DNA from: an uncultured Mollicutes bacterium | GTDB taxonomy: Bacteria; Bacillota_I; Bacilli_A; ML615J-28; CAG-313 | Length of the DNA stretch: 64,000 nt | Direction of reading: 5' to 3' | Assembly: GCA_900539265.1 (NCBI GenBank) | Contig: UQBM01000004.1 | Span: forward strand, 7,982 to 71,981 | In this document: one piece after another, positions 1 through 64,000 of the stretch | Position numbering within the stretch: the stretch's first letter is position 1 | Layout of the letters: each line of letters starts with the position of its first letter | Notes under the pieces: model-generated | Told to the model about the DNA's origin: nothing | Seen by the model: only the letters and a program-made list of their open reading frames with translations | The model's database searches: none | Translations under genes and position numbers: made by a program

Positions 1-2
1 TA

Positions 3-1244
3 ATGTATATTAGTAGAGTGATTGAAAATACTATAAAAAATTTTTCAAATGAATTTTCTGTTATTGTTGTTACAGGTGCTAGACAAGTTGGTAAATCTAC
101 ATTGCTTCAAATGATTAAAGAAGATGATATGAATTATGTTACTTTAGATGATTTAGATGCAAGAACACTGGCAAAAGCAGATCCAAAATATTTTTTAGAA
201 CAATATGGATATCCTTTAATTATTGATGAAATACAATATGCTTCAAATTTATTACCATATATAAAAATAATAGTAGATGAATATCGTTTAAAATCTTTAA
301 AAAATAATACTAAACAAAAAGCTTTGTTCTGGTTAACTGGTTCTCAACAATTTAGATTAATGAAAGATGTAAGTGAATCATTAGCGGGTAGAATTGGGGT
401 TTTAAATTTATACTCATTATCTAATAGTGAAATAAATAAAAGCAATGTTGGTCTATTTAGTCCTAAATTAGATGTTCTTAAAGAAAAACAAAAAAATAGT
501 ATTGAAAAGAAAGGTAATGTATTTGAAAGAATATTTAATGGTGGTATGCCAACTGTTGTAAGTAATATAGCAGAAAGAAATAATTATTTTTCTTCTTATG
601 TTAATACATATATTGAACGAGATGTAAGAGAATTATTAAATGTTGGAAAAACATTAGAGTTTTATAATTTTATGCAATATATAGCTGTTAGAACTGCCCA
701 AGAATTAAATTATGCTAATATCGCAAAAGAAATAGGAGTAGATTCGAAAACAATTAAAAGTTGGATTAGTATATTAGAAGCATCTGGTATAATATATTTA
801 TTACAACCATATTATTCTAATGTTTCAAATAGAATCATTAAAGCTCCTAAATTATATTTTATGGATACTGGATTATGTAGTTATTTAGCAAAATATCCAA
901 ATCCTGAAACCTTAGAAGTTGGAGCATTATCTGGAGCAATTTTTGAAACATTTGTTGTGAGTGAAATTATCAAAAACTTTTCAAATTATGGAATAGATCC
1001 AAAAATTAATTTGTATTACTATCGTGACAAAGATCAAAAAGAAGTTGATTTAGTTTATGTAGAAGGAAATACTTTATATCCAATAGAAATAAAAAAAGGT
1101 ATAAGTCCAAATAATCCAGATAAAAACTTTAGTGTCTTAAAGAAATACAGTGATGATGTTAGACCAGGTATTGTTATTTGTTTAACGCAAAAACTACAAC
1201 CAATAAACAAAGATTGTTGGTTATGCCCAGTTAATTTAATATAA
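3..1244 (+). CDS. AAA+ ATPase of the AAA_14/DUF4143 (COG1373) family
   Basis: 413-aa ORF. Walker A-like motif GARQVGKST near the N-terminus and a DUF4143-like C-terminal region; typical size for this family. Confidence 0.7.
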   Translation: MYISRVIENTIKNFSNEFSVIVVTGARQVGKSTLLQMIKEDDMNYVTLDDLDARTLAKADPKYFLEQYGYPLIIDEIQYASNLLPYIKIIVDEYRLKSLKNNTKQKALFWLTGSQQFRLMKDVSESLAGRIGVLNLYSLSNSEINKSNVGLFSPKLDVLKEKQKNSIEKKGNVFERIFNGGMPTVVSNIAERNNYFSSYVNTYIERDVRELLNVGKTLEFYNFMQYIAVRTAQELNYANIAKEIGVDSKTIKSWISILEASGIIYLLQPYYSNVSNRIIKAPKLYFMDTGLCSYLAKYPNPETLEVGALSGAIFETFVVSEIIKNFSNYGIDPKINLYYYRDKDQKEVDLVYVEGNTLYPIEIKKGISPNNPDKNFSVLKKYSDDVRPGIVICLTQKLQPINKDCWLCPVNLI

Positions 1245-1367
1245 TATATTGTTTATTAAATGCTAAATTGAAGGTAGAATAGTTTAAAGATTTATTGTTG
1301 AATCATCAAATTATAATTGCAGGTAAATATAAAGTTTGATTGTAACCGGTCGATATTGAATGATAAA

Positions 1368-1397
1368 GTGTAGTAATCATGGTTACTGCACTTTTTT
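1368..1397 (+). terminator. Rho-independent terminator after the ATPase gene
   Basis: GTGTAGTAA-tcatgg-TTACTGCAC hairpin (9 bp with one G.U) followed by TTTTTT. Confidence 0.5.
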
Positions 1398-1857
1398 ATA
1401 TGTGTTTTTGTTATATATCTAACGTTGAATTTGTCCATTTAAATTTTGAAAAAAACAGGTCAATTTAATGAAAAAAGGGGCATATTGTACTGTATTTGTG
1501 TTAAAAAACGATATTTTGCACCATTAGTAGATGTCTATAAGTCTTCTGAAAAAGAAGGCTTTTTTCACTTTTTAGGCCTAAATTATCAAAAATCTTAAGA
1601 AAATATCCAAAAATGATGGTAAAAAGTGCTCAAAAAAAGACTTTTTGTCATACACAACCTAGTGCGATTATGCAAGGATTCGAACCTTTAGGTAAAAATG
1701 GCCTATTTTTGTGTAAATTGTTAAGTGACTTTTTATACTAACGATACCCTTTGAATAACGGGGTTCGAACCTATTGATTGAAAAATTACTACAAATAGTG
1801 TATAATGAAATATATAAAACATAGAAACGAGATAGTTTATGATAGAGTATAGAAAAG

Positions 1858-2325
1858 TTGATATTTCAGAAAAAGAACAAAATATATACAGTTCAAGAAG
1901 CAATAGACAGAAAAGAGTTTTTTGTTCCTTTTAGAGATGAAGATATTGATACAATGTTTGATAAAGACAAAGCTGTTACATATGGAGCATATGATAATGG
2001 TAAACTTATTGGAACAGCACAGTTTTATTTAGGTGATGAATTTGTTGATGATATAAAGAAAGTTATAGGTATTAGTGAAACAATTGCAGGAGAGTTTGGA
2101 GGAGTACTAATTTTACCTGAATATAGAGGTAAAGGTATCATGAAACAATTTTCAGCTATAATAATAGAAGAAGCAAGATTAAGAAATTATGATTATATAG
2201 TATCAGTAGCACATCCAGAAAATATAGCATCTAATAGATCTATATTATTTACTGGAGCAAAATTAATTAAAACTGATTATTTAGGTAAATATTATAGAAA
2301 TATGTATTTGTTAGATTTAAAATAA
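1858..2325 (+). CDS. GNAT family N-acetyltransferase (TTG start as in ORF track)
   Basis: 155 aa. Motif LPEYRGKGI matches the GNAT acetyl-CoA-binding motif A (R/Q-x-x-G-x-G/A). No in-frame ATG near the 5' end, so the start is uncertain. Confidence 0.55.
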   Translation: MIFQKKNKIYTVQEAIDRKEFFVPFRDEDIDTMFDKDKAVTYGAYDNGKLIGTAQFYLGDEFVDDIKKVIGISETIAGEFGGVLILPEYRGKGIMKQFSAIIIEEARLRNYDYIVSVAHPENIASNRSILFTGAKLIKTDYLGKYYRNMYLLDLK

Positions 2326-2653
2326 AATTATAGTTATAAAGAATAAAACCACTTAAAGGATTAATATTCCAATGGGTGGTTTTTATGCTTTGTGGACCGA
2401 TTGTAGAGCCTGTAGCAGTTCTTTAAAATTATATCGAACAACAAACTAGAGTAAAAAGGAAACGAGGGTGTTGGCAATTTTATAAGGTTTTAATCTATAT
2501 AAAATAATATATTAATTGTTAGACTCATATGTTTTGTTTATATGAAAATAGAAAGTCCAAAGTTTATATAATTTAAGTAATATAAAATTTTCTAAAATAT
2601 GACAAAAAACCCATGTTATTTTTACTTCGTGACAATTTTTTTCTCAAAAAGCT

Positions 2654-2681
2654 TGCAATTGTGTTTTTTATGTGTTATAAT
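2654..2681 (+). promoter_or_regulatory. Sigma-A-type promoter for the hsd operon (TTGCAA, 16 nt, TGtTATAAT extended -10)
   Basis: TTGCAA at 2654-2659 and TGtTATAAT at 2673-2681, 33 nt upstream of the first ATG (2714). CGTGACAA motifs flank it at 2628-2635 and 2687-2694. Confidence 0.4.
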
Positions 2682-2713
2682 TTACTCGTGACAAATACAT
2701 AGGAGGTATTGCT

Positions 2714-3292
2714 ATGGTAGTAAAAGATATAGCGATTGTTGGAAGTGGTCTTGTAGTTTCAAGAAAAAAGGCAATTCACACAAAAGATATCATCAAGTCA
2801 TACAAACAATTAAATCTTAGAGCAATCAATAAAAATGGATATATAGAAGAACAGGAATTAGAAATATTAAATGTAAAAGAAATTATAGATGATTATTATC
2901 TTACACATGAAGGAGATATAATTGTTAGATTAACTGATCCTTTCACTGCTATATATATTAGTAAAGATATGGAAAATATTGTAATCAGCTCAAACTTCTG
3001 TGTAATAAGATGTTCAGAAAATTACTGCCCTGATTTTTTATCTTATTATATAAATAGTGATTCTGCAAGAAAATCATTATTAAGTAATCTGCAAGGATCT
3101 ATAATGAAGAATATAAATATGTCTGCAATTGGAGAAATGGAAATCCCGAATATCCCTTTAAAGAAACAGCATATAATTGGAAATTTGTTTAAAGCACAAA
3201 CACAAAAAATTATTATATTAAATAAAATACAAGAAAAGGAAGATAAATTACAAAAAGCTATTTTAGTAAAAATAGAAAATATGGAGGATTAA
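2714..3292 (+). CDS. hsdS: Half-size Type I R-M specificity subunit (single target-recognition domain HsdS)
   Basis: 192 aa. C-terminal IPNIPLKKQHIIGNLFKAQTQKII resembles the conserved HsdS central/coiled-coil motif (iPlPpl.EQ..Iv). Only one TRD is present. GGAGG RBS; sits directly upstream of hsdR. Confidence 0.6.
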   Translation: MVVKDIAIVGSGLVVSRKKAIHTKDIIKSYKQLNLRAINKNGYIEEQELEILNVKEIIDDYYLTHEGDIIVRLTDPFTAIYISKDMENIVISSNFCVIRCSENYCPDFLSYYINSDSARKSLLSNLQGSIMKNINMSAIGEMEIPNIPLKKQHIIGNLFKAQTQKIIILNKIQEKEDKLQKAILVKIENMED

Positions 3293-3294
3293 TA

Positions 3295-6200
3295 ATGAAT
3301 AGTAGTAAAATGTTAGAAAAAAATATATCCCAATATCCAGCACTAGAATTATTTCAAAAATTAGGTTATAAATATATTTCTCCAGAAGATTGTATTGTAC
3401 AAAGAAAAGGCACATATGGGTGTATTCTTCAAGATATTCTTAAAGAACAATTAAAAAAATTAAATAGTTATGAATATAATGGGAAAGTTTGTAAGTTTTC
3501 AAATTTTAATATTGAAAAAGCAGTTTCAGATTTAGATGTACCAATTCAAGAAGGTTTAATTGTTGCTAGTGAAAAGGTATATAATCTTCTTACTATGGGA
3601 AGAAGTTATGTAGAACAAGTAGATGATAGAAAAGTATCATTTGATTTAAACTATATTGATTGGCACAATTTTGAAAATAATGTATTTCATGTAACTCAAG
3701 AATTTGCTGTAGATAGTCACACAGGCGAACATAATGCAAGAGTTGATATTGTTTTATTTGTGAATGGGATCCCTTTTGCAGCTATCGAGTGTAAATCTGG
3801 TGTAGAATCAGTAGATCAAGCAGTGGAACAAAATATTAGAAATCAAACAGATTTTTATATACCTCAATTATTTAAATATGTTTCACTTGTAGTAGCATGT
3901 AATAAAAATGAAGTCAAATATGGAACAACTAGAACAAAAAAGAAATTTTATTCAGTTTGGAAATTTGAAAATGATGAACCAGTTGAAATTGAAGAAAAGA
4001 TTAATAACTTAAAATTAGGAAGATTGGCGACATATCAAGATAAAATATTCACAGCTATGATGACTCCTGAAAGATTGATTGAAATAGCAAGATATTTTGT
4101 TTTATTCGATGCAAACGTTAAAAAGGTGTGTAGATATCAACAATATTATGCTGTAAAAAATATCATTTCTACAATACAAAAATATGATTCAAATAATAAT
4201 AGACAAAGTGGTATAATTTGGCATACACAGGGTAGTGGTAAGTCACTAACTATGGTTATGATAGCAAATTATATATTAACTAATATTAATCCAGGTAAAA
4301 GTAAAGTTGTAATTGTTACAGATAGAAAAGATTTAGATAAACAAATTGCAAGAACGTTTAGCAATACTAAAATTAAACCTGCAAGAGCTATTAGCGGTAG
4401 AAATTTGGTTGAATTAATTTCAGAAGGAAAAGCAGACGTTATAACATCTATAATTAATAAATTTAATACAGCAGAAAAGTTCAATACGAGAGTTGATGAA
4501 AAAGATATTTTTATTTTAGTAGATGAATCACATCGTAGTAATTATGGTGAGTTAGCTGTTAAAATGAGAAGAGTATTCCCTAATGCTTGTTATTTAGGAT
4601 TTACAGGTACACCACTAATGAAAAACGATAAAACTGCTATGAAATTTGGTGGACACTATATACACAAATATACAATTAAAAATGGTGTTGATGATAAAGC
4701 TATTGTTCCATTAGTTTATGAAGGAAGATTTGTGGAACAAACAGTTGATTCTACAAATATAGATTTATGGTTTAAGAAAACATGTAGCAAACTTAACGAT
4801 AAACAAAAAGATGAACTAAGCAGAAAATGGAGTTCAATCCAAAAACTTAATAGTACTTATGCTAGAATTGAAAGAATAGCCCTTGATATAGATGAGCATT
4901 TTACAAATAATATTAAGGCAACTGGATTTAAAGCTATTTTAGCAACAAATTCAAAATTAGATGCAGTTAGATATTATAATACATTTAAACATTTTAGTGA
5001 ATTAGAAGTAGCAGTTTGTATTTCATCACCAGATATGAGAGAAGGATATGAAGATTTAGATGAAAGCAATCTTCCTGAAGTACAAAAATTTTGGAAAGAA
5101 ATGATGGAAATATATAATGATGCCGATGATTATGAAGAAAGTATCAGAAATAAGTTTGTAGATGGAGACCTAGATATATTAATTGTATGTTCAAAATTAC
5201 TTACAGGATTTGATGCACCAATATGTCAAGTTTTATATATTGATAAGCAATTGAAAGAGCATGGTTTATTACAGGCGATTGCAAGAACTAATCGACTATA
5301 CGAAGGAAAAGATTATGGATTGATTGTTGATTATAGAGGGTTGCTTCCACAGTTAAATGACGCAATGAATGTTTATTCTGGGGACAATGGTTTAGATAAG
5401 TTTGATAAAAAAGATTTAGAAGGGCTTATTACAGATGTATTAACTTCGGTCGCTGGATTAAGACAAGCGTATACAAATCTCGAAAATAATTTTATTTCTA
5501 TTGAAAATAAAAATGATGAAGAAGAATATGAAGTATATCTAGAACAACATGAAGATATTAGAAATAAATTTTATAATGATTTATGTGAATTCGGAAAAAA
5601 ATTATCATTGGTGTTAGGGAGTGAAAATGCCTATACAGCTATTGTAGATAGTGATCCTAAAGAGATAAAACTATATAAAGATAAATTTATCTTTTATTCA
5701 AAATTAAGAGTAATGATTAAGAAAAGATGTGCCGAAACAATAGATAATAAAGACTATGAAAATCAAATGAGAAATTTATTAGATAAACATTTATCAGTTG
5801 TCGGTTTAAAAATTCTTACAAAACCATTAGATATTATGAATAAAGGAGAATTAGAAAAAGAAATTGAGGATTTAGGAAGTAAAGCGTCAAAAGCAGATGC
5901 TATAAGATATAACTTAAGTAAAAATATTTCAGTTAATTATGACACTAATCCTGCTTATTATGATAGTTTTTCAAAAAGAATTAAAGATGTACTGGAACAA
6001 TACAAAGAAAAAGTAATAAGTGATGCAGAATATTTACAAGCTATGAGTAAAATATTGGATGATTTTAGAACAAATAAGAGTGGAATATCTTATCCAAAAT
6101 CAATTCAACAAAGTGTTCATGCTCAAGCGTTTTATGGTGTAATTCTTCCTATAATTAATGAAAACGAAGAATATGATATTAATTTAATTGGAGAAATAGC

Positions 6201-6396
6201 AATTAAAATTGCTGAAATAATTCAAGAACATACAAAAGTTGATTGGAGTAATAACGTTGATATACATAATAATATTGCTCAAGATATTGATGATATGTTT
6301 TATGAATATGAAAAACAAGGGGTCATAAAGTTATCTTTTGATAAGATTGATAAAGTAACAGAAAATGTTACAACAGTTGCATTAAAGAGGTTTTAA
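3295..6396 (+). CDS. hsdR: Type I restriction enzyme R subunit (HsdR)
   Basis: 1033 aa. SF2 helicase motifs: GSGKSLTM (Walker A), DESHRS (DEAH-like motif II), GFTGTPL (motif III). Its position in the hsdR-hsdM-hsdS cluster supports the call. Confidence 0.9.
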   Translation: MNSSKMLEKNISQYPALELFQKLGYKYISPEDCIVQRKGTYGCILQDILKEQLKKLNSYEYNGKVCKFSNFNIEKAVSDLDVPIQEGLIVASEKVYNLLTMGRSYVEQVDDRKVSFDLNYIDWHNFENNVFHVTQEFAVDSHTGEHNARVDIVLFVNGIPFAAIECKSGVESVDQAVEQNIRNQTDFYIPQLFKYVSLVVACNKNEVKYGTTRTKKKFYSVWKFENDEPVEIEEKINNLKLGRLATYQDKIFTAMMTPERLIEIARYFVLFDANVKKVCRYQQYYAVKNIISTIQKYDSNNNRQSGIIWHTQGSGKSLTMVMIANYILTNINPGKSKVVIVTDRKDLDKQIARTFSNTKIKPARAISGRNLVELISEGKADVITSIINKFNTAEKFNTRVDEKDIFILVDESHRSNYGELAVKMRRVFPNACYLGFTGTPLMKNDKTAMKFGGHYIHKYTIKNGVDDKAIVPLVYEGRFVEQTVDSTNIDLWFKKTCSKLNDKQKDELSRKWSSIQKLNSTYARIERIALDIDEHFTNNIKATGFKAILATNSKLDAVRYYNTFKHFSELEVAVCISSPDMREGYEDLDESNLPEVQKFWKEMMEIYNDADDYEESIRNKFVDGDLDILIVCSKLLTGFDAPICQVLYIDKQLKEHGLLQAIARTNRLYEGKDYGLIVDYRGLLPQLNDAMNVYSGDNGLDKFDKKDLEGLITDVLTSVAGLRQAYTNLENNFISIENKNDEEEYEVYLEQHEDIRNKFYNDLCEFGKKLSLVLGSENAYTAIVDSDPKEIKLYKDKFIFYSKLRVMIKKRCAETIDNKDYENQMRNLLDKHLSVVGLKILTKPLDIMNKGELEKEIEDLGSKASKADAIRYNLSKNISVNYDTNPAYYDSFSKRIKDVLEQYKEKVISDAEYLQAMSKILDDFRTNKSGISYPKSIQQSVHAQAFYGVILPIINENEEYDINLIGEIAIKIAEIIQEHTKVDWSNNVDIHNNIAQDIDDMFYEYEKQGVIKLSFDKIDKVTENVTTVALKRF

Positions 6397-6398
6397 AA

Positions 6399-7121
6399 AT
6401 GAAGTATGAATTTTCTTATAACGGAAAAACAATAGCTTATGAAATAATTTATAAGAAAGTAAAAAATATCAATATAAGAGTTAAACCAAGTGGAGAAGTT
6501 GTTGTTTCTTGTAATGAATCAATTGATAATAAAACTATTGAGTTAGAAATGATTAAACGAGCAAACTGGTTATTGGATACTATTGATAAATATAAAACAA
6601 ATTTAATTGAATTCGTTGATTCAAATCTTAGTTTGGTTGATGGAGAAGCTTTCTTAATATTAGGAAAAGTATTAAGAATTAAAAATATTGAATCAAATCA
6701 GTTTAAAATTGACTATGATAATAACTATTTATACATTTATAGACCAAATCAAAGAGGTATAAAGATGAAATTCAATCAATGGTATTTAAATTTTGTTACT
6801 TCCCAATTTAATGATATGGTAAATAAAGCATATAAAAAGTTTGAAAAATATGGTATTGTAAAACCAGAAGTTATTTATAAAAATATGAAAACTAGATGGG
6901 GAACTTGCAATATTGAAAAAGCTTTAATAACATTAAATATTCAGTTAATTAAAGTAGACCCATTTTTAACTGAGTATGTAATATGTCATGAATTGACACA
7001 TTTAAAATATAGAAATCATAATAAAGATTTTTATACATTCTTAACAGCAATGATTCCAGATTGGAAACAAAGAGAACAAATTTTAAACAATATTTTTATA
7101 AATAATTTAGGAGGTATTTAA
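6399..7121 (+). CDS. YgjP-like (DUF45/M48-type) zinc metallohydrolase embedded in the R-M operon
   Basis: 240 aa. WGTCN...ICHELTHLKYRNHNKDFY matches the WGSC and HExxH motifs of the YgjP/SprT-like family. Translationally coupled between hsdR and hsdM. Confidence 0.75.
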   Translation: MKYEFSYNGKTIAYEIIYKKVKNINIRVKPSGEVVVSCNESIDNKTIELEMIKRANWLLDTIDKYKTNLIEFVDSNLSLVDGEAFLILGKVLRIKNIESNQFKIDYDNNYLYIYRPNQRGIKMKFNQWYLNFVTSQFNDMVNKAYKKFEKYGIVKPEVIYKNMKTRWGTCNIEKALITLNIQLIKVDPFLTEYVICHELTHLKYRNHNKDFYTFLTAMIPDWKQREQILNNIFINNLGGI

Positions 7122-7122
7122 A

Positions 7123-8634
7123 ATGACAACTAAAGAAGATATTCAAAAAGTCTTATGGAACGCTGCAGGAAGTTTTAGAGGAAAAATTGATAGTGGTAAG
7201 TATAAAGATTATATTTTATCAATGCTTTTCGTAAAATATTTAAGTGATGCGATTAAAGAAACGAAAGAAGAACTTATTAAAAAATATAATGGTGATGAAG
7301 AAAGAATTCAAAGAGCTTTACAAAGAGGAAGATTCTTTGTTCCTGATGAAGCAACATTTGATTACTTATATGATAATAAAAAGGCAACAGATATTGGAAG
7401 TAAAATTAATATTGCTTTAAAGGCAATTGAAAATGCAAATGGCGGTAAATTAAGAAATATCTTTGGCCAAATTGATTTTAATTCTCAAGAACTTGGAGAT
7501 GGAAGAGAGAAGGTTGCATTATTAAGTAACTTCCTTGAAGATTTCAGTTCTATTGATTTAAGACCAAGCCAATTAGAAGGTGTTGATGAAATTGGTAATG
7601 CTTATATGTATATGCTTGCAGTTTTTGCTAGTGATGCAGGTAAAAAAGGTGGCGAATTTTATACACCTGAACAAGTATCAGAAATCCTTGCGAGAGTCGT
7701 AGAACCTAAAGAAAATGATCGTATTTATGATGGTGCTTGTGGTTCTGGTTCTTTATTAATTAAAGCATTCAATCAAGTGTCTAATAGAAAAGCACAAATT
7801 TATGGACAAGAGAGAAACTTCCAAACTTGGGGTTTATGTAGAATGAATATGTTTATTCATAACATCGATGATGCTATTATTTATCAAGGTGATACTATTT
7901 CAAACCCTCAAAATATTGAAGATGGAAAGTTAATGCAATTTCAATGTATAGTTGCAAATCCACCATTCTCATTAGATAAATGGGCAAATGGTTATGCAGC
8001 AGATAGTAATGACAAAGATTTCAAAATGTCAAAAGAACTAGACCCATATAAACGTTTTGATTGGGGTGTTCCACCAAAAAGTAAAGGTGACTATGCTTTC
8101 ATACTTCATATGTTGCATTGTCTTGATGGTAATAATGGTAGAATGGCAATAATTATGCCTCATGGTGTTTTATTCAGAGGAGCAAGTGAAGGCGAAATTA
8201 GAAAGAAACTTATTGATCTTAACTTATTAGATGCTGTAATTGGATTGCCTGCTAACCTTTTCTACGGAACAAGTATTCCTGCTTGTATTCTTGTATTTAA
8301 GAAAAATAGAGCAAATAAAGATGTTGTTTTTATTGATGCATCAAAGGACTTTGAACAAGGTAAAAATCAAAACAAATTAAGACCTGAAGATATTGATAAG
8401 ATTGTATCAACATATAAAGCAAGACAAGAAGTTGAAAAATATTGTCACATAGCAAAAATAGATGAAATTAAGGAAAATGATTATAATTTAAATATTCCTC
8501 GTTATGTAGACACATTTGAAGAAGAAGAACAAATTGACATTCATGCAGTAATGGCAGAAATTAAAGAATTAGAAAAACAAAGAACAGAACTTGATAAAGA
8601 AATAGAGGGTTATCTTAAGGAATTAGGATTATAA
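7123..8634 (+). CDS. hsdM: Type I R-M N6-adenine DNA methyltransferase (HsdM)
   Basis: 503 aa. NPPF catalytic motif (VANPPFS) and an AdoMet-binding-like DGACGSGS motif; HsdM N-terminal domain. Confidence 0.9.
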   Translation: MTTKEDIQKVLWNAAGSFRGKIDSGKYKDYILSMLFVKYLSDAIKETKEELIKKYNGDEERIQRALQRGRFFVPDEATFDYLYDNKKATDIGSKINIALKAIENANGGKLRNIFGQIDFNSQELGDGREKVALLSNFLEDFSSIDLRPSQLEGVDEIGNAYMYMLAVFASDAGKKGGEFYTPEQVSEILARVVEPKENDRIYDGACGSGSLLIKAFNQVSNRKAQIYGQERNFQTWGLCRMNMFIHNIDDAIIYQGDTISNPQNIEDGKLMQFQCIVANPPFSLDKWANGYAADSNDKDFKMSKELDPYKRFDWGVPPKSKGDYAFILHMLHCLDGNNGRMAIIMPHGVLFRGASEGEIRKKLIDLNLLDAVIGLPANLFYGTSIPACILVFKKNRANKDVVFIDASKDFEQGKNQNKLRPEDIDKIVSTYKARQEVEKYCHIAKIDEIKENDYNLNIPRYVDTFEEEEQIDIHAVMAEIKELEKQRTELDKEIEGYLKELGL

Positions 8635-8648
8635 AGAGGTCATGACTA

Positions 8649-9806
8649 ATGAGTGAAAAAACAATCAATAAAGTCCCTAATGTTCCCAATTTAAGATTCT
8701 TCAATGATGACAACACTTGGTCAAATTCATCTCTTGAAAAAAAGTGTAAATTTGTTGGTGGTGGGACACCATCAACATTGAATCAAGATTATTGGAATGG
8801 AGATATTGCATGGATATCATCAGCTGATTTACTTGAAGAAAATGTTCATAAATACAATGTAAGTCGATTCATAACAAAAGAGGCCATAATGAATAGTGCC
8901 ACAAAAATATGTCCTATTAATACGATAATGATAGTGTCGAGAGTTGGTGTGGGAAAAATAGCAATTAGTAATTCTGAAATATGTACTAGTCAAGATTTTA
9001 CAAATCTCACAGAATATCAATTTGATAAAAACTTTTTAGTTTATTCACTTAAAAACACTATAGAAAAACTTAAAAATTCATCTCAAGGAACATCAATAAA
9101 AGGAATTACATCAAAAGAGATAAAGCAAATAAATATCTTCTATCCAGAAATAATCGAACAATGTAAAATAGGATTGTTTTTCAAAAAAATAGATGAACGA
9201 ATAGAGTTTCAAAGCAAAATCATTAACAAACTTGAATCCTTAATATGTACTTTAAGGTCTACAATTTTTAATAGTTATAACTGGGAATGGAATAGATTAG
9301 ATACTTATATTAAATCTGGTATTATTACATTAAAGCGTGGAAACGTTATTCCTAAACATGATGAGGACAGTGAATTTAAATTTCCAGTATATTCGTCATC
9401 AATACATAATAATGGTTTAATGGGTTATAACAATTCATACATGTTTGATAAAGAATTAATTACATGGTCTGTTGATGGTGGTGGAAACTTCTTTTATAGA
9501 CCTAAGCATAAATTTAATGTTACAAATGTCTGTGGAATTATGGAAATAACAGACAATTCATATAATTATAGATTTTTATCAGAAATTCTTTTAGCACAAC
9601 ATTCAAGACTTATATTCGATTATCAAACAAAAGCACACCCTAGTGTTATTGAGAAATTATATAAAATACCCAATGTGGATATAAAAATTCAAGAAAAAAT
9701 AGCTTATATATTTGAGCTTTATTACACAAAGTTACAAAAAGAAAAAGATATACTTTCACTTTATAAAAAGCAAAAAGCATATCTTCTCCAAAATATGTTT
9801 ATATAA
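8649..9806 (+). CDS. hsdS: Type I R-M specificity subunit (HsdS), expressed copy with two TRDs
   Basis: 385 aa. N-terminal KVPNVPNLRF conserved motif; central IDERIEFQSKIINKLESL and C-terminal conserved repeats typical of HsdS. Confidence 0.85.
   Translation: MSEKTINKVPNVPNLRFFNDDNTWSNSSLEKKCKFVGGGTPSTLNQDYWNGDIAWISSADLLEENVHKYNVSRFITKEAIMNSATKICPINTIMIVSRVGVGKIAISNSEICTSQDFTNLTEYQFDKNFLVYSLKNTIEKLKNSSQGTSIKGITSKEIKQINIFYPEIIEQCKIGLFFKKIDERIEFQSKIINKLESLICTLRSTIFNSYNWEWNRLDTYIKSGIITLKRGNVIPKHDEDSEFKFPVYSSSIHNNGLMGYNNSYMFDKELITWSVDGGGNFFYRPKHKFNVTNVCGIMEITDNSYNYRFLSEILLAQHSRLIFDYQTKAHPSVIEKLYKIPNVDIKIQEKIAYIFELYYTKLQKEKDILSLYKKQKAYLLQNMFI
8674..8698. repeat. Inverted repeat IR1, left copy (5' end of expressed hsdS)
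   Basis: TCCCtAATGTTCCCAATTTAAGATT. It is the reverse complement of 10925-10949, with 20 contiguous identical nt plus 4 more after one mismatch, and it encodes the shared PNVPNLRF segment. Confidence 0.8.
9210..9226. repeat. Inverted repeat IR2, left copy (central conserved region of expressed hsdS)
   Basis: CAAAGCAAAATCATTAA. A 17/17 reverse-complement match to 10358-10374, lying between TRD1 and TRD2. Confidence 0.6.
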
Positions 9807-9813
9807 ACATATT
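9792..9813. repeat. Perfect 22-bp palindrome at the tail-to-tail junction of the two hsdS genes
   Basis: AATATGTTTATATAAACATATT is its own reverse complement. It contains the stop codons of both convergent hsdS ORFs, and both end in ...NMFI. Confidence 0.85.
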
Positions 9814-11019
9814 AGCTAATAAATATTTCTTTTGTAAAAGATAGTCATTAAGAATTTGTTCTTCAATGGCTATTTTTTTGTCAAGTGATGTTACGATTAA
9901 AGTAATTTTAGAAATTAATTCCTTATTAGGGATCTTAACTTTAATACCAGTAAGAGTAGATAAGACTATATAAGGCATTGCTCCTACATTTTTTTCACGA
10001 TGTAGTTTTTTAGGAAGTTCAATTTCTAAAGCGAATTTTATATACAATGGATTTTTTATAAAATTTTGCAAAACATATGTTCTCTGATATGCATCAAACT
10101 TACCATTAAAATATTTAATTAATCCAACTTCACCATTTCCAGAAATTATTAACGATTCTCCTTCAAATGAGTATTTGTCTATATAATAATCTTCTTTAGC
10201 ACAAGTGAAGAATTTATATTTACCGTTAGGATTCATAGCATTTGCATCTAATTTTCCAGTTGTAATACTACATAGTTGATTTAAGGATATGTAATCAAAA
10301 TCATTTAAATCATTATAAATAGTATGTAGAATTCTATTTCTATAAGATTTATATTCCTTAATGATTTTGCTTTGGGTTAAAATTCTTTCATCAATCATTG
10401 ATAAGAATTTTCCAATTTTATTTTGTTCTTCTATTGTTGGAGTATAAAGTTTTAAGTTCTTTAGCTCTGGAATTCCAATTCTTTGACGTGTTGATCCGGC
10501 AGTTTTTGAGGCTATTATTTTTCTAATATTTTTTGTGTTAATTTGTTCTCTCATAAAAAGTTTATTACATTTTTTAATATCTAAATTAACTCGTATAGCA
10601 TCGGAACCTAACACATATCTTTTATAAAAATCATGAGCAATACAGCAACGACCTGCAGGCATCATTTTAGCAATAATTAAATCACCTGGATATGCGTTGT
10701 TTGCAATTAAACTATCAGCTTTTTTTACACTTGTGAATATTAATCTTTCAGTAAAATTTAAATAATCTTCTGTTATATTACTTAATTGAATGATAGGAAC
10801 ACCATCCAGCGTATAATCATTTGTCTTTAAATCTGACCCAAAAGGTCCGCCAGCAAAAGATTTTTTTTCATTTGTCGTAAGTAATTCTAGGCTTGTTGTT
10901 GTCCACTCATATATAAATTCAGGAAATCTTAAATTGGGAACATTGGGGATTTTATTCCTTATAATATTTAAAAATTTATTAAATTGACTTATGTATAGGA
11001 GGTAATTAATATGACTCAA
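9799..11019 (-). CDS. hsdS: Inverted silent hsdS cassette, convergent with and overlapping the expressed hsdS
   Basis: 406-aa ORF on the minus strand. It has the IPNVPNLRFP motif, the central IDERILTQSKII motif and the same C-terminal NMFI ending as the expressed hsdS. Its first about 23 codons (upstream of the inverted repeat) are probably not native, and it has no obvious promoter of its own. Confidence 0.75.
   Translation of the reverse strand: MSHINYLLYISQFNKFLNIIRNKIPNVPNLRFPEFIYEWTTTSLELLTTNEKKSFAGGPFGSDLKTNDYTLDGVPIIQLSNITEDYLNFTERLIFTSVKKADSLIANNAYPGDLIIAKMMPAGRCCIAHDFYKRYVLGSDAIRVNLDIKKCNKLFMREQINTKNIRKIIASKTAGSTRQRIGIPELKNLKLYTPTIEEQNKIGKFLSMIDERILTQSKIIKEYKSYRNRILHTIYNDLNDFDYISLNQLCSITTGKLDANAMNPNGKYKFFTCAKEDYYIDKYSFEGESLIISGNGEVGLIKYFNGKFDAYQRTYVLQNFIKNPLYIKFALEIELPKKLHREKNVGAMPYIVLSTLTGIKVKIPNKELISKITLIVTSLDKKIAIEEQILNDYLLQKKYLLANMFI
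10358..10374. repeat. Inverted repeat IR2, right copy (central region of silent hsdS)
   Basis: TTAATGATTTTGCTTTG, the reverse complement of 9210-9226. Confidence 0.6.
10925..10949. repeat. Inverted repeat IR1, right copy (5' end of silent hsdS)
   Basis: AATCTTAAATTGGGAACATTgGGGA, the reverse complement of 8674-8698. Confidence 0.8.
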
Positions 11020-11934
11020 ATTAAATTAAGTCAGATAATTGACTTATGGAAGAAAGACAAAAAGCAATATGTTAAAAAATCAACATATTCTGCATATGTG
11101 CTTTTAGTTAAAAATCATTTATTACCATATTTTGGTGATAAATACGAAGTTGAGGAGTCAGATGTTCAAAAGTTTGTATTTGAAAAATTGGAACAAGGAC
11201 TTAGTCAAAAAACTATTATGGACATTTTGATTGTATTAAAGATGATACTTAAGTTTGGAGTAAAACATAGGTATTTGTCTTGTCGTGAAATTGAAATTAA
11301 ATTCCCCACACAAAGAGAAAATGAGGGACTTGAGGTATTAAGCCGTTCAAATCAAAGAAAAATAATGGATTATATTGAAAAAAATTTTACTTTTAAAAAC
11401 TTAGGCATTTATATTTGTTTGAGTACAGGATTAAGAATAGGAGAATTATGTGCGTTAACATGGGATGATATAGATGAAGATAATGGTGTTATTTTAGTTA
11501 GGAAAACTATTCAAAGAATATATGTTATTGATGATGTTAAAAAAAGAACTGAATTAATTATAGATACACCAAAGACTAAAAATTCGATCAGAGATATTCC
11601 TATGACATCGAATTTAATTAAGATAATTAAACCTATTAAGAAAATTGTAAATAATGAATATTATGTTTTGACTAATGATATTAAACCAACAGAACCTAGA
11701 ACATATAGGAATTATTATAAAAGGTTTATGAAAAAATTTGATATTCCGGATTTAAAGTTTCATGGATTAAGACATAGTTTTGCAACTAGGTGTATTGAAG
11801 GAAAATGTGATTATAAAACTGTTAGCGTTATTTTAGGTCATTCAAATATAAGCACAACATTAAATTTATATGTCCACCCAAATCTTGAACAAAAGAAAAA
11901 ATGTATTAATCAGATGAATAGGTCATTAAGATAA
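11011..11934 (+). CDS. Tyrosine site-specific recombinase (phage-integrase family), putative hsdS invertase
   Basis: 307 aa. C-terminal catalytic signature HGLRHSFAT...LGHSNISTTLNLYVH (R-H-R-Y family). Its start overlaps the 5' end of the inverted hsdS by 9 nt. Confidence 0.85.
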   Translation: MTQIKLSQIIDLWKKDKKQYVKKSTYSAYVLLVKNHLLPYFGDKYEVEESDVQKFVFEKLEQGLSQKTIMDILIVLKMILKFGVKHRYLSCREIEIKFPTQRENEGLEVLSRSNQRKIMDYIEKNFTFKNLGIYICLSTGLRIGELCALTWDDIDEDNGVILVRKTIQRIYVIDDVKKRTELIIDTPKTKNSIRDIPMTSNLIKIIKPIKKIVNNEYYVLTNDIKPTEPRTYRNYYKRFMKKFDIPDLKFHGLRHSFATRCIEGKCDYKTVSVILGHSNISTTLNLYVHPNLEQKKKCINQMNRSLR

Positions 11935-11969
11935 AATATAATTATTCTTCAACTACTGTATTTACTTAT

Positions 11970-11998
11970 TTGAAAAAATAACAAAAAAAGTGTATAAT
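11970..11998 (+). promoter_or_regulatory. Putative sigma-A promoter (TTGAAA, 17 nt, TATAAT) for the DUF262 gene
   Basis: TTGAAA at 11970-11975 and TATAAT at 11993-11998 with 17-nt spacing, 25 nt upstream of the ATG at 12024. Confidence 0.35.
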
Positions 11999-12023
11999 AA
12001 ATATGTGATTGGAGTTGATTAAT

Positions 12024-15000
12024 ATGAAAGATATGTTGTCATTATCAGAATTATTTAATAAGAAGTTATTTAGAATACCAGACTATCAAAGAGGTTATGC
12101 TTGGGAAAAACAACAAGTAGAAGATTTTTGGAATGATTTAATGCTGCTTCATAAAGATAAAGAACATTATACAGGTATGTTATCATTACAAGAAATTAGA
12201 CCTAAATTAGATGATGTTAATTATTATGATTGTATTGATTTAAGAGATACTCATAAAATTTTTCATATTGTTGATGGACAACAAAGATTAACAACTTCAA
12301 TGCTATTAATTAATCAAATTATTAAAATTGATTATAGTAAATATGAACCAAGTATTTTTAATAATGAATTTATAAGTAGCATTAAAGGTAAATATATTTG
12401 TAATAACAAATGTTATGTGTTTGGCTATGAAGTAGATAATCCTAGTTTTGTTTATCTTAAAAATATATTTGGCGAATCAGATCCTACACTAATTAAGGAA
12501 TCAAGATATACAAGAAACTTATCAGTTGCAAGTCATATCTTTGAAGAGAACTTAAAGAAGCTAATAAAAGATAAAGGTGTAAAGGCCGTTGAAGATTTAT
12601 TCTATAAGTTAACAGAAAAGTTACAATTTAATATTCATTATATTAAACATAATTTTGATGTTCACGTTGCTTTTGAAACAATGAATAATCGTGGTAAGAA
12701 ATTGTCCAACTTAGAGATATTAAAGAATAGATTAATATATCTTTCAACTTTATATCCAGATTCAAAAAAAATGAAAGCAAAGAAATTAAATCTACAAAAA
12801 GAAATAAATGATGCTTGGAAAGAAATATATTATAATTTAGGTAAAGATTTAAATAATGAACTAGACGATGATATGTTCTTAAAAGCTCATTGGGCATTAT
12901 ATTTTAAGTTTAGTAAGACTGATTCAGATACATATGTTAATGAATTGTTAAATAAATATTTTATTCCTGCAGCTGTTAATGATTTTATAAGGGAATATAA
13001 TGATAGTGAACTTGATGAAGATGATATAGATTGGAGTGATGATGCACTAACGATTGAAGAAATATCATCATATGTAAAAAGTTTAAGAGAAACATCAAAA
13101 TATTATTATGATACTTTTGTTCCTAATCCTAAACTATCAGAAGAAGAACAAAACTATATTCGTAAACTTAATAGAATAGGTATTGGATATAGTGCATTAC
13201 GAAATTTAGTTGTTGCATCATATTTGGTAAGTAAAGATAAAGATGCAAGTTTTGCTGAAAAACGTATTGAACTATTTAAAGCAATTGAAAGATTTATTTT
13301 CTTATGTTTTAGAACAGCAGGTTTTCAATCATCATATAAAAGTGGAGTATATTATAGATATGCAGGCCAAATGTTACAACCAGAAGGTAACTTATCTATT
13401 GATGCAGTAATTGAAGATATTAATAAAACAGTTGATGATGATATGCCACAAATCATTCAATCGTTTATAACACAATCAAATGGATGGTTTAGTGAAAATA
13501 ATCATTATGGATTCTATGCATGGACCGGATTAAAATACTTTTTATTTGAATATGAAGAATCACTTTTAAATGCATCAACAGGAACAAAGATATCAGGAGA
13601 TAATTACTTTAAGAAAAGTGAAAAAGATAAAGTATCAATTGAACATATTTTTCCACAAACACCTTCAAAATATTATTGGGCTAACCTTTATAGATCATAT
13701 GATAAAGATAATGAAGTTTGGAAACTAGCAGGAACAATAGGTAACTTATTACCTCTTTCAAGTTCTATTAATTCAAGTTTGCAAAATGATTCATTTGAAG
13801 CTAAGGTTAATGGAAGAAAAGGTGCTGTTGGATATGAAATGAATTCATATTCAGCTATTGAAGTATCAAAACACCATAAATGGTTAGAAGAAGATTATCC
13901 ATCATTTAATAAATATTATTTTAGAAATATTGATGAAACTGAATTTGACTGGACACCAGAAAAGATAGAGAGAAGAGGAATACATTTACTTAAATTCTTA
14001 TCTAAAAGATATAATTGTCCTTTAACAGATGAAGATATAATTAGTTTATTGCATATTGATTTTATTCATGATGAAATTAGACAAGCATTACCACCATTAG
14101 AAAAGTATGATGATGATGTCTTTGAAATCACTTCACAAAAAGGATACAATGTTGATAGAGTAAAATACTGGACTGCCTTTGAAGAATATTGTGAAGGTTT
14201 AGGATACGGATTTATGACAACATATGATGATCCTTCTGAAAGAAACTATTTTGACTTGAGATATCAAGAAGATTTTAACTATGTATTTAAAGTAAATCGT
14301 AATGGAATTGAATTCTGTTTATATTGCTATACTCCAACAGTTTACTCAAAAATGGCTTCAATTAAAAATGAGCTAGAAGAAGCTTTAGGATGTGAATTTG
14401 TTTGGGATTTAAGCAAGGCTAATTCACTTGCTAAAAGAATTTCATTATTTAAGGATATTGATTATTCTAAATCAAATAACTGGGATGAATGTTTCGAATG
14501 GTATATTGAATGTTTTAATAGTATAAAGGACATATTGTTATTACATTTTCCTGTTAAAAAACAAAGCGGTACAATGAGTGTTGATGAACATTTATTAACT
14601 AAACCAGAAAAAATGAGTAAAATCTATAAAGAGATTTATGGAAAAGTAAAAGACAAAATTAGTGATTTTTATGAAGTTGCTACAAATCCATACATTGCGT
14701 TTAGAACAAACAAGAATGATAACTTTGCTGAAATATGGATTCAACGTTCACAAATTAAAGTGATGTTACGTTCAAACGAAGTAGGATATCCTGTAGGTTC
14801 TAAAGTTGGAGATTCATATAGATGGACACACAACTGGAGAATTGCTTTAGTCAGTGAGAAACAAATAGACGAAGTTGTAGCATGTATTTTAATCAGTTAT
14901 TATTCAATTGATAATAATGTAGAAATGATGAATAAAATTAAGGACAATATAAATCATATAACTGATTTTGATTTACAACAGTCAAATACATTTGAAAGAG

Positions 15001-15245
15001 GGGAAGTATTTTCTTTTGTGAAATGTGGAATACCAGCTGGAGCAGAACTAGAATACATTTATGATCCTTCTATAAAATGTACAGTTTATGATGAAAGAAA
15101 GATTAATTATAATGGTGAAATAATGTATATGACTACATTAGTAAAACAAATAACAAAAATACCATCACCAAATGGACCATCATATTTTAGTTATAATGGA
15201 AAAAATCTTTCTGAATATTATATTGAATATCAATCAAAGAAATAA
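12024..15245 (+). CDS. GmrSD-like Type IV (modification-dependent) restriction protein: DUF262 + DUF1524 with a long C-terminal extension
   Basis: 1073 aa from the ATG at 12024 (the ORF track's TTG at 12009 lacks an RBS; GGAG lies 9 nt upstream of the ATG). The N-terminus has IPDYQRGYAW and DGQQRLTT (DUF262/ParB-like NTPase hallmarks). Mid-protein SIEHIFPQTP matches the DUF1524 His-Me finger motif. About 450 aa of additional C-terminal sequence has unknown function. Confidence 0.8.
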   Translation: MKDMLSLSELFNKKLFRIPDYQRGYAWEKQQVEDFWNDLMLLHKDKEHYTGMLSLQEIRPKLDDVNYYDCIDLRDTHKIFHIVDGQQRLTTSMLLINQIIKIDYSKYEPSIFNNEFISSIKGKYICNNKCYVFGYEVDNPSFVYLKNIFGESDPTLIKESRYTRNLSVASHIFEENLKKLIKDKGVKAVEDLFYKLTEKLQFNIHYIKHNFDVHVAFETMNNRGKKLSNLEILKNRLIYLSTLYPDSKKMKAKKLNLQKEINDAWKEIYYNLGKDLNNELDDDMFLKAHWALYFKFSKTDSDTYVNELLNKYFIPAAVNDFIREYNDSELDEDDIDWSDDALTIEEISSYVKSLRETSKYYYDTFVPNPKLSEEEQNYIRKLNRIGIGYSALRNLVVASYLVSKDKDASFAEKRIELFKAIERFIFLCFRTAGFQSSYKSGVYYRYAGQMLQPEGNLSIDAVIEDINKTVDDDMPQIIQSFITQSNGWFSENNHYGFYAWTGLKYFLFEYEESLLNASTGTKISGDNYFKKSEKDKVSIEHIFPQTPSKYYWANLYRSYDKDNEVWKLAGTIGNLLPLSSSINSSLQNDSFEAKVNGRKGAVGYEMNSYSAIEVSKHHKWLEEDYPSFNKYYFRNIDETEFDWTPEKIERRGIHLLKFLSKRYNCPLTDEDIISLLHIDFIHDEIRQALPPLEKYDDDVFEITSQKGYNVDRVKYWTAFEEYCEGLGYGFMTTYDDPSERNYFDLRYQEDFNYVFKVNRNGIEFCLYCYTPTVYSKMASIKNELEEALGCEFVWDLSKANSLAKRISLFKDIDYSKSNNWDECFEWYIECFNSIKDILLLHFPVKKQSGTMSVDEHLLTKPEKMSKIYKEIYGKVKDKISDFYEVATNPYIAFRTNKNDNFAEIWIQRSQIKVMLRSNEVGYPVGSKVGDSYRWTHNWRIALVSEKQIDEVVACILISYYSIDNNVEMMNKIKDNINHITDFDLQQSNTFERGEVFSFVKCGIPAGAELEYIYDPSIKCTVYDERKINYNGEIMYMTTLVKQITKIPSPNGPSYFSYNGKNLSEYYIEYQSKK

Positions 15246-15508
15246 AGTGAGAGGTGGTCTAAGTGACTGCCTTTTTTAAATATTAAAAAGAAACTAAAAA
15301 GGAAATTTTCCAATTTAAATTATTTAAGATTATTATATATAACCATATATATACTAAGGTGACAGATAAATATATAAATAGTATAAAGAGGTATAGTATA
15401 TATAAAAGTATGGAAAACATGTGTCACCATTCGTCACCACTAGCTGAAAGAAAAAGTTGTGGCCTCGTTCATTAATAAAATTTATGTTAACGAAAGGAAC
15501 CACCTTAC

Positions 15509-16858
15509 ATGCTTAGTCAAAAAGAAATAGAAAAATTAAGAAGATTATTTTATGAAAATCATTATACAGTAGCTGAAATAACAAGGATAATGAATGTATC
15601 TCGTAATACTTGTTATAAATATCTTAAGTTTGTTGATTTTAATGCTTATGTTAAAGAAAACATTATTTAGATGATTATAAAGAAATAATGTTAGACATAA
15701 TAAAAAAGAATAGCCTTCATCATCATAAACAACGATATACTGGTAGTCGAGCTTATGAATATTTAAGAGAAAATTATCCAGATTTTGATTATGCTAAAAT
15801 ATCAACAATTAAATACTTCACTAAACTTAAAAAAGAATTTTATTATTCACATGATGGATTTCTTCCTTTAGAACATAAACTTTGGAGTTGCTAAAGTTGA
15901 TTTTGGAGATTGTAGTTTTATAGAAAAAGGTATTAAAATATATGGTAAATACTGTGTATTATCATTTACTCATTCTAATGCATCATACATGCAAATAATG
16001 AGAAATAAGAATGCTGAAAGCATAACATTAGCTTTAAGACACATCTTTGAATACTTAAATGGAGTACCACATACAATATGGTTTGATAATGATACAGCTT
16101 TAGTTAAAATAGAAATAGAAGAATACCATGTCAAGAAAAGAACTATATGTGATACTTTTCAAAGATTTAAATTACATTATGATTTTCAAGAAGTATTCTT
16201 AAATACTGGTAGGGGATACGAAAAAGGAACTGTAGAGCAAGGTGTAAGATTTATGAGAAGAAACCTACTTGTTCCACTTCCTTCATTTGATGACTTTGAT
16301 GCATTTAATAAAGAACTACTAGAAGAATCAAAGAATCTTCTTAAAAGAGAACATTATGCCTTAAAACAACCAATTATTGATTTACATTATGAAGACATAA
16401 CTGAACTTAATCCACTTCCTCTAACAGCTTTTGAACCATCATCAATATCAACAAAAAAACTAGATAATTATGGAAGACTTACAACTGAAGGAAGACTGTA
16501 TTATTACTTATCACCATCATATGCATATAAAAAAATACAAATAAAATTCCTATCTGATGCTTTAGAGATATATGATGAAGATGGAAGACACATCATGAAT
16601 GTTCCAAGACTTTCAGCAGCAAAAGGTGCAAGATATATTAACTGGAGTCCTTATATTAGACTTCTTGCAGTAAAACCAGCTGCAATGTATAACTTTTCAT
16701 TTCTAGATCTATTTACTGATAAAGATATAGTTGAAAGAATAACAAAGTTAAATTCATATGATTTAAAAATATTCTTAGAAAAGTTTGCTGATATGATTGA
16801 TAGTGCTGGACTTAATGAAGCTATTAATAAAGTAACTACACTACTTAAAGATGATTAA
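15509..16858 (+). mobile_element. istA: IS21-family istA transposase remnant, broken into at least three reading frames, with no istB
   Basis: 15509-15670 encodes a 53-aa HTH N-terminus (RNTCYKYL). 15688-15894 and 15989-16858 continue in other frames; KVDFGDCSF...HTIWFDNDTALV resembles the IstA DDE core (qvDwGe...vyDN). Upstream IR/DR motifs GGTGACA (15358) / TGTCACC (15422) and GTCACCA x2 look like IS-end transposase-binding repeats. Confidence 0.6.
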
Positions 16859-16944
16859 TCAAATACCTTTACTTATGTATAAGACCTATGATATACTATT
16901 ATTAGTAGAAAAACTAAAAACTAAATAATAATAGATAAATTTGA

Positions 16945-16977
16945 TGGTCAAATCTCGAGTAGTATTTGACCATTTTT
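16945..16977 (+). terminator. Hairpin plus T-run downstream of the istA remnant
   Basis: TGGTCAAAT-ctcgagtagt-ATTTGACCA (9-bp stem) followed by TTTTT. Confidence 0.4.
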
Positions 16978-17459
16978 GACTCTTATAATCAAAATGTGTT
17001 CAAAAGTAAATTTAATAACTTTTCTTAAAAATCATCTTAAAATTAATAAAATAATCATAAAATCATGCAAATACATATGATTTTAGTAAAAACTCTTTAT
17101 CCTCCACTACCCCTAGGGGGCATCTAATCTCTACAGATTTTTGACTATAGAGCGGGGCCGCACTCTCGTATGAAAAAACTCGCAAAATCAAAAATCAGTG
17201 ATGTGTATTTTGTGTAAAAAAGACTGTTTTAGAATAGAGTATAGATACATTTGAAAAATATGATGATGCCAAAGGAAATAAGGAAGTAGAAAAAATTAAG
17301 AAAATTTCTTTAGACAATATTCAATCATTAGATGATTTTATTGTAATATTATCTGATAAAATTATAGAGATAAAAGATACAATTGTGAAGTTTTATGATT
17401 TTGGAAGCAAAATGAATTAACAAATGTATAAAATATGATATATTAAAAAAGGTGATAAT

Positions 17460-18305
17460 ATGAATAATATAAATAATTTAATTTTAGATGAAGAAAGAGC
17501 TTTGTATCATATTACAGATAGCAATATTGTAAATTGTAGATTTGATGGACCAAAAGATGGGGAATCAGCAATAAAAGAATGTCGCAATATTCATATTGTA
17601 GAATGTTATTTTAATTTAAGATACCCTATATGGCATACTTATCCAGTGACAATGACAAGATCAACAATGACAGAGTTTTGTCGAGCTGCTTTGTGGTATT
17701 GTCATAATGTAAAAATTGAACAATCGAAATTATATGGTATTAAAGCGTTAAGAGAATGTCAAAACATTGAGATTAGTCAATGCGATATCATTTCTAAAGA
17801 GTTTGGTTGGAAAAATGATGATTTAAAAATAGTTGATTCAACACTAGAAGGAGAATATGCTTTTTTTGATAGTAAAAATCTGGTTATTAAAAATTTAAAA
17901 TTTGTGGGAAAATATTCGTTTCAATATTGTAAAAATTTAACAATTGAAAGTAGTTATTTAGATACAAAAGATGCTTTTTGGCATAGTGAAAATGTAGTAA
18001 TCAAAGACTCCTATGTGAAAGGGGAATATCTTGCATGGTATGCTAAAAATGTTACTTTTATCAATTGCACAATTGAAGGAACTCAACCTCTATGTTATTG
18101 TAAGAATCTAGTTTTAAAAAATTGTAAGATGATCAAAACGGATTTATCATTTGAAAATAGTGAAGTGAATGCTTCCATTATTGGTCATATTGAAAGTATC
18201 AAAAATCCTTTATTAGGATGCATTATTGCCGATACAATAGGCGATACCATTAGAGATGATCAAATCTATGGATGTAAAGCAGAAATAATGTTAAGAAAAA
18301 AATGA
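17460..18305 (+). CDS. DUF3737-like right-handed beta-helix protein
   Basis: 281 aa. Periodic repeats of N/C/S-containing beta-strand rungs (NVKIEQS, NLVIKN, NVVIKDS, NVTFINC, NLVLKNC), typical of a parallel beta-helix. A-rich RBS (AAAAAAGGTGA). Confidence 0.5.
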   Translation: MNNINNLILDEERALYHITDSNIVNCRFDGPKDGESAIKECRNIHIVECYFNLRYPIWHTYPVTMTRSTMTEFCRAALWYCHNVKIEQSKLYGIKALRECQNIEISQCDIISKEFGWKNDDLKIVDSTLEGEYAFFDSKNLVIKNLKFVGKYSFQYCKNLTIESSYLDTKDAFWHSENVVIKDSYVKGEYLAWYAKNVTFINCTIEGTQPLCYCKNLVLKNCKMIKTDLSFENSEVNASIIGHIESIKNPLLGCIIADTIGDTIRDDQIYGCKAEIMLRKK

Positions 18306-18353
18306 ATTAGAAAGATTGTTAATTAGATTGGATATATAAATAAATTTAAAAAT

Positions 18354-18384
18354 AATTACTCAAATAATGAGTAGTTATTTTTTT
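18354..18384 (+). terminator. Rho-independent terminator after the beta-helix gene
   Basis: AATTACTCA-aataa-TGAGTAGTT stem (one G.U) followed by ATTTTTTTATTT. Confidence 0.5.
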
Positions 18385-18438
18385 ATTTGTAAATCAAATG
18401 AATAATTTCAAAAATAAAATGTTTTCATAATGTATATT

Positions 18439-18467
18439 TTGACAAAAAATAAATTAATATGTATAAT
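18439..18467 (+). promoter_or_regulatory. Sigma-A promoter (TTGACA, 17 nt, TATAAT) for the large lipoprotein gene
   Basis: Perfect consensus TTGACA at 18439-18444 and TATAAT at 18462-18467 with 17-nt spacing. Confidence 0.55.
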
Positions 18468-18522
18468 ATTTACGAGATTTGTTCTCCCCCCATAAATTTG
18501 AAGAAAAGGAAAAGGAAAAAAA

Positions 18523-21333
18523 ATGAAAAAATTATTTGTCTTTTTAACTTTAGCTTTAGTATCATTTTTTATCACAGGTTGTATTGATGAAAATACGGAT
18601 CCTAAAGCATCTGTTGAAAATGCTATTAGTCAATGTTTTAAAAATGTTGATTTGAATCATGTTGAATCAAATCTAGTTTTTGAAACTACAATTGGTGAAG
18701 TAACTTTAAGTTATGAGTCTTCTAATAAAGATGTTGTTTCTAATGAGGGAATTGTTAGAAGGCAACAAGTTGATGTAACTCTTCAAATTACAGTTACTTT
18801 TAGCGTTGGTTCATATAAAAAAGCAAAAGTATATGACGTTACAGTATTAAAGCAAGAACTTCAAACAATAAGTCAAATAAAAAAACTTCCAACCGAAGGA
18901 TTTGTAATTACAACAGGAATTGTGGCATTTATTGTTTATGGAACGGAAAAGAATGTTCCCGTTGGTTTCTATTTATTTGATGAGACAGATGCAATTTATG
19001 TTCATAGTTCAGAATATGCTGAAACCCTAAAAGTTGGCAATAAAGTAGAAGTAAGTGGCGAATATACAAAATATATTGATCAAAATTCTCTTACATCTGC
19101 TGAAATGGCGGGATATACAGGAGCAAAACAAATTGTCCCAACGAGTGTAAAAACGGATGGTGAAATTTATGAAGTTCCTACCTCATTTATAGAGGATCAT
19201 TCCATTGCTAATTTATGTAGTATTCCTGTATCAGAAAATATTACATCAAATGTTTATAAAGTGGTGGCAAAGGTTCGTAAATCAGTTGGCAATGGTTTTG
19301 TTAATTATTATTTTGATGATTTAAATGGTGTGAATAGTTATTATGCCTATACGACAGCAAACGGAAAAGATTTAGCATGGCTTGAAGAGTATGATGGTAG
19401 TATTAGAGAATGTTATATTGCAATTCATAATTGTAAGCTTTCCGCAAGCGGTAATTTTTGGCGAATTGTTCCAATTCAAATTTTAGATGAAGTTGAAGTA
19501 ACAGATGAAGAATATATGGAATATAGTCTAGATCGTCTAGCTAACCAATTCATTGATCATTATGATAGTCCTTGTAGTTTTGATTTGGTAAATACTGATG
19601 AAAAATTAGCAGGTTCATCAGTTTGTTATTCCTCTAATTTTGAAGGTGTAACTTTTACTAATAATGGTTATACAATTCATCTTGAATTTGGTGAAGAAAA
19701 AGTGACTATGGCAGTTACCATTTCGCTTACTTATAATGGGAAAACTTTAACTAGAGTTGTTGAGTTTGAGGCAGCAATGATAAAGCCAACTATTGAGACA
19801 ATTACAATTGAAGAAGCAAGAAAAGTTGCAAAAGGTGAAAAGGTAACAATTGAGGGTTATATTGTTGGTTTCTTATATTTAGTAGGTACTTCTAAACCTG
19901 CAGGTTTTGAATTAATTGATGATACTAGTTCAATTGCAGTATTTGTATCAACTGCTGTTGACACGAACACTGATATTACTAAATTAAGTATTGGTGAGTT
20001 TGTTTATGTTGAAGGATATGGTGATTTATATCAACCACGAGAAGATCATAATCATACTGGTTCTATTAGATTAAATAATGCAGAAGTACTATATCATGAT
20101 TGGCAAGAACATGAACTTCCAACTCACGCAATAGAAGAAGTGGTTTTTAAAGATTTGGTAAATAATCCATCTGATAACAATATTACTAATATGGTTTTTA
20201 AAACACAAATCTATGTTGAAAGAAGTTCGGGAAGTTATGTAAATTATTACATTCATGATATTCATGATCCATCATTAAGTACAATTGTATATTCACAAAA
20301 TTCTGGTAAAAATGGTCCTGCTGAATATGAATGGTTAAAACCATATGCTGGAAAATGTGTTGAAGCGTATGTCACTCTTCGTATTGGTGCTGTTTCTAGT
20401 GGTAAATTTATTTGGAAAGCTGGAGTGTTACAAGTTTTAGGTGAAGTTGAAACCCCTGAGGCTTTAGTAGGATATTTTGAAAAAACAAAAATTGAGGGAT
20501 TATTTGATAATGAATATGCTGATAGTGCAGTAATTGAATATGAAGTATTAGAAGGCAGTAATATTGTTCTTTCCCATTCTTCTAGTGATGCGGTAACTGC
20601 AGTACAAGAAGGAAATTTATTTCAGATTCATATTGCAACTCCAACTCAAACAGAAGATGTTTCAATCAGTCTAGTCTTAACGTATGGCAGTACTGAGACA
20701 ACGATTGATATTTTCTTTAAAATTGTTAAAGCTGAAATATTAACAATTGAACAATTTAGAGAAAAAGCTACAAAAAATGGAGAAACTGTTATTGTAGAAG
20801 GAATCGTATCCTCAATTGTTAAATCAAGTGGTGCTACGAAATGGAACTTCTATATAACTGATGAAACGGGTACAATTTATTGTAAAACCCAAGCAGCAGT
20901 TGAAGTTGGCGATAAAGTTTTGATTAAAGGTAATATGGATTTATATTATGGATTACCTCAGTTTGCTGATGGCTCAACAATTACTATATTATCTCAAGGC
21001 AATGCAGTACCAACATCTTCTTTCTTAAAAGACAAAACGTTAGAAGATGTAGCAGTTGATAGTAAAGCAGGTGAAAATGCTTTACTTGGTGGAATTGTTT
21101 ATATGGATGTTGAGGCAACTGTTCATGTTAGTGCCTCAGGTGAAAGAGCATATTTATCTTTAGGTTCGGTAGAAATTGATTTATATAATTATACTAATGC
21201 AAAATATTATGCCGAAAACTATCAAGAGTTAGAGGCTTTAAATGGAAAAACAATTGTGGTTACTCTAGTTTCTTTTAACTGGTATAAGACGCAATATACA
21301 TATGTTATTGCTAATTATATAGTAGTTGAATAA
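18523..21333 (+). CDS. Large surface lipoprotein (936 aa) with three OB-fold-like modules
   Basis: N-terminal signal peptide with lipobox FFITGC. Three repeated modules fit an OB-fold/tRNA_anti-like pattern (GxVxxIVxxxxGFxLxDxTGxIxVxxxxxxxxKVGDxVxVxGxxxxYxG): KLPTEGFVITTGIVAFIVYG..., TIEEARKVAKGEKVTIEGYIVGF..., TIEQFREKATKNGETVIVEGIVSSIVK... No catalytic motif recognised. Confidence 0.75.
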   Translation: MKKLFVFLTLALVSFFITGCIDENTDPKASVENAISQCFKNVDLNHVESNLVFETTIGEVTLSYESSNKDVVSNEGIVRRQQVDVTLQITVTFSVGSYKKAKVYDVTVLKQELQTISQIKKLPTEGFVITTGIVAFIVYGTEKNVPVGFYLFDETDAIYVHSSEYAETLKVGNKVEVSGEYTKYIDQNSLTSAEMAGYTGAKQIVPTSVKTDGEIYEVPTSFIEDHSIANLCSIPVSENITSNVYKVVAKVRKSVGNGFVNYYFDDLNGVNSYYAYTTANGKDLAWLEEYDGSIRECYIAIHNCKLSASGNFWRIVPIQILDEVEVTDEEYMEYSLDRLANQFIDHYDSPCSFDLVNTDEKLAGSSVCYSSNFEGVTFTNNGYTIHLEFGEEKVTMAVTISLTYNGKTLTRVVEFEAAMIKPTIETITIEEARKVAKGEKVTIEGYIVGFLYLVGTSKPAGFELIDDTSSIAVFVSTAVDTNTDITKLSIGEFVYVEGYGDLYQPREDHNHTGSIRLNNAEVLYHDWQEHELPTHAIEEVVFKDLVNNPSDNNITNMVFKTQIYVERSSGSYVNYYIHDIHDPSLSTIVYSQNSGKNGPAEYEWLKPYAGKCVEAYVTLRIGAVSSGKFIWKAGVLQVLGEVETPEALVGYFEKTKIEGLFDNEYADSAVIEYEVLEGSNIVLSHSSSDAVTAVQEGNLFQIHIATPTQTEDVSISLVLTYGSTETTIDIFFKIVKAEILTIEQFREKATKNGETVIVEGIVSSIVKSSGATKWNFYITDETGTIYCKTQAAVEVGDKVLIKGNMDLYYGLPQFADGSTITILSQGNAVPTSSFLKDKTLEDVAVDSKAGENALLGGIVYMDVEATVHVSASGERAYLSLGSVEIDLYNYTNAKYYAENYQELEALNGKTIVVTLVSFNWYKTQYTYVIANYIVVE

Positions 21334-21462
21334 TAAAAATTAAAAATGAAGTGGATAAATTTTGAAAAGATATAGAAATGGTCTATTTGTAAAGTATCTT
21401 ATCAAAGTATCCACTTTTTTATTTATAAATAAAAAATATTATAAAATATGAATTAAACCTAT

Positions 21463-21489
21463 TGACAAATAACCAAAAAGTGGTATAAT
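21463..21489 (+). promoter_or_regulatory. htpG promoter (TTGACA, 15 nt, TGgTATAAT extended -10)
   Basis: TTGACA at 21463-21468, and TGG immediately preceding TATAAT at 21484-21489. Sits immediately upstream of the CIRCE element. Confidence 0.5.
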
Positions 21490-21493
21490 AGTA

Positions 21494-21520
21494 TTAGCAC
21501 TCATATATAAAGAGTGCTAA
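21494..21520 (+). promoter_or_regulatory. CIRCE element (HrcA operator) upstream of htpG
   Basis: TTAGCACTC-atatataaa-GAGTGCTAA: a perfect match to the CIRCE consensus TTAGCACTC-N9-GAGTGCTAA, between the promoter and the htpG RBS. Confidence 0.85.
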
Positions 21521-21533
21521 AGGAGTGAAAAAT

Positions 21534-23477
21534 ATGAGCGAAATTAAAGAATTTAAAACAGAATCCAAACGATTATTAGATTTAATGATCAATTCTATTT
21601 ATACAAATCAAGAAATTTTCTTAAGGGAGTTATTATCAAATGCATCAGATGCAATTGATAAATACCATTATTTATCATTATCAGATGATAAATTGGCAAA
21701 AAGGAATGATTATGAAATTCATCTTGAGTTAAATAAAGAAGCACGAACATTAACAATATCGGATAATGGTATTGGTATGACATATGATGAAATAAATGAT
21801 AATTTAGGAACAATCGCAAAATCAGGGACTCTTGCCTTTGTTAAAAATTTAGAAAATTCTAAGGAAGAAGGAAAGGATGCCCTAGAAACAATTGGGCAAT
21901 TTGGGGTTGGATTTTATTCAGCTTTTATGGTTAGTAAAAAGGTGGTTGTTGATACGAAATCACCATATAGTGATAAGGGATATGTATTTACTTCAACGGG
22001 TGAGGATACATATGAGATTGCTACATCTGATAAAGTAACCGATGGTACTACAATTACCTTATATTTAAAAGATAATATTAAGGGTGAAGATGATAAGGTA
22101 GAGGTTGATTTTGATCAATATTTAGATGAATATACAATTCAATATTTAGTTAAAAAATATTCTGACTATATTAGATATCCAATTACAATGTATATGACAA
22201 AAGAAGAACCCAAACTTGATGACAATGGCAAAGAAGTTGAGGGTGAATATGATGAGATTAGAACACTTACAACTCTAAATTCGATGATTCCGCTTTGGAA
22301 GAAAAATAAAAATGATGTGACAGATGAGGCTTTAGATGATTTTTATATGCAAAAATTTTATGATTTTGAAAAGCCAATGCTTCATCTTATGTTTAATGTT
22401 GAAGGTAGTGTCAATTATAATACACTTTTGTTTATCCCTAATTTACCACCTAGAAATTTACATTCTGTTGATTATGAAAAGGGCTTGCAACTTTACTCTA
22501 AAGGGGTTTTCATTATGGATAAATGTAAAGAATTAATACCTGATTATTTGAGGTTTGTCAAGGGGGTTGTTGATTCTAGTGATTTATCGCTTAATATTAG
22601 TAGAGAAATGTTGCAACAAAATAAGGTTTTAAATTTGATGCAAAAGAATATTGAAAAGAAGATTATCAATCGACTTGCCTTACTTCAAAAAGAAGATTTT
22701 GATAAATATCTTACATTCTTTAAAAATTATGGAATCAATTTAAAATTTGGTGCTTATGAAAATTATGGAGCTAAAAAAGAATTGTTACAAGATTTATTGA
22801 TTTATAGTAGTGTGAATTCTGATAAAATGATCACTTTTAAAGAATATGTAGAACAAATGAAAGAGAATCAAAAGGATATCTATTATGCCTCAGGAAAATC
22901 AAAAGAAGAAATTTTATCAATGCCTCAAATGGATATTGTTAAAAAATATGGCTATGATGTTTTGATTTTAACTGATGATGTGGATGAATTTCTATTAAAA
23001 ATTTTAAATAAATATAATGATCACGAATTTAAATCAATTAATCAATCGGCTTTAGATGATCTTACAACTGAGGAAGAAAAAGAAAAATTAGAAGAGCAAC
23101 AAAAAGACCATCAAGATTTATTAAAAGCGTTAAAAGAAGCCTTAAAGGATGAGGTAAAAGATGTTATTTTATCGAAAAGACTTGTTGATTCACCAGTTTG
23201 TTTGGTAAGTGGTGATGGGGTTTCCTTTGAAATGGAAAAAGTAATTGAAGCAATGCCTACAAATGATAAGATCAAAGCGGAAAGAATTTTAGAAATCAAT
23301 CCTAATCATGAATTATTTCATGCTTTAAATCAATTATATGAGCAAAATCCTGATGATATTAAAGATTATGCTACTTTGTTATACAATCAGGCACTTTTAA
23401 TGGAAGGTTTTAAACTGAACAATAGTGTTGCATTTTCTAATTTAATGTGTAAATTAATGATCAAGAGTATCAAATAA
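21534..23477 (+). CDS. htpG: Molecular chaperone HtpG (Hsp90)
   Basis: N-terminus MSEIKEFKTESKRLLDLMINSIYTNQEIFLRELLSNASDAIDK (Hsp90 GHKL N-box), DNGIGM, GQFGVGFYS. ATG at 21534 is preferred over the upstream GTG; AGGAG RBS at 21521-21525. Confidence 0.9.
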   Translation: MSEIKEFKTESKRLLDLMINSIYTNQEIFLRELLSNASDAIDKYHYLSLSDDKLAKRNDYEIHLELNKEARTLTISDNGIGMTYDEINDNLGTIAKSGTLAFVKNLENSKEEGKDALETIGQFGVGFYSAFMVSKKVVVDTKSPYSDKGYVFTSTGEDTYEIATSDKVTDGTTITLYLKDNIKGEDDKVEVDFDQYLDEYTIQYLVKKYSDYIRYPITMYMTKEEPKLDDNGKEVEGEYDEIRTLTTLNSMIPLWKKNKNDVTDEALDDFYMQKFYDFEKPMLHLMFNVEGSVNYNTLLFIPNLPPRNLHSVDYEKGLQLYSKGVFIMDKCKELIPDYLRFVKGVVDSSDLSLNISREMLQQNKVLNLMQKNIEKKIINRLALLQKEDFDKYLTFFKNYGINLKFGAYENYGAKKELLQDLLIYSSVNSDKMITFKEYVEQMKENQKDIYYASGKSKEEILSMPQMDIVKKYGYDVLILTDDVDEFLLKILNKYNDHEFKSINQSALDDLTTEEEKEKLEEQQKDHQDLLKALKEALKDEVKDVILSKRLVDSPVCLVSGDGVSFEMEKVIEAMPTNDKIKAERILEINPNHELFHALNQLYEQNPDDIKDYATLLYNQALLMEGFKLNNSVAFSNLMCKLMIKSIK

Positions 23478-23546
23478 AAATAATTTAAAAATTTATGTAT
23501 AAAAAGGTAAATTCTTCTAAAAATAATTATAAAGGAGGATTTATTT

Positions 23547-23741
23547 ATGACTGGAAAAGAATTATTATATGTTGAAGATGCTCTTGGGCATATTAAACAT
23601 ATGAAAACGATTTGTGAAACTTATTCAAGAAATTTACAAGATCCTAATTTAAAGGCTTTTGTAGAAACTCTTAGACAAAGAAATCAGGAGTTAGAAACAA
23701 AATTTTTAAATGTTTTAGGAGGTGCTACAAATGGACGATAG
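23547..23741 (+). CDS. Small CotF-like (spore coat protein F family) protein
   Basis: 64 aa with AAGGAGGA RBS. Helical, ferritin-like pattern; overlaps the next CotF-like ORF by 20 nt. Confidence 0.45.
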   Translation: MTGKELLYVEDALGHIKHMKTICETYSRNLQDPNLKAFVETLRQRNQELETKFLNVLGGATNGR

Positions 23742-23979
23742 AGCGTTAATGGAAGATTTACTATTAGTTACCAAAGGCGTTTGTGATTTGTATATGCATG
23801 GAACAATTGAATCATCAACTCCTCATATTTTAACAACCTTTAGCGATAGTTTAAATGATTCACTTGCGATGCAATCAGAAATTTACAAAACGATGGAACA
23901 AAAGGGTTGGTATCAAACAGATCCTGCTGATATCACAAAAATTAAAAAAGCTTACAATAAATTTACAACTCAAGCGTAG
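23722..23979 (+). CDS. CotF-like (Coat_F domain) protein
   Basis: 85 aa. DRALMEDLLLVTKGVCDLYMHGTIESSTPHIL...EIYKTMEQKGWYQ resembles the Coat_F consensus (dlL..eK.l...Y..a..E...p.lr......h...i...m...GWY). Confidence 0.5.
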   Translation: MLQMDDRALMEDLLLVTKGVCDLYMHGTIESSTPHILTTFSDSLNDSLAMQSEIYKTMEQKGWYQTDPADITKIKKAYNKFTTQA

Positions 23980-23991
23980 TCAAAGAAGAAT

Positions 23992-24015
23992 TCTCAACTA
24001 AAGTTGAGAGTTTTT
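23992..24015 (+). terminator. Terminator after the CotF-like pair
   Basis: CTCAAC-taaa-GTTGAG hairpin followed by AGTTTTTCTTTT. Confidence 0.4.
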
Positions 24016-24142
24016 CTTTTGTCTTTAACAAAATGTTCGTTGTAAAATTTGTTTTTAAAAATTATTGTTGTATATTAGTAAATAAAATTTATAATAAATG
24101 TTAGAATAGTAATAGTGAAAATTCAATTTATAAGGAGGAACT

Positions 24143-25810
24143 ATGTTAACTGATATTGAAATTGCGCAATCAATTCAACCTAAGAATATCAAAGAAATTG
24201 CTAGAAATGCAGGAATTGATGAAAAGTATTTAGAACAATATGGCAATTATAAGGCTAAGGTTGATCTTTCTATTATGAAAGATTTAAAAAAGGATCATTC
24301 TAAATTGATTCTTGTTACCGCAATCACACCAACTCCTGCTGGTGAAGGAAAGACTACTACGACAATTGGACTTGCTGATGGTCTAAAACAAATAGGTAAA
24401 AATGTAATGGTGGCATTAAGAGAACCATCGCTTGGACCAGTTTTTGGAATTAAAGGTGGAGCAGCAGGTGGTGGATATGCGCAAGTTGTGCCAATGGAAG
24501 ATATTAATCTGCATTTTACTGGTGATTTTCATGCAATAGGTGCGGCTAATAACTTACTTGCTGCAATGCTTGATAATCATATTTATCAAGGTAATGAATT
24601 AGGAATTGATTTAAATAAAATTACGTGGCACAGATGTGTTGATATGAATGATCGTCAACTGCGTTTTATTACCGATGGACAAGGTGGTAAATTTAATGGG
24701 GTTGAAAGACAAGATAGTTATGATATAACTGTTGCTTCTGAAATTATGGCCGTTTTATGTTTAGCAAGTTCTATTAGTGATTTGAAAAAACGTCTTGGTC
24801 AGATAATTGTTGGATATACTAGCGATGATAAGCCTATTACTGCTCACGATTTAAAAGCAGAAGGGGCTATGGCTGCACTTTTAAAAGATGCTTTAAAGCC
24901 AAATTTAGTTCAGACTTTAGAACATACACCAGCACTTGTGCATGGTGGACCATTTGCTAATATTGCTCATGGTTGTAATTCGGTAGTAGCAACGAAACTT
25001 GCTTTAAAATTAGGTGATTATGTTGTTACAGAGGCTGGTTTTGGTGCTGATCTTGGAGCTGAGAAATTTTTAGATATTAAGTGTCGAGTAGCGGGATTAA
25101 AGCCAGATGCAGTGGTAATTGTTGCGACAATTAGAGCTTTAAAGATGCATGGTGGTATGCCTAAGGAACTTTTAGCAAATGAGGATTTAACTGCTTTAGA
25201 AAAAGGTCTCCCTAATCTTTTAAGACATGTTTCCAATATTACAAATGTTTATAAATTACCATCAGTAGTTGCCATTAACCGCTTTCCTACCGACACTGAT
25301 CAAGAAATTGCCTTAATTATACAAAAATGTCAAGAACTTGGTGTTCATGTGGTTTTATCGACTGTTTGGGAAAATGGTGGACAAGGTGGTATTGAATTAG
25401 CAAAAGAGGTTGTCAAACTTTGTGAAGAAAAAAATGATTTTACCTTTAGTTATGAAACAAATCTATCTATTGAAGAAAAAATTGAGGCTGTTGTGACTAA
25501 AATATATGGTGGCAGCAAAATTAAAATCTTAAATAGTGCTAAAGAACAAATTAAAAGACTTGAAGAATTAGGGTTTGGTAACTTACCTATTTGTATAGCT
25601 AAAACTCAATATAGTTTTTCCGATGATGCAACGAAACTTGGTGCCCCTTGTGATTTTATCGTTACGGTAAGAAATGTTAAGATTAGTGCAGGAGCAGGAT
25701 TTATCGTAGTTTTGACGGGTAAAATCATGACAATGCCAGGTCTTCCAAAGGTTCCTGCTGCTGAGGGAATTGATGTTGATGATGATGGGAAAATTTATGG
25801 TTTATTTTAA
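24143..25810 (+). CDS. fhs: Formate--tetrahydrofolate ligase
   Basis: 555 aa. Canonical FTHFS N-terminus (MLTDIEIAQ...), [17 protein letters not shown]-loop, and a C-terminus ending ...DGKIYGLF. Confidence 0.95.
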
Positions 25811-25852
25811 ATAAAAAATATTTGCAAATTATGTGCTAAATAGAAATAATTT

Positions 25853-25861
25853 TGGTATAAT
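25853..25861 (+). promoter_or_regulatory. Extended -10 promoter (TGgTATAAT) for the pyr leader transcript
   Basis: TGGTATAAT at 25853-25861. No well-spaced -35 (TTGCAA lies 28 nt upstream). About 35 nt upstream of the leader ORF. Confidence 0.4.
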
Positions 25862-25896
25862 ATCCAAAAGTATAAAATAATTGAAGAGGTAGTGCT

Positions 25897-25995
25897 ATGA
25901 ATAAAAAGGGAACAACTAAATTTTCATTCAATAATGGATATGAAAAGTTAGCCTTCTTTTTCTCATTTTTTAGCATTAAGATGATTGTAAAATAA
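25897..25995 (+). CDS. Putative pyr operon leader peptide (32 codons)
   Basis: ATG at 25897 preceded by a GAAGAGG RBS. Encodes MNKKGTTKFSFNNGYEKLAFFFSFFSIKMIVK. The FFFSFF codons form a U-rich tract (TTCTTTTTCTCATTTTTT), and the TAA stop lies inside the 5' arm of the downstream terminator hairpin. Confidence 0.45.
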   Translation: MNKKGTTKFSFNNGYEKLAFFFSFFSIKMIVK

Positions 25996-26024
25996 CTTGA
26001 TTTTTTCAAGTTATTTTTTATTTT
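25989..26024 (+). terminator. Attenuator/terminator hairpin between the leader ORF and pyrB
   Basis: AAAATAACTTGA-ttttt-TCAAGTTATTTT (perfect 12-bp stem) followed by a U-rich tail, 18 nt upstream of the pyrB GTG. Confidence 0.55.
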
Positions 26025-26041
26025 AATTAGGAGGTAATAAA

Positions 26042-26917
26042 GTGAAAAATTTATTTAGTTTACGTGAATTATCAAACGAAGAAATTAAACGTATTTTAGA
26101 TGATGCAATGGCTTTTGAAAATGGTCTACAATATGATTTATCCAATAAAATGATTGCTAATCTTTTTTTTGAACCATCAACAAGAACTCAATATTCCTTT
26201 CAAGTTGCACAGGCTAAATTAAAGATGAAAAGCATAAATTTTAATCCAGTTGGTTCTTCTTTAACGAAAGGAGAAAGTTTTTATGATACAGTTAAAACTT
26301 TTGCTTCCTTTGGAATTGATGCCCTTGTTATTCGCCATGTTCAAAATCGCTATTATGATGAACTTAAAAATCTTAATATTCCGATTATTAATGCTGGGGA
26401 TGGAACAGGTGATCATCCAACTCAAACTCTTTTAGATTTATATACGATTTATAAAGAATTTAAACATTTTACAAATCTTAATATTTTAATTGTAGGAGAT
26501 ATTTTACATTCCAGAGTTGCTCATGGAGGACTTGACATTATGAGACGCCTTGGAATGAATTGTTATATTGCGAGTCCTAATGAATATAAAGATGAAACAT
26601 TAGGTTATCAATATGTTAATCTTAATGATAGCATTAAAGATATGGATGTTATTATGCTTTTAAGGGTCCAAAATGAAAGGCATCATGAAAAAAGCAAGAT
26701 TACAAATGAGGAATATAATAGACTATATGGTCTAAATATAGAAAAGGTAGCTCTTATGAAAAAACAGGCAATTATTATGCATCCAGCTCCTTTTAATAGG
26801 GGTGTAGAAATTACTGATGAGGTTGTCGAATGTGAAAAATCAAGAATTTTTGCGCAAATGACTAATGGTGTTTTTGTTAGACAAAGTATTTTGAAAAGGA
26901 CTTTTACCGATGAATAA
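26042..26917 (+). CDS. pyrB: Aspartate carbamoyltransferase catalytic subunit
   Basis: 291 aa with GTG start and GGAGG RBS. STRTQ (EPSTRTQYSF) and HPTQ motifs. Confidence 0.9.
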   Translation: MKNLFSLRELSNEEIKRILDDAMAFENGLQYDLSNKMIANLFFEPSTRTQYSFQVAQAKLKMKSINFNPVGSSLTKGESFYDTVKTFASFGIDALVIRHVQNRYYDELKNLNIPIINAGDGTGDHPTQTLLDLYTIYKEFKHFTNLNILIVGDILHSRVAHGGLDIMRRLGMNCYIASPNEYKDETLGYQYVNLNDSIKDMDVIMLLRVQNERHHEKSKITNEEYNRLYGLNIEKVALMKKQAIIMHPAPFNRGVEITDEVVECEKSRIFAQMTNGVFVRQSILKRTFTDE

Positions 26918-28169
26918 AACAACGTTAAAAAATGGTTTAGTTTATTATCAATCATCGTTAGTAAAAGTAAATATTGTAATTGAAGGAAGTAAAATAATAA
27001 AGATTGGTTCAAATTTAGAAGAAGGAAAAATAATTGATTGTACAAATCAATTAATAGCTCCAGCTTTTATAGAAGCACATGCACATTTTAGAGAACCAGG
27101 TTTTGAATATAAAGAAACAATTAAAACTGGTAGTATGGCCGCTGCTAAAGGTGGTTATACCAAAGTAATGATGATGCCTAATTTAAATCCTGCTCCTGAT
27201 ACTTTAAATAAAATTAAAAAAATGAAAGCAATTTGTCAAAAAGATAGTCTAATTGAATGTTATCCGCTTGCAACTATCACTAAAAAGCGTTTAGGTAAAG
27301 AGTTAGTCAATTTTGCTACTTTAAAAGATGAAGTAATTGGTTTTAGTGATGATGGAAGTGGAATTCAAAATAGTAAAGTTATATATGATGGTCTTTCTAA
27401 GTTAAAAGATGCTAAAAGTGTAATGATATGTCATTGTGAAGATGTGAATTTAGTGGAAGGAGGCGTTATTAGGGAATCAGATTATGCGAAACTTCATCAT
27501 TATCGTGGAATTAATCCTTTAAGTGAAACGCTTGAGGCTATTAGAAATATGGAAATCGCATATGTCTTAAATACTAGAATTCATCTATGCCATATTTCTA
27601 GTAGATACACAGTTTGGGCAATCAAACAATTTAAAAAGATGGGATGTAAAGTTAGTGCTGAGGTAACTCCTCACAATTTAATATTTACAATTAATGATAT
27701 AGAAGATGATGGTCGATTTAAAATGAATCCTCCTCTTGGAGATGAAGAAGATCAAAAAGTTTTATTAGAAGGATTACTTGATGGGACAATTGATTTTATC
27801 GCTACTGATCATGCTCCTCATAGTGTTTTAGAAAAAAGTGGTGGCCTTAATAATAGTTTATTTGGTATTGTTGGTTTAGAAACAGCTTTTTCATCAATGT
27901 ATACATATTTTGTTAAAACAAAGAAGATGCCACTAGAATTATTACTAGACTTAATGAGCAAGAAAATTAGTGATAGTTTTAATATCAATGATAATCAAAT
28001 AAAAGTTGGCAATGATGCCTCAATTGTGATTATTGATTTAAAACAAAAATTTATAGTAGATTCAAATAAATTTCTTAGTAAAGGAAAATCATCCATTTTT
28101 GAGGGGAAAACATTATATGGAGTTATTGAAAAAACCATATCAAAAGGAGAAATAGTATATGAAAAATAA
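26910..28169 (+). CDS. pyrC: Dihydroorotase
   Basis: 419 aa. HAHFREPG and DHAPH metal-binding motifs; overlaps pyrB by 8 nt. Confidence 0.9.
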   Translation: MNKTTLKNGLVYYQSSLVKVNIVIEGSKIIKIGSNLEEGKIIDCTNQLIAPAFIEAHAHFREPGFEYKETIKTGSMAAAKGGYTKVMMMPNLNPAPDTLNKIKKMKAICQKDSLIECYPLATITKKRLGKELVNFATLKDEVIGFSDDGSGIQNSKVIYDGLSKLKDAKSVMICHCEDVNLVEGGVIRESDYAKLHHYRGINPLSETLEAIRNMEIAYVLNTRIHLCHISSRYTVWAIKQFKKMGCKVSAEVTPHNLIFTINDIEDDGRFKMNPPLGDEEDQKVLLEGLLDGTIDFIATDHAPHSVLEKSGGLNNSLFGIVGLETAFSSMYTYFVKTKKMPLELLLDLMSKKISDSFNINDNQIKVGNDASIVIIDLKQKFIVDSNKFLSKGKSSIFEGKTLYGVIEKTISKGEIVYEK

Positions 28170-29253
28170 GAAATTAGTATTAGCAAGTGGTGAAATTTTT
28201 TATGGAATTGGTTATGCTAGTGATGTTGAGACCATAGCTGAAATTGTTTTTAATACTTCAATGGTTGGCTATCAAGAGATAGTAACTGATCCATCATATT
28301 ATGGTCAAATTGTAGTTATGAGTTATCCTTTAATCGGAAATTATGGGGTCAATCAAGATGATATTGAATCTCGTCAAATTTTTTTAAGTGGTCTTGTTAT
28401 TAAAGATTATAATGATTTTCCATCTAATTTTAGATGCCAAAAAGAATTACAAAAATTGCTTGAAGAAAACAATGTTCCTCTTATTAGCGATGTTGATACT
28501 AGAAAAATTGTTAGAATAATTCGAGAAAAAGGATCAATGCCTGCCATTATTACAGATGCGTTAACTCCTAATGACAAATGTTTGGAAAAACTTCAAAATT
28601 ATAGTTATAAAAAAAATCAAGTTAGTAATGTTTCCCTTACAAAGGTTGCCACATATGATGTTTTAGATTATAGATATGTAGTTGTTTGTATAGATTTTGG
28701 TTGTAAATATAACATTATTCGAAAATTGAATGCTTTTAAATGTAAGGTCATAGTTGTGCCTTATGATACATCATATCAAGAAATAGTAAAGTATCAACCA
28801 GATGGTTTATTCTTATCAAATGGGCCAGGAGATCCTACAGATAATAAAGTGGCAATTGAAGTGGTTAAAAACTTAAAAGGAAAATTGCCAATCTTTGGTA
28901 TATGTTTAGGTCATCAAATTATTAGTCTTGCTAGTGGAGCAACTACTTATAAATTAAGATTTGGTCATCGTGGTGCTAATCATCCAGTTAAAAATTTAGA
29001 AACTCAAAAAATCGAAATTACTCCACAAAATCATTCTTTTGCTGTCGAAAAGCAATCACTTGAAAAAACAGATTTAAGCATATCGCATATAAATTTGCTT
29101 GATGATACAATAGAAGGACTTGAAAATAAGGATCAAATGATTTTTAGTGTGCAGTATCATCCAGAAGCTAGTTCTGGACCTGAAGATAGTGAGTATTTAT
29201 TTTCTAAATTTATTAATTATATGGAGAAATTCAAAGGAGAAAAAAATGCCTAA
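28159..29253 (+). CDS. carA: Carbamoyl-phosphate synthase small (glutaminase) subunit
   Basis: 364 aa. GICLGHQ catalytic Cys motif of the class I glutamine amidotransferases. Confidence 0.9.
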   Translation: MKNKKLVLASGEIFYGIGYASDVETIAEIVFNTSMVGYQEIVTDPSYYGQIVVMSYPLIGNYGVNQDDIESRQIFLSGLVIKDYNDFPSNFRCQKELQKLLEENNVPLISDVDTRKIVRIIREKGSMPAIITDALTPNDKCLEKLQNYSYKKNQVSNVSLTKVATYDVLDYRYVVVCIDFGCKYNIIRKLNAFKCKVIVVPYDTSYQEIVKYQPDGLFLSNGPGDPTDNKVAIEVVKNLKGKLPIFGICLGHQIISLASGATTYKLRFGHRGANHPVKNLETQKIEITPQNHSFAVEKQSLEKTDLSISHINLLDDTIEGLENKDQMIFSVQYHPEASSGPEDSEYLFSKFINYMEKFKGEKNA

Positions 29254-32200
29254 AAGAAAAGATATCAAAAAAATTTTAGTTATTGGGTCGGGACCAATTG
29301 TTATTGGTCAAGCAGCGGAATTTGATTATGCTGGAACACAGGCTTGTCTTGCTATTAAAGAAGAAGGATATGAGGTAGTCTTAATTAATTCAAATCCTGC
29401 AACAATTATGACTGATTATGCCATAGCTGATAAGGTATATATGGAACCCTTAAATTTAGAATTTGTTTCAAGAGTAATTAGAATGGAAAGACCTGATGGT
29501 ATTGTTTGTACACTTGGAGGACAAACAGCCTTGAATTTAGCAGTTCAATTGGCCGAAAAGGGGATTTTAGAAGAATGTCAAACTGAGATTTTAGGAACAG
29601 ATTTTACTTCAATTAAGCAAGCAGAAGATCGAGAGTTGTTTAAAGAATTATGTCAACGAATTAAAGAGCCGATTTTAGAAAGTAAAACAGTTTTTACACT
29701 TGATGATGTTTTAGATGTTGCAAATGATATTGGCTATCCCATCATTGTAAGACCAGCTTTTACGTTAGGTGGTACTGGTGGTGGTTTTGCAAGTTCAGAT
29801 GAAGAGCTATTACCATTAGCCAAACATGCTTTAGAATTATCACCAGTTAATCAAATTCTAATTGAAAAATCAATCAAGGGTTATAAAGAAATTGAATATG
29901 AGGTGATGAGGGATGCTAATGATACCGCAATTGCTATATGTAATATGGAAAATATTGATCCTGTAGGAATTCATACTGGTGATTCAATGGTAGTTTGTCC
30001 AACACAAACTCTAACAAATAAGGAATGTCAAATGTTAAGAAATGCAGCTTTAAAAATTGTTAGAGCTCTTAAAATTAAGGGAGGTTGCAATGTTCAGTTT
30101 GCGCTTGACCCTAATTCTTTTACTTATTATGTAATTGAGGTTAATCCTAGGGTATCTAGATCATCAGCTCTTGCATCTAAGGCATCGGGATATCCAATTG
30201 CAAGAGTTAGTGCTAAAATTGCTATTGGATTAAATTTAGATGAAATTAGAATTGCTAATACAATCGCAGCTTTTGAACCAGCCCTTGATTATGTTGTTAC
30301 TAAGATTGCAAGATTTCCTTTTGATAAATTTGTGACTGCCAATAAAACTTTATCAACCCAAATGAAAGCAACCGGAGAAGTGATGAGCATTGGAAGAACT
30401 TTTGAAGAAAGTTTTTTGAAAGCAATTCGATCACTTGAAATAGGGGTTGATCATATTTATCTTGAAAAGTTTGATAATCTTGATGCTAATTTTCTCAAAA
30501 ATTATATTGTAGAAGCAACCGATGAAAGAATTTTTGCCATTGCTGAATTATTACGAAGAAATATAACAATTAGTGAAATATATGAATTGACAAAAATTGA
30601 TAAATACTTTTTATATCGAATTAAAAGTATTATTGAATTAGAAAATCAACTTAAAAAAAATTGTCACTTGAATAATATAAAAAAGGCTAAAAAGAAAGGC
30701 TTTAGTGATAGCTATTTGGGTAAACTTTTGGGTATTAGTGAATGTGAATTTTATAAATATCGCTTGAAACATAATCTTTTTCCTGTTTATAAAATGATAG
30801 ATACTTGTGCTGGTGAATTTGCTAGTTACATTCCTTACTTTTATTCAAGTTATGAAGATGAAAATGAATCAATTGTTAGTAATAAGCCAAAAATTATTGT
30901 TTTAGGTTCTGGTCCAATCCGAATTGGACAAGGAGTTGAATTTGATTATTCAACTGTTCATGCTATTTGGGCCATAAAGGAGATGGGTTATGAAGCAATT
31001 GTGATTAATAATAATCCTGAAACGGTATCAACAGACTATTTAGTTACGGATAAGTTATATTTTGAACCTTTAACAATTGAAGATGTAATGAATATTGTAC
31101 ATCTTGAAAAACCTGCTGGTGTTATTGTTGAATTAGGTGGTCAAACAGCTATTAATCTTTGCGAAAGATTAGATAATCTAGAAGTACCCATTATTGGAAC
31201 TGGAAGGGATGCGATTGCAAAAGCTGAAAATCGTGAACTATTTGAGGAACTTTTAAAAAAATTAAATATTTTGCGTCCGGCTGGCAAGACTGTGCTTTCT
31301 TTAACTGAAGGGTTAGAGGTTGCTAGAACGCTTGGTTATCCTGTTTTAGTTAGACCCTCATATGTTTTAGGAGGAAGAGCTATGCAAGTAGTTTATAATG
31401 ATAAAGGTCTTAAAAAATATCTTCATAATGCCTTTTTAGCATCATATAAACAGCCAGTTTTAATCGATAAATATATTATAGGTAAGGAATGTGAAATTGA
31501 TGCTATCTGTGATGGTAATGATGTGGTGATTCCTGGTGTAATGGAATTAGTAGAAGGAACTGGCATTCATTCTGGTGATTCTATTAGTGTTTATCCACCT
31601 ATGACTTTGAGTTCAAAAGTAATTGATAAAATGGTTGATTATACAATTCAATTAGGAAAAGCAATTGGCATTATCGGTTTGTACAATATTCAATTTATTG
31701 TTGATAATAAAGAAGATGTTTATATTATTGAGGTTAATCCAAGAAGTAGTAGAACAATTCCTTTCATTTCTAAAGCTACTAAAGTCAATCTTGCCAATCT
31801 TGCTACAAAGGTAATCCTTGGTAAATCACTAAAAGATTTAGGTTATCAAACGGGGTTACTACCAAAGCAAAATAAATATTATGTAAAAGCTCCAGCTTTT
31901 AGTTTTAGTAAACTTTCTGGAATGGATTTAGTATTGTCACCTGAAATGAAATCAACAGGGGAAGCCATAGGATATGATAGTTCTTTAAATAAGGCTTTAT
32001 ATAAAGCTTTGATTGCATCAAATATGAGAGTTGTTAATTATGGTACAATTTTTGTAACTTTATCTGATATGACTAAAGAAGAGGCACTACCTTTAATTAA
32101 AAGATTTTATGATTTAGGATTTAATATAGAGGCTACAAGTGGAACTGGTAAATTTTTAAAAGAACATGGAATTAGAACTAGAATTAAGAAAAAATTAAAT

Positions 32201-32412
32201 CAAGGTAGTACTGAAATTCTTGATTCTCTTCGCAAAGGTCATATTGCTTATGTTATTAATACTCCTGGTACTGATGAAACAATTAATACTGATGGATATT
32301 TGATTAGAAGGGTTGCAATTGAAAATAATGTTCCGTTGTTTACTTCTTTGTATACTGTTGGAGCTTTGCTTAATGTTTTAGATGAGATTACAATGAAAGT
32401 AGGAATGATCTA

Positions 32413-32413
<1 letters not shown>
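29246..32413 (+). CDS. carB: Carbamoyl-phosphate synthase large subunit
   Basis: 1055 aa from the ATG at 29246 (MPKRKDIKKILVIGSGPIVIGQAAEFDYAG). The ORF-track start at 29147 is an in-frame upstream extension overlapping carA. Two ATP-grasp halves and a C-terminal MGS-like domain. Confidence 0.9.
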
Positions 32414-34054
<1,641 letters not shown>

Positions 34055-34063
34055 GGAGGAAAT

Positions 34064-34768
34064 ATGGTAATTGTAGCATTAGATTTTGAAAATTATCAAA
34101 AAGTGGAAGAATTTTTAAATCACTTTAAAACTCCTATCTATGTTAAGGTAGGTATGGAGTTATTTTATCAAGAAGGTATAGAAGCAATTAAAAAAATTAA
34201 AGCCAGGGGTCATAAAATTTTTCTTGATTTAAAACTTCACGATATTCCCCATACGGTATATAATGCATCAAAACGTCTTGCTAATCTCGATGTAGATATA
34301 ATTAATTGTCATGCGGCAGGGGGAATTAAAATGATGAAAGCATGTTTAGAAGGAGTTATGGAAGTTTCCTCTCAAAAAAAACTTCCTAAAAGACCACTTG
34401 TAATTGCCGTTACGCAACTTACTTCAACAAGTAAACAGGTGATGAATCAAGAATTAGGAATGAATGGTGAAGTAGTTGATATGGTTATCAAATATGCTCA
34501 GAATGCCAAATTAGCAGGACTTGATGGTGTTGTTTGTAGTCCTTTAGAAGCACAAAAAGTTAAGGAAGTTTGTGGTAAAAATTTCATTACTATAACTCCT
34601 GGTATTAGACCAACCACAGCAGAGATAGATGATCAAGTACGGATTACAACGCCTCAAATGGCTAAAGAAATGTGCTGTGATTTTATTGTTGTCGGAAGAC
34701 CTATTACAAAAGCTCAAAATCCTAAAGAAGCATATTTTAATATTAAGAAAGAATTTTTAGGTGAATAG
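34064..34768 (+). CDS. pyrF: Orotidine-5'-phosphate decarboxylase
   Basis: 234 aa. VALD...DLKLHDIP motif (catalytic D-x-K-x-x-D). Confidence 0.9.
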   Translation: MVIVALDFENYQKVEEFLNHFKTPIYVKVGMELFYQEGIEAIKKIKARGHKIFLDLKLHDIPHTVYNASKRLANLDVDIINCHAAGGIKMMKACLEGVMEVSSQKKLPKRPLVIAVTQLTSTSKQVMNQELGMNGEVVDMVIKYAQNAKLAGLDGVVCSPLEAQKVKEVCGKNFITITPGIRPTTAEIDDQVRITTPQMAKEMCCDFIVVGRPITKAQNPKEAYFNIKKEFLGE

Positions 34769-35399
34769 AATGAAAGAAATTGCAAAAGACTTATTAGATA
34801 TTAAAGCGGTCTTTTTATCTCCTTTAAAGCCTTTTACTTGGGCAAGCGGAATTAAATCGCCAATTTATTGTGATAATCGTTTAACCCTTTCTTATCCAGT
34901 TATTAGAAAAAAAATTGAACAAGAAATGTCCAAGATTATTAAAGAGAAATATTCTCAAGTTGAAATCTTAATGGGAACCGCAACTGCAGGAATTCCTCAT
35001 GCTGCATATATTAGTGATCTTTTGGATTTACCAATGGGTTATGTACGCAGTAGTGCTAAAGCTCATGGCAGACAAAATCAAATTGAGGGTAAATATGAGA
35101 AAGGCCAAAAAGTTGTTGTTATTGAAGATTTAATTTCAACTGGTGGTAGTAGTATTGAGGTTGTAAAAACTTTAGAAGAAGCGGGATTAATTGTTATAGG
35201 TGTTGTTGCTATTTTTAGTTATAATTTACAGGTAGCAAAAGATAATTTTGAAAAAATAAAATGTCCTGTTTCTGTGGTGACTAATTATGATGAACTTTTA
35301 GAAGTAGCATTATCACTAAATTATATTGATTATCTTACAAAAGAGAAATTACTTAAATGGAAATTAAATCCCCATGATGAAAGTTGGATGAATAAGTAA
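34761..35399 (+). CDS. pyrE: Orotate phosphoribosyltransferase
   Basis: 212 aa. PRPP-binding motif VVVIEDLISTGGS. Confidence 0.9.
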   Translation: MNRMKEIAKDLLDIKAVFLSPLKPFTWASGIKSPIYCDNRLTLSYPVIRKKIEQEMSKIIKEKYSQVEILMGTATAGIPHAAYISDLLDLPMGYVRSSAKAHGRQNQIEGKYEKGQKVVVIEDLISTGGSSIEVVKTLEEAGLIVIGVVAIFSYNLQVAKDNFEKIKCPVSVVTNYDELLEVALSLNYIDYLTKEKLLKWKLNPHDESWMNK

Positions 35400-35424
35400 A
35401 ATGATATTATAATTTAGAAATAAA

Positions 35425-35460
35425 AAAAAGCATTTTTAAATTTTAATAAAAATGCTTTTT
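35425..35460. terminator. Bidirectional terminator between convergent pyrE and the phosphatase gene
   Basis: AAAAAGCATTTTT-aaattttaat-AAAAATGCTTTTT: a perfect 13-bp inverted repeat with A/T runs on both sides. Confidence 0.6.
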
Positions 35461-35494
35461 TTATTTTTTAATAGGAATAAATTGTTTGTTAAAA

Positions 35495-36064
35495 TCACTG
35501 ATTAAATTTAAAATTAATAATTTTTCCGTTATCTATCTCGACAAAATTTAAAGATCCGTTTGCCAAAGAAGATTTAAAGGTCAAACTTTGATCTAATTGG
35601 GTAAAGAGAGCTTTAATAAAATGAGAATGCGTAACTACTAAAATTTTTTTATTAGGATATATTTGATCAAGAGCTAAAATTTCATTATATGCTCTTTTTC
35701 TAATTGTAGTAGATTTCTCCATTTTATAATAACCATCATTTAAAATTTTTTCATAAACATTATCAGTAATTTTAATACCATCAGCTTCACCAAATTCTCT
35801 TTCAATTAAATTATCACGAATAATGATTTCCTCTTTTTGATAACCTAGATGATCTTTAATTATTTGACATGTTTCTTTTGCTCGTAAAAGGGGGCTACTT
35901 AAAAAAAGATCCCAATGAATATGATAAGTATTTAAACGACAAATTGTTTGATTAATTTGCCTTTTTCCTTCATTATTGAGAGGAATATCAAAACGACCTT
36001 GAATTAATAACTGTTGATTCCAATCAGTTTGCCCATGGCGAATTAGACAAATTAGCGTACTCAT
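35495..36064 (-). CDS. Histidine phosphatase family protein (phosphoglycerate-mutase-like)
   Basis: 189 aa. N-terminal LIRHGQTDWN is the RHG catalytic signature of the histidine phosphatase superfamily. Confidence 0.75.
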   Translation of the reverse strand: MSTLICLIRHGQTDWNQQLLIQGRFDIPLNNEGKRQINQTICRLNTYHIHWDLFLSSPLLRAKETCQIIKDHLGYQKEEIIIRDNLIEREFGEADGIKITDNVYEKILNDGYYKMEKSTTIRKRAYNEILALDQIYPNKKILVVTHSHFIKALFTQLDQSLTFKSSLANGSLNFVEIDNGKIINFKFNQ

Positions 36065-36194
36065 TTTAACTCCTTAAAAATTTATAATTTAATATTTAAT
36101 TTTATTATAACATAACTTTTTATATTATTTGCAAAAGATGATGAAATTTGTTATACTAAATAAGCAAAGATATGTAAAATGTGAGGTAAAAGTT

Positions 36195-37970
36195 ATGAAA
36201 TTCAATTTTAAAAATCGAGTGAGAAATTTTAAACTATCAACAACTGATTCTTTTGTTCCTTTGTTTGAGGCAATTACAAATTCTATTCAAGCGATTGAAG
36301 AAAGAGGATATTTTAATAATCAATTTATCAAAATTAAAATTGAAAGAGATAGTTATCGCATAACTGATTTTACTTCTGGCATTTTTGCAATAGAAATTAC
36401 AGATAATGGTATTGGATTTGTGGAACATAACTATGAATCTTTTATAACAAGCGATTCTGATTACAAAGTAGAAATTGGGGGAAAAGGGGTAGGTAGAATT
36501 AATTGGTTAAAAGCCTTTGAAATGATTTTTGTTAAAAGTGTCTTTGAGGAAAATGGTAAGAAATATTTAAGAAGTTTTCAATTTAATATTGATGATGAAA
36601 TTCATAATGAAATCTTAGAAGAAGTATCAAGCGATGTAGAAATTGCAACAACAATTACCTTGCGTAACTTAAATCAAGAATATCGACCAGTTACAGAGAT
36701 TTCCCTTAAAGAAATAGCTAATAAAATTATTGAACATTTCGCTACTTATTTTGTAATCGGTTCAATGCCAAAGATGGAAATAGAAGATGAAATTGACTTG
36801 ATTGATTTAAATGAATTTTTTGAAAAAGAAAAATTTATTAAAACTCAAAGTCAAAGCATCACATCTAATAATTCATTATTTAATATTAGACATGTTTTTT
36901 TAAATGCTTCGACTGCTTCAAAACATAAAATATATATATGTGCTCAAAATAGAGTAGTTTGTAGTTATGATATTGCTAATATTGAGGATTTACCAACGGT
37001 TTTTAATCTTAATGGTCAAAAAGCTATTTATCAATGTTATGTTAGTGGTGCTTTTTTAGATAAAGATGTGAATAGCGAAAGAACTTATTTTAGTAATGTT
37101 ATTTTTGAAGATGAAAAAGATTTAGATAGACCACATTTTGAATTAGCCATTAATTTATATGAACTTGTTTACAATGAAATTAATCTTTTTTTGAAGGACT
37201 ACTTGCAACCAATGATTATTTTAAGGGATAATCAAGTAATTGACTATATTGATTCTTATTGCCCTCAATATAAATATCTAACTAAATATGCCTCTGATGA
37301 ACTTAAAAATATTTCTTATTCAGTGGCTTCTAATAAAGATAAGTTGTCAATAGAGTTAAGTCGTTTAAATTTAAAGTTTAACCAAAAAAACCATGATAAA
37401 ATTAACAAAACTCTTCAAGATGCAACCCTTAATGCAAAAGATAAACTTTTAAATTTAGTAGTTCCTCTTTGTGAAAATCTGCATAGTGAATTTGCTAATT
37501 TTGTTTTAAAAAGAGCGGTTGCGGGAGAGATTTTAGAAAGACTTTTGACCTTTGATTTAAGTTTAGATGAACTTATCGATAAATACTTTGTCCCTTATAA
37601 AGAGGCTACTTCTGATGTTAGTAATTTGTGGATTATTGATGAAAATTTAGCATATCCTTACCAAAGAATAAGTTTATTACAAGATAACTATTTTTATGTT
37701 TATCAAGATGATAACACTAAATCTTATATTGCAATTTCTTTTGAGGATCCTTTTGAAATTCAGTTCAATCAAACCAATAATCCAGTTAAAAGACTTAATG
37801 ATAATTTAAATAAAATGATGATTAATAAAAATTATAAACTTACTAAATATTTAATTGTTAGTGATTCTTTTGGTATTATAGCAGAAGGTTTAGCAGATGA
37901 GCAAGTCATCTTATTATCGTATCAAGATTTGATTAAGTATTTAAAATTAAGAAAAAATAGTTTTCAGTAG
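36195..37970 (+). CDS. Orphan GHKL/Bergerat-fold ATPase (HATPase_c_3/MORC-like N-domain) with an uncharacterised C-terminal 400 aa
   Basis: 591 aa from the ATG at 36195 (GAGGTAAAAG RBS; the ORF-track start at 36129 is an upstream extension). Ordered GHKL boxes: N-box FEAITNSIQAIEE, G1 box ITDNGIGF, G2 box GGKGVGRINWLKAFE. No kinase HisKA domain and no partner genes in an operon. Confidence 0.7.
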   Translation: MKFNFKNRVRNFKLSTTDSFVPLFEAITNSIQAIEERGYFNNQFIKIKIERDSYRITDFTSGIFAIEITDNGIGFVEHNYESFITSDSDYKVEIGGKGVGRINWLKAFEMIFVKSVFEENGKKYLRSFQFNIDDEIHNEILEEVSSDVEIATTITLRNLNQEYRPVTEISLKEIANKIIEHFATYFVIGSMPKMEIEDEIDLIDLNEFFEKEKFIKTQSQSITSNNSLFNIRHVFLNASTASKHKIYICAQNRVVCSYDIANIEDLPTVFNLNGQKAIYQCYVSGAFLDKDVNSERTYFSNVIFEDEKDLDRPHFELAINLYELVYNEINLFLKDYLQPMIILRDNQVIDYIDSYCPQYKYLTKYASDELKNISYSVASNKDKLSIELSRLNLKFNQKNHDKINKTLQDATLNAKDKLLNLVVPLCENLHSEFANFVLKRAVAGEILERLLTFDLSLDELIDKYFVPYKEATSDVSNLWIIDENLAYPYQRISLLQDNYFYVYQDDNTKSYIAISFEDPFEIQFNQTNNPVKRLNDNLNKMMINKNYKLTKYLIVSDSFGIIAEGLADEQVILLSYQDLIKYLKLRKNSFQ

Positions 37971-38083
37971 CATTGAAACTTTTTAGAAAGATAGCATATT
38001 ACCTAGTAATTTTATTGTTTAATTATTGTAAATTTGTTATAATATAAATTGGTTTTACAAAATAAATATTTGATGGTGATAAG

Positions 38084-39373
38084 ATGATTGAAAGATATGC
38101 AAGAAAAAAATTACTTAATCTTTGGAGTGATAAAACAAGGTTTAAACATATGCTTGATGTTGAACTTGCCACAACCTTTGCTTTTTCACAAATGGGCATC
38201 GTTCCTAAAGAAGATTATGAAAAAATGTTAAAGAATGCTAAATTTGAAGTTGATAGAATCTTAGAAATTGAAAAAGAAACGCATCACGATGTTATTGCTT
38301 TTACAAAGGCGGTTACTGAAAATCTTCAAGCAGAAGGGAAATGGTTACATTATGGTTTAACTAGTACTGATGTTGTAGATACCGCTTTAGCACTTACATT
38401 GAAGAACGTGAATGAAGTTATTGAAAATGATTTAGAAACTTTTATTTTGGTTTTAAAAAAGCAAGCTATAAATTATAAAATGGTGCCTTGTATGGGAAGA
38501 ACGCATGGAATGCATGCTGAGGTAACTTCGTTTGGATTAAAATGGGCCCTTTGGTATGATGAGATGATGCGCAATTATTTACGGTTTAAAGCTGCAAGAA
38601 AAGTGATTGAAGTAGGCAAAATTAGTGGAGCAGTTGGTAATTTTGCTAATATACCTTGTACGGTTGAGGAAATGGTTTGTGCGAAGTTAGGGTTAGATTT
38701 TGCCAAAATATCAACACAAGTTTTATCTAGAGATAGGCATTGTGAGTATATGTATTGTCTTGCTCAAATCGCCTCAACATTGGAAAAAATTGCAATTGAA
38801 ATTCGTCATCTATCAAGAACAGAGGTAAAAGAGGTTGAAGAATATTTTTCTAAGGGTCAAAAAGGTTCGAGTGCAATGCCACACAAAAGAAACCCTATTG
38901 CCTCTGAAAATATTTGTGGTTGTGCAAGAGTTGTAAAAAGTAATTTAATGGTTGCTTTTGATAATAATATCTTATGGCATGAAAGAGATATTAGTCACTC
39001 TTCAGCAGAAAGAATTATTCTAGCAGATACGACTACTTTAATTGATTATATGTTAAATAGATATCAGGGAATATTAGAAAATCTGACTATTTTTCCGGAT
39101 AAGATGCTTAAGAATATAAATATAACTCATGGTGCTGTTTTTTCTGGACATATCGTCAATTTATTAGTTGAAAAAGGAATGAGTAGAATTGAAGCCTATG
39201 ATATTGTTCAAGAACAGGCAATGATTGCGTTAAATACAGATGAGAATTTATTAACTTTGTTGAAAAAGACAAAGGTAGGATCCATTCTAAATGAGGATTT
39301 AGAGAAATGTTTTGATGTAAAATTTTATTTAAAAGGCGTAGATAGTATTTATAAACGCCTTGGATTGGAGTAA
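38084..39373 (+). CDS. purB: Adenylosuccinate lyase
   Basis: 429 aa. Fumarate-lyase signature GSSAMPHKRNP. Confidence 0.9.
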   Translation: MIERYARKKLLNLWSDKTRFKHMLDVELATTFAFSQMGIVPKEDYEKMLKNAKFEVDRILEIEKETHHDVIAFTKAVTENLQAEGKWLHYGLTSTDVVDTALALTLKNVNEVIENDLETFILVLKKQAINYKMVPCMGRTHGMHAEVTSFGLKWALWYDEMMRNYLRFKAARKVIEVGKISGAVGNFANIPCTVEEMVCAKLGLDFAKISTQVLSRDRHCEYMYCLAQIASTLEKIAIEIRHLSRTEVKEVEEYFSKGQKGSSAMPHKRNPIASENICGCARVVKSNLMVAFDNNILWHERDISHSSAERIILADTTTLIDYMLNRYQGILENLTIFPDKMLKNINITHGAVFSGHIVNLLVEKGMSRIEAYDIVQEQAMIALNTDENLLTLLKKTKVGSILNEDLEKCFDVKFYLKGVDSIYKRLGLE

Positions 39374-39376
39374 AAA

Positions 39377-40657
39377 ATGAAAAATGCAGTAGTCGTAATT
39401 GGATCACAATGGGGAGATGAAGGTAAAGGAAAAATTACTAACTATTTAAGCCAAAAGGCAGATGTTGTTGTAAGATATCAAGGTGGTGATAATGCAGGAC
39501 ATACGATTAAATTTTTAGGTAATACTTATGCTCTTCATGTCATTCCATCAGGGGTTTTTAGTAGTAAGACGAAAAATGTTTTAGGAAATGGAGTAGTTTT
39601 AAATCCCAAAACTTTTTTAGAAGAGGTTAGAAATTTAAAAGCTAAAGGATTTGCTTGTAATAATCTTTATATTAGTGATCGTGCTCATGTTATTTTTGAC
39701 TATCATAAGGAATTAGATGGTTTAAGTGAAGAATCTTTAGGGGCAAATAAAATAGGTACGACTAAAAAGGGAATTGGTCCTTGTTATACTGATAAAATAG
39801 CTCGCCAAGGCATTAGAGTTAGTGACTTTATAAGTAACGATTTTGAGAAAATTTATAAAGCAACTTTAAAAATAAAAAATGAACAAATTAAAAAATATGG
39901 TGGTAAAATTTTTGACGTTGAAAAAAGTTATGAGGAATATCAAAAACTTGCTGATGAAATAAAACCATATGTAACAGATACAATTACGCTTTTAAATGAT
40001 GAAGTAAAAAAGGGTAAAAAAATCTTATTTGAAGGAGCTCAGGGAGCTTTATTGGATATTGATTTTGGTACTTATCCTTTTGTAACATCATCTAATCCTT
40101 CTGGCGGTGGTGTCTGTATTGGTAGTGGAGTTGGTCCAACTAATATTAAAGATATTATAGGTGTAGCAAAAGCTTATTCAACAAGAGTTGGTAGTGGGGC
40201 TTTTCCGACTGAATTTGAAGATGAGATTGCTAGTTATATTAGAGAAACTGCTCATGAATATGGAACTACAACTAAAAGACCAAGGCGTATTGGATGGCTT
40301 GATGGAGTAGTTTTGAAGTATAGTGCTAACATTAATGGATTAACTGGAATAGCTTTAATGCTACTTGATGTTTTATCAGGAATAGATTATCTTAATGTTT
40401 GTACTTCATATAAGTTAGATGGTAAAATAATTCATACTGTTCCGGCACGAATTAGTGATTTTAAAAGATGCGAACCAATCTATGAAAAACTACCTGGTTG
40501 GAAGGAAGATTTAACAAATATTAAAAGTTATGAAGATTTGCCAAAAAATGCTAAAAACTATATTGAATTTATTGAAAACATCACTGGTATAAGCGTTGTC
40601 ATAATTTCAGTTGGTCCAGATATCAATCAAACAATTATTAGAAGTGAAATTATGTAG
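39377..40657 (+). CDS. purA: Adenylosuccinate synthetase
   Basis: 426 aa. GSQWGDEGKGK P-loop, GGDNAGHT, and the TTKRPRR...GW motif. Confidence 0.9.
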   Translation: MKNAVVVIGSQWGDEGKGKITNYLSQKADVVVRYQGGDNAGHTIKFLGNTYALHVIPSGVFSSKTKNVLGNGVVLNPKTFLEEVRNLKAKGFACNNLYISDRAHVIFDYHKELDGLSEESLGANKIGTTKKGIGPCYTDKIARQGIRVSDFISNDFEKIYKATLKIKNEQIKKYGGKIFDVEKSYEEYQKLADEIKPYVTDTITLLNDEVKKGKKILFEGAQGALLDIDFGTYPFVTSSNPSGGGVCIGSGVGPTNIKDIIGVAKAYSTRVGSGAFPTEFEDEIASYIRETAHEYGTTTKRPRRIGWLDGVVLKYSANINGLTGIALMLLDVLSGIDYLNVCTSYKLDGKIIHTVPARISDFKRCEPIYEKLPGWKEDLTNIKSYEDLPKNAKNYIEFIENITGISVVIISVGPDINQTIIRSEIM

Positions 40658-40665
40658 GTGAGTTT

Positions 40666-42081
40666 ATGGAAAAAAATTATGACGTAATTTTAGTTGGAGC
40701 TGGTCCTGCTGGGATTTTTTGTGCCTATGAATTAATAACCAAAAATAAGGATTTAAAAGTTTTATTAGTTGAAAAAGGCAATGATATTTATTCTAGAAAA
40801 TGTCCTATTTTAGAAAAAAAGGCGACTAAATGTCCAAATACGAAAACTGGAACTTGCTATCCAAGTTGTGCAATGACATCTGGTTTTGGTGGTTGTGGAG
40901 CTTATTCTGATGGAAAGTTTAATATTACTAGTGAATTTGGCGGTTGGATGGGTGAATATTTAGATGAAGATGAGGTTTTAGATTTAATTAAATATGTAGA
41001 TAAAATTAATTTAGACCATGGTGCACCCAAAGAACTTACGAATCCTTATACAAAAGAAGTTTTAGATATTGAAAAAAGAGGGATAGCAAGAGGATTAAAA
41101 CTTTTAAGAAGTGAAGTAAGACATCTTGGCACAGAAATTAATCTCCAAGTTTTGAAAAATATTTATGAAGATATGAAACCTAATCTTGATTATTTATTTG
41201 CGACAACTGTAGATGAAATTATTGTAGAAGATGGTACGATTAAAGGTATTATTTTAGAAAATGGTGAAAAACTAAAGGCTAAATATGTAGTACTTTGTAT
41301 AGGTAGGGCGGGTTCTAACTGGCTTACAAGGGTATTATCAAAGCATAAGGTATCGTTTAAAAACAATAAGGTTGATATTGGTGTTCGAGTAGAAACAAAT
41401 GATATTATTATGGAAGAAATTAACCGCTATCTTTATGAAGGCAAATTTATATTTACAACAAGTGTAGGGACAACCGTTAGAACTTTTTGTTCAAACCCTA
41501 GTGGGCATGTAGTTGTTGAAAATCATCATGGAGTAAAGGTTTGTAATGGTCATGCTTTTAATGATATTAGACTAGGTTCTAAAAATACTAATTTTGCTCT
41601 CCTTGTATCTCTCGAATTTGATGAACCTTTTAATGATCCTAATGGGTTTGCGGAAGAAATTAGTAGACTTGCTAATCAGTTGAGTAATGGTGGTGTAATA
41701 GTACAAAAGTTTGGTGATATTAAAAAAGGTAGAAGATCAACTAAAAAAAGAATTGATGAGGGATTTGTCAAACCTACTCTTAAAGAAGCAGTCCCTGGTG
41801 ATTTAGGTTTAGTTCTTCCTTATAATGTAATGAAATCACTAATTGAAATGATTGAGGCTTTAGATTACATTACTCCTGGTATTGCTAGTGATCATACTCT
41901 CTTTTATGGGGTAGAAGCTAAATTTTATAGTGATCGACCAATTGTGAATTCTCATTTTGAAACAGAAATTAAAAATTTATATGTTGGTGGTGATGGAGCT
42001 GGTATTACTAGAGGACTTGCTCAAGCTGGAGCAAATGGTGTAAAAATTGCAAGAAGTATTATTGAAAGGGAAGGAAAATAA
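40666..42081 (+). CDS. FAD-dependent oxidoreductase-like protein (COG2509-type)
   Basis: 471 aa. N-terminal DVILVGAGPAGIFCA dinucleotide-binding motif and Cys-rich stretch CPNTKTGTCYPSCAMTSGFGGCG. Confidence 0.65.
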   Translation: MEKNYDVILVGAGPAGIFCAYELITKNKDLKVLLVEKGNDIYSRKCPILEKKATKCPNTKTGTCYPSCAMTSGFGGCGAYSDGKFNITSEFGGWMGEYLDEDEVLDLIKYVDKINLDHGAPKELTNPYTKEVLDIEKRGIARGLKLLRSEVRHLGTEINLQVLKNIYEDMKPNLDYLFATTVDEIIVEDGTIKGIILENGEKLKAKYVVLCIGRAGSNWLTRVLSKHKVSFKNNKVDIGVRVETNDIIMEEINRYLYEGKFIFTTSVGTTVRTFCSNPSGHVVVENHHGVKVCNGHAFNDIRLGSKNTNFALLVSLEFDEPFNDPNGFAEEISRLANQLSNGGVIVQKFGDIKKGRRSTKKRIDEGFVKPTLKEAVPGDLGLVLPYNVMKSLIEMIEALDYITPGIASDHTLFYGVEAKFYSDRPIVNSHFETEIKNLYVGGDGAGITRGLAQAGANGVKIARSIIEREGK

Positions 42082-42086
42082 TAAAT

Positions 42087-42629
42087 ATGAATATTAACAA
42101 TAATATTAAAAAGACTTTAATTACAAAAGAAATGTTAGATGAGCGTATTTTAGAAATCGCTAAAAAGATTAGTATAGATTATTTAGATAAAAATCCTGTA
42201 ATGATTTGTCTTTTAAAGGGCAGTGTATCATATTTTTCTCACTTATGCGAAAATATTAATATTCCGCTTGAGTATGAATTTTTACGCGCATCTAGTTATC
42301 ATGGTGCGACTACTACAGGTGAAGTAAAATTATTACACGTACCAACGATTCCTCTAAAAAATCGTCATGTAATTATTGTTGAAGATATTATTGATACAGG
42401 TCTTACGCTTGCAGCAATCAAAAAGGTAATTCAAGATATGGAACCATCATCTTTAGAAATCACTACCCTTCTTGATAAACCATCAAGAAGATTAGAACAT
42501 AGCATTGTTCCTAAATATGTTGGATTTACGATTCCTGATGAATTTGTTGTTGGTTTTGGCCTTGATTATAATGAACAATATCGTAATCTTCCTTATATTG
42601 GTGTTTTAAAAGAAGAAATTTATAAATGA
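42087..42629 (+). CDS. hpt: Hypoxanthine(-guanine) phosphoribosyltransferase
   Basis: 180 aa. PRPP-binding motif VIIVEDIIDTGLTL. Confidence 0.85.
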   Translation: MNINNNIKKTLITKEMLDERILEIAKKISIDYLDKNPVMICLLKGSVSYFSHLCENINIPLEYEFLRASSYHGATTTGEVKLLHVPTIPLKNRHVIIVEDIIDTGLTLAAIKKVIQDMEPSSLEITTLLDKPSRRLEHSIVPKYVGFTIPDEFVVGFGLDYNEQYRNLPYIGVLKEEIYK

Positions 42630-42637
42630 GTTTTATT

Positions 42638-42665
42638 AAAAAACCTAGTTTTTTACTAGGTTTTT
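42638..42665 (+). terminator. Rho-independent terminator after hpt
   Basis: AAAAACCTAGT-tttttt-ACTAGGTTTTT hairpin. Confidence 0.6.
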
Positions 42666-42705
42666 ATCACCCTTTTGATAATTTGCGAATAAATTATTTT
42701 AAGAG

Positions 42706-43140
42706 GTGATGAAAATGATGATAAATATTTGTTTAATTTTTTATATTATTTTTATCATTGTGCTGATAATTATTTTGGCAAGGAACTCATTTATAAATGA
42801 ACAAAGAAAAAGAAGGGTTTTGATGTTATCAAAGGTCTGTTATGATTTATCACCATATTATGTTATTCAAATTTGTCCTTCTCAAGAAATATTAAATATT
42901 CCTGTTTTAGATGTTTGTTGTTATCTAGATTTTACTAATCTTGAAAAAGGAATTATGATAATTGAAAAAGCTTTAATATTAGGAATTCCTGTTATTACAA
43001 CTAATATTTATGCACATAAAATAGAAAAAAAGTTAAATCAATTAGCCAAAGAAAATAAAACGTATTTTATTTATAATGACACCCTTGTAATTGATAAAAT
43101 AATTGGTTTAATTAACCAGATAAATTTTTACGCAAAATAA
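42706..43140 (+). CDS. Hypothetical small membrane protein (possible glycosyltransferase C-terminal remnant)
   Basis: 144 aa. Hydrophobic N-terminal helix; the C-terminal ALILGIPVITTNIYAH stretch is reminiscent of a GT1-family C-terminus. Weak. Confidence 0.35.
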   Translation: MMKMMINICLIFYIIFIIVLIIILARNSFINEQRKRRVLMLSKVCYDLSPYYVIQICPSQEILNIPVLDVCCYLDFTNLEKGIMIIEKALILGIPVITTNIYAHKIEKKLNQLAKENKTYFIYNDTLVIDKIIGLINQINFYAK

Positions 43141-43199
43141 GACAAAAAAATAAAATTATGATATAATATCAAAGGAAGCAAAAGAAAGGAGCAATCGGT

Positions 43200-43817
43200 A
43201 TGACCTCTGTCGCAAGATTAATTAAAGCTAAAACAATTTCGTTTACAGAAGAAATTATTACGCATTATAAAGAATTAAACTTAACAGAAACAGAAGCTAT
43301 TGTTTTAATCTTTCTTTTTCGAAAATTAGATGATCAAGATAATATTTTATCAACAAGTTCTTTGACAAAAAAAATGACTTTAAGTGAAGATGAATTATCT
43401 AATTTGGTCGTTGGACTTGTTCAAAAAGGTTTTATTGAAATAAGTATGGAAGATGGAGTTGAATCATTTGAACTTGATGGTGTATATGAGGCCCTAGCCA
43501 CCGTTTTAAATCAAGAGGATAGAACTTCATTTATAAATCGACAGGATATGTTAAGTCAGATAGTTCTATATGTTGAGACCACTTATGCTAAGCCTTGTGC
43601 ACCTGCTGATTTAATGATTATTAATTCATGGTTAGATTTAGGTTATTCATATAATGAAATAAAAACTGCTGTTTTGGATAGTCTTAAAGCTAAGAAGTTA
43701 CATCTAAAATATGCAGATGCTATTTTAGCCAATCGTAAAACGCAAAGCAAGCGAACAACTGTTGAATATGACGAAGATATTAAAAAAATGTTGGATGCAA
43801 TGTATGTCAAAAGATGA
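43200..43817 (+). CDS. dnaD: DnaD-domain replication initiation/membrane attachment protein
   Basis: 205 aa. The DnaD-like C-terminal region (YNEIKTAVLDSLKAKKLHLKYADAILANRK) and conserved dnaD-nth synteny of Bacilli support the call. Confidence 0.65.
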   Translation: MTSVARLIKAKTISFTEEIITHYKELNLTETEAIVLIFLFRKLDDQDNILSTSSLTKKMTLSEDELSNLVVGLVQKGFIEISMEDGVESFELDGVYEALATVLNQEDRTSFINRQDMLSQIVLYVETTYAKPCAPADLMIINSWLDLGYSYNEIKTAVLDSLKAKKLHLKYADAILANRKTQSKRTTVEYDEDIKKMLDAMYVKR

Positions 43818-44442
43818 AGTAAGTATAATTTTACAAAATTTAGAAATTTTATTTCCAAACGCATCTTGTGAGTTAATATATCATAATTTATTTGAATTAT
43901 TGATTGCAGTAAGTCTATCGGCACAAACAACTGATAAAGCGGTAAATAAAGTAACTCCTGCTCTTTTTAGTGCTTACCCCGATGCATTCAGTCTTTCTCA
44001 AGCATCGCAAACAGATGTTCAAAGGATTATTAAAACGATTGGTTTAAGCCATAATAAAAGTAAGAATATTATTGCTCTTAGTAAGATTTTAATTGAAAAG
44101 TATCAAGGAGAAGTGCCTAAGGAACAAGAAAAGTTAGAAAGTTTACCAGGAGTGGGACGTAAAACAGCCAATGTTATTTTAACCGAAGGTTATCACATTC
44201 CAAGATTACCTGTTGATACTCATGTGGAAAGAGTATCAAAAAGGATGGGAATAGTTGATCAAAATGCTTCCGTTTTACAAGTTGAATTAAAATTAATGGA
44301 ATTAATCGATGAAAGTAAATGGCATCAAGCGCATCATTTGTTTTTATTTATGGGACGTTATAAGTGTTTAGCTAAAAATCCTAAATGTAGTGATTGTTTT
44401 TATAAAAATAAATGTAAATATGACAAAAAACCCCTTGAATAA
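43804..44442 (+). CDS. nth: Endonuclease III
   Basis: 212 aa from the ATG at 43804 (MSKDEVSIIL...). HhH-GPD motif LPGVGRKTANV and C-terminal 4Fe-4S cluster C-x6-C-x2-C-x5-C (CLAKNPKCSDCFYKNKC). Overlaps the dnaD stop. Confidence 0.85.
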   Translation: MSKDEVSIILQNLEILFPNASCELIYHNLFELLIAVSLSAQTTDKAVNKVTPALFSAYPDAFSLSQASQTDVQRIIKTIGLSHNKSKNIIALSKILIEKYQGEVPKEQEKLESLPGVGRKTANVILTEGYHIPRLPVDTHVERVSKRMGIVDQNASVLQVELKLMELIDESKWHQAHHLFLFMGRYKCLAKNPKCSDCFYKNKCKYDKKPLE

Positions 44443-44481
44443 ATGATATATTAATAATATATCAGTATTTAGGGGGTTTTT

Positions 44482-44658
44482 ATGTTTATTAAAGTATTTG
44501 ATGAAGAACACGAATTAGATTTAGAAAAAAAAGTTAATGAATTTTTAAGTAATTTTCAAACAGATGATATTATTGATATTAAATATAGTGTTGCGACTTT
44601 ATATGATGGTAGAAGTCAAATATATTGCTATTCTTGCCTTATAATGATTAAAAATTAA
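44482..44658 (+). CDS. Cse60-like small sporulation protein (not in ORF track, 58 aa)
   Basis: ATG at 44482 with AGGGGG RBS. MFIKVFDEEHELDLEKKVNEFL...DIKYSVATLYDGRSQIYCYSCLIMIKN resembles the Cse60/YteV family (v.lfDdEHE.DLe..vN.FL...diKY.v......ge.iYCfsa.I.y). Confidence 0.5.
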   Translation: MFIKVFDEEHELDLEKKVNEFLSNFQTDDIIDIKYSVATLYDGRSQIYCYSCLIMIKN

Positions 44659-44662
44659 TACA

Positions 44663-46279
44663 TTATTCTTTAATAGAAGGATCAATGTATATAGTTTTAT
44701 TGTTGTTAAAAGTAACATTTGATCCTTTCATTCCAGGAATTTTCTTTAGATATTTCACCAAAACATAATCAACAGGAACACTAGAGGAATGAGAAAATTT
44801 AGAAAAACTTGCGGCAAGATTCGCACAAAAGCGAATATCTTGTTCCGTTAAAATATAGGATGGGGTAGGAACTTTAAAAATAACATGAGAACCTGGTGCA
44901 TCCTTAACATGAAACCACCAATCATAACTTTTGGCAAGTTTATGTGTTATATATTCATTTTGGATATTATTTTTACCAACTAGTATTTCGTTATTATTTA
45001 AGATATATTTAGTAATATTAATTTTTTTGTTTTTTGGCTTAGATTCTTTTTTATCTTTAAGATATTTATTTTTGATTAATTCCATTTTAATTTCTTCAAG
45101 ATCTATATTATTTGCAAAATCAATTTGATTAGATATTTCATCCAAATATTTAATCTCATTACTAGTAATTTTTAATTGTAAATCAATCATACTAAGGGCA
45201 TTTTTGGCTTTTTTACTTTTTGCAAAAAGCTTTTTTAAATTGTTACTTGGATCAAGCATAGGATCTAATTGGATTTCAAGAGGTTGATGATGAAAAAAAT
45301 CATCGACAATAATTTTATCCATTCCTTTTTGAACTTTATAAAGATTGGCTTGCAGTAAAATACCAATTTCATTATATTTTAAATTTTCATTAGCAACCTC
45401 TAAATCGTTTTGTAAATGATCTATTTTATTTTGTAAATGAATAATTTTATTTTTTATTATTTTTTTTAATGCTTTTGCTTTATCGTTATAAATTGTCCTA
45501 TAATCTTTATAATAAACATCAAGCATCATATTTATAGAATCGAAGCCATCTTTGATAATTTGATAATTAAATAGGGGTAAAATATAAAAATCATATTTTT
45601 TATCAATTTGATATATTGCATAGTTTAATGGATGTTGTAAATAATTTTTAAGACTTTGATGTGAATTCTTAATCGCATCTTTGGCAAGTTTTGATACCCC
45701 TTGTAACATATCTATATCATATTGATTAGATTCATCTATTAAAAAAGGATTAATGGTCGTATTAGATGGTGGATAAGAGTAGGTAGCTTTTGGTAAAATT
45801 AGTCTCTTACTATCTTCTGATGGAGGAAGTTTTCGAATAGCATCAATAATAATATTTTGCGAATTTATTAAAATAATATTGCTATTTCTACCCATCAATT
45901 CAACAATTAAACGATAGTTAATATTATCACCAAGTTCACTTATAGAACTAATATGAAAGACGATAATCCTATCATTGTCAATTTGTTCAATTTTGGTAAT
46001 AATTCCACTTTCTAGATATTTGCGCAAAACCATACAAAAATTTTTAGGAGACTCAAATGATGAAATTTTCCTATCAGTTAAATAAATTCTAGGCATATCT
46101 AAAGAAGAAGATATAAAAAGTTGATAATTTTTGATTTTATTATCAGTTTGATTCTTCGATCTAATTTGCAAACACAAATCTAGACTGCTTGGTTCAATTA
46201 TTTTATTAATTTTACCACCAACTAATTTTTCGCTTAATTCAGATATCAAAAAATGAATAAGAATTCCATCATAGGGCAT
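44663..46279 (-). CDS. rqcH: RqcH/FbpA (NFACT family) ribosome quality-control protein
   Basis: 539 aa from the ATG at 46279 (MPYDGILIHFLISEL...). NFACT-N domain, coiled-coil middle, and C-terminal DUF814 (WFHVKDAPGSHVI). The upstream 28 codons of the ORF-track call are hydrophobic junk. Confidence 0.85.
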   Translation of the reverse strand: MPYDGILIHFLISELSEKLVGGKINKIIEPSSLDLCLQIRSKNQTDNKIKNYQLFISSSLDMPRIYLTDRKISSFESPKNFCMVLRKYLESGIITKIEQIDNDRIIVFHISSISELGDNINYRLIVELMGRNSNIILINSQNIIIDAIRKLPPSEDSKRLILPKATYSYPPSNTTINPFLIDESNQYDIDMLQGVSKLAKDAIKNSHQSLKNYLQHPLNYAIYQIDKKYDFYILPLFNYQIIKDGFDSINMMLDVYYKDYRTIYNDKAKALKKIIKNKIIHLQNKIDHLQNDLEVANENLKYNEIGILLQANLYKVQKGMDKIIVDDFFHHQPLEIQLDPMLDPSNNLKKLFAKSKKAKNALSMIDLQLKITSNEIKYLDEISNQIDFANNIDLEEIKMELIKNKYLKDKKESKPKNKKINITKYILNNNEILVGKNNIQNEYITHKLAKSYDWWFHVKDAPGSHVIFKVPTPSYILTEQDIRFCANLAASFSKFSHSSSVPVDYVLVKYLKKIPGMKGSNVTFNNNKTIYIDPSIKE

Positions 46280-46408
46280 ATTGTTTAACCTTCTTTTTAT
46301 AAATTTATACTTTATTATACAACAAAAAATTAAAAATAACAAAACTATTGAAAAAAAAAACAAATAGTGGTAAAATAAACCAAATAGATATCATTTTGAG
46401 GTTAACAT

Positions 46409-47026
46409 ATGAAACTTAATGAAAAAGGATTATTAATTGTTATTTCGGGACCATCTGGAGTTGGGAAAGGAACGATTCGTAAAGCGCTATTTCAAAGAAC
46501 TGGCCATAATTTAGATTTTTCTGTTTCAATGACTACTAGAATACCAAGAGAAGGAGAAATTAATGGTAAAGATTATTTCTTTGTAACCAAAGAAGAATTT
46601 GAACAGGAAATAAAAAATGATAATTTATTAGAACATGCAAAATTTGTCAATAACTACTATGGAACTCCTAAAAATAAGGTATTAGAAAAATTAGAAGAAG
46701 GAAAAGAAGTAGTATTAGAAATAGAGGTTCAAGGTGCTCTTCAAGTGAAAGCGAAAATGTCAGATGCTGTGTTTATTTTTATTGCTCCACCATCTTGGAA
46801 AGCTTTAGAACATCGATTAACTAACAGGGGAACAGAGACAAGTGATATCATCATTGAGCGGTTAACTAAGGCAAAAAATGAAATAATGTTTGCTTCATCT
46901 TATGATTATATTGTTATCAATGATGAAGTAGAAAATGCAGTTGATAAAATCATTGCAATTATTAGAGCAGAACATGCCAAGTGTGAAAGAGCACTAGAAG
47001 GATATTATAAATTAATGGAGGAATAA
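46409..47026 (+). CDS. gmk: Guanylate kinase
   Basis: 205 aa. GPSGVGKGT P-loop. Confidence 0.9.
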   Translation: MKLNEKGLLIVISGPSGVGKGTIRKALFQRTGHNLDFSVSMTTRIPREGEINGKDYFFVTKEEFEQEIKNDNLLEHAKFVNNYYGTPKNKVLEKLEEGKEVVLEIEVQGALQVKAKMSDAVFIFIAPPSWKALEHRLTNRGTETSDIIIERLTKAKNEIMFASSYDYIVINDEVENAVDKIIAIIRAEHAKCERALEGYYKLMEE

Positions 47027-47028
47027 TT

Positions 47029-47259
47029 ATGAGTCAAATGGAAAATATTAATCAAGAAAGAGATGGGCTTCGTTACCCATCAATCGATGAATTAACAGAT
47101 AAATCTTCATCTAAATATAAATTAGTGATTGCAGCTGCCAAACGTGCTAAAGAAATTGATGCATCAAAAAAGAGCTTTCTTCCGGAAACAAAGAATATTA
47201 AAAGTATTGGAATTGCCTTAGAAGAAATTATTGCTAACAAAGTAGAGGTAATTGATTGA
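47029..47259 (+). CDS. rpoZ: DNA-directed RNA polymerase subunit omega
   Basis: 76 aa. Conserved gmk-rpoZ synteny, and NKYKLVIAAAKRAKEI matches the RpoZ core. Confidence 0.85.
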   Translation: MSQMENINQERDGLRYPSIDELTDKSSSKYKLVIAAAKRAKEIDASKKSFLPETKNIKSIGIALEEIIANKVEVID

Positions 47260-48770
47260 TGGAAAAAGCTTTAGAAGTCTATCAAAAGACCAGAAAAAAA
47301 CTTAATGCATTTAACTATGCCATGTATATGATTAGTTGGGATTCTGAAACTGAGGCTCCTGTGGGATGCTTAGAAGAAAGGTCTAAACAAATTGGTGAAC
47401 TTGTTTCAATGATGTTAGAAATATCTCATTGTAAAGATTATATTGAGGCAGTAAAAACTTTATATAGTAAAAAAGAAGAGTTAGAAACAGATTTAAAATT
47501 AGAAATTATTAAAGTTTGGGAAGAATTAGAAAAAGAATTAAAAATTCCTGAAGCAGAACTCATCGAATATGAAATGTTGTTAGCGAAAGCCAATAACATT
47601 TGGTGTGAGGCTAAACTTAATAATAATTATGAATCATTTGCTCCTATTTTGGCCAAAATCATAAATTGGCAAAAAAAATATATTAAATATTTGGAAACAG
47701 ATAATTTAAAAGGTTATGACGTTTTGTTAAATGACTATGAAAAAGGTTTTACAAGAAAAGAATATGATGAATTTTTTGATGTTTTAAAAAAAGAATTAGT
47801 TCCTTTTGTCAAAAAGATTACCTCATTAAAACCTTTTGATGATTCTTTTGTATATAAAAAATATGATATTGACAAGCAAAAAGAGTTTGCCCATTATTTG
47901 ATGGATGTTATGTGTTTTGATAAAAAGTTTGGTTTGACTAAGGAATCAGAGCATCCGTTTACTTCTGGATATGGTACTACCGATGTGAGAGTTACTTGTC
48001 ATTATTATGAAAATCTTTTGACATCAAGTATTTTTTCAATGATTCATGAATTAGGGCATGCTACTTATGAAAGACAATGTGATAGCAAATATGATGATAC
48101 AGCTTTAAGTGGTGGTACAACAATGGCTATGCATGAATCACAATCTCGTTTCTATGAAAATATTGTTGGTAGAAGTTATCCATTTTGGTGTAAACATTAT
48201 CCTGTTTTACAAAAGCTATTTACTGAAAATTTGCATAATGTAACAGTTGATGATTTTTATTATGCTATAAATAAAATTGAAAATACGCTTATTAGAACAG
48301 AGGCTGATGAACTTACTTATCCTCTTCATATTATGGTTAGATATGATATGGAGAAAGCAATAATTGAATCAAATATTGATGTAAACGAATTACCAAAACT
48401 TTGGAATAAATTATATAAAGATTATTTAGGAATTGAGGTGCCCAATGATGCTAAAGGTATTTTACAAGATGTTCATTGGGCTGGTGGTTCATTTGGATAT
48501 TTTCCTACTTATGCTTTAGGAAGTGCTTATGCGGCCCAACTTTATCATCAAATGAAAAAAGAACTTAATATTGATGAAGTTTTTGGAGCAAATGATTTGT
48601 CTAAAGTGAATGAATGGTTAAAAGAAAAAGTTCATCAATATGCAGGTTCAAAAAGTCCAAAAGAAATATTATTAATGGTAACTCATGAAGAATTTAATCC
48701 AAAATACTATCTTGAATATCTAAAAGAAAAATATTCAAAAATATATCAATTAACTAATGAAAAAAAATAA
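47256..48770 (+). CDS. M32 family carboxypeptidase (carboxypeptidase Taq-like)
   Basis: 504 aa. HELGHATYE zinc motif plus the M32-specific IRTEADELTYPLHI and GYFPTYALG motifs. Confidence 0.85.
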   Translation: MMEKALEVYQKTRKKLNAFNYAMYMISWDSETEAPVGCLEERSKQIGELVSMMLEISHCKDYIEAVKTLYSKKEELETDLKLEIIKVWEELEKELKIPEAELIEYEMLLAKANNIWCEAKLNNNYESFAPILAKIINWQKKYIKYLETDNLKGYDVLLNDYEKGFTRKEYDEFFDVLKKELVPFVKKITSLKPFDDSFVYKKYDIDKQKEFAHYLMDVMCFDKKFGLTKESEHPFTSGYGTTDVRVTCHYYENLLTSSIFSMIHELGHATYERQCDSKYDDTALSGGTTMAMHESQSRFYENIVGRSYPFWCKHYPVLQKLFTENLHNVTVDDFYYAINKIENTLIRTEADELTYPLHIMVRYDMEKAIIESNIDVNELPKLWNKLYKDYLGIEVPNDAKGILQDVHWAGGSFGYFPTYALGSAYAAQLYHQMKKELNIDEVFGANDLSKVNEWLKEKVHQYAGSKSPKEILLMVTHEEFNPKYYLEYLKEKYSKIYQLTNEKK

Positions 48771-48778
48771 GGAGGTTA

Positions 48779-49576
48779 TTGATGGCAAAAATAGTCTTAA
48801 AAAGAAAAAAATCAGATAAGGATACATATTTAGTTCGCAATGTAAAAAGTGCATATGGTGAATTAAAATATGATGATACTTTATTAGAAGAAGATCAAAT
48901 AGTTGAGCCAGTAGGAAAAATTCATGAGGAAGCATTAAAACAAGAATTAATTCTTAATGAGGCGCATAAACAAAAAATAGAAGAAGAAAAACGCCTTGTT
49001 GAAGAAAAAGCAAAAAAAGAAGAAGAGAAACGCCTTGCTGAAGAAAAAGCAAAAAAAGAAGAAGAAGAGAAACGTCTTGCTGAAGAAAAAGCAAAAAAAG
49101 AAGAAGAGAAACGCCTTGCTGAAGAAAAAGCAAAAAAAGAAGAAGAGAAACGCCTTGTTGAAGAAAAAGCAAAAAAAGAAGAAGAAGAAAAACGCCTTGC
49201 TGAAGAAAAAGCCCATATGGAAGAACTTCGAAGACAACAAGTTAGTGTAGCAGAAGTTAAAGAGATTATATCTGATGAGACTGCTAGCATTTTAATTGAA
49301 AAAGAGTTTGATGAAGAGAAGATTTTTGGGAACAAAAAGGGAATTATTAATATTGATATAATATCACGTAACTTTAAAGCTGGTGATATTGTTACAGTAA
49401 ATACTTTAAAAGATAAAAAATTAATTGACAAAAATATTTGTTTTGTTAAAGTTCTTGCAAGAGGAGTTATTGATAAACCATTAGTTGTAAAAGCACAAGA
49501 TTTTTCCTTAGATGCAGTTAAAATGATTCAACTTACAGGTGGTAAGGTCGTATTATTAGATAAAAAGAAATATTAA
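48779..49576 (+). CDS. uL15 (ribosomal protein L15)-like C-terminal domain protein with Glu/Lys-rich tandem repeats
   Basis: 265 aa. The C-terminus GIINIDIISRNFKAGDIVTVNTLKDKKLI...VKVLARGVIDKPLVVKAQDFSLDAVKMIQLTGGKVVLL aligns with the uL15 C-terminus (..vNLdkL....eG.evt.e.L...gli.......vKiLGnG.l.kkltVkA.kfS.sA.e.ie.aGG..evi). The middle carries about 6 copies of EE(E)KRLAEEKAKKE. Confidence 0.55.
   Translation: MMAKIVLKRKKSDKDTYLVRNVKSAYGELKYDDTLLEEDQIVEPVGKIHEEALKQELILNEAHKQKIEEEKRLVEEKAKKEEEKRLAEEKAKKEEEEKRLAEEKAKKEEEKRLAEEKAKKEEEKRLVEEKAKKEEEEKRLAEEKAHMEELRRQQVSVAEVKEIISDETASILIEKEFDEEKIFGNKKGIINIDIISRNFKAGDIVTVNTLKDKKLIDKNICFVKVLARGVIDKPLVVKAQDFSLDAVKMIQLTGGKVVLLDKKKY
48980..49212 (+). 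repeat. Near-perfect 39/42-bp tandem repeat (about 6 copies) inside the uL15-like CDS
   Basis: Unit GAAGAAGAGAAACGCCTTGCTGAAGAAAAAGCAAAAAAA. Copies at 48980, 49019, 49058 (42 nt), 49100, 49139 and 49178 (partial), with only 1-3 substitutions per copy. Confidence 0.9.
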
Positions 49577-49580
49577 AATT

Positions 49581-49613
49581 AGAAACCTTCTGTGTCTTAT
49601 AGAAGGTTTTTTT
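49581..49613 (+). terminator. Rho-independent terminator after the uL15-like gene
   Basis: AGAAACCTTCT-gtgtcttat-AGAAGGTTT hairpin followed by TTTT. Confidence 0.65.
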
Positions 49614-49696
49614 AAAATTTAATCATTTTTATTGGTATATTATTTAGATTCTTTGTAATAATAATATTGCAAAATATTAATAAGTGAGTATCTAAC

Positions 49697-49725
49697 TTGA
49701 CTTTGAAGGCTAAAATGAGTATAAT
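49697..49725 (+). promoter_or_regulatory. Sigma-A promoter of the str operon (TTGACT, 17 nt, TATAAT)
   Basis: TTGACT at 49697-49702 and TATAAT at 49720-49725, about 110 nt upstream of rpsL. Confidence 0.5.
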
Positions 49726-49835
49726 ATTAGAGGTTATGTTTTGACTATTGTCAAGACTATATTTTTTGAAGTATTGAAACACGTGGAAATGTGGAATATA
49801 CATCAAATAACTAATAAATGAAAGGAGAAAAAAAG

Positions 49836-50258
49836 ATGCCTACAATTAATCAATTAGTACGCAATTCACGCGAAGATAAGGTTAGAAAATCAAAATCACC
49901 ACATCTTGGAATTGGTTTTAATTCTTTAAAGAAAGTTGCAACAACTATTAATTGTCCTCAGAAGAAAGGTGTTTGTACTCGTGTTACAACAATGACACCT
50001 AAAAAACCAAATTCTGCTATTCGTAAGATGGCCCGTGTTCGTTTAAGTAATGGTATTGAAGTAACTGCTTATATTCCAGGTATTGGTCATAAGTTACAAG
50101 AACACAATACTGTATTAATTCGTGGAGGTCGTGTTAGAGACTTACCAGGTGTTCGTTATCATATAATTCGTGGGACACTTGATACTACAGGTGTTGAAAG
50201 TCGTAAACAAGCCCGTTCTAAATATGGTGCAAAACGCCCAAAAGCTGGAAAAAAATAA
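49836..50258 (+). CDS. rpsL: 30S ribosomal protein S12
   Basis: 140 aa from MPTINQLVR (AAAGGAG RBS). The ORF-track start at 49818 is a 6-codon upstream extension. Confidence 0.95.
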
Positions 50259-50297
50259 GATAAAATAAATTTATAAATGTAGAAAGGAGGAACCTTC

Positions 50298-50768
50298 ATG
50301 CCTCGTAAAGGACATGTTGCTCAAAGAAAAGTATTACCAGATCCAATATATAATTCAACACTTGTTACAAGACTAATCAATAGTGTAATGTTGGATGGTA
50401 AAAAAGGAGTGGCACAACAAATAATTTATGGTGCTTTTGATCGTGTATCTAAAACTACAGGTCGTGACCCACTAGAAGTATATAAACAAGCATTAGAAAA
50501 TATTATGCCACAATTAGAGGTTAGATCACGCCGTGTAGGTGGTGCTAACTATCAAGTACCAGTTGAAGTTAGAGAAGCAAGACGCTATACTCTAGGTTTA
50601 AGATGGTTAACAAACTATGCTCGTCTTCGTAATGAAAAAACAATGGAAGAAAGATTAGCAAAAGAAATAATGGATGCCGCTAATGGTATAGGTGGTGCTG
50701 TTAAAAAACGTGAAGATACTCATCGTATGGCTGAAGCAAATAAAGCATTTGCTCATTATCAATGGTAA
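50298..50768 (+). CDS. rpsG: 30S ribosomal protein S7
   Basis: 156 aa with a conserved S7 sequence (MPRKG...). Confidence 0.95.
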
Positions 50769-50785
50769 TAGGAGATTAAAATAAA

Positions 50786-52861
50786 ATGGCTCGTGAATAT
50801 TCATTACTCAATACACGTAATATTGGTATAATGGCTCACATAGATGCTGGTAAAACCACATTTACTGAAAGAGTGCTATATCATACAGGAAAAATCCACA
50901 AAATTGGTGAAACCCATGATGGTGCTGCACAAATGGACTGGATGGAACAAGAACAAGAAAGAGGGATTACAATTACCTCAGCGGCAACGACTGCTTTTTG
51001 GAAGGGACATCGAATCAACGTCATTGATACTCCAGGACATGTTGACTTTACAGTTGAAGTAAGTCGTTCACTTAGAGTACTTGATGGTGCGGTTACAGTT
51101 CTTGATGCTCAAGCAGGAGTTGAGCCTCAAACTGAAACGGTTTGGCGTCAAGCAACGGATTATTTAGTACCAAGAATTGTTTTTATCAATAAAATGGATA
51201 AGACTGGTGCCGATTTCAAGTATAGTTGCCAATCATTAGATCATCGCCTTGGTGCTAATGCTCATCCAATTCAATATCCAATTGGTGCGGAAAATAATTT
51301 TAGAGGTATTATTGACCTTGTAACAATGAAAGCCTTTATTTATAATGAAGGTAGTGTTGATGAAGATGGACAAGAAGTAGAAATACCAGCAGAATTAAAA
51401 GATGAAGCGGAACTTTACCGTGATGAATTAATAAATGCGGTAGCAGAATTTGATGATGAATTAATGATGAATTATCTTGAGGGTGAAGAAATAACAACAG
51501 AAATACTAAAGTCTGCTATTCGTAAGGGTACTCTTGCGGTAAAATTTTTCCCAATTCTTTGTGGAACAGCTTTTAAAAATAAAGGTGTAAAAAAAGTTTT
51601 GGATGCTATTATCGATTATCTTCCATCACCAATTGAAGTAGCTCAAATTAAAGGGCATGATGAAGATGGCAATGAGGTTATTGTTAATTCAAATGATGAT
51701 GCTCCATTTTCAGCATTAGCATTTAAAGTTATGACAGACCCTTATGTTGGTAAACTTACTTTCTTTAGAGTTTATTCAGGTCATCTAGAATCAGGTTCAT
51801 ATGTGCTTAATTCTACGAAAGATAAACGTGAAAGAATTGGTCGTATTCTTTTAATGCATGCGAACAATCGTACAGAAATTAAAGAAGTTTTTTCCGGAGA
51901 TATTGCAGCAGCAGTTGGTCTAAAAGATACAACAACAGGTGATACAATGTGTGATCCAGATCATCCTGTTATTTTGGAAAAAATGGTTTTTCCAGAACCT
52001 GTAATATCAGTTGCAATAGAGCCTAAAACAAAAGGTGATCAAGATAAGATGTCAGTGGCACTTTCAAAACTTGCCGAAGAAGATCCAACCTTTAGAACTT
52101 ATACCGATGCTGAAACTGGTCAAACTATTATTTCTGGTATGGGAGAATTACATTTAGATATCATTGTTGATAGAATGAGAAGGGAATTTCATGTTGAATG
52201 TAATGTAGGACAGCCTCAAGTATCATATCGTGAAACAATTAAAAAGAGTGCTGAAATTGAAGGTAAGTTTGTTCGTCAATCTGGTGGTCGTGGACAATAT
52301 GGTCATTGCGTAGTCGTATTTGAGCCAAACCCTGGTAAAGGATATGAATTTGTAGATGAGATTGTAGGGGGTGTTATTCCTCGTGAATATATCCCAGCTG
52401 TCAATAAAGGAATTGAAAATGCACTTGCTAATGGTAACCTCGCTGGATTCCCAACTATTGATATAAAAGCAAGATTAGTTTTTGGTTCATATCATGATGT
52501 TGACTCTAGCCAAATTGCCTTTGAAGTAGCAGGTGGTATGGCTTTTAAAGCATCAGCAGATAAATGCCAACCAGTTTTATTAGAACCAATAGAATCAGTT
52601 GAAGTAATTGTCCCAGATGAATATGTTGGTACTGTAATTGGCGATTTATCAACACGTCGTGGACGTATTGACGGACAAGAAGCAAGAGGAAAAACACAAT
52701 CTATTAAAGCTTTTGTTCCACTTGCTGAAATGTTTGGATATGCAACAGCTCTTCGTTCAAATACGCAAGGTCGTGGTAATTATACTATGCAATTTGATCA
52801 CTATGAAGAGTGCCCTAAAAATGTTGCAGAAGCAGTTGTAAAAAAACGTAATGCTCAATAA
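50786..52861 (+). CDS. fusA: Elongation factor G
   Basis: 691 aa. [10 protein letters not shown]1 motif, [12 protein letters not shown]. Confidence 0.95.
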
Positions 52862-52944
52862 TAAAAACTTACGTTTTACTTGCAAAAAAAAAGAATTTAT
52901 AATAAAATATTAATGAAATAAAAAATAAAAAGGAGATTTTTATA

Positions 52945-54129
52945 ATGGCAAAGGAAAAATTTGTACGTACAAAACCCCATGTAAACATTGGTACGATTGG
53001 ACATGTTGATCATGGGAAAACAACTTTAACATCTGCTATCACTACTGTATTAGCAGAAAAAGGATTATCTCAAAAAATGGCTTATGATCAAATTGATGGA
53101 GCACCTGAAGAAAAAGCTCGTGGTATAACTATCAATACTTGTCACGTAGAATATGAAACAGAAAAACGTCATTATGCACACGTTGACTGCCCAGGACATG
53201 CTGACTATGTAAAAAATATGATTACAGGTGCAGCACAAATGGATGGAGCAATCTTAGTTATTGCGGCAACTGATGGACCTATGGCTCAAACTCGTGAACA
53301 CATTTTATTAAGTCGTCAAGTAGGTGTTCCTAAATTAATTGTATTCTTAAATAAATGCGATATGGTTGATGATGAAGAATTACTTGAACTTGTTGAAATG
53401 GAAGTTCGTGAATTATTAAATGAATATGGATTCCCTGGTGATGATACTCCAATTATTCGTGGTTCAGCTTTAAAAGCTCTTGAAGGCGATCCAAAGGCTA
53501 AAGAAGCTATTATCAAATTAATGAATACTGTTGATGAATATATTCCTGATCCAGTTCGTGAAACTGATAAACCTTTCTTAATGCCAGTAGAAGATGTATT
53601 CTCTATTACTGGTCGTGGAACTGTTGCTACAGGACGTGTTGAACGTGGAACAGTTAAAGTTGGCGATACAGTAGAAATTGTGGGTATTAAAGACACTCGT
53701 TCAGCAGTTATTACTGGTGTTGAAATGTTTAGAAAATTATTAGATCAAGCAGAAGCTGGTGATAATATTGGTGTATTACTTCGTGGTATCGCTCGTGAAG
53801 AAATTGTTCGTGGACAAGTACTTGCAAAACCAAAATCAGTTACACCTCATTCTGAATTCAAAGCTGAGGTTTATGTATTAACTAAAGAAGAAGGTGGACG
53901 TCATACAGCATTCTTCTCAAACTATCGTCCTCAATTCTATTTTAGAACAACTGACGTTACAGGTGTTATTGAATTACCAGAAGGAACTGAAATGGTAATG
54001 CCTGGTGATAATACTCAAATGACAGTTAAATTAATTCACCCAATTGCAGTAGAAAAAGGAACTAAATTCTCTATTCGTGAGGGTGGAAGAACAGTTGGTG
54101 CTGGTTCAGTTTCTGAATTAGAAAACTAA
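52945..54129 (+). CDS. tuf: Elongation factor Tu
   Basis: 394 aa. [22 protein letters not shown]. Confidence 0.95.
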
Positions 54130-54150
54130 TGATTTAATTTAAATTAAAAT

Positions 54151-54179
54151 AGTCTCTATGAAAAATAGAGACTTTTTTG
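54151..54179 (+). terminator. Rho-independent terminator after tuf
   Basis: AGTCTCTA-tgaaaaa-TAGAGACT followed by TTTTTT. Confidence 0.7.
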
Positions 54180-54486
54180 TTTTTTAATTTTCATCAATCT
54201 ATATAAATTGTTAATTTTAATTGTATAATTTATATAAATAAATATATTTTGATTTTAGAAAAGACAAAAAAAAACAAAATTCGATATATAAATGATGTAT
54301 AATTTTTTGAAGAATTATATGATAAAAATAATAAACTATAATTTATTTAATAATCGATGAAAAGTAAAGATGTATATATGCTAAATCTAACAAATATCAT
54401 ATTTAAATATTATAAAATTCTTTTGGTTTAGACTTGTCATTTTAAAAATTTATAAAATATGTCAATTTTAGGAGGTAAATTATATA

Positions 54487-55002
54487 ATGACAAAAAAAAG
54501 TATAAGTTTAATAGTAATTTTTGTTTTCTTTTTTAGCATATGCGGTTGTAATAAACAAAATAAAATAGATTATAATTTAAGTTATAATCAAAATGAGGCA
54601 TTTGGTTACAAAAAACTAGAAAAAGGTACACAACTTTATAGTAATGGTTTAATAAAATCATTAGAAGAATTAAAAAAGGAATGTACTGAATGGAACAATG
54701 ATGCTTATAATGAAAGTTCGGATGGGTATTCTAGTGATTTGAATCAAAAACTAAGAGATTATGATGAGAACTATTTTAAAGAAAATGCTCTCATTATAGT
54801 TACATATGAAACGGCCAATTACCTTAAAACAAAACTTAAACACATTATTGTTGATGGATCTACCTTAATCGTAAATATCAAACAAACAACTAAAATAGGA
54901 AATTATAGTACGGAGGCCTATTTTTGGTCAATGTTAATTGAGATTAAAAAGAATGACATAATCAATGTCGATGAACTAAAGGTTAATTGTAATAAAAGGT
55001 GA
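54487..55002 (+). CDS. Small lipoprotein, unknown function
   Basis: 171 aa. Signal peptide with lipobox SICGC. GGAGG RBS. Confidence 0.55.
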   Translation: MTKKSISLIVIFVFFFSICGCNKQNKIDYNLSYNQNEAFGYKKLEKGTQLYSNGLIKSLEELKKECTEWNNDAYNESSDGYSSDLNQKLRDYDENYFKENALIIVTYETANYLKTKLKHIIVDGSTLIVNIKQTTKIGNYSTEAYFWSMLIEIKKNDIINVDELKVNCNKR

Positions 55003-55007
55003 TAAAT

Positions 55008-56226
55008 ATGAAGAAAAGAATTTTAACTATAGTATTATTTTTATTTTTTTCAATAGTTTTAAGTTAAAATACTGTAAAACTATTTGCATATGAAGATTCT
55101 AGCAATTTAAGTATAAATCAAGTATATTTATCAAATTTATCTCAAAGCATGAAAATATACTCTCAAATTATACTTGAATTTCAAGTTAGAACAGATTTTC
55201 ATAATAATAAAGAATATATGATTTATAACGAAAATTATGCTGGAGCATATATAGATGATACTGGAATGTTAAATATAGCAGTGGTAAATAATAATTCAGT
55301 TAATTATATGTCAAGTAATCATAGTCAAGTTATTTATCAAGAGTTTACCTATTCGTACAATTTTCTTCAAAAAGTATTAAATTCAATTGAAGATATTATG
55401 CTAGAAAGTAGTGTTTATATTGTAGGTATTGATGATGAATTAAATCATGTTTTTGTTGAATTAAATGATGAAACAGATGTAGAGGTTGTTATTCAACATC
55501 TACAAAATGAAGAGTTGTATGAACCTAATGCATTATATTTTGAAGTAGATTCTGATGGTGGATTGTCAGAAACATCAAATATAACTTATGGTGGTGAATC
55601 AATTTTTCATAGATATACAACGGGAATTATATCTAGAGGTACATTTGTGGTTAACGCTGTTTGTAATGATACGGGAAGACTTGGAGTCTTAACTAATGCA
55701 CATGTGGCACCATATGATACAACAATGAGTTATGGTGGGTATTGGGATGAATCAATAAGTAGTTTTACTGAAGAAATCTTCTTAGGGACGGCTTCAAAAT
55801 CGAGACAACGATTCAATGTGTATATAAAGAAGATCCTTCAATTATAGCTACATTAGATATAAAGGTCGTTGAAGATACAAGTACAATAAAAGTTAGATTA
55901 AAATATGGATTTGATATTCGAGAAGATGGTACAATTAGTGGAACAGAAGTTACTAGTGGTTTAGGTAATGTAATTGAGGTAGCACAATTTCCAGATGTAA
56001 CGATACATAAAGGTTATACTAGACTTATTTGTTTAGGTGATGATAGCCCAAATTCGAGTATTCAAGCATTTACATGGACTGCATATCAAGAAGAAGGAGA
56101 TAACGGCATGGTTACTGTAAGTTCATTTGACACCATTCAAGGTACTGTTTCTGGATGGGTTACAGTGAAGGGTGTATATCAATATAATAGTAACTATGAA
56201 GTATATATTAAAATTTATGTAGAATA
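55008..56226 (+). pseudogene. Secreted trypsin-like (S1B/glutamyl-endopeptidase-like) serine protease pseudogene: signal peptide, in-frame TAA, body, then frameshift
   Basis: ATG at 55008 encodes the signal peptide MKKRILTIVLFLFFSIVLS and is followed by an in-frame TAA (55065-55067). The same frame stays open to 55847 and contains GTFVVNAVCNDTGRLGVLTNAHV (the S1B His-motif context). A second frame, open from 55772 to 56226, overlaps by about 75 nt and continues the protein (...LICLGDDSPNSS...) with no start codon. Confidence 0.45.
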
Positions 56227-56242
56227 AAAATATTTCATTGAA

Positions 56243-56277
56243 AGGATTAGTAAATTATGAAAATACTAATCCTTTTT
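56243..56277 (+). terminator. Rho-independent terminator after the protease pseudogene
   Basis: AGGATTAGTA-aattatgaaaa-TACTAATCCT followed by TTTTT. Confidence 0.6.
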
Positions 56278-56495
56278 ATATTATTTTTTAATCATTTTAT
56301 TAGTAGAATATATTACTAAAAAATATAAAATATGACGAATTTAATTAAATATTTTAAAAAATTTTAAAATCAAAAAAAGTAAAAAAATGCAATGTAAGCG
56401 ATTTCCTTATTATATTTAATAAAAAAATAAAAAAATATTATATACTATTATCATCATTTAAAAAATGATAATATGTATGGACAAGGAGGATTACA

Positions 56496-58103
56496 GTGAA
56501 AAGAAGAGTTATGTTTATTCTTTTAAGTTTTGGATTATTGATGATGTTAACTTCATGTTTTATGGCAACAGAAATAGTAAGCGTGAAATTATCATCAACT
56601 GATGTTCCGAAACTATTTGAAGTAAATGAATCATTTGATATTAAAGATCTTCAATTAGAAGTAACATATAATGATGGTAAAGTCTTTAATGTAATGGTAG
56701 ATGAATCAATGATAACTAACTTTGATTTAACAACTATTGGATTTAAAAAGGCTATAATCAACTACAAAGATTTTACATTAACATATGATTACCAAGTAGT
56801 GGAAACCAAATATCTAGTTGTAAAATTTAATACAGATGAAGAATTACCTGAAATTGAGGATCAATTAGTTTATTATGGTGATATGGTAAAAAAACCTAAT
56901 GATCCTAAAAAAGAAGGCTTTGAGTTTTTAGGTTGGTATATTGGCGATGTTATCTATGATTTTAATAGTAAAGTTAATACAAATTTAGAACTTGTAGCAA
57001 AATTTAGAAAAACCTTAAATGTTTATCAGACAGAGGTAGTATTGGCATTAGAAGAATTTGCAAATAAATTTGACTCAAGATTATATCGCGAGGATGAATT
57101 TGTAGAAATTCTTACAATAATTGAAGATGGAAAAAGAGCAATTGCTGAAGCAACTACGAATGAAGAGGTAGATTTAGCCTATAATCAAACGGTTGAAAAA
57201 GTAAAGGCAATAAAAAACTTCTGTAGTTTATTTTTAGATGTATTTGCAACTTACAATATTGATGATTATTATAGTGAAGAGTGGGAAAAAATACTTGCAA
57301 TAAGAGATTTAACTGTTGATACACTTAATAATTATAAGGGTGGAGCACCATTACCAATTGCAACTTATTTAAAAGGTCTTGATGATTTAACAAAAGTTGT
57401 AACTAAAGATCAAGATCATGAACTTGCAACTTATTTAAAAACAAATAAAATAATGGAACTAAATAAGTATTTCACAAATATGAATAAAGAATATTATACA
57501 GATGATGCTCTTGAGTTAATGAATACTATATTAGAAGAGGGTATTGATACAATAAATTTAGCACTTAGTAGAAAAGATGTTGTTGATGCTTACTTAGTAG
57601 TTATTGAAACATTAGATAGTGTTGAAAAATGCCCTAAATATAATGATATTTTAGAACTTTTAGCATATATTGATGTTTTAAACTTGAATAATTATTATGC
57701 CGTTCAACAAGAAGAGTTAAAAGATATATATTTTGAATATGCAAATATTTTAAGAAATATGCCATTAAATGAGGATACAACTACTTTGTTAGAAGAAGCA
57801 AAGATGAAAATGGATGAAGTTATAACAATAGAAGAAGATAAGGTTATAGCTGATATTCTTTTGGAAAAATGTTTAGCAGATTTTAATAATTTGTATGAAA
57901 CTCTTCTTGCTACGTATGCAGAAGAAATTAATGCTTTAGAGATGGCAGAGTATGCACTTGAAGAAATTGAAATGACTTATCAAAATTATGTTGACAAAAT
58001 TAGCACAGCTTTGGGATCTGCTGCTATTCAAGTAGCTTATGATGAGGCAGTAGCATATTTGGAAGAAGATATTTTAATGATTATTGAAATGTATAGTTGG
58101 TAA
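56496..58103 (+). CDS. Lipoprotein with a Listeria-Bacteroides (Flg_new/InlB B-repeat) domain
   Basis: 535 aa. Lipobox MMLTSC. GDMVKKPNDPKKEGFEFLGWYIGDVIYDFNSKVNTNLELVAKF matches the Listeria-Bacteroides repeat (P..P.+.Gy.F.GWy.......fdf...i.....L.AkW). Confidence 0.65.
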   Translation: MKRRVMFILLSFGLLMMLTSCFMATEIVSVKLSSTDVPKLFEVNESFDIKDLQLEVTYNDGKVFNVMVDESMITNFDLTTIGFKKAIINYKDFTLTYDYQVVETKYLVVKFNTDEELPEIEDQLVYYGDMVKKPNDPKKEGFEFLGWYIGDVIYDFNSKVNTNLELVAKFRKTLNVYQTEVVLALEEFANKFDSRLYREDEFVEILTIIEDGKRAIAEATTNEEVDLAYNQTVEKVKAIKNFCSLFLDVFATYNIDDYYSEEWEKILAIRDLTVDTLNNYKGGAPLPIATYLKGLDDLTKVVTKDQDHELATYLKTNKIMELNKYFTNMNKEYYTDDALELMNTILEEGIDTINLALSRKDVVDAYLVVIETLDSVEKCPKYNDILELLAYIDVLNLNNYYAVQQEELKDIYFEYANILRNMPLNEDTTTLLEEAKMKMDEVITIEEDKVIADILLEKCLADFNNLYETLLATYAEEINALEMAEYALEEIEMTYQNYVDKISTALGSAAIQVAYDEAVAYLEEDILMIIEMYSW

Positions 58104-58117
58104 TGGGAGGAAAAAAG

Positions 58118-61100
58118 ATGAAGATTAAAAAAATAATTAGTTTATCCATTGCAACATTTATATTAGTATTATCAATTTTTGGTTTATGTTCATGTGGTGA
58201 TAATACAAGTAATTCACCAAAAATTGAAAATACGCGCCCTACTTTTTCGCAAATTTCTAATTTTAAGTTAGATAATTTGAAAAAGTATGAAAATAGTGCT
58301 TATCAATTTCATCTCTTTGATGATAATGATGAAGTATGGGTTATTATTGAATTAGAAGGAAAATCTTTAATAGAAGAATATAATGATTGCAAATTTGTTG
58401 GTTCTTTAGCCGAATTTGCTTCGACTAAAGATGGTGAGAATACGATTAATAGATTACTTACTATTCAAAGTAGAGTAAAAGAATTATTAGATGAAAATGA
58501 AATTAAATATGAATTTAAGCATTCATATACAACATTATTAAATGGATTAGGTATTAAGGTTAGATATAAAGATATTAAAACAATATCATCACTTGCAAAA
58601 GTAAAAGAAGTAGCAATTTCAGAGTTATATAATATGCCACAAGAGGAATCATCATATGATGTTGCTTTAAAGGAAACTGGTATTCTTGCTACAAGCAGTA
58701 ATTATAAAGGTGAGGGAATGATAGTGGCTATTCTTGATACAGGTCTTGATACTAATCATCAAGCATTCCAAAAACCATTGACGGATGTTGCTTTAACATA
58801 CCAAAATATTGCCAGTATTAGTGAATACTTATATCCTAATGTTGCAAATGGAGGAAATTATTATCAGGCAGACCAATTATATAAGAGTTCAAAGATTCCT
58901 TATGGTTTTGATTATGCTGATATGGATGAATTTGTTGATCCTGGTTATATGGCAGTTAATTATTATGGTCATGGAGCTCATGGTACTCATGTTGCAGGAA
59001 TAATTGCTGGAGATGATGATCAAATCACTGGCGTTGCGCCAAACGCTCAACTTGCTATAATGAAAGTTTTTTCTGATAATGTGCCAGGAGCTTATACAAC
59101 TGATATTATAGCTGCTTTAGGAGATTGTGCTCTTCTTGGTGTTGATGCGATTAATATGTCACTTGGTTCTGCTAATGGTTTTACCTCAGAAGGAGATGGA
59201 GGAGAATTCATTGATGAAGTCTATGATTTATTAGGTTCAGTAGGTATTAATGTTTGTGTGGCTGTTGGTAATGATGGTGAAGCAGGAGATGGTACGATTT
59301 ATGGTAATGGTGCAAGTTCTAATCCTGATAATGGTTTAGTAGGCTCACCTTCTTCATATGATGCATCATTTGGAGTTGCATCATCAGATGCTATTTTAAA
59401 AGACTATTTTGTATCAGCAAATACTAATATGACTTTTAACTCAGCTGTTTTTGCAGCAACCTCTGAATCATATCCTTTTTATGAAGCATTACCTTTTGAG
59501 AAAGGAAGCAGAACATTATCTTTGCCATATGTTGTTGTTCCTAATTATGGTGATATAGAAGATTATGAGGGATTAGATGTAGAAGGTAAAATTGCGGTAG
59601 TATCAAGGGGTTCAACATCATTTGAATATAAGTCACTTGTGGCTGCATACTATGGAGCTATTGCGTGTATTATTTATAATAATGAACCAGGTGAAATTAG
59701 AGCCTCTATTGAAGGAGAATTGTATATTCCAACATGTACAATAACTGTCGATTCTGGATCGGTTTTAACAAAAGTTAAAGAAGGAATTATTCATTTTAAT
59801 ATGGATAATAAAATTCACGAAATGTCGAGTTTTTCTTCAATTGGACCACTTCCAAATCTTGAACTAAAACCTGAAATTACTGCTCCAGGTGGATATATTT
59901 ATTCTTCAGTTCCAACCATTACTCAAGATGAAAATGGTAACGAAATTTCATATGCATATTTTAGTGGTACTTCAATGGCTTCCCCTAATTTAGCAGGAGC
60001 AGCTTTACTTGTAAGACAAGCATTGAAAGAAAACTATCCTCAAATGACTGAAACTGAACTTCAAGCAAGAGTATATCAAGTTTTAATGTCTACAGCAAAT
60101 ATTATTAAGGATGAAAATGGTATACCATCTACTCCACGTAAACAAGGATCAGGATTAGTTAATATAGATGCGGCCTTAAATACTAGTGCTTACTTAAGTG
60201 TTGCTGGAAGCGATAGAGCAAAACTTGAATTAGGTGATGACCCAAGTCGTGATGGTATTTATTATATGAGTTTTGATGTTGTTAATACGGGAACAACAAA
60301 ATTATCCTATAATTTGGATAGTATTGTAATGACTGATAGTGTTGATGATGCAGGTCGTATTTTAGAAAAAGCATATTTGCTTGAAGCAAGTCAAAGAGAT
60401 TATATGGTAGAAAATGGTACTTATGAAAATGGTGTATTAACAGTTGATGCTAATTCAGTTGCGAAAATTACAGTAAGGATTTTCCTAACTGATGATGATA
60501 AGGCATATTTAGATAACAACTTTGTTAATGGTATGTATGTTGAAGGATATATTACTTTAGATGCTGTTGATCATAATATAGATCTTTCGATTCCATGGTT
60601 AGCCTTTTATGGTGATTGGGATGATGCACCTATTTTCGATTCAACCTATTACGATGAAACGTATGAAATTTATCCAACAATTCCATTAGGACTATATATT
60701 TCTGGAATGTTGGGATATCCGTTCCCACTTGGTAGTTATGAATTGTTCGTATTACCAGATGGATATGAGGCACCACTTGCATCCGCAGATAAGATTGCTT
60801 TAAATTATGATGGTAATAATTTATTATATTCAGTTGCAATTGGTCTTTTAAGAAGTGTTAAGGAATTAAGATATGAAATTGTTGATAAGTATACACGTCA
60901 ATCGTATTTTAATGGCTATGCAATAAATGTAGGTAAAACATATTTAAATGATAGTGGAGAACTTGTTCCTACGCAACATGAGTTAAATATTGAAATTCCA
61001 CAATTTTTAGTGGGTAGTAATCAAGAACTAGAAATTGTAATTACAGGGGTTCTTGATACAATTGATCAAAAAGAGGAATCTTTAGTAATTCCACTTACAC

Positions 61101-64000: not shown

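What the first reader, a model, noticed from the sequence alone, without database searches (positions are those of the whole stretch)
2714..11934. Complete phase-variable (shufflon-type) Type I restriction-modification locus with an unusual gene order
The locus reads half-hsdS, hsdR, YgjP-like hydrolase, hsdM, expressed hsdS, convergent silent hsdS, then a tyrosine recombinase overlapping the silent hsdS start. This matches the design of inverting hsdS systems described in Mycoplasma pulmonis, Streptococcus pneumoniae (SpnIII/creX) and Bacteroides. Here it carries two extras, a leading half-S gene and a YgjP-like gene, and the recombinase lies downstream of the silent cassette rather than inside or upstream of it. 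The system predicts switching of methylation specificity, and therefore phase-variable epigenetic regulation.
Basis: partly seen in the sequence, partly recalled or inferred. Interest (0 to 1): 0.6.

Follow-up and report, generated by a model that had tools for sequence, protein, structure and literature searches.

The report
This is a complete Type I restriction-modification operon whose DNA-recognition gene is rewired by a neighbouring recombinase flipping two short inverted repeats; all four predicted versions exist in public gut metagenomes, so it is a real but ordinary example of a well-known kind of switch.

Summary
The locus reads short hsdS-like gene, hsdR, YgjP-like metalloprotease, hsdM, expressed hsdS, convergent start-less hsdS', tyrosine recombinase.

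Two inverted-repeat pairs lie at the same codons of both hsdS copies: a 20-nt core (IR1) and a 17-nt core (IR2). Inverting the window in silico at IR1, IR2 or both predicts three new HsdS proteins. All three, and the window's own, occur exactly in public assemblies. Contigs in the IR1 and IR2 states differ from the prediction by 1 nt in 4812. A second allele set shows all four states with 0-1 mismatches in 3350 nt. Switching is therefore real and fast relative to mutation.

The gene order is not unusual. hsdM-hsdS-hsdS'-recombinase is conserved across phyla, the repeats match Bacteroides fragilis Bfa9343I, and a YgjP-like gene after hsdR is a common accessory. The recombinase/hsdS' overlap is an ORF-calling artefact.

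The leading "half-S" is an invariant member of a large family of ~190-aa single-domain S-like proteins that head such operons. Its role is open.

Verdict: a new member of a known kind. Epigenetic regulation was not tested.

The parts
2614..2694 (+). Operon promoter region. It holds TTGCAA (2653-2658), a 17-nt spacer and an extended -10 TGTTATAAT (-10 ends at 2681). Two copies of TGTTAT-N9-CGTGACAA lie at 2614-2635 and 2673-2694.
   Evidence: (repeat D20). The same two-copy layout, with a TTGACA -35, is conserved upstream of half-S homologues that are only 49-63% identical (L052, L054, L056). Function is inferred.
2714..3292 (+). It is constant and not part of the shuffling.
   Evidence: Pfam Methylase_S at 27.4 bits and PADLOC Specificity_I at 1.6e-15. 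An AGGAGG ribosome-binding site precedes it, and its stop lies 2 nt before hsdR. It is identical or differs by 1 aa in 21 loci. It shows no similarity to any TRD of the shuffled pool. The AF2 model has pLDDT 90.8 with helix 149-190. Its best fold match is the Esub1 homodimer.
3295..6396 (+). hsdR, the restriction/translocase subunit (1033 aa).
   Evidence: HSDR_N, SWI2_SNF2, T1R_D3 and T1RH-like_C domains. TIGR00348 scores 496 bits.
6399..7121 (+). YgjP-like / SprT-like zinc metalloprotease-fold protein (240 aa, HELTH motif). It is an accessory of unknown role.
   Evidence: PF01863 at 2.4e-42; motif seen. Homologues lie directly after hsdR in Aliarcobacter and Haloplanus plasmids. In Vibrio and Klebsiella plasmids they sit in the Type I locus after an unannotated hsdR-sized gap.
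7123..8634 (+). hsdM, the N6-adenine methyltransferase subunit (503 aa).
   Evidence: N6_Mtase at 9.6e-108 and HsdM_N. TIGR00497 scores 338 bits.
8649..9806 (+). Expressed hsdS (385 aa; here TRD allele A1 plus B1). It has a fixed leader (8649-8678), TRD1 (8699-9209) and TRD2 with the C-terminal helix (9227-9806).
   Evidence: Two Methylase_S stretches. It starts 14 nt after hsdM.
8667..8698 (+). IR1 left arm (32 nt, with a 20-nt exact core at 8679-8698). Crossover is confined to 8679-8692 (AATGTTCCCAATTT, which encodes NVPNL).
   Evidence: Polymorphic positions 8673 and 8678 stay in place, while core position 15 travels with the cassette.
9210..9226 (+). IR2 left arm (17-nt exact CAAAGCAAAATCATTAA, which encodes QSKII in the central conserved helix).
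9799..10974 (-). Silent hsdS' (TRD alleles A0 plus B0). It converges on hsdS with stop codons overlapping by 8 nt, and has no ATG, GTG or ribosome-binding site.
   Evidence: The same sequence is the expressed gene in L001 and L009.
10358..10374 (-). IR2 right arm.
   Evidence: Inversion of 9210-10374 reproduces L061-L063 with 1 mismatch in 4812 nt.
10925..10956 (-). IR1 right arm (core 10925-10944).
   Evidence: Inversion of 8679-10944 reproduces L001 and L009 with 1 mismatch in 4812 nt.
11011..11934 (+). Tyrosine site-specific recombinase (307 aa), the presumed invertase. It lies outside and downstream of the invertible segments.
   Evidence: Phage_integrase at 5.5e-29 plus a SAM-like N-terminal domain. 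Catalytic residues R142, K188/K190, H251, R254, H277 and Y287 are present. It is linked to hsdS/hsdS' pairs across phyla.

Best explanation
The locus is a Type I restriction-modification operon (S_short, HsdR, YgjP-like, HsdM, HsdS) transcribed rightwards from a promoter in front of S_short. Only the hsdS copy directly after hsdM can be translated. A second, start-less hsdS' faces it.

The adjacent tyrosine recombinase exchanges DNA at two pairs of short inverted repeats that sit at identical codons of both copies. IR1 lies just after the fixed N-terminal leader. IR2 lies in the central conserved helix.

- Inversion at IR1 flips 2226 bp and swaps both target-recognition domains.
- Inversion at IR2 flips 1131 bp and swaps only the second domain.

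Together they yield four in-frame HsdS proteins (A1B1, A1B0, A0B0, A0B1). These should give four bipartite methylation and restriction specificities within one lineage.

The following are shown: the gene families, the repeats, the silent state of hsdS' at sequence level, and the natural existence of all four arrangements on otherwise identical DNA. The following are inferred: that this recombinase is the catalyst, that each variant methylates a different motif, and any downstream effect on phage defence or gene expression.
For: - **Families.** All subunits score above curated cut-offs.
- **Repeats.** Each core occurs exactly twice in 64 kb, against 0.01 expected.
- **Prediction test.** The four HsdS proteins derived by in-silico inversion are all present as exact full-length sequences in public assemblies. 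They were seen on 43, 8, 22 and 11 contigs.
- **DNA level.** L001 and L009 equal the window inverted at the IR1 core. L061-L063 equal the window inverted at IR2. Each differs from the prediction by a single SNP in 4812 nt.
- **Second allele set.** 10 distinct contigs carry identical recombinase or HsdM. They show all four states with 0 mismatches in 3350 nt, except L005 with 1.
- **Crossover position.** Flanking polymorphisms confine the IR1 crossover to a 14-nt stretch. That precision is expected of site-specific recombination.
- **Not an assembly artefact.** The repeats (17-22 nt) are shorter than the k-mer sizes written in many contig names (k99-k141). The arrangements therefore rest on reads that span the junctions. 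This is an inference from contig names.
- **Recombinase.** It has all catalytic residues. Homologues at 60-86% identity sit after hsdS(+)/hsdS'(-) pairs in Anaeroplasmataceae, Christensenellaceae, Flavobacterium, Dysgonomonas, Prevotella and others. Most of those loci have the same two repeat types at the same codons.
- **Silent copy.** hsdS' has no ATG, GTG or ribosome-binding site.
Against: - No reads from a single clonal culture were available. Switching is shown across samples and strains, not within one cell line.
- No methylome data were available, so the four specificities are inferred from what is known of HsdS TRDs.
- The catalytic role of this particular recombinase rests on linkage and conserved sites only. 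In S. pneumoniae, some hsdS inversions on long repeats proceed without the local recombinase (PMC6620402).
- Promoter and terminator scans are uninformative in DNA of 25% GC: 95 promoter-like sites were found against 107 expected, and no terminators.
Confidence: 0.9

Rival explanations
1. The inversions are produced by general (RecA-type) homologous recombination between the conserved hsdS segments. On this reading the neighbouring recombinase is an unrelated integrase.
For: In S. pneumoniae spnIII, inversion on long repeats continues without the known site-specific recombinases (PMC6620402, listed).
Against: The identical stretches are only 17-22 nt long, and the IR1 crossover falls within a 14-nt window. 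That is too short for efficient RecA exchange (established knowledge). The recombinase-hsdS' linkage and both repeat motifs are conserved across phyla.
Confidence: 0.05
2. The different arrangements are old, fixed strain polymorphisms or assembly chimeras, not ongoing phase variation.
For: The evidence is from consensus assemblies of different samples. Within-clone heterogeneity was not observed directly.
Against: The four states sit on flanks with 0-1 differences in 3.3-4.8 kb, so rearrangement far outpaces point mutation. The repeats are shorter than assembler k-mers. Eleven of 26 species-representative contigs end within 100-800 nt upstream of the recombinase gene, as expected if mixed orientations break assemblies.
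Confidence: 0.04
3. Role of S_short, option A. It forms a homodimer and acts as a second, constant specificity subunit with HsdM and HsdR, recognising a symmetric site. The system would then have one fixed and one switching specificity.
For: The protein has a TRD plus a single dimerisation helix. Its best fold match is the crystallographic homodimer Esub1 (TM-score 0.70-0.73; PMC11754733). Truncated HsdS dimers give palindromic specificities (PMC3874165). Loci L054 and L055 keep intact S_short-hsdR-ygjP-hsdM with no long hsdS in the 2-3 kb available downstream.
Against: The whole protein, including the TRD, is conserved across the family, which is unlike normal specificity subunits. In staphylococci the analogous hsdS_short does not set the motif (PMC10030836). 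Esub1 did not clearly bind HsdM (PMC11754733). L054 and L055 could be decayed loci.
Confidence: 0.35
4. Role of S_short, option B. It is an auxiliary or assembly subunit needed for accurate methylation by the long HsdS, as reported for staphylococcal hsdRSMS. Alternatively it is a DNA-binding regulator of the operon, acting at the duplicated promoter element.
For: Staphylococcal hsdS_short (191 aa) is fully conserved and is required together with hsdS_long (PMC10030836). S_short occupies the position that the XRE regulator holds in the B. fragilis operon (PMC7641763). A conserved two-copy element overlaps its promoter. The authors of the Esub1 work suggest that Esub1 is a regulator.
Against: Similarity to staphylococcal hsdS_short is only generic (20% identity, E 7e-4; hhalign probability 13%). 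No binding data exist. The promoter repeats may simply be tandem promoters.
Confidence: 0.45

Closest known systems
Bacteroides fragilis NCTC9343 Bfa9343I inverton with BfiA (invertase clade 3 of Huang et al. 2020, PMC7672463; Ben-Assa et al. 2020, PMC7641763)
   Same: The operon layout matches: leader gene, hsdR, accessory gene, hsdM, expressed hsdS, silent cassettes, then a tyrosine recombinase outside and downstream of the invertible DNA. The repeats lie at the same two hsdS codon positions. B. fragilis IR3 (AATTTCCCAACTTTGCGATT) corresponds to AATGTTCCCAATTTAAGATT here. B. fragilis IR2 (CCAAAACAAAATAAT) corresponds to TCAAAGCAAAATCAT here. Relatives of the recombinase are mostly from Bacteroidota.
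   Different: This locus has one full silent hsdS (4 variants) rather than three silent cassettes (8 variants). Its leader gene is an S-like half protein, not an XRE regulator. Its accessory gene is YgjP-like. The host is a gut bacterium with 25% GC. BfiA itself could not be compared.
Enterococcus faecalis EfiA-type inverton (clade 4, PMC7672463)
   Same: One expressed hsdS and one full-length silent hsdS give four alleles through two repeat pairs.
   Different: The invertase there lies within the inverton and belongs to a different clade. It was not compared here.
Streptococcus pneumoniae SpnD39III / ivr (cod) locus with CreX/PsrA (clade 1)
   Same: hsdS is expressed from the hsd operon. Promoter-less cassettes are exchanged by inversion, which yields alternative methylomes.
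   Different: The recombinase there sits between the cassettes. There are three repeat pairs of 15, 85 and 333 bp and six variants (my recollection of the literature). The long repeats recombine without CreX (PMC6620402).
Staphylococcal hsdRSMS systems with hsdS_short (Schiffer et al. 2023, PMC10030836)
   Same: A ~191-aa single-TRD S-like gene is conserved over its whole length and never forms part of the long hsdS. It is co-encoded with a variable long hsdS. HsdM is 44% identical to the one here.
   Different: The gene order is R-S_short-M-S_long, with no YgjP, no silent cassette and no invertase. S_short similarity is marginal.
Esub1 of Streptococcus pyogenes (PDB 8VSQ/8VSR; PMC11754733)
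   Same: It is the best structural match of the S_short model, with a TRD-like head plus a dimerisation helix, and it is a homodimer of half-S units.
   Different: Esub1 is encoded away from any Type I genes and carries an insertion helix bound by the phage protein Prx. Sequence similarity is weak (profile E 5e-8, below that to M. jannaschii HsdS).

Membership tests
Type I restriction-modification system | HsdR with a PD-(D/E)xK nuclease N-domain and an SF2 motor. | tested here: met
   HSDR_N, SWI2_SNF2/ResIII, T1R_D3 and C-terminal domains. TIGR00348 scores 496 bits against a cut-off of 285.
Type I restriction-modification system | HsdM gamma-class N6-adenine methyltransferase. | tested here: met
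   N6_Mtase at 9.6e-108 and HsdM_N. TIGR00497 scores 338 bits against 243.
Type I restriction-modification system | HsdS with two TRDs separated by conserved helices. | tested here: met
   Both hsdS copies have two Methylase_S stretches. Only the N-terminal, central and C-terminal segments are conserved between the copies.
Type I restriction-modification system | Bipartite m6A motif, and ATP-dependent cleavage away from the site. | not testable with these tools
   Needs methylome and biochemical data.
Epigenetic inverton / phase-variable Type I system (definition of PMC7672463) | At least two hsdS genes, with inverted repeats inside their coding regions. | tested here: met
Epigenetic inverton / phase-variable Type I system (definition of PMC7672463) | The inversions occur, and they preserve the reading frames. 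| tested here: met
   All four predicted full-length HsdS proteins are found exactly. DNA states match with 0-1 mismatches. The evidence is across samples, not within one clone.
Epigenetic inverton / phase-variable Type I system (definition of PMC7672463) | An invertase gene is co-located with the hsdS genes. | tested here: met
   A tyrosine recombinase with a complete catalytic set lies 54 nt beyond the right arm of IR1.
Epigenetic inverton / phase-variable Type I system (definition of PMC7672463) | Only the first hsdS is expressed; the secondary copies are silent templates. | tested here: inconclusive
   hsdS' lacks a start codon and ribosome-binding site. No transcript data were available, and the promoter scan was uninformative.
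Epigenetic inverton / phase-variable Type I system (definition of PMC7672463) | Each variant methylates a distinct motif, and heterogeneity arises within a clone. | not testable with these tools
   Needs long-read and methylome data from a culture.
B. fragilis BfiA-type (clade 3) inverton | The invertase lies outside and downstream of the invertible hsdS region. | tested here: met
   compared with the locus descriptions.
B. fragilis BfiA-type (clade 3) inverton | The repeats are homologous to the published IR2 and IR3. | tested here: met
   Same codon positions. By hand alignment of the published repeats with the window cores, IR3 matches at 14 of 20 nt and IR2 at 12 of 14 nt. Intermediate forms occur in Dysgonomonas, Flavobacterium, Prevotella and Mediterranea loci.
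B. fragilis BfiA-type (clade 3) inverton | The recombinase groups with BfiA. | not tested
   No BfiA sequence was available, and the paper's supplementary tables are not held. Relatives at 60-80% identity are mostly from Bacteroidota.
SpnD39III / CreX-type (clade 1) inverton | The recombinase gene lies between the hsdS cassettes inside the inverton. | tested here: not met
   The recombinase lies outside, at 11011-11934.
Staphylococcal hsdRSMS two-S variant | A ~190-aa single-TRD S-like gene that is conserved throughout and never part of the long hsdS. | tested here: met
   Invariant in 21 loci. No match to any pool TRD. The family has 174 representatives at E<=1e-30; nearly all of the 150 listed are about 185-205 aa (range 109-255).
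Staphylococcal hsdRSMS two-S variant | Sequence homology to staphylococcal hsdS_short, and R-S-M-S gene order. | tested here: not met
   20% identity with E 7e-4. hhalign probability is 13%. The order here is S_short-R-YgjP-M-S.
R64-type shufflon (Rci) | Several invertible segments bounded by sfx repeats that remodel the C-terminus of pilV. | tested here: not met
   There are only two nested repeat pairs inside hsdS. 'Shufflon-type' holds as an analogy only.

The most novel reading that the evidence does not exclude
The leading S_short is not a leftover half gene. It is a dedicated, constant subunit of a widespread and uncharacterised branch of Type I enzymes (S_short-HsdR-YgjP-HsdM core). It could act as a homodimeric second specificity subunit giving a fixed palindromic motif alongside the switching one. 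It could instead act as an obligatory assembly or regulatory partner, possibly binding the conserved duplicated element in its own promoter. Either way, this branch would work with two kinds of S protein, one frozen and one phase-variable.
Probability: 0.35. Interest if true: 0.55.

Novelty: new member of a known kind. Interest (0 to 1): 0.3.

Why it matters
Inverting hsdS loci are already catalogued in hundreds of species and have been studied in S. pneumoniae, B. fragilis, E. faecalis and others. This locus therefore adds an example rather than a principle.

Its practical value has three parts.

- It is a clean, fully resolved four-state switch in a very common uncultivated gut bacterium. 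The identical HsdM is indexed in more than 1200 blocks of the assembly collection.
- The crossover has been narrowed to 14 nt.
- A large natural pool of recognition domains sits on invariant flanks: at least 8 first-domain and 9 second-domain alleles among 21 loci. This makes the locus a good system for studying phage-driven diversification and methylome heterogeneity directly in metagenomes.

The more open question it exposes is the role of the conserved S_short and YgjP-like partners of this Type I branch.

Tried and rejected
- **Half-S as a third cassette.** I tested this and rejected it. It has no IR1 or IR2 copy, no similarity to any pool TRD, and is invariant across loci.
- **Other hsdS or recombinase genes in the window.** None were found.
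- **Shared motif between IR1 and IR2.** Only a weak AATG..TTT resemblance, by eye from the cores printed, which I did not pursue.
- **Promoter and terminator scans.** At or below chance level, so not used as evidence.
- **Rfam.** Nothing in the window.
- **Invertase clade.** Assignment via the supplementary tables of PMC7672463 failed because the files are not held. No BfiA, CreX or EfiA sequences were available.
- **Literature on YgjP.** Searches for YgjP, COG1451 and DUF45 with restriction systems gave nothing useful. The association was instead checked on annotated plasmids.
- **Homology of S_short to staphylococcal hsdS_short.** Only generic.
- **Organism identity.** The one genome-contig scan returned no identical locus. 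The best matches were at 86%, in an Anaeroplasmataceae MAG and a 'Firmicutes' MAG. The host remains an unnamed low-GC gut bacterium; MAG GCA_964326335.1 carries the identical HsdM.
- **A B. finegoldii record with a 64% recombinase homologue.** It has no hsd genes nearby, so linkage to hsdS is not universal in the family.
Full report
**1. What is there**

The region 2714-11934 holds seven tightly packed ORFs.
- 2714-3292: a 192-aa single-domain S-like protein.
- 3295-6396: HsdR, with all four characteristic domains. TIGR00348 scores 496 bits against a cut-off of 285.
- 6399-7121: a YgjP-like protein with an intact HELTH zinc motif.
- 7123-8634: HsdM. TIGR00497 scores 338 bits against 243.
- 8649-9806: a two-TRD HsdS.
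- 9799-11019, minus strand: a second two-TRD HsdS that converges on the first.
- 11011-11934: a tyrosine recombinase.

The recombinase carries the full catalytic set R142, K188/190, H251, R254, H277 and Y287. Its nearest solved relative is the Tn1549 integrase (E 2e-18).

Gaps between the plus-strand genes from S_short to hsdS are 1-14 nt. No terminator-like site was found between 2300 and 15600. DNA here is about 25% GC throughout.

**2. The silent copy**

The two HsdS proteins are 27% identical. They share only the N-terminal motif NK(V/I)PNVPNLRF, the central helix and the C-terminal helix.

The minus-strand ORF reaches 11019 only through a TTG codon that lies inside the start of the recombinase gene. 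Between that codon and the conserved motif there is no ATG, GTG or Shine-Dalgarno sequence, and an in-frame stop precedes it. The apparent overlap with the recombinase is therefore an ORF-calling artefact. The cassette has no translation start of its own.

**3. The repeats**

The best inverted repeat in the region pairs 8667-8698 with 10925-10956. It is 32 nt long and 94% complementary, with a 20-nt exact core. A second repeat pairs 9210-9226 with 10358-10374 (17 nt exact).

Each core occurs exactly twice in the 64-kb window, where 0.01 matches are expected. IR1 encodes NVPNLRF just after the fixed leader. IR2 encodes QSKII in the central helix. Exchange at either repeat keeps the reading frame.

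**4. Evidence that inversion happens**

Exact-protein look-ups of the recombinase and HsdM returned 20 loci from 17 distinct human-gut and other metagenome contigs. All have the same gene order. I cut each locus at IR1 and IR2 and clustered the four TRD segments.

*The window's own allele set.*
- The window carries A1-B1 in the expressed position and A0-B0 in the silent position. L001 and L009 carry the reverse.
- Inverting the window in silico between the whole IR1 arms reproduces L001 and L009 except at five positions. One is an hsdM SNP at 8163. The other four are the arm-polymorphic positions 8673, 8678, 10945 and 10950. Those four did not move, so the crossover lies inside the core.
- Inverting at the core (8679-10944) leaves only the SNP: 1 mismatch in 4812 nt.

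*A second allele set (A2, A3, B2, B3).*
- It occurs in all four possible arrangements among 10 distinct contigs.
- Each contig matches the corresponding in-silico state over 3350 nt with 0 mismatches, except L005 with 1.
- Core position 15 (A/G) travels with the cassette. Together with the first result, this confines the IR1 crossover to AATGTTCCCAATTT (8679-8692).

*A forward prediction test.*
- I derived the four HsdS proteins expected from the window (A1B1 385 aa, A1B0 378 aa, A0B0 391 aa, A0B1 398 aa) and looked them up by exact sequence.
- All four are in the collection, on 43, 8, 22 and 11 contigs respectively.
- Contigs carrying A1B0 (L061-L063) equal the window inverted at IR2, with 1 mismatch in 4812 nt.

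*What this means.*
- The repeats are shorter than the assemblers' k-mers (k99-k141 in many contig names). The arrangements therefore reflect real molecules, not graph errors.
- The flanks are essentially identical across states, so rearrangement is much faster than point mutation. That is the signature of programmed inversion.
- Eleven of 26 species-representative contigs that encode a relative of the recombinase end 100-800 nt upstream of it, inside the silent cassette. This is what mixed orientations do to assemblies.

**5. Mechanism**

The shown and inferred steps are set out under the best explanation. The large inversion spans 2226 bp between the IR1 cores and swaps both TRDs. The nested inversion spans 1131 bp between the IR2 cores and swaps TRD2 only.

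The link to this particular recombinase is inferred from conservation. Homologues at 60-86% identity follow an hsdS(+)/hsdS'(-) pair (sometimes two pairs) in these groups:
- Anaeroplasmataceae, Christensenellaceae and Clostridia MAGs;
- Dysgonomonas, Flavobacterium limi, Prevotella and Mediterranea.

Most of those loci carry the same two repeat types, AATGTTCC(C/A)AATTTGAGATT-like and CCAAA(A/G)CAAAAT(C/A)ATTGA-like.

**6. Is the gene order unusual?**

No, for four reasons.
- In B. fragilis Bfa9343I the order is XRE regulator, hsdR, accessory gene, hsdM, hsdS cassettes, tyrosine recombinase. The invertase lies outside the invertons (PMC7641763; PMC7672463).
- The published B. fragilis IR3 and IR2 fall at the same hsdS codons as IR1 and IR2 here and resemble them.
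- I sampled the YgjP-like gene across 546 plasmid hits. In Aliarcobacter and the archaeon Haloplanus it lies directly after hsdR. In Vibrio and Klebsiella it sits in the Type I locus after an unannotated gap the size of hsdR. It is a common accessory of unknown function, with no PADLOC model.
- The locus sits in a defence island next to a GmrSD-family Type IV enzyme.

**7. The leading half-S (S_short)**

*It is not part of the shuffling.*
- It has no IR copy.
- It resembles no TRD of the pool.
- It is identical in 18 of 21 loci and differs by one residue in the other three. The long-hsdS TRDs in the same loci fall into at least 8 and 9 unrelated alleles.

*It belongs to a discrete family.*
- A word-indexed search found 54 relatives of about 190 aa, down to 37% identity.
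- A profile search of 1.84 billion representatives found 174 at E<=1e-30. Nearly all of the 150 listed are about 185-205 aa and match end to end; none exceeds 255 aa.
- In every context examined it heads an S_short-hsdR-ygjP-hsdM module.
- A 32%-identical homologue heads a Type I locus on an Aliarcobacter plasmid, which also has a full hsdS and ends with hsdR-YgjP.
- Its divergence tracks that of HsdR and HsdM, so it is co-inherited rather than exchanged.

*Its structure.* The AF2 model (pLDDT 90.8) shows a TRD-like head plus a 42-residue helix. The best structural match is Esub1, a crystallographic homodimer of half-S units (TM-score 0.70-0.73, E 6e-12). Canonical HsdS halves follow (PMC11754733). 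By sequence profile it is closest to the second TRD and conserved helix of M. jannaschii HsdS (E 7e-15).

*Two precedents frame its role.*
- Truncated HsdS dimers give palindromic specificities (PMC3874165).
- A conserved 191-aa hsdS_short in staphylococcal hsdRSMS systems is needed together with the long S (PMC10030836). Similarity of S_short to that protein is only generic.

Loci L054 and L055 keep S_short, hsdR, ygjP and hsdM intact with no long hsdS in the available downstream sequence. This hints that S_short can serve as the only S protein, but it is not proof.

**8. Comparison and novelty**

Invertase-linked hsdS invertons are known in more than 800 REBASE loci from 235 species, mostly host-associated (PMC7672463), and in independent surveys (PMC7394358, PMC9881135). 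This locus works like the E. faecalis two-cassette, four-allele design. By layout and repeat sequence it belongs with the B. fragilis type.

It is a new member of a known kind. The less explored part is the S_short and YgjP core of this Type I branch.

**9. Limits**

- No clonal read data, methylome or transcript data were available.
- Epigenetic regulation remains a hypothesis. Type I methylation does not always affect expression (PMC8287963, listed).
- The host organism could not be named.

Noticed in passing
window 2614-2635 and 2673-2694: A duplicated element, TGTTAT-N9-CGTGACAA, has copies 59 nt apart. The proximal copy overlaps the extended -10 box of the operon promoter. The same two-copy layout is conserved upstream of S_short homologues that are only 49-63% identical (L052, L054, L056) but is absent in Aliarcobacter. 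It may be an operator or a pair of tandem promoters. The locus has no controller-protein gene.
   Followed up: partly
window about 9789-9812: The convergent hsdS and hsdS' genes both end in NMFI*. Their stop codons overlap by 8 nt inside a perfect palindrome (AATATGTTTATATAAACATATT). The 8-nt overlap is present in all 21 loci, so every inversion regenerates the same junction.
   Followed up: partly
L001-L020 (hsdS regions): 21 loci carry near-identical hsdR, hsdM and recombinase genes. Among them, at least 8 TRD1 and 9 TRD2 alleles occur, in mosaic pairings. For example, L017 has A1-B0 over A7-B8 and L018 has A2-B3 over A4-B4. Cassettes are therefore also exchanged between strains, not only inverted.
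   Followed up: partly
L054 and L055, 10001-17325: A related lineage has S_short-hsdR-ygjP-hsdM but no long hsdS. hsdM is followed directly by a CBASS-type SMODS gene. In L054 that gene is interrupted by an element carrying a large serine recombinase.
   Followed up: partly
L022 502-5221; L024 5169-9903; L052 16345-20573: Related loci carry four hsdS cassettes (+ - + -) before the recombinase, with extra repeat pairs. These are larger versions of the same switch.
   Followed up: no
window 12009-15245: Immediately downstream lies a 1078-aa fusion of GmrSD_N, GmrSD_C, DUF4268 and DUF5655. This is a Type IV (modification-dependent) restriction enzyme, and it has a promoter-like site of its own (11970-11998). 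The locus is part of a defence island.
   Followed up: no
window 3-1244 and 1858-2325; L058 13106-13633: Upstream are an AAA_14/DUF4143 ATPase gene (a second copy lies further upstream in related contigs) and a GNAT acetyltransferase gene. A GNAT gene also directly precedes the short S gene on the Aliarcobacter plasmid pCNAC48. This may be coincidence.
   Followed up: no
L047 (B. finegoldii NZ_OY725936.1) 11983-12909; L041: Recombinase homologues at 60-64% identity occur with no hsd genes nearby. The recombinase family is therefore not restricted to hsdS invertons.
   Followed up: no
L021, L023, L027, L030-L032, L035-L038, L040: Eleven of 26 species-representative contigs end 100-800 nt upstream of the recombinase gene, inside the silent cassette. 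This is consistent with assemblies breaking at mixed-orientation DNA.
   Followed up: partly
window 8163: A single synonymous hsdM SNP distinguishes the window from all 23 related loci compared.
   Followed up: no

Follow-up and report, generated by a model that had tools for sequence, protein, structure and literature searches.

Gene content and organisation of the locus

The window, i.e., the whole stretch of 64,000 nucleotides analysed here, encodes a complete Type I restriction-modification (R-M) gene set, in which hsdR, hsdM, and hsdS all have Pfam matches. The operon is headed by a half-size hsdS (2714..3292, forward strand) of 192 amino acids with one target recognition domain (TRD) (Pfam Methylase_S, E 4.6e-06; PADLOC Specificity_I, E 1.6e-15). 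It is followed on the same strand by hsdR (3295..6396), which encodes the restriction subunit of 1033 aa (Pfam HSDR_N, SWI2_SNF2, T1R_D3-like, and T1RH-like_C), by a gene for a YgjP-like zinc metallopeptidase (6399..7121; Pfam YgjP-like, E 2.4e-42), and by hsdM (7123..8634), which encodes the N6-adenine methyltransferase subunit of 503 aa (Pfam N6_Mtase, E 9.6e-108, and HsdM_N). The full-size hsdS that we take to be expressed (8649..9806, forward strand, 385 aa) has its own ATG 15 nt past hsdM and contains two Methylase_S stretches; its product is allele A (TRD1a + TRD2a). A second copy, hsdS' (TRD1b + TRD2b), lies tail-to-tail with it on the reverse strand (9799..10956), and the gene of a tyrosine recombinase (11011..11934, forward strand) is found directly downstream of the pair.

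The reading frame of hsdS' enters from NKIPNVPNLRF, with neither an ATG nor a ribosome-binding site of its own, and the one in-frame start found upstream, the TTG at 11019, is within the start region of the recombinase gene. The missing ATG and ribosome-binding site are the whole basis on which we predict this copy to be silent. A promoter scan returned 74 promoter-like sites, against 74.4 expected in AT-rich DNA, a terminator scan returned 0, and an Rfam scan of the window gave no matches. The two 385-aa frames are 27% identical overall and have in common only the N-terminal, central, and C-terminal conserved stretches. The variable parts form four modules: TRD1a (8699..9209) and TRD2a with the C-terminal conserved helix (9227..9798) on the forward strand, TRD2b (9807..10357) and TRD1b (10375..10924) on the reverse strand.

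Two other elements of the locus were considered as parts of a shufflon and rejected. The half-size hsdS, which the contigs L001 and L002 also have, lies outside the invertible segment. It contains no copy of the two repeats described below, and it is in direct orientation, so that an exchange with the shufflon would delete hsdR and hsdM. The two full-size genes, both of which end in NMFI*, share 8 nt at their stop codons, an overlap that recurs in 13 of 13 loci, and a perfect palindrome of 22 nt (9792..9813) spans it here. It has zero spacer, hence recombination there would change nothing, and as RNA it folds into a weak hairpin (-8.3 kcal/mol, z -2.2). We rejected it as a third recombination site and as a terminator and treat it as a by-product of the two overlapping ends.

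Two nested inverted repeats lie within the hsdS genes

In a dot-plot of positions 8600-11100, just three exact inverted matches exceed 12 nt: the palindrome and two nested pairs, IR1 and IR2, which had been proposed in a sequence-only reading of the region. That reading had matched 24 of 25 nt between 8674-8698 and 10925-10949. The repeat search recovers this match as part of longer arms of 32 nt, one at 8667..8698 (forward strand, exact core 8679-8698) and the other at 10925..10956 (reverse strand, exact core 10925-10944). These arms are identical at 30 of 32 nt (94%), with an exact core of 20 nt. A 26-nt IR1 probe allowed up to 3 mismatches matches only these two places in the 64 kb, and the expectation from shuffles is 0.00. 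The left arm encodes NVPNLRF (aa 11-17) in the N-terminal conserved region; as the proposed model requires, it sits past the fixed MSEKTINK start and ahead of TRD1.

IR2 had been found by eye, and exact computational alignment reproduces it at 17 of 17 nt (9210..9226, forward strand, and 10358..10374, reverse strand). The pair can be extended to 29 nt at 83% identity (to 9238 and from 10346). It encodes QSKII (aa 188-193) and is located, as proposed, in the central conserved region between TRD1 and TRD2. Its length is not in itself telling: exact inverted matches of at least 17 nt arose in 20 of 300 first-order Markov shuffles of the 2.5-kb AT-rich region (approximately 7%), and we dropped the argument from length. 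We consider IR2 to be real because of four other observations. Its arms occupy homologous codons in the two hsdS genes. Both arms use rare codons (AGC, 5% of Ser codons, and ATC, 9% of Ile codons), while in the conserved IDERI beside them 3 of 5 synonymous sites differ between the copies. It is kept as an inverted pair in every examined related locus that reaches far enough upstream. Finally, recombinant junctions fall inside it (see below). The identity of the arms down to rare codons suggests a constraint at the level of DNA, beyond the needs of protein conservation. A covariation of IR1 and IR2 between species (AATG versus AATT) was also considered; it fits B. fragilis and Dysgonomonas, fails in most Bacteroidota loci, and was abandoned.

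The adjacent recombinase is conserved together with the repeats

The recombinase gene encodes a putative invertase of 307 aa with Pfam matches to Phage_integrase and Phage_int_SAM_3. It lies outside the invertible segment and starts 54 nt past the extended right arm of IR1 (66 nt past the exact core). Alignment to the Tn1549 integrase (PDB 6emy) shows that the residues R142, K188, H251, R254, H277, and Y287 are all present, i.e., the complete catalytic set R-K-H-R-H/W-Y of the tyrosine recombinase superfamily. The best matches among the species representatives scanned are 86% identical and come from Anaeroplasmataceae and Firmicutes metagenome-assembled genomes (MAGs); none is identical. From Bacillota to Bacteroidota, the nested cores of IR1 and IR2 recur, at unchanged distances, next to recombinases with 60-86% identity, and the IR1 arm is held approximately 100 nt upstream of the recombinase start across phyla.

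All four arrangements occur in public assemblies

The two repeat pairs had been predicted to allow four combinations of TRD1a/b with TRD2a/b. In silico inversion yields products that are all single intact ORFs, of 385 (A), 378 (B), 391 (C), and 398 aa (D), and the four proteins occur residue for residue in public assemblies, in 43, 8, 22, and 11 contigs, respectively. At the DNA level, the four TRD modules of the window are exact substrings in all four arrangements among the fetched contigs (TRD1a, for instance, on either strand of L001, L003, and L013-L018). Arrangement A is that of L001. Inversion at IR2, which had been expected to exchange the TRD2 halves only, gives arrangement B (L013-L015). 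Inversion at IR1, which had been expected to swap the whole cassette while keeping the start, gives arrangement C (L003), and there the 5' leader is indeed fixed. Inversion at both repeats gives arrangement D (L017/L018). The common flanks, 6.5-6.9 kb long, have 0 differences for A, C, and D and 0-2 substitutions for B. A second set of TRDs at the same locus is also found in all four arrangements, with module identity of 100%, and two IR2 states are seen in a third lineage (L002/L016). The four arrangements each come from a different sample.

The contigs with these arrangements were produced by several assemblers with k of 99-141, according to the record names. Because these values are far above the 17-20 nt of the repeats, the junctions cannot be assembler joins through a repeat. 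Breakpoints outside the repeats would have spoken against the predicted inversions, and none fell there: both the 5' leader and the flank on the side of the recombinase always stay in place, and the change of partner occurs exactly at the repeat cores. Polymorphisms in the arms place the crossovers inside the repeats. In IR1, core position 15 is polymorphic (A/G), the base there moves along with TRD1, and the crossover maps to 8679-8692 (a window of at most 14 nt). In IR2, a G/A polymorphism at position 5 stays with TRD1, and the crossover maps to 9215-9226 (at most 12 nt). The four-way invertible hsdS of the sequence-only reading is thus supported.

Contigs of related species also break at IR1. 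Three species-representative contigs (L021, L032, and L037) end exactly at an IR1 arm, and several others end within a few hundred nt of one. Ends at IR1 arms would be expected if those populations were mixed. We dropped the contig ends of two Logan assemblies (L019 and L020) as signs of within-sample mixture, since their breaks do not coincide with the repeat boundaries.

Relation to known inverting systems

The locus has the features of an inverting Type I R-M system: opposed hsdS copies with different TRDs, of which one is without a start, repeats inside hsdS that bound the TRD segments, full-length chimeras that keep the frame, and alternative arrangements in public contigs with junctions at the repeats. 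Its closest counterpart among the systems compared is Bfa9343I of B. fragilis NCTC 9343, a phase-variable Type I R-M locus (BF1839-BF1843) with the clade-3 invertase BfiA (Huang et al. 2020 NAR, PMC7672463; Ben-Assa et al. 2020 NAR, PMC7641763). Inversions at its IR2 (…ACCCAAAACAAAATAAT) and IR3 (AATTTCCCAACTTTGCGATTTCC…) were verified by PCR and sequencing (PMC7672463), and different methylation motifs were measured there. In both loci, the recombinase follows the invertible hsdS block and is not part of it. Judged by sequence comparison, IR1 of the window (AATGTTCCCAATTTAAGATTTCC, silent arm) is homologous to the B. fragilis IR3 (AATTTCCCAACTTTGCGATTTCC) and IR2 of the window (ACCCAAAGCAAAATCATT, silent arm) to the B. 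fragilis IR2 (ACCCAAAACAAAATAAT). They occupy the same places in hsdS and are linked by intermediate Bacteroidota and Bacillota loci. Over 303 aa, the recombinase has 69% identity with the one that adjoins the published IR3 in L049 and L050 and starts 77 nt past the right arm of that repeat. Its position and the gene order in PMC7672463 suggest that this neighbour of IR3 is BfiA (BF1843). The comparison of recombinase and repeats thus indicates homology with an experimentally verified inverton, and a homologous recombinase beside the hsdS block, with sites homologous to the mapped repeats, assigns the window locus to the BfiA type.

The two loci differ in their complexity. With four hsdS genes or half-genes and four repeat pairs, B. 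fragilis has six half-modules and eight alleles; the window, with two full hsdS genes and two repeat pairs, has four alleles. Their HsdM proteins are just 46-56% identical, the host of the window is a low-GC (28.8%) uncultured gut bacterium, and its operon adds the half-size hsdS and the ygjP-like peptidase gene. In its logic, i.e., two hsdS copies, a repeat before the 5' TRD, another between the TRDs, and alleles A-D, the locus is identical to the generic four-phase (four-way) inverting system described by Atack et al. 2020 mSystems (Fig. 1, PMC7394358), exemplified by Streptococcus suis SSU1271-1274 and by a predicted locus of Actinobacillus pleuropneumoniae (PMC7394358). The screen in that study demanded exact repeats of at least 20 bp (PMC7394358), a filter that the 20-nt core of IR1 just passes and that would miss the 17-nt IR2.

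Two further systems are more distant. SpnD39III of S. pneumoniae, also known as ivr (cod), with the clade 1 recombinase PsrA (CreX) (Manso et al. 2014, PMC4190663; PMC7672463), is likewise a Type I hsdS shufflon with inverted repeats within hsdS and a locus-encoded tyrosine recombinase, and even a 15-bp repeat functions in it. It differs in that it has three hsdS genes with three repeat pairs (of 15, 85, and 333 bp) and thereby six alleles, and in carrying the recombinase gene within the inverton. Judged on layout (a recombinase outside, two hsdS genes, two repeat pairs), the window locus does not belong with the SpnD39III/PsrA clade 1 systems. The SpnD39III recombinase is of a different invertase clade, and Huang et al. 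found just marginal homology between clades (PMC7672463). In Mycoplasma pulmonis, hsd1 and hsd2 are recombined by HvsR, of clade 6 (cited in PMC7672463). There, too, chimeric hsdS genes arise in a low-GC, Mollicutes-type host by site-specific inversion at short sites, one close to the 5' end of hsdS and one in its middle. In contrast to the window, where a recombinase of the BfiA-like group adjoins the locus, HvsR is encoded away from its targets and also inverts the vsa surface-lipoprotein genes.

A model of the switch and its alternatives

Taken together, we consider the locus to be very probably a four-phase hsdS inverton, a BfiA-type "epigenetic inverton" that is most likely switched by the adjacent recombinase. 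In this model, the hsdS at 8649-9806 would be expressed as the last gene of the operon half-hsdS/hsdR/ygjP-like/hsdM/hsdS, and its tail-to-tail partner would be promoterless and start-less. The recombinase (11011-11934) would pair either the IR1 arms or the IR2 arms and invert the DNA between them. Inversion at IR1 (2226 bp between the extended arms) would exchange both TRDs, and inversion at IR2 (1131 bp between the arms) only the second. With the ATG and the first 10 codons fixed, the predicted in-frame alleles are T1a+T2a, T1a+T2b, T1b+T2b, and T1b+T2a. Each would give a different bipartite target to the HsdM2-HsdS methyltransferase and to the HsdR-containing restriction enzyme, so that the four HsdS proteins should confer four methylation specificities. 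Within a clone, switching would be reversible and of high frequency.

The inversions could be real and yet be made by RecA-dependent homologous recombination or by a recombinase from another locus, in which case the integrase-family gene beside them would be unrelated. We find this improbable. Efficient RecA-dependent exchange usually needs roughly 25 bp or more, and the exact identity here, of just 20 and 17 nt with the narrow crossover windows given above, counts against it. In favour of such an explanation, one report on the pneumococcal spnIII locus describes some hsdS inversions that persist without the locus recombinase (PMC6620402), and M. pulmonis, as described above, has its recombinase away from the hsd loci (PMC7672463). 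Against it, different phyla have inherited the recombinase along with both repeat cores at a conserved spacing, the repeats keep rare codons, as expected of sites recognised by a protein, and the active site of the adjacent enzyme is intact.

The four arrangements might also be rare strain differences, fixed in the past, rather than the states of an ongoing phase-variable switch. Their origin from different samples fits this explanation, which we judge slightly less probable still than the previous one. The flanks are nearly identical and the modules 100% identical, therefore inversion must be fast relative to point mutation. Moreover, two independent TRD sets each occur in four states and a third lineage in two, contigs of related species break exactly at the IR1 arms, and clonal cultures of B. 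fragilis show switching at the homologous locus (PMC7672463, PMC7641763). Finally, that the repeats are mere conserved HsdS coding motifs or chance AT-rich matches has practically no probability left: both coincide with conserved protein regions, and matches as long as IR2 do arise in shuffles, but recombinant molecules with junctions exactly at both repeats already refute this explanation, and the codon identity of the arms, rare codons included, exceeds what protein conservation requires.

Within the four-phase inverton, IR1 and IR2 may represent a single recombinase site in two versions of opposite orientation, which also serve as cassette boundaries for the replacement of TRD modules, a suggestion that we make tentatively and hold to be rather doubtful. 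The IR1 consensus (roughly AATG-n-T-yyy-r-n-TTTG-r-G) is similar to that of IR2 once the latter is reverse-complemented, and when the two are aligned, the mapped crossover windows of both lie in the same part. At least six TRD1 and at least six TRD2 modules are found on flanks identical to within 0-3 substitutions, and module replacements (T1c in L002/L016) start and end inside the repeat cores. Portable boundary sites, if they exist, would explain both of the latter observations; TRD modules could then be replaced between strains and even phyla.

Implications

The class of BfiA-type invertons was known, and what is new is this four-phase locus as one of its members. The established picture of phase-variable Type I systems is unchanged by it, and its practical lessons are modest. 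A functional recombination site in hsdS can have a length of just 17 nt, and a screen for exact repeats of at least 20 bp would miss IR2. A predicted shufflon can be validated cheaply, without reads, by looking up the exact sequences of its in silico recombinant proteins in public assemblies. The two site cores accompany the BfiA-type recombinase in Bacteroidota as well as in Bacillota. With the window, these systems gain a four-phase hsdS inverton that is cleanly resolved and comes from an uncultured bacterium of the human gut with low GC, probably related to Mollicutes. In this host, we expect subpopulations with as many as four methylomes and four specificities of phage restriction.

Gene organisation of the locus

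Positions 2714-11934 of the window hold a compact row of genes, all on the plus strand apart from the second hsdS. The operon opens with a half-size hsdS (2714-3292, +; 192 aa, one TRD and a conserved helix) directly before hsdR (3295-6396, +). There follow a gene for a YgjP-like zinc metallopeptidase (6399-7121, +), hsdM (7123-8634, +), and a full hsdS (8649-9806, +). The second full-length hsdS reading frame (9799-10956, −) runs into the first where both stop, with an 8-nt overlap of the stop codons, and has neither an ATG nor a ribosome-binding site of its own; beyond it lies a tyrosine recombinase gene (11011-11934, +). Overall identity between the two HsdS frames is 27%, and they have only three short stretches in common: NK(V/I)PNVPNLRF at the N-terminus, IDERI..QSKII in the centre, and YLL.NMFI* at the C-terminus. 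The half-size hsdS contains no copy of the repeats IR1 and IR2 described below and is therefore outside the shuffling; a homodimer of its product could give the same HsdM and HsdR a constant palindromic specificity beside the variable one.

The window has a G+C content of 28.8%, and its long ORFs are intact with the standard bacterial code. Directly after the recombinase gene comes a GmrSD-type Type IV restriction gene (DUF262/DUF1524, 1078 aa; 12009-15245, +), whose product has additional DUF4268 and DUF5655 domains at its C-terminus, and upstream there is a DUF4143 AAA ATPase gene (3-1244). The Type I system and the GmrSD-type gene form a small defence island. The YgjP-like gene is kept between hsdR and hsdM in every related locus from this species. 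The peptidase might conceivably act on HsdR, e.g., in relief of self-restriction after a specificity switch.

Two inverted-repeat pairs within the hsdS genes

A repeat search identified IR1, in the N-terminal conserved region of the two genes, as arms at 8667-8698 and 10925-10956 (94% over 32 nt) with an exact core of 20 nt, AATGTTCCCAATTTAAGATT. The sequence-only reading had described a 25-nt stretch of this pair, which we reproduced with 24 of 25 nt matching, and a shorter pair in the central conserved region, IR2, which returned computationally at 9210-9226 vs 10358-10374 with 17/17 nt (CAAAGCAAAATCATTAA; 83% when extended to 29 nt). Exhaustive comparison of 8600-11100 with its own reverse complement recovered both among the exact inverted matches; besides these and a 22-nt perfect palindrome, it gave no exact inverted match longer than 12 nt. 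The palindrome (9792-9813) comes from the stop-codon overlap of the hsdS genes, both of which end in NMFI*, an overlap that is the same in 13/13 loci of the species first examined.

IR1 is far above chance (0.00 matches expected). IR2 is unconvincing by length alone, because 20 of 300 Markov shuffles of this AT-rich DNA produced an exact inverted match of at least 17 nt. It is nevertheless genuine, since it falls on the same five codons in both genes (QSKII, aa 188-193) and both arms share the rare AGC (5% of the window's Ser codons) and ATC (9% of Ile codons), whereas the adjoining conserved IDERI differs between the genes at 3 of 5 synonymous positions. Both arms of IR1 retain CCC, which makes up 3.5% of Pro codons. 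Judging by the codon use of the two pairs, the DNA sequence is under constraint as such, and not the protein alone.

The recombinase and its relatives

The recombinase combines a Phage_integrase fold with an N-terminal SAM-like domain, and alignment to the Tn1549 integrase shows a complete catalytic set (R142, K188, H251, R254, H277, and Y287). Scanning species-representative genomes yielded 26 related loci; 22 of them match almost the full length of the recombinase (60-86% identity) and 4 match part of its C-terminal region. Their sources are Anaeroplasmataceae and Firmicutes MAGs, Christensenellaceae, and many Bacteroidota, including Flavobacterium, Dysgonomonas, Pedobacter, and Prevotella. 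All loci with enough upstream DNA to compare share one layout: an IR1-type arm (GTTCCnAATTTGAGATT) ~100 nt before the start of the recombinase gene, an IR2-type arm (CAAA[G/A]CAAAAT[C/A]ATTGA) ~550-700 nt upstream, and inverted partners further up (IR2 at ~1.1-1.3 kb, IR1 at ~2.2-2.4 kb). In the closest species-level relatives, L022 and L024 (recombinase identity 86% and 78%, respectively), IR1 and IR2 each have three arms (positions about 190-4900) and there are accordingly three hsdS copies, which predicts more than four alleles.

On the combined evidence, the adjacent recombinase most probably carries out site-specific inversion at either the IR1 or the IR2 pair, which would reassort TRD1 and TRD2 behind an unmoving promoter, start codon, and 10-codon leader. 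That this enzyme catalyses the inversion, how fast the locus switches, and that methylation specificity changes are all inferred. Inversion by a RecA-dependent route or by another enzyme is less probable, given how short the identical stretches of the repeats are, the joint inheritance of recombinase and sites across phyla, and the codon use in the repeat arms.

Among the contigs of species-representative genomes, L021, L032, and L037 end exactly at an IR1 arm (position 1-5 of the locus), and several others terminate inside the hsdS block. In L023, L035, L036, L038, and L040, too, the contig end lies at the recombinase-side IR1 arm or no more than a few hundred nt from it. Breaks at IR1 arms and in the hsdS block are expected from assemblers given a population of mixed orientation. 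The contig ends suggest that assemblies break routinely at invertons of this type.

All four predicted arrangements occur in public assemblies

Inversion at the two pairs had been predicted to yield four alleles, combining the TRD1 and TRD2 modules of the expressed (T1a, T2a) and silent (T1b, T2b) hsdS. Constructed in silico, each is one intact ORF. Exact look-up, from first to last residue, in a collection of 15 billion proteins bore the prediction out: allele A (T1a+T2a, 385 aa) is on 43 public contigs, B (T1a+T2b, 378 aa) on 8, C (T1b+T2b, 391 aa) on 22, and D (T1b+T2a, 398 aa) on 11. Using the allele proteins and the recombinase, we fetched contigs of gut metagenomes from ENA, Logan, and one NCBI MAG. 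Every order of the window's four modules is represented, each module being an exact DNA substring: T1a+ T2a+ T2b- T1b- (A, L001), T1a+ T2b+ T2a- T1b- (B, L013-L015), T1b+ T2b+ T2a- T1a- (C, L003), and T1b+ T2a+ T2b- T1a- (D, L017 and L018). These loci have common flanks of ~3.7-4.0 kb upstream and 2.8 kb downstream with 0-2 substitutions, excepting L015, whose register is shifted by an indel. All four arrangements are likewise seen for a second, unrelated module set at this locus (L004, L006-L012), whose modules are 100% identical, and both IR2 states are seen for a third lineage (L002/L016), which has another TRD1 in its silent slot. The junctions are not assembly joins through a 17-20 nt repeat, because the assembly k-mers (99-141, from the record names) far exceed the repeats.

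The four arrangements might instead be rare differences fixed between strains, a reading that is less probable because two independent TRD sets each show the four states and the flanks differ at only 0-2 positions. That IR1 and IR2 are merely conserved HsdS motifs, without recombination, is refuted by recombinant molecules with both junction types.

Crossover positions and cassette exchange

The two flanks 5' of the IR1 core are fixed in 13/13 loci first examined (…AAAGTCCCT on the hsdM side, …AAAATCCCC on the recombinase side), and in these loci the sequence 3' of the IR1 core moves together with TRD1. Core position 15 is A or G in the second TRD set, and this difference moves with TRD1, which places the IR1 exchange inside AATGTTCCCAATTT (8679-8692 / 10931-10944). 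The lone exception, L008, has G at this position in both arms; this could reflect gene conversion or heteroduplex correction during inversion, or a crossover further 3'. Sequence flanking the IR2 17-mer diverges immediately at both ends. Between L002 and L016, a G/A difference at IR2 position 5 remains with TRD1, and the IR2 exchange therefore lies inside CAAAATCATTAA (9215-9226 / 10358-10369).

The best alignment of the IR1 consensus (34 arms) to the IR2 consensus (32 arms) is obtained with the latter reverse-complemented, with the common pattern AATG.T....TTTG.G and a score equalled in only 1.4% of column shuffles. The window segments concerned are 8679-8698 and the reverse complement of 9210-9226. 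More speculatively, IR1 and IR2 could be one recombinase site in two orientations; in the description by Ben-Assa et al. (PMC7641763), the B. fragilis repeats do not resemble each other. Across 19 loci (L001-L018 against the window) with flanks differing by 0-3 substitutions, the hsdS block (8699-10924) holds at least six TRD1 and at least six TRD2 modules (sets 1, 1c, 2, and 3). Module replacements, e.g., T1c in L002/L016, have both ends inside the IR1 and IR2 cores, so the repeats may double as boundaries for TRD cassette exchange between strains.

Relation to known phase-variable systems

The logic of the locus is exactly that of the "four-way switch" in Fig. 1 of Atack et al. 2020 (PMC7394358), and it falls in the class that Huang et al. 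2020 termed epigenetic invertons, with six invertase clades (PMC7672463). Two other types were ruled out. The pneumococcal SpnD39III has its recombinase inside the inverton, three hsdS genes, and six alleles (PMC7672463, PMC7394358), and differs in recombinase placement, hsdS number, and allele number; in M. pulmonis the recombinase is encoded elsewhere than its target loci (PMC7672463), whereas here it adjoins the hsdS block.

The closest characterised relative is Bfa9343I of B. fragilis NCTC 9343, whose repeats were verified by PCR and sequencing (PMC7672463). Its IR3 (AATTTCCCAACTTTGCGATTTCCAGAGTTC…) is homologous to IR1 of the window and its IR2 (…ACCCAAAACAAAATAAT) to IR2. A 30-nt piece of the B. 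fragilis IR3, used as a probe, retrieved five metagenome contigs, two of which hold both arms, with a right-arm recombinase 69% identical to the window's (303 aa) and HsdM at 46-56% identity; these two are IR2-inverted relative to one another. The host belongs to another phylum, and the system is simpler here than in Bfa9343I: the window locus has two full hsdS genes instead of four genes or half-genes, two repeat pairs instead of four, and four alleles instead of eight. The evidence supports its assignment as an inverting Type I R-M system of the type of BfiA, the clade-3 invertase of Bfa9343I, with a four-phase hsdS switch of a kind already known and such as a specialist would expect.

What the first reader, a model, noticed from the sequence alone, without database searches (positions are those of the whole stretch)
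12024..15245. Unusually long (1073 aa) DUF262-DUF1524 GmrSD-like protein with about 450-aa uncharacterised C-terminal extension
DUF262 (DGQQR) plus DUF1524 (His-Me finger, HIFPQ) defines GmrSD/BrxU/SspE-like modification-dependent nucleases, which are usually 600-750 aa. The extra 450 aa here (aa 640-1073; Cys, Trp and Tyr-rich, e.g. CPLTDEDI, YRWTHNWRIAL) may be a novel modified-base reader or regulatory domain. The gene lies directly downstream of the phase-variable Type I R-M system, under its own promoter, forming a defence island.
Basis: partly seen in the sequence, partly recalled or inferred. Interest (0 to 1): 0.6.

Follow-up and report, generated by a model that had tools for sequence, protein, structure and literature searches.

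The report
GmrSD-type nuclease with three C-terminal modules
This is a real, intact gene for a GmrSD-family (Type IV, modified-DNA-cutting) anti-phage nuclease whose long tail is a rare string of three separate, already widespread accessory modules, not one unknown domain; the last module has the DNA-binding fold of the CcrM/MPND "RAMA" domain.

Summary
The ORF at 12024-15245 (+) is real, intact and 1073 aa long. The exact protein occurs on 214 public contigs, and two 78-81% identical, colinear orthologues exist, so it is not a frameshift fusion. Residues 1-657 are a canonical GmrSD core: DUF262 with DGQQR, a helical linker, and the DUF1524 His-Me finger with EHIFP. The best PADLOC model is HEC-06.

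The "uncharacterised 450 aa" splits into three modules:
- **DUF4268 (aa 702-839).** Its fusion to GmrSD has been known since 2015. The model here has a secretion-chaperone/YktB-like alpha+beta fold with no close solved relative.
- **DUF5655 (aa 845-961).** The fold was not determined.

Each module also occurs alone behind related GmrSD cores. Only three 90% clusters carry all three.

All modules are under purifying selection. The gene has its own promoter-like site and terminator hairpin, and it sits in unrelated contexts elsewhere.

Verdict: a stand-alone Type IV restriction candidate and a new architectural variant of a known kind. The modules tested do not have SRA, EVE, PUA or winged-helix folds. 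Interest is modest.

The parts
11970..11998 (+). Sigma-70-like promoter, TTGAAA-17 nt-TATAAT, 25 nt upstream of the start codon.
   Evidence: It is the best-scoring site in 11800-15500, matching 11 of 12 positions. It is a consensus match only: the AT-rich region gives fewer sites than its own shuffles do.
12011..12014 (+). Ribosome-binding site GGAG, 9 nt before the ATG.
   Evidence: Read directly from the sequence. The same GGAGTT..TTAATATG arrangement occurs in the orthologue L003, although its upstream DNA is otherwise unrelated.
12024..15245 (+). Coding sequence of the 1073-aa GmrSD-family protein, stop codon included.
   Evidence: The exact protein is on 214 contigs, and NCBI MFR1525060.1 is named 'DUF4268 domain-containing protein [Bacilli bacterium]'.
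12042..12734 (+). GmrSD_N / DUF262 ParB-like NTPase domain (aa 7-237). The DGQQR motif is at 12273-12287 (aa 84-88).
   Evidence: Pfam PF03235, E 4e-29, 102.6 bits against a cut-off of 33.2. Motif position.
12735..13529 (+). Inter-domain linker region of the core (aa 238-502), with no Pfam assignment.
   Evidence: It lies between the two Pfam hits and is colinear in all 120 relatives. dN/dS is 0.07. That this region is a helical linker is taken from the literature (10.1101/2024.01.29.577857), not tested here.
13530..13994 (+). GmrSD_C / DUF1524 His-Me finger nuclease domain (aa 503-657). The EHIFP motif is at 13641-13655 (aa 540-544).
   Evidence: Pfam PF07510, E 1.4e-14, 54.6 bits against a cut-off of 23. 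Motif position. The equivalent E/H residues are essential in HEC-06 (10.1101/2024.01.29.577857).
14127..14540 (+). Module 1: DUF4268 (aa 702-839).
14556..14906 (+). Module 2: DUF5655 (aa 845-961).
   Evidence: Pfam PF18899, 27.2 bits as a fragment against a cut-off of 24, and 20 of 22 family members match. It is the sole tail of the 809-818-aa relatives. The fold was not determined.
14907..14990 (+). Linker between modules 2 and 3 (aa 962-989).
   Evidence: It is the least constrained segment, with dN/dS 0.41 and 56% identity to the orthologue.
14991..15242 (+). Module 3: RAMA-fold small DNA-binding domain (aa 990-1073). No Pfam model matches it.
15249..15277 (+). Terminator-like hairpin followed by a U-run, 4 nt after the stop codon.
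   Evidence: RNAfold gives -13.9 kcal/mol with z -4.4. The simple terminator scan did not report it.

Best explanation
The gene encodes a stand-alone, single-polypeptide Type IV (modification-dependent) restriction endonuclease of the GmrSD family, closest to the HEC-06 type.

**Shown here**
- The DUF262 NTPase domain with DGQQR, the linker, and the DUF1524 His-Me finger with EH are all intact.
- Three further modules follow: DUF4268, DUF5655 and a RAMA-fold domain.
- All parts are under purifying selection.
- The gene travels as one unit between unrelated genomic contexts.

**Inferred from characterised relatives (GmrSD, BrxU, HEC-06)**
- The protein surveys DNA using NTP hydrolysis.
- It cuts invading DNA that carries a non-host base modification with the His-Me finger.

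**Inferred from domain architecture**
- The three C-terminal modules act as DNA-binding and target-discriminating adaptors. They would determine, or broaden, which DNA is accepted as substrate.
- The RAMA-fold module most likely gives sequence-independent backbone binding, as it does in CcrM and MPND. It is less likely to read 6mA, because the host itself makes m6A with the adjacent Type I methylase.
- DUF4268 is the best candidate for the modification-sensing element, and DUF5655 a possible one. Both alternate directly behind the same core, and DUF4268 is also attached to the unrelated modification-dependent nucleases MdgA and MdgB.
For: **Core**
- Both Pfam core domains score well above their cut-offs.
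- The best PADLOC model is HEC-06 (4.8e-36), followed by Orf5 and SspE models.
- DGQQR and EHIFP are present. The same motifs are essential for HEC-06 defence. A HEC-06 homologue blocks T-even phages, and its authors class it with modification-dependent nucleases.

**Modularity**
- Among the 120 closest relatives, 71 are core+DUF4268 and 18 are core+DUF5655. A further 27 carry one of those two plus another module of 90-160 aa (DUF6508, DUF7225, DUF7662 or unassigned). Only 3 are core+DUF4268+DUF5655+RAMA-like.
- The RAMA-like module also occurs directly behind GmrSD cores (P0205, P0212), behind Mrr_cat (P0216), and behind T5orf172, often in 2-5 tandem copies.
- Each module matches the non-catalytic part of a different single-gene PADLOC candidate: PDC-S11, PDC-S18 and PDC-S57.
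- DUF4268 is present in MdgA and MdgB, which defend against T4 but not against unmodified T4-GT7.

**RAMA fold**
-. RAMA domains bind the DNA backbone without base contacts (PMC9963953).

**Selection and autonomy**
- dN/dS is 0.07-0.20 for every module.
- The gene has its own promoter-like site and a terminator-like hairpin.
- The flanks are unrelated in L003 and L004.
Against: - There is no experimental datum for this protein or for any protein with this tail.
- The DUF5655 fold was not determined.
- The HEC-06 profile match covers mainly the N-terminal half, so orthology to the tested HEC-06 protein is not established.
- The RAMA assignment rests on a predicted structure. The Pfam library, which should hold the RAMA model, gave no RAMA match even at E up to 10.
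- Which modification, if any, is targeted is unknown.
Confidence: 0.7

Rival explanations
1. The C-terminal modules are regulatory or protein-sensing rather than DNA-reading. DUF4268, and perhaps DUF5655, would bind a peptide or protein such as a phage anti-restriction factor, a partner subunit, or the enzyme's own nuclease domain for auto-inhibition. This would gate the nuclease, while only the RAMA-fold module touches DNA.
For: - The best structural neighbours of the DUF4268 model are type III secretion chaperones (SicP, Spa15, SycN/YscB) and YbjN/AmyR-like proteins, which bind polypeptides.
- Neither modelled module has a classical modified-base reader fold (SRA, EVE, PUA, YTH or winged helix).
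- The variable extra modules after DUF4268 in relatives (DUF6508, DUF7225, DUF7662) look like swappable sensor cassettes.
Against: - DUF4268 recurs on several nuclease types whose shared property is a preference for modified DNA.
- A DNABIND prediction in PMC5714182 favours DNA binding for DUF4268.
Confidence: 0.2
2. The protein is a functional accessory of the adjacent phase-variable Type I R-M system. This would resemble BrxU with BREX or SspE with SspABCD, with the RAMA-like module reading the m6A marks written by HsdM.
For: - The gene lies 90 nt downstream of the hsdS-inversion recombinase gene and on the same strand.
- A member of the same 90% cluster has an NCBI accession (MFR1525060.1) that falls in series with the HsdR and HsdM accessions (MFR1525054.1, MFR1525056.1), which suggests the same gene order in a public MAG.
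- RAMA was originally proposed as a 6mA reader.
- A prophage GmrSD+DUF4268 protein is labelled 'RloF'. From memory, that name derives from R-linked ORFs in Campylobacter Type I loci.
Against: - The 78% orthologue sits next to RNase III or AAA_11/AAA_12 helicase genes, with no Type I R-M nearby. Its flanks share no nucleotide similarity with the window.
- The gene has its own promoter-like site and terminator hairpin.
- An m6A-triggered nuclease beside an m6A methylase whose specificity switches would be self-destructive.
- 6mA did not affect MPND RAMA binding to DNA.
Confidence: 0.08
3. The long ORF is an assembly or sequencing artefact that fuses a GmrSD gene to downstream genes.
For: Only the unusual length supports this.
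Against: - The identical 1073-aa protein is on 214 contigs from four sources.
- Two independent ENA assemblies carry the representative of its 90% cluster (100% identical by BLASTP).
- The 78-81% identical orthologues of 1073-1074 aa are colinear end to end.
- Purifying selection acts across all the junction-flanking modules.
Confidence: 0.01

Closest known systems
HEC-06 (a GmrSD-like single-gene defence; Payne et al., bioRxiv 10.1101/2024.01.29.577857) and HEC-06_Bact (bioRxiv 10.1101/2025.02.28.640651)
   Same: - It is the best PADLOC model for this protein (E 4.8e-36).
- It has the same DUF262(DGQQR)-linker-DUF1524(EHxxP) core.
- It is also a single-gene system found beside or inside other defence loci.
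   Different: - The HEC-06 profiles are about 560-570 positions long, and the best stretch covers only the N-terminal half here.
- HEC-06 has no three-module tail.
- This gene is not embedded in an Hma system.
GmrSD+DUF4268 proteins, annotated 'DUF4268 domain-containing protein'. One example is QBX21445.1 'RloF' of Streptococcus phage Javan575.
   Same: - They share the same core clade, at 39-42% identity over 78% of the query.
- DUF4268 sits in the same position.
- The architecture was described in PMC4619093 and PMC5714182.
   Different: - They end after DUF4268 (848-851 aa), or add one different module such as DUF7662, DUF7225 or DUF6508.
- None of the 117 other relatives carries DUF4268 and DUF5655 together, or the RAMA-like module.
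EcoCT/Eco94 GmrSD, BrxU and SspE (characterised GmrSD-family enzymes)
   Same: They share the domain pair and the catalytic motifs. SspE is the only PDB sequence hit, and the match is limited to the DUF262 N-terminus (E 0.0018).
   Different: - Sequence similarity is very low.
- There are no BREX or Ssp partner genes here.
- The C-terminal regions differ.
MdgA and MdgB (modification-dependent nucleases with DUF4268) and PADLOC PDC-S11
   Same: They share the DUF4268 module. MdgA degrades T4 DNA far better than unmodified T4-GT7 DNA.
   Different: Their nuclease domains are unrelated to GmrSD, and the proteins are much smaller.
T5orf172/GIY-YIG-RAMA fusions (PADLOC PDC-S57; noted as candidate Type IV enzymes in PMC11037411)
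   Same: Their C-terminal domain is 62-64% identical to aa 990-1073 and has the same fold class.
   Different: - The effector is a T5orf172 (GIY-YIG-like) domain, not GmrSD.
- The module is often repeated 2-5 times there, but occurs once here.
RAMA domain of CcrM (PDB 6PBD) and MPND (PDB 7YDT, 7YDW)
   Different: - Sequence identity is only 12-19%.
- The Pfam scan, which should include the RAMA model, returned no RAMA match.
- The nearest Pfam family by sequence is DUF2924, weakly (9 of 23 members, best E 5e-4, below the cut-off).

Membership tests
GmrSD family (Type IV restriction endonucleases) | N-terminal DUF262/GmrSD_N domain with the DGQQR NTPase motif | tested here: met
   PF03235 scores 102.6 bits against a cut-off of 33.2. 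DGQQR is at aa 84-88.
GmrSD family (Type IV restriction endonucleases) | C-terminal DUF1524/GmrSD_C His-Me finger with the (D/E)H catalytic pair | tested here: met
   PF07510 scores 54.6 bits against a cut-off of 23. EHIFP is at aa 540-544, followed by GNLLPL...IN...QN.
GmrSD family (Type IV restriction endonucleases) | Cleavage depends on a DNA base modification, and the protein protects against phages with modified DNA | not testable with these tools
   This needs phage challenge and in-vitro nuclease assays.
HEC-06 (PADLOC) | Full-length match to the HEC-06 profile | tested here: inconclusive
   The E-value is 4.8e-36 in 2 stretches, but the best stretch covers only profile positions 17-286 of 569. 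It is the best model, yet orthology is not shown.
DUF4268 (PF14088) | Score above Pfam's gathering threshold | tested here: met
   46.6 bits against 27, at aa 712-836. The alignment with 32 homologues keeps 9 invariant columns.
DUF5655 (PF18899) | Score above Pfam's gathering threshold | tested here: met
   The match is marginal: 21.7 bits in the whole protein (below 24), but 26.6-27.2 bits for the isolated fragment. 20 of 22 aligned homologues match the family.
RAMA domain (Pfam RAMA family; CcrM C-terminal domain, MPND) | Sequence match to the Pfam RAMA model | tested here: not met
   No RAMA hit for any of 23 family members at E up to 10, nor for 10 longer relatives at E up to 0.01.
RAMA domain (Pfam RAMA family; CcrM C-terminal domain, MPND) | RAMA three-dimensional fold | tested here: met
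RAMA domain (Pfam RAMA family; CcrM C-terminal domain, MPND) | Binds DNA, with the proposed 6mA preference | not testable with these tools
   The literature itself is divided on a 6mA preference (PMC9963953).
PDC-S57 (PADLOC candidate: T5orf172 plus a C-terminal domain) | N-terminal T5orf172 nuclease-like domain plus the C-terminal domain | tested here: not met
   Only the C-terminal half of the profile (110-217 of 221) matches, at E 5.5e-21. There is no T5orf172 in this protein. It shares a module with PDC-S57 but is not a member.
SspE / BrxU subtypes | Genetic association with SspABCD or BREX genes | tested here: not met
   The neighbours are Type I R-M genes, a recombinase and an IS remnant. 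The SspE similarity is limited to aa 16-97.

The most novel reading that the evidence does not exclude
The three tail modules are three different DNA-feature readers on one nuclease. This would be a 'multi-reader' Type IV enzyme whose substrate range is the union, or a required coincidence, of several modification or structure signals. DUF4268 and DUF5655 would then be new classes of modified-DNA reader, with folds unrelated to SRA, EVE, YTH or winged helix. The variable C-terminal cassette array of this GmrSD clade would be a natural combinatorial library of such readers.
Probability: 0.2. Interest if true: 0.6.

Novelty: new variant of a known kind. Interest (0 to 1): 0.35.

Why it matters
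GmrSD-family enzymes are a major class of defence against phages with hypermodified DNA, but how they choose their substrates is poorly understood.

This clade shows that one conserved NTPase-nuclease engine is combined with interchangeable C-terminal modules. The window protein is the extreme case, with three modules. It is therefore a convenient natural scaffold for deletion and swap experiments that ask what DUF4268, DUF5655 and the RAMA-fold module each contribute.

Two further points are useful for annotation:
- The analysis gives a fold assignment (RAMA) to a large domain family of at least 2,294 clusters at 50% identity. No Pfam model matches it, and it recurs on T5orf172, Mrr and GmrSD nucleases.
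- DUF4268 is shown not to have a classical reader fold.

None of this changes the basic picture of Type IV restriction.

Tried and rejected
- **One alignment for the whole tail.** I tried to build a single alignment for aa 700-1073, or for 845-1073, for structure prediction. MAFFT spread the single-module fragments across neighbouring modules.
- **Profile comparisons between modules.** DUF4268 against DUF5655 and RAMA-like against DUF5655 showed no similarity. They are not repeats of one domain.
- **PDB sequence and profile searches for the three modules.** Nothing significant came back. The weak Aq_1549 hit for DUF5655 (E 0.065) was inspected and judged uninformative. The halogenase hit for DUF4268 (E 0.007, a helix only) was ignored.
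- **GTDB species representatives scan with the whole protein.** It returned only two distant Cloacimonadota hits, so it gave no help on taxonomy. The organism was inferred from exact-match look-ups instead.
- **Second search with aa 841-1073.** It returned only 4 proteins. A profile search returned mostly truncated gene calls of T5orf172 proteins.
- **Other libraries and collections.** NCBIfam gave no model. The plasmid collection gave no match to the tail. Rfam gave nothing in the window. The afdb50 fold library was not available.
- **Papers.** A preprint that mentions PDC-S11 could not be opened. A search for 'RloF' gave nothing relevant.
Full report
**1. The observation**

An uninterrupted ORF runs 12009..15245 on the + strand. 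From the ATG at 12024 it encodes 1073 aa. That ATG has a GGAG 9 nt upstream, and public gene calls for identical and related proteins use the same start. The gene is 26.5% G+C, so stop codons are frequent. The chance of 1073 stop-free codons is about 1e-48.

Only Cys is enriched in the tail (2.3% against 0.6% in the core). Trp and Tyr are not enriched.

**2. The ORF is not an artefact**

- The exact protein is found on 214 contigs from NCBI, JGI, ENA and Logan.
- A member of the same 90% cluster is NCBI MFR1525060.1, 'MAG: DUF4268 domain-containing protein [Bacilli bacterium]'.
- Neighbouring window proteins carry names from 'Bacilli bacterium' and 'Acholeplasmatales bacterium' MAGs.
- Two further clusters, P0002 and P0003 (81% and 78% identity, 1073 and 1074 aa), are colinear to the last residue.
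- Against the P0003 gene, dN/dS is 0.07-0.20 in every domain and module. Only the aa 961-987 linker is relaxed, at 0.41. dS is near saturation, so these ratios are approximate.

**3. The core (aa 1-657)**

Pfam gives GmrSD_N at 7-237 (E 4e-29) and GmrSD_C at 503-657 (E 1.4e-14), both well above their cut-offs. PADLOC ranks the HEC-06 models first (E 4.8e-36), then Orf5 and SspE. NCBIfam has no model for the protein. The only PDB sequence hit is SspE, restricted to the DUF262 N-terminus.

HEC-06 is an experimentally validated GmrSD-like defence. Mutations in DGQQR (Q79A, R80A) and in the EH pair (E471A, H472A) abolish its protection (10.1101/2024.01.29.577857). A Bacteroides homologue defends against T-even phages (10.1101/2025.02.28.640651), and its authors class it with modification-dependent nucleases. 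The window protein keeps both motifs.

**4. The tail is three modules, not one domain**

*(a) DUF4268, aa 702-839.* It scores 46.6 bits in Pfam against a cut-off of 27. GmrSD+DUF4268 fusions were described in 2015 and 2017 (PMC4619093 and PMC5714182). They dominate the relatives, at 848-851 aa, annotated 'DUF4268 domain-containing protein'.

*(b) DUF5655, aa 845-961.* It is marginal in the whole protein (21.7 bits against a cut-off of 24) but scores 27.2 bits as a fragment. 20 of 22 aligned homologues hit PF18899. In 809-818-aa relatives this module follows the core directly, with no DUF4268. It has no PDB sequence relatives and no profile similarity to DUF4268.

*(c) The last module, aa 990-1073.* No Pfam family matches at threshold. 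It matches the C-terminal half of PADLOC PDC-S57 (E 5.5e-21). It is 62-64% identical to the C-termini of 223-226-aa proteins whose N-terminus is a T5orf172/MUG113 (GIY-YIG-like) domain.

By sequence the nearest Pfam family is DUF2924, but only weakly: 9 of 23 members, best E 5e-4.

An exhaustive profile search found 2,294 cluster representatives at E up to 1e-3, and 834 at E up to 1e-10. Many carry 2-5 tandem copies. Ten of the longer hits were scanned with Pfam. Among them are T5orf172 fusions, an Mrr_cat fusion (P0216) and two GmrSD fusions (P0205 and P0212). This is the same spectrum of contexts (GIY-YIG-RAMA, RAMA-Mrr) that PMC11037411 flagged as candidate Type IV enzymes.

**5. Combinatorial architecture**

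I searched the 120 best relatives of the core with HMMs built from the three module alignments.

| Architecture | Count |
|---|---|
| core + DUF4268 | 71 |
| core + DUF5655 | 18 |
| core + DUF4268 + one more module of 90-160 aa | 19 |
| core + DUF5655 + an unassigned module of about 160 aa | 8 |
| core + DUF4268 + DUF5655 + RAMA-like (window protein and its two orthologue clusters) | 3 |

One further relative, P0021 (1071 aa), carries an unassigned insert of about 300 aa and then DUF5655.

In the core + DUF4268 + extra group, the extra modules identified are DUF6508, DUF7225 and DUF7662. The rest are unassigned.

The tail of this clade is therefore a variable cassette array, and the window protein is its longest, triple version. 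A prophage example is Streptococcus phage Javan575 'RloF', 939 aa, with the architecture GmrSD+DUF4268+DUF7662. It sits next to the phage recombinase.

**6. Context and autonomy**

Upstream lie hsdR, a YgjP-like metallopeptidase gene, hsdM, hsdS, a second hsdS in inverted orientation, and a tyrosine recombinase gene. Inverted repeats link the two hsdS genes: 32 nt at 94% and 29 nt at 83%. This is consistent with an hsdS shufflon.

The GmrSD gene has the best promoter-like site of its region, TTGAAA-17-TATAAT at 11970-11998. A stable hairpin with a U-run lies just after the stop codon (-13.9 kcal/mol, z -4.4).

The P0003 orthologue sits between an RNase III gene and AAA_11/AAA_12 helicase genes. 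Its flanks share no nucleotide similarity with the window. The gene is thus a self-contained unit that lands in different places. Here it happens to form a small defence island with the Type I system.

**7. Mechanism**

*Shown:* a complete GmrSD engine plus three conserved modules.

*Inferred from characterised relatives:* NTP-dependent surveillance, and His-Me finger cleavage of DNA that carries a foreign modification.

*Inferred from architecture:* the modules are adaptors for DNA binding or substrate choice.
- Each module recurs on different nuclease chassis.
- DUF4268 is shared with MdgA and MdgB, which defend against T4 but not unmodified T4-GT7.
- The RAMA fold binds the DNA backbone without base contacts in CcrM and MPND, and 6mA did not change MPND binding.

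The host's own Type I methylase makes m6A, and its specificity can switch. A 6mA-triggered nuclease would therefore be self-destructive. So I favour non-specific DNA anchoring for the RAMA-fold module. That leaves DUF4268 and/or DUF5655 as the candidate discriminators.

The main rival is that DUF4268, whose nearest folds bind peptides, is a regulatory or protein-sensing module.

**8. Novelty**

The family, the DUF4268 fusion and RAMA-nuclease fusions are all already in the literature. The exact protein is already in public databases under a DUF name.

What is new here:
- The resolution of the tail into three modules.
- The RAMA fold assignment for a large domain family that no Pfam model matches.
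- The secretion-chaperone-like fold of DUF4268.
- The recognition that this protein combines all three modules, which is rare (3 clusters).

This is a new architectural variant of a known kind, of modest interest. It would become more interesting if the modules prove to be independent readers.

Noticed in passing
window 8649-11934: There are two hsdS genes in opposite orientation (8649-9806 on +, 9799-11019 on -), followed by a tyrosine recombinase gene (11011-11934). Inverted repeats lie at 8667-8698/10925-10956 (94%) and 9210-9238/10346-10374 (83%). This looks like a Type I specificity-subunit shufflon.
   Followed up: partly
window 6399-7121: A YgjP-like (SprT/WLM-type) metallopeptidase gene is wedged between hsdR and hsdM inside the Type I operon.
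   Followed up: no
window 15510-16858: Downstream of the gene is what looks like a decayed insertion sequence. A 53-aa HTH ORF (weak HTH_7 hit in the identical contigs L005 and L006) is followed by interrupted reading frames and a 289-aa ORF with no Pfam hit. The same junction is present, 100% identical, in the metagenome contig L005.
   Followed up: partly
P0159, P0160, P0161: Some proteins consist largely of 4-5 tandem copies of the RAMA-like module. P0159, for example, is 983 aa with five copies at 414-982 and no Pfam domain at all. The family has at least 2,294 representatives at 50% identity, and no Pfam model matches it.
   Followed up: partly
L003 4696-4878 and L004 5676-5858: An identical 60-aa ORF follows the 78% orthologue in both of its contexts, about 140 nt after the stop codon. 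It is absent from the window. It could be a small linked gene of that lineage.
   Followed up: no
L003 5079-11873: Two large AAA_11/AAA_12 (DNA2/Upf1-like) helicase genes, one with DUF2726, flank an SDR gene downstream of the orthologue. This may be another defence cluster.
   Followed up: no
window 18523-21333: A 936-aa protein carries an atrophied bacterial Ig domain and OB-fold (tRNA_anti-codon-like) hits. Different sources name it 'lipoprotein' or 'RecJ-like exonuclease'. It is very common in the same MAG lineage.
   Followed up: no
(P0004-P0012 against P0009-P0016): The window protein's core is closer to the DUF5655-only relatives (43-46% identity) than to the DUF4268-only relatives (39-42%). 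This hints that DUF4268 was inserted between the core and DUF5655, rather than DUF5655 being appended.
   Followed up: no

Follow-up and report, generated by a model that had tools for sequence, protein, structure and literature searches.

How is the pyr operon of a low-GC bacterium of the Bacilli class regulated when its leader carries no recognizable PyrR switch? Textbooks contrast the enterobacteria, which sense UTP directly, by means of polymerase kinetics together with a coupled ribosome, with the Firmicutes, which use the RNA-binding protein PyrR. The operon considered here comes from an uncultured human-gut bacterium, and an initial annotation assigned its leader to UTP-sensing attenuation as in Escherichia coli pyrBI rather than to PyrR control. 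We analyzed the leader together with the 64-kb (64,000-nt) stretch of DNA in which it lies, hereafter the window. Our best explanation, in which we hold just short of even confidence, is that the leader acts as a ribosome-dependent, pause-gated attenuator of the pyr operon, which would resemble pyrBI in action and be of independent origin.

Anatomy of the pyr leader

The pyr operon (26029–35399) lies, like its leader, on the + strand. Its genes were assigned by NCBIfam equivalog matches and are called alike in contigs of the species; they run in the order pyrB, pyrC, carA, carB, pyrK, pyrD, pyrF, pyrE; a terminator scan places the end of the operon near 35430–35460. The first gene, pyrB, has a Shine–Dalgarno (SD) sequence AGGAGG (26029–26034) and a GTG start at 26042. 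Upstream of the leader lies fhs (24143–25810), with no pyrR or pyrP nearby, in agreement with the initial annotation. The promoter region (25822–25861), located by sequence inspection and a consensus scan, contains an extended −10 element, TGgTATAAT (25853–25861), which had been read correctly, base for base. It is overlapped by an alternative promoter, TTGCAA (25822–25827) and AATAAT (25845–25850) separated by 17 nt, and a perfect palindrome, ATTTGCAAAT (25820–25829), forms part of the same region. Transcription would begin near 25868; the leader is compact, at about 175 nt.

The ribosome-binding site and short ORF proposed earlier are both present: the SD motif AAGAGG (25884–25889) stands 7 nt 5' of the ATG (25897) of a 32-codon frame, MNKKGTTKFSFNNGYEKLAFFFSFFSIKMIVK (25897–25995). 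The motif AAGAGGT is used likewise, at similar spacing, by the real genes at 6399 and 8649, and the leader SD is, judging by its sequence, of the organism's normal type. Gene callers omitted the ORF in the window species and called the peptide of a second species once; the window's peptide is absent from databases. Seven of the 32 codons encode Phe, and the peptide is hydrophobic in its C-terminal half.

The stop codon, TAA (25993–25995), occupies positions 5–7 of the 5' arm of a predicted intrinsic terminator, the candidate attenuator, whose extent (25989–26024) we verified. A perfect 12-bp stem, formed by the 5' arm AAAATAACTTGA (25989–26000) and the 3' arm TCAAGTTATTTT (26006–26017), encloses a 5-nt loop, TTTTT, and is followed by the U-run UUUUUUAUUUU (TT-A-TTTT, to 26024); 17 nt separate this terminator from pyrB. 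With a calculated dG of −10.8 kcal/mol, its predicted stability is within the range of the terminators of real genes in the window (−10.9 kcal/mol after pyrE and −12.1 to −14.3 kcal/mol elsewhere). The consensus scan detected no + strand promoter after the hairpin and before pyrB, so that any termination at the hairpin would amount to attenuation.

The U tract of the initial annotation is likewise present, as a U/C tract, TTCTTTTTCTCATTTTTT, at 25954–25971; it covers codons 20–25 (FFFSFF), and codon 26 (AGC), which had been counted in by a trivial slip, lies outside. Defined as at least 14 T and at least 17 pyrimidines in 18 nt, such a tract occurs once on the + strand of the window. Over 20 nt its pyrimidine content reaches 95%, including 5 C, in a window whose genes are 56% purine. 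Among random leaders of 231 nt and the same composition (Markov-1), 0.46% contain an SD, an ATG and an ORF of at least 32 codons. The folding z-scores of the leader are modest (−1.7 and −2.3); its arrangement exceeds chance expectation.

The PyrR switch of related species is missing

The initial annotation stated that the leader has no PyrR-binding loop, and three approaches agree with it. At gathering score, neither RF00515 nor any other Rfam family was found in the window, and lowering the threshold to E values up to 10 yielded only noise in the leader. The PyrR pattern given in the initial annotation (ARUCCNGNGAGGYU) has no match in the leader. Since Rfam at gathering score also overlooked most of the obvious PyrR loops of relatives, we built a clade-specific covariance model, R1, from the PyrR boxes of 15 relatives. 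Held-out controls received 41–48 bits from R1, whereas its scores peaked at 14.7 bits across the window and at 7.3 bits within the leader. A perfect match to the PyrR pattern at 52436–52449 lies antisense in an ORF (50786–52861, probably fusA), has no R1 support and was treated as a chance occurrence.

Nor does tblastn detect a pyrR gene in the 64-kb window. A phosphoribosyltransferase of 180 aa (42087–42629), the only such protein in the window, was considered as PyrR and proved to be Hpt. A database search with the PyrR of a relative returned at least 8000 generic PyrRs, none attributable to the window species. The leader is unusual among its neighbors: in five of the six nearest outgroups examined (PyrB 63–67% identical), a PyrR-type loop is visible at the corresponding position.

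The second component of a PyrR attenuator, an RNA antiterminator, was not found in the leader either, and neither were mutually exclusive antiterminator and terminator folds. Pairing of the terminator 5' arm with upstream sequence gains −1.0 kcal/mol in the window and 0.0 kcal/mol in the second species, whereas six relatives with RNA switches gain −5.0 to −8.4 kcal/mol by it. An antiterminator involving the 5' end or UUAAG/CUUGA was considered and discarded, since it is weak and has no conserved counterpart in the second species. R1 also fails to recognize the pyr leaders of five further relatives (L018, L046, L054, L013 and L059).

Conservation of the leader in two species

The design is confined to two species, the window species and a CAG:324 species (L001), whose PyrB proteins are 92% identical; a genome scan, a metagenome scan, the list of PyrB homologues and nine contig look-ups yielded no further species. 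The expectation that the leader would be conserved in relatives is thus borne out for the second species, with an ORF of the same length and frame, and fails for the next relatives (PyrB 67% identical), which do not have the design. An apparent 85% relative with a PyrR leader (L034) was set aside as a chimera or recombinant with a junction about 110 nt into pyrB.

Between the two species the leader diverges by about 11%, whereas the 4-fold sites in fhs, pyrB and pyrC diverge by 33–40%. Three blocks are identical, one of 35 nt (25884–25918), one of 24 nt (25954–25977) and one of about 57 nt, and they coincide with the SD, AUG and first codons, with the tract plus AGCAUU, and with the terminator, respectively. 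The pattern of divergence indicates that the leader is under purifying selection. The promoter stretch 25814–25863 is almost unchanged in the CAG:324 species, and in a variant contig (L065) the extended −10 is the sole promoter part retained. The second species shares the SD AAGAGG at every position, and its terminator has the same sequence with a loop shorter by 1 nt.

The conservation does not extend to the peptide. The ORF of the second species differs at 13 nt and 9 aa, without indels and with unchanged length, frame and stop position. All changed codons are non-synonymous, and hence there is no sign of selection on the peptide; such freedom of the variable codons to change is expected when the sequence of a leader peptide is unimportant. 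In simulations, the ORF stays open through 13 substitutions by chance in 38–44% of cases, and we therefore dropped its retention, which is not significant, as evidence for translation. Within the tract, the choice between UUC and UUU is kept between species (0 synonymous differences where about 2 would be expected). The conservation of the SD/AUG block could be owed to a role as an RNA strand or to protein binding, and not to translation.

These observations bear on whether the leader has a regulatory role at all. It might encode a small hydrophobic protein followed by a leaky terminator, or its hairpin might be an RNA-stability element or a partial terminator, constitutive in action, that does no more than fix the level of pyr expression. 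The hydrophobic C-terminal half of the peptide would suit the former, and ordinary genes, too, often have their stop codon within a terminator stem or close to it (PMC4824070). Against this, the variable parts of the peptide evolve neutrally (9 of 32 residues differ, with 0 synonymous-only codons) and match no family, whereas nucleotide conservation is far above neutral, non-coding parts included. The unique U/C tract moreover occupies the position of the pyrimidine sensor of the relatives, which argues for a sensor. On this evidence, we consider a leader devoid of regulatory function improbable.

If the leader is a sensor, the two best-conserved blocks, which are complementary to each other, could instead belong to an RNA that binds a protein or ligand, with a hairpin at 25890–25978 docking a trans-acting factor (a very diverged PyrR or another regulator) and the ORF being incidental. 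Most of the close outgroups examined use a protein-binding RNA at this position, the peptide is not under selection, and the failure to find pyrR applies to the 64-kb window only. In addition, the five leaders missed by R1 imply that pyrimidine sensors diverge fast in this group. However, the PyrR box is absent by every test, and there is no antiterminator on which a bound factor could act, whereas the relatives with unrecognized sensors have one. A docking site would also leave unexplained the SD, the ATG and the 32-codon frame with its stop in the terminator arm (less than 0.5% by chance), and it receives no help from covariation, of which there is none (0 compensatory pairs for any helix in the two-species comparison), or from z-scores of only −1.7 and −2.3. 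We judge it unlikely, if the most serious competitor to ribosome-dependent attenuation. Were the ORF incidental, the finding would shrink to a diverged sensor leader in two gut species.

A candidate pause site and a helix that may gate initiation

The complementarity of the conserved blocks can also be read as part of the attenuator itself. In minimum-free-energy and consensus folds, the 5' strands of a long-range helix (25890–25912), UAGUGCUA (25890–25897, which takes in the A of the AUG) and AAAGGGAA (25905–25912), face the region of the tract, and the first of them pairs with UAGCAUUA (25971–25978), the 3' strand of a predicted AUG-sequestering helix. The tract can pair with codons 3–6 or, alternatively, with the SD, depending on transcript length. 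Within the species, one SNP (L027) changes C to U in UAGCAUUA, turning a G–C pair into a G–U pair; the change is also synonymous. Co-transcriptional folds further predict a central hairpin (25916–25951; CUAA and AUUUUCAU pairing with AUGAAAAG and UUAG), a candidate pause hairpin that forms the variable part of the leader and has no predicted equivalent in the CAG:324 species.

The tract, 18–35 nt upstream of the terminator hairpin, contains two TTNTTT motifs, TTCTTT (25954–25959) and TTTTTT (25966–25971). In Bacillus subtilis, this motif, placed at −11 to −6 of the pause, directs NusG-dependent pausing (PMC9963633), and in the tlrB leader such pauses, boosted by a hairpin 11–13 nt upstream, buy time for translation of the leader peptide (PMC9963633, PMC12288461, PMC6851288); the motif alone is insufficient for pausing (PMC12288461). 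By this rule, the predicted pause 3' ends fall at about 25964 (from TTCTTT) and about 25976 (from TTTTTT). In the window, but not in the second species, a central hairpin is predicted whose end (25951) precedes the first of these by 13 nt, and in the co-transcriptional fold of the window sequence the SD and AUG are unpaired at the moment of the predicted pause. In a Bacilli-class host, a pause assisted by NusG at TTNTTT is more likely than a bare UTP-limited one.

A tract of this kind could, in principle, work without any ribosome, either by loading Rho onto untranslated leader RNA or through a UTP-dependent transcription speed that alone picks the RNA fold. Its composition (95% pyrimidine in 20 nt, 5 of them C) would suit Rho, which in Bacilli whose transcription is of the runaway type acts on pyrimidine-rich nascent RNA (PMC13323073), and the predicted partner of the tract changes with transcript length. 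However, the tract measures only about 20 nt and lies 18 nt ahead of a competent intrinsic terminator, the arms of which are untouched by any alternative fold. The two species also share no conserved motif for reiterative transcription in the initially transcribed region; we rejected reiterative transcription at the start site, since the initial sequence differs between them. A ribosome-independent switch is, in our estimate, very improbable.

A model for ribosome-dependent attenuation

The explanation that we favor, a ribosome-dependent attenuator gated by a pause, would operate as follows. Transcripts would by default end at the 12-bp hairpin and its U-run (25989–26024), at a length of roughly 150 nt, because no alternative RNA fold competes for the terminator 5' arm. 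Read-through would require a ribosome at the last codons or the stop of the ORF (25993–25995) while RNA polymerase makes the 3' arm, the footprint of this ribosome shielding the 5' arm and the loop. The synchrony of ribosome and polymerase would be set by the U/C tract (25954–25971), in which 14 of 18 positions need UTP and the TTNTTT motifs resemble triggers of NusG-dependent pauses in Bacilli. Low UTP (and low CTP) should prolong the pause and thereby postpone both synthesis and exposure of the tract and UAGCAUUA; once exposed, these would base-pair (about −19 kcal/mol) to the SD, AUG and codons 3–6, shutting the initiation site. With pyrimidines low, the long pause would allow a ribosome to load and trail closely, which would block the terminator and let transcription proceed into the pyr genes. 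With pyrimidines high, the polymerase would outrun the ribosome, which finds the initiation site shut or arrives late, and transcription would terminate.

The spacing is plausible by comparison with E. coli, in which a stop codon a few nt from a terminator suppresses termination and the effect is gone beyond about 27–30 nt (PMC4824070); the geometry of the leader fits ribosome-mediated anti-termination. Bacilli, on the other hand, generally show runaway transcription, with ribosomes lagging behind (PMC13323073), and the 56% purine bias suggests that this genome is of the runaway type. Coupling at the leader would then depend wholly on the predicted pause. Several further points count against the model: low UTP also slows polymerase in the terminator U-run, which itself favors termination; the spread is limited to two species, with 0 covariation; ORF retention is non-significant; and the pause hairpin is not predicted in the second species. 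The initial annotation's choice of pyrBI-like over PyrR control divides into two parts. Its negative half has been tested and holds, and its positive half, comprising translation of the leader, pausing, the gating helix and the response to pyrimidines, is what we infer from the features above.

The same anatomy would serve an attenuator that reads the status of translation (the availability of ribosomes or charged tRNA, or of Phe-tRNA) instead of UTP. The Phe run (7 Phe in 32 codons, FFFSFF) is reminiscent of the pheL and pheM leaders, and a ribosome stalled in the tract would halt short of the 5' arm, so that slow translation would mean termination, a logic known for Tn916 tetM orf12 and E. 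coli rph-pyrE. The downstream genes, however, belong to the pyrimidine and not the Phe pathway, the 2:3 antiterminator of classical amino-acid attenuators is missing, and the conservation of UUC and UUU is better explained by a signal in the nucleic acid than by one in the codons, although this test is weak. We regard a translation-status sensor as a rather improbable reading of the leader.

Returning to the pyrimidine-responsive attenuator, its evolutionary corollary would be that a genus of uncultured gut Bacilli dropped the PyrR switch and independently evolved a pyrBI-like UTP-sensing attenuator, in which a NusG-type pause both synchronizes the ribosome and holds open the initiation window before the tract folds onto the SD and AUG. 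We regard this fuller scenario as possible while leaning against it. If true, it would provide a Firmicute case of nucleotide sensing by transcription–translation coupling, in a lineage that looks adapted to runaway transcription, and would make local, pause-enforced coupling possible in bacteria thought to be uncoupled. It would likewise mean that repression without a repressor can evolve repeatedly and that regulatory leaders turn over at the genus level as the operon stays constant.

Comparison with known attenuators

PyrR attenuation, as in the B. subtilis pyr operon (RF00515), controls the same operon from the same position in the relatives, and is likewise a terminator-based attenuator in the 5' leader that senses pyrimidine nucleotides. 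It needs a binding stem-loop (hexaloop CAGAGA within ARUCCAGAGAGGYU) as well as an antiterminator/anti-antiterminator, whereas the window leader has neither. The E. coli pheL and pheM leaders resemble the window leader in that a very short ORF before a terminator contains successive Phe codons, but they control genes of the Phe pathway or a tRNA synthetase through a 2:3 antiterminator; judged as a classical phe-type attenuator, the window leader has the Phe run and lacks the antiterminator and the Phe-pathway genes, its targets being pyr genes.

A closer likeness in principle is offered by E. coli rph-pyrE and Tn916 tetM orf12, in which read-through of a terminator is set by how closely the ribosome finishing an ORF trails the polymerase. 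The upstream ORF of rph-pyrE is, however, a full gene, the signal in Tn916 is charged-tRNA availability, and neither system has a U tract together with an AUG-closing helix as predicted for the window. Within the Firmicutes, B. subtilis tlrB (yxjB) and vmlR combine a short leader ORF before a terminator with a T-rich NusG pause that aids the start of the ribosome (PMC6851288, PMC9226507, PMC12288461), and the TTCTTT of the window is so placed that the predicted pause falls 13 nt past a predicted hairpin. These leaders differ in sensing antibiotic-stalled ribosomes by means of alternative hairpins, whereas the window leader presumably senses nucleotide supply and has no alternative hairpin.

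The pyrBI leader (pyrL) of E. coli and Salmonella, as described by the Turnbough model, is the system that the window leader resembles most in its parts. Both lie directly 5' of pyrB, each with an intrinsic terminator some 20 nt ahead of that gene, and both have a translatable ORF that overlaps the terminator and, shortly upstream, a U-rich tract of Phe codons; such a tract can slow polymerase at low UTP in pyrBI and may do so in the window. Neither contains an RNA antiterminator, and hence the ribosome itself would have to block the hairpin.

The differences are nonetheless substantial. The window ORF has 32 codons instead of 44 and stops inside the 5' arm, whereas that of pyrBI runs through the hairpin; its start site has no conserved UTP-sensitive motif for reiterative transcription; its likely pause signal is a NusG-type TTNTTT; and a predicted helix would close the SD and AUG once the tract emerges. 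The host, a low-GC gut bacterium of the Bacilli class, is moreover one in which general coupling is doubtful (PMC13323073). In searches at E values up to 10, the peptide of neither species matched PyrL/PyrBI_leader or any other Pfam family. At the sequence level, the leader thus combines the hallmarks of the pyrBI class, namely a terminator with no later promoter, an ORF reaching into its 5' arm and no antiterminator, in what its sequence marks as an analogue of pyrBI and not a homologue.

Anatomy of the pyrB leader

The elements that the initial annotation had listed in the pyr leader were all recovered, at the same coordinates, when the sequence was re-read. As it had also stated, fhs (ending at 25810) lies upstream of pyrB, and NCBIfam assignments give the order fhs, pyrB, pyrC, carA, carB, pyrK, pyrD, pyrF, pyrE. 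On the plus strand, an extended -10 promoter (TGgTATAAT, 25853-25861; sequence and consensus scan) precedes the Shine-Dalgarno (SD) sequence AAGAGG (25884-25889), located 7 nt upstream of the ATG (25897) of a 32-codon ORF that ends with TAA at 25993-25995. Codons 20-25 form the U/C tract TTCTTTTTCTCATTTTTT (25954-25971). The terminator arms, AAAATAACTTGA (25989-26000) and TCAAGTTATTTT (26006-26017), make a perfect 12-bp stem with a 5-nt loop (-10.8 kcal/mol), from which TT-A-TTTT runs to 26024, followed by the pyrB SD (26029-26034) and GTG (26042).

The consensus scan also returned a possible overlapping plus-strand promoter, TTGCAA-17-AATAAT. A perfect 10-bp palindrome, ATTTGCAAAT (25820-25829; context 25814-25842), overlaps the pyr promoter or lies immediately before it. 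The palindrome is 100% conserved in the second species, 'Staphylococcus sp. CAG:324'; a variant contig (L065) has unrelated sequence in its place and keeps the extended -10 alone. The palindrome could be an operator, or merely the -35 element (TTGCAA). Further upstream, two small overlapping ORFs (23547-23979) separate an HSP90-family gene from fhs; gene calls on same-species contigs assign one of them a spore-coat Coat_F domain, which is unexpected for a small-genome, mollicute-like gut Bacilli lineage.

The leader-ORF SD (AAGAGGT) has the same motif as the SDs of real genes in the window, and an SD, ATG and ORF of at least 32 codons occurred together in 0.46% of random leaders (Markov-1, matched in length and composition). 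The U/C tract is unique of its kind on the plus strand of the 64-kb window, which holds nearly all genes. By the same measure, hairpins with U-runs after real genes of the window range from -10.9 (after pyrE) to -14.3 kcal/mol, so the leader hairpin is a normal-strength terminator for a 29% GC genome. Since a promoter scan predicted no plus-strand promoter between hairpin and pyrB, pyrB transcription must cross the terminator.

Conservation between two species

The window derives from an uncultured human-gut bacterium of the class Bacilli, whose PyrB cluster is labelled 'Bacilli bacterium' or 'Staphylococcus sp.'. CAG:324 (PyrB 92% identical) is the only other organism in which the leader was found. 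Almost invariant inside each species, the leader diverges by ~11% between them, versus 33-40% at 4-fold degenerate sites of fhs, pyrB and pyrC. Three blocks are identical: one of 35 nt spanning the SD, ATG and codons 1-7, one of 24 nt made up of the tract and AGCATT, and one of ~57 nt (with one loop indel) reaching from the terminator to the pyrB SD inclusive. Thirteen substitutions fall in the variable codons (8-19 and 27-31); every codon affected is changed non-synonymously, the ORF has no indels and its stop is unchanged. This pattern fits a leader ORF of irrelevant peptide sequence, without being proof of translation; the frame stayed open in 38-44% of trials when 13 substitutions were placed at random. 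Two observations, the neutral evolution of the peptide and how strongly the nucleotides are conserved, speak against the alternatives of a constitutive partial terminator and a gene for a small protein. No compensatory changes between the two species were seen in any leader helix.

PyrR-type loops in relatives and none in this leader

Next in similarity come PyrB proteins with 63-67% identity. Of the six loci examined, five (L061, L062, L070, L071 and L072) have a discernible loop of PyrR type upstream of pyrB (AGUCCAGAGAGGCU or UAUAGCCCGAGAGACUAUA, for example); in the sixth, L059, the best candidate is an AT-rich variant. An SD-bearing leader ORF is absent from all six. Such loops also occur in Holdemania and other Erysipelotrichaceae, Izemoplasma and Proteiniclasticum, and the stems around the conserved CAGAGA-type loop show seemingly compensatory changes (GUC/GGC to GUG/CAC, judged by eye only). 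Because most of these loops fell below the gathering score of the Rfam PyrR model, a clade covariance model was built from 15 boxes; it gave held-out positives (L004, L036, L012) 41-48 bits. Its maximum across the window or 20 kb of the same species was 14.7 bits, and the leader itself, with filters off, scored 7.3 bits. The initial annotation's claim that the leader lacks a PyrR-binding loop thus holds, its own pattern being likewise without a match there, as does its observation that no pyrR lies upstream: the gene is absent from the 64-kb window.

A 180-aa PRTase at 42087, considered as PyrR, was identified as Hpt instead. An exact loop-pattern match, AATCCAGCGAGGTT (52436-52449, minus strand), lies antisense in the ORF at 50786-52861 (probably EF-G) and was judged a chance match, lacking covariance-model support. 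The metagenome contig L034, an apparent close relative with a PyrR leader, proved to be an assembly chimera or recombinant: positions 1-577 hold a PyrR-type leader of higher GC content together with ~37 initial codons of a pyrB of foreign origin, and 578-3395 are 89% identical to the window. At gathering score, Rfam found no family in the whole 64 kb (no tRNA, riboswitch, T-box or r-protein leader), even around rpsL-rpsG-fusA-tuf.

A terminator is present in the pyrB leaders of more distant relatives, whose PyrB is 53-67% identical (L018, 3900-4000; L046, L051 and L054, ~2850-3000; L013, ~2900-3020; L059, ~3850-4000). A clear RNA antiterminator was predicted in all three that were folded (L018, L046, L054); that of L013 was seen by eye only, and none was predicted for L059 (gain -0.2). 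The clade model, run on all of these except L051, found no match. At the expected place of the PyrR loop, some of them have a small hairpin, such as AGUCUAAAAAGACU, which is a strongly diverged PyrR site or else a sensor of unknown type.

Termination as the predicted default state

Antiterminators were sought by comparing minimum free energies of transcripts ending before the terminator 5' arm and after the arm plus loop. In six relatives, upstream pairing of the 5' arm gained -5.0 to -8.4 kcal/mol, indicating an antiterminator; the gain was only -1.0 in the window leader and 0.0 kcal/mol in CAG:324. As the 5' arm has no upstream partner, termination is the predicted default, and read-through would require a non-RNA occupant of that arm. 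If the hairpin instead bound a protein or ligand and the ORF were incidental, this would accord with the mutual complementarity of the conserved blocks and with the fast turnover of sensors here (L018, L046, L054, L013 and L059 have no recognisable PyrR box), but it would leave a bound factor no antiterminator to act upon and the SD/ORF/stop geometry unexplained.

Judging from predicted placement, no element other than a ribosome that has reached the stop or the final codons of the leader ORF is positioned to occupy the 5' arm. In E. coli, shortening the distance between a stop codon and the terminator downstream of it from 28 to 5 nt lowered termination from ~90% to <10%, suppression being lost beyond ~27-30 nt (PMC4824070). 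In the present leader, the ORF stop lies inside the 5' arm. Such a ribosome might instead report translation or Phe-tRNA status, and the Phe run is reminiscent of phe leaders, but the pathway of the operon disagrees and the 2:3 structure is missing.

A proposed pause

In Bacilli, transcription is reported to run ahead of ribosomes, with purine-rich genes as the signature (PMC13323073), so a ribosome-dependent attenuator needs a dedicated pause. The window shows this signature, its gene sense strands being 56% purine (54% is reported for B. subtilis). In B. subtilis, pro-pausing NusG halts RNA polymerase through -11 TTNTTT -6, enhanced by a hairpin 11-13 nt upstream (PMC9963633), and in the tlrB leader the NusG pause gives time for leader-peptide translation (PMC6851288, PMC12288461). 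The U/C tract, which requires UTP at 14 of 18 positions, contains two such motifs (TTCTTT, 25954-25959; TTTTTT, 25966-25971), predicting pauses at 25964 and 25976. With the polymerase at 25964, the nascent RNA is predicted to fold into a central hairpin whose 3' end, at 25951, is 13 nt back from the pause, and to leave the SD and AUG unpaired. Once emerged, the tract and UAGCAUUA are predicted to pair with the SD, or with the AUG plus codons 3-6 (-13 to -19 kcal/mol). The pause would thus let a ribosome load before the initiation site closes and hold it close behind the polymerase; low UTP would lengthen the pause and favour read-through. The pause hairpin was not predicted when CAG:324 was folded, and strong pausing is absent at most TTNTTT motifs (PMC12288461). 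A Rho-based or purely kinetic RNA switch is disfavoured by the shortness of the tract and by the terminator being out of reach of any alternative fold.

Other features of the window

Within 3295-11934, a type I restriction-modification locus consisting of hsdR (3295-6396) and hsdM (7123-8634) precedes two overlapping convergent ORFs (8649-9806, plus; 9799-11019, minus) and a tyrosine recombinase (11011-11934), a layout that suggests a phase-variable hsdS shufflon. The gene at 48779-49576 encodes a C-terminal L15/L27A-like domain; its body contains A-rich repeats (period ~40 nt), visible as six regularly spaced pyrimidine tracts on the opposite strand (48972-49192).

Comparison with known attenuators

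Neither of the two defining features tested, the PyrR box and the antiterminator, was found, and the leader is therefore not a PyrR attenuator. Its nearest functional counterpart is the attenuator of enterobacterial pyrBI, which has been named as the tightly pause-controlled case (PMC4824070) and whose structural features the leader shows at the sequence level. The pyrBI-like interpretation of the initial annotation is consequently borne out in its anatomy and in the lack of a PyrR box or antiterminator; as a whole it is plausible and partly supported, and the full ribosome-dependent, UTP-sensing mechanism we advance only tentatively, as somewhat short of probable. The leader peptide matched no Pfam family, so we do not consider the leader a homologue of the enterobacterial one. 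It presumably shares its pause logic with B. subtilis tlrB and vmlR, and is best classed as an independently evolved variant, in one genus, of a known attenuator type.
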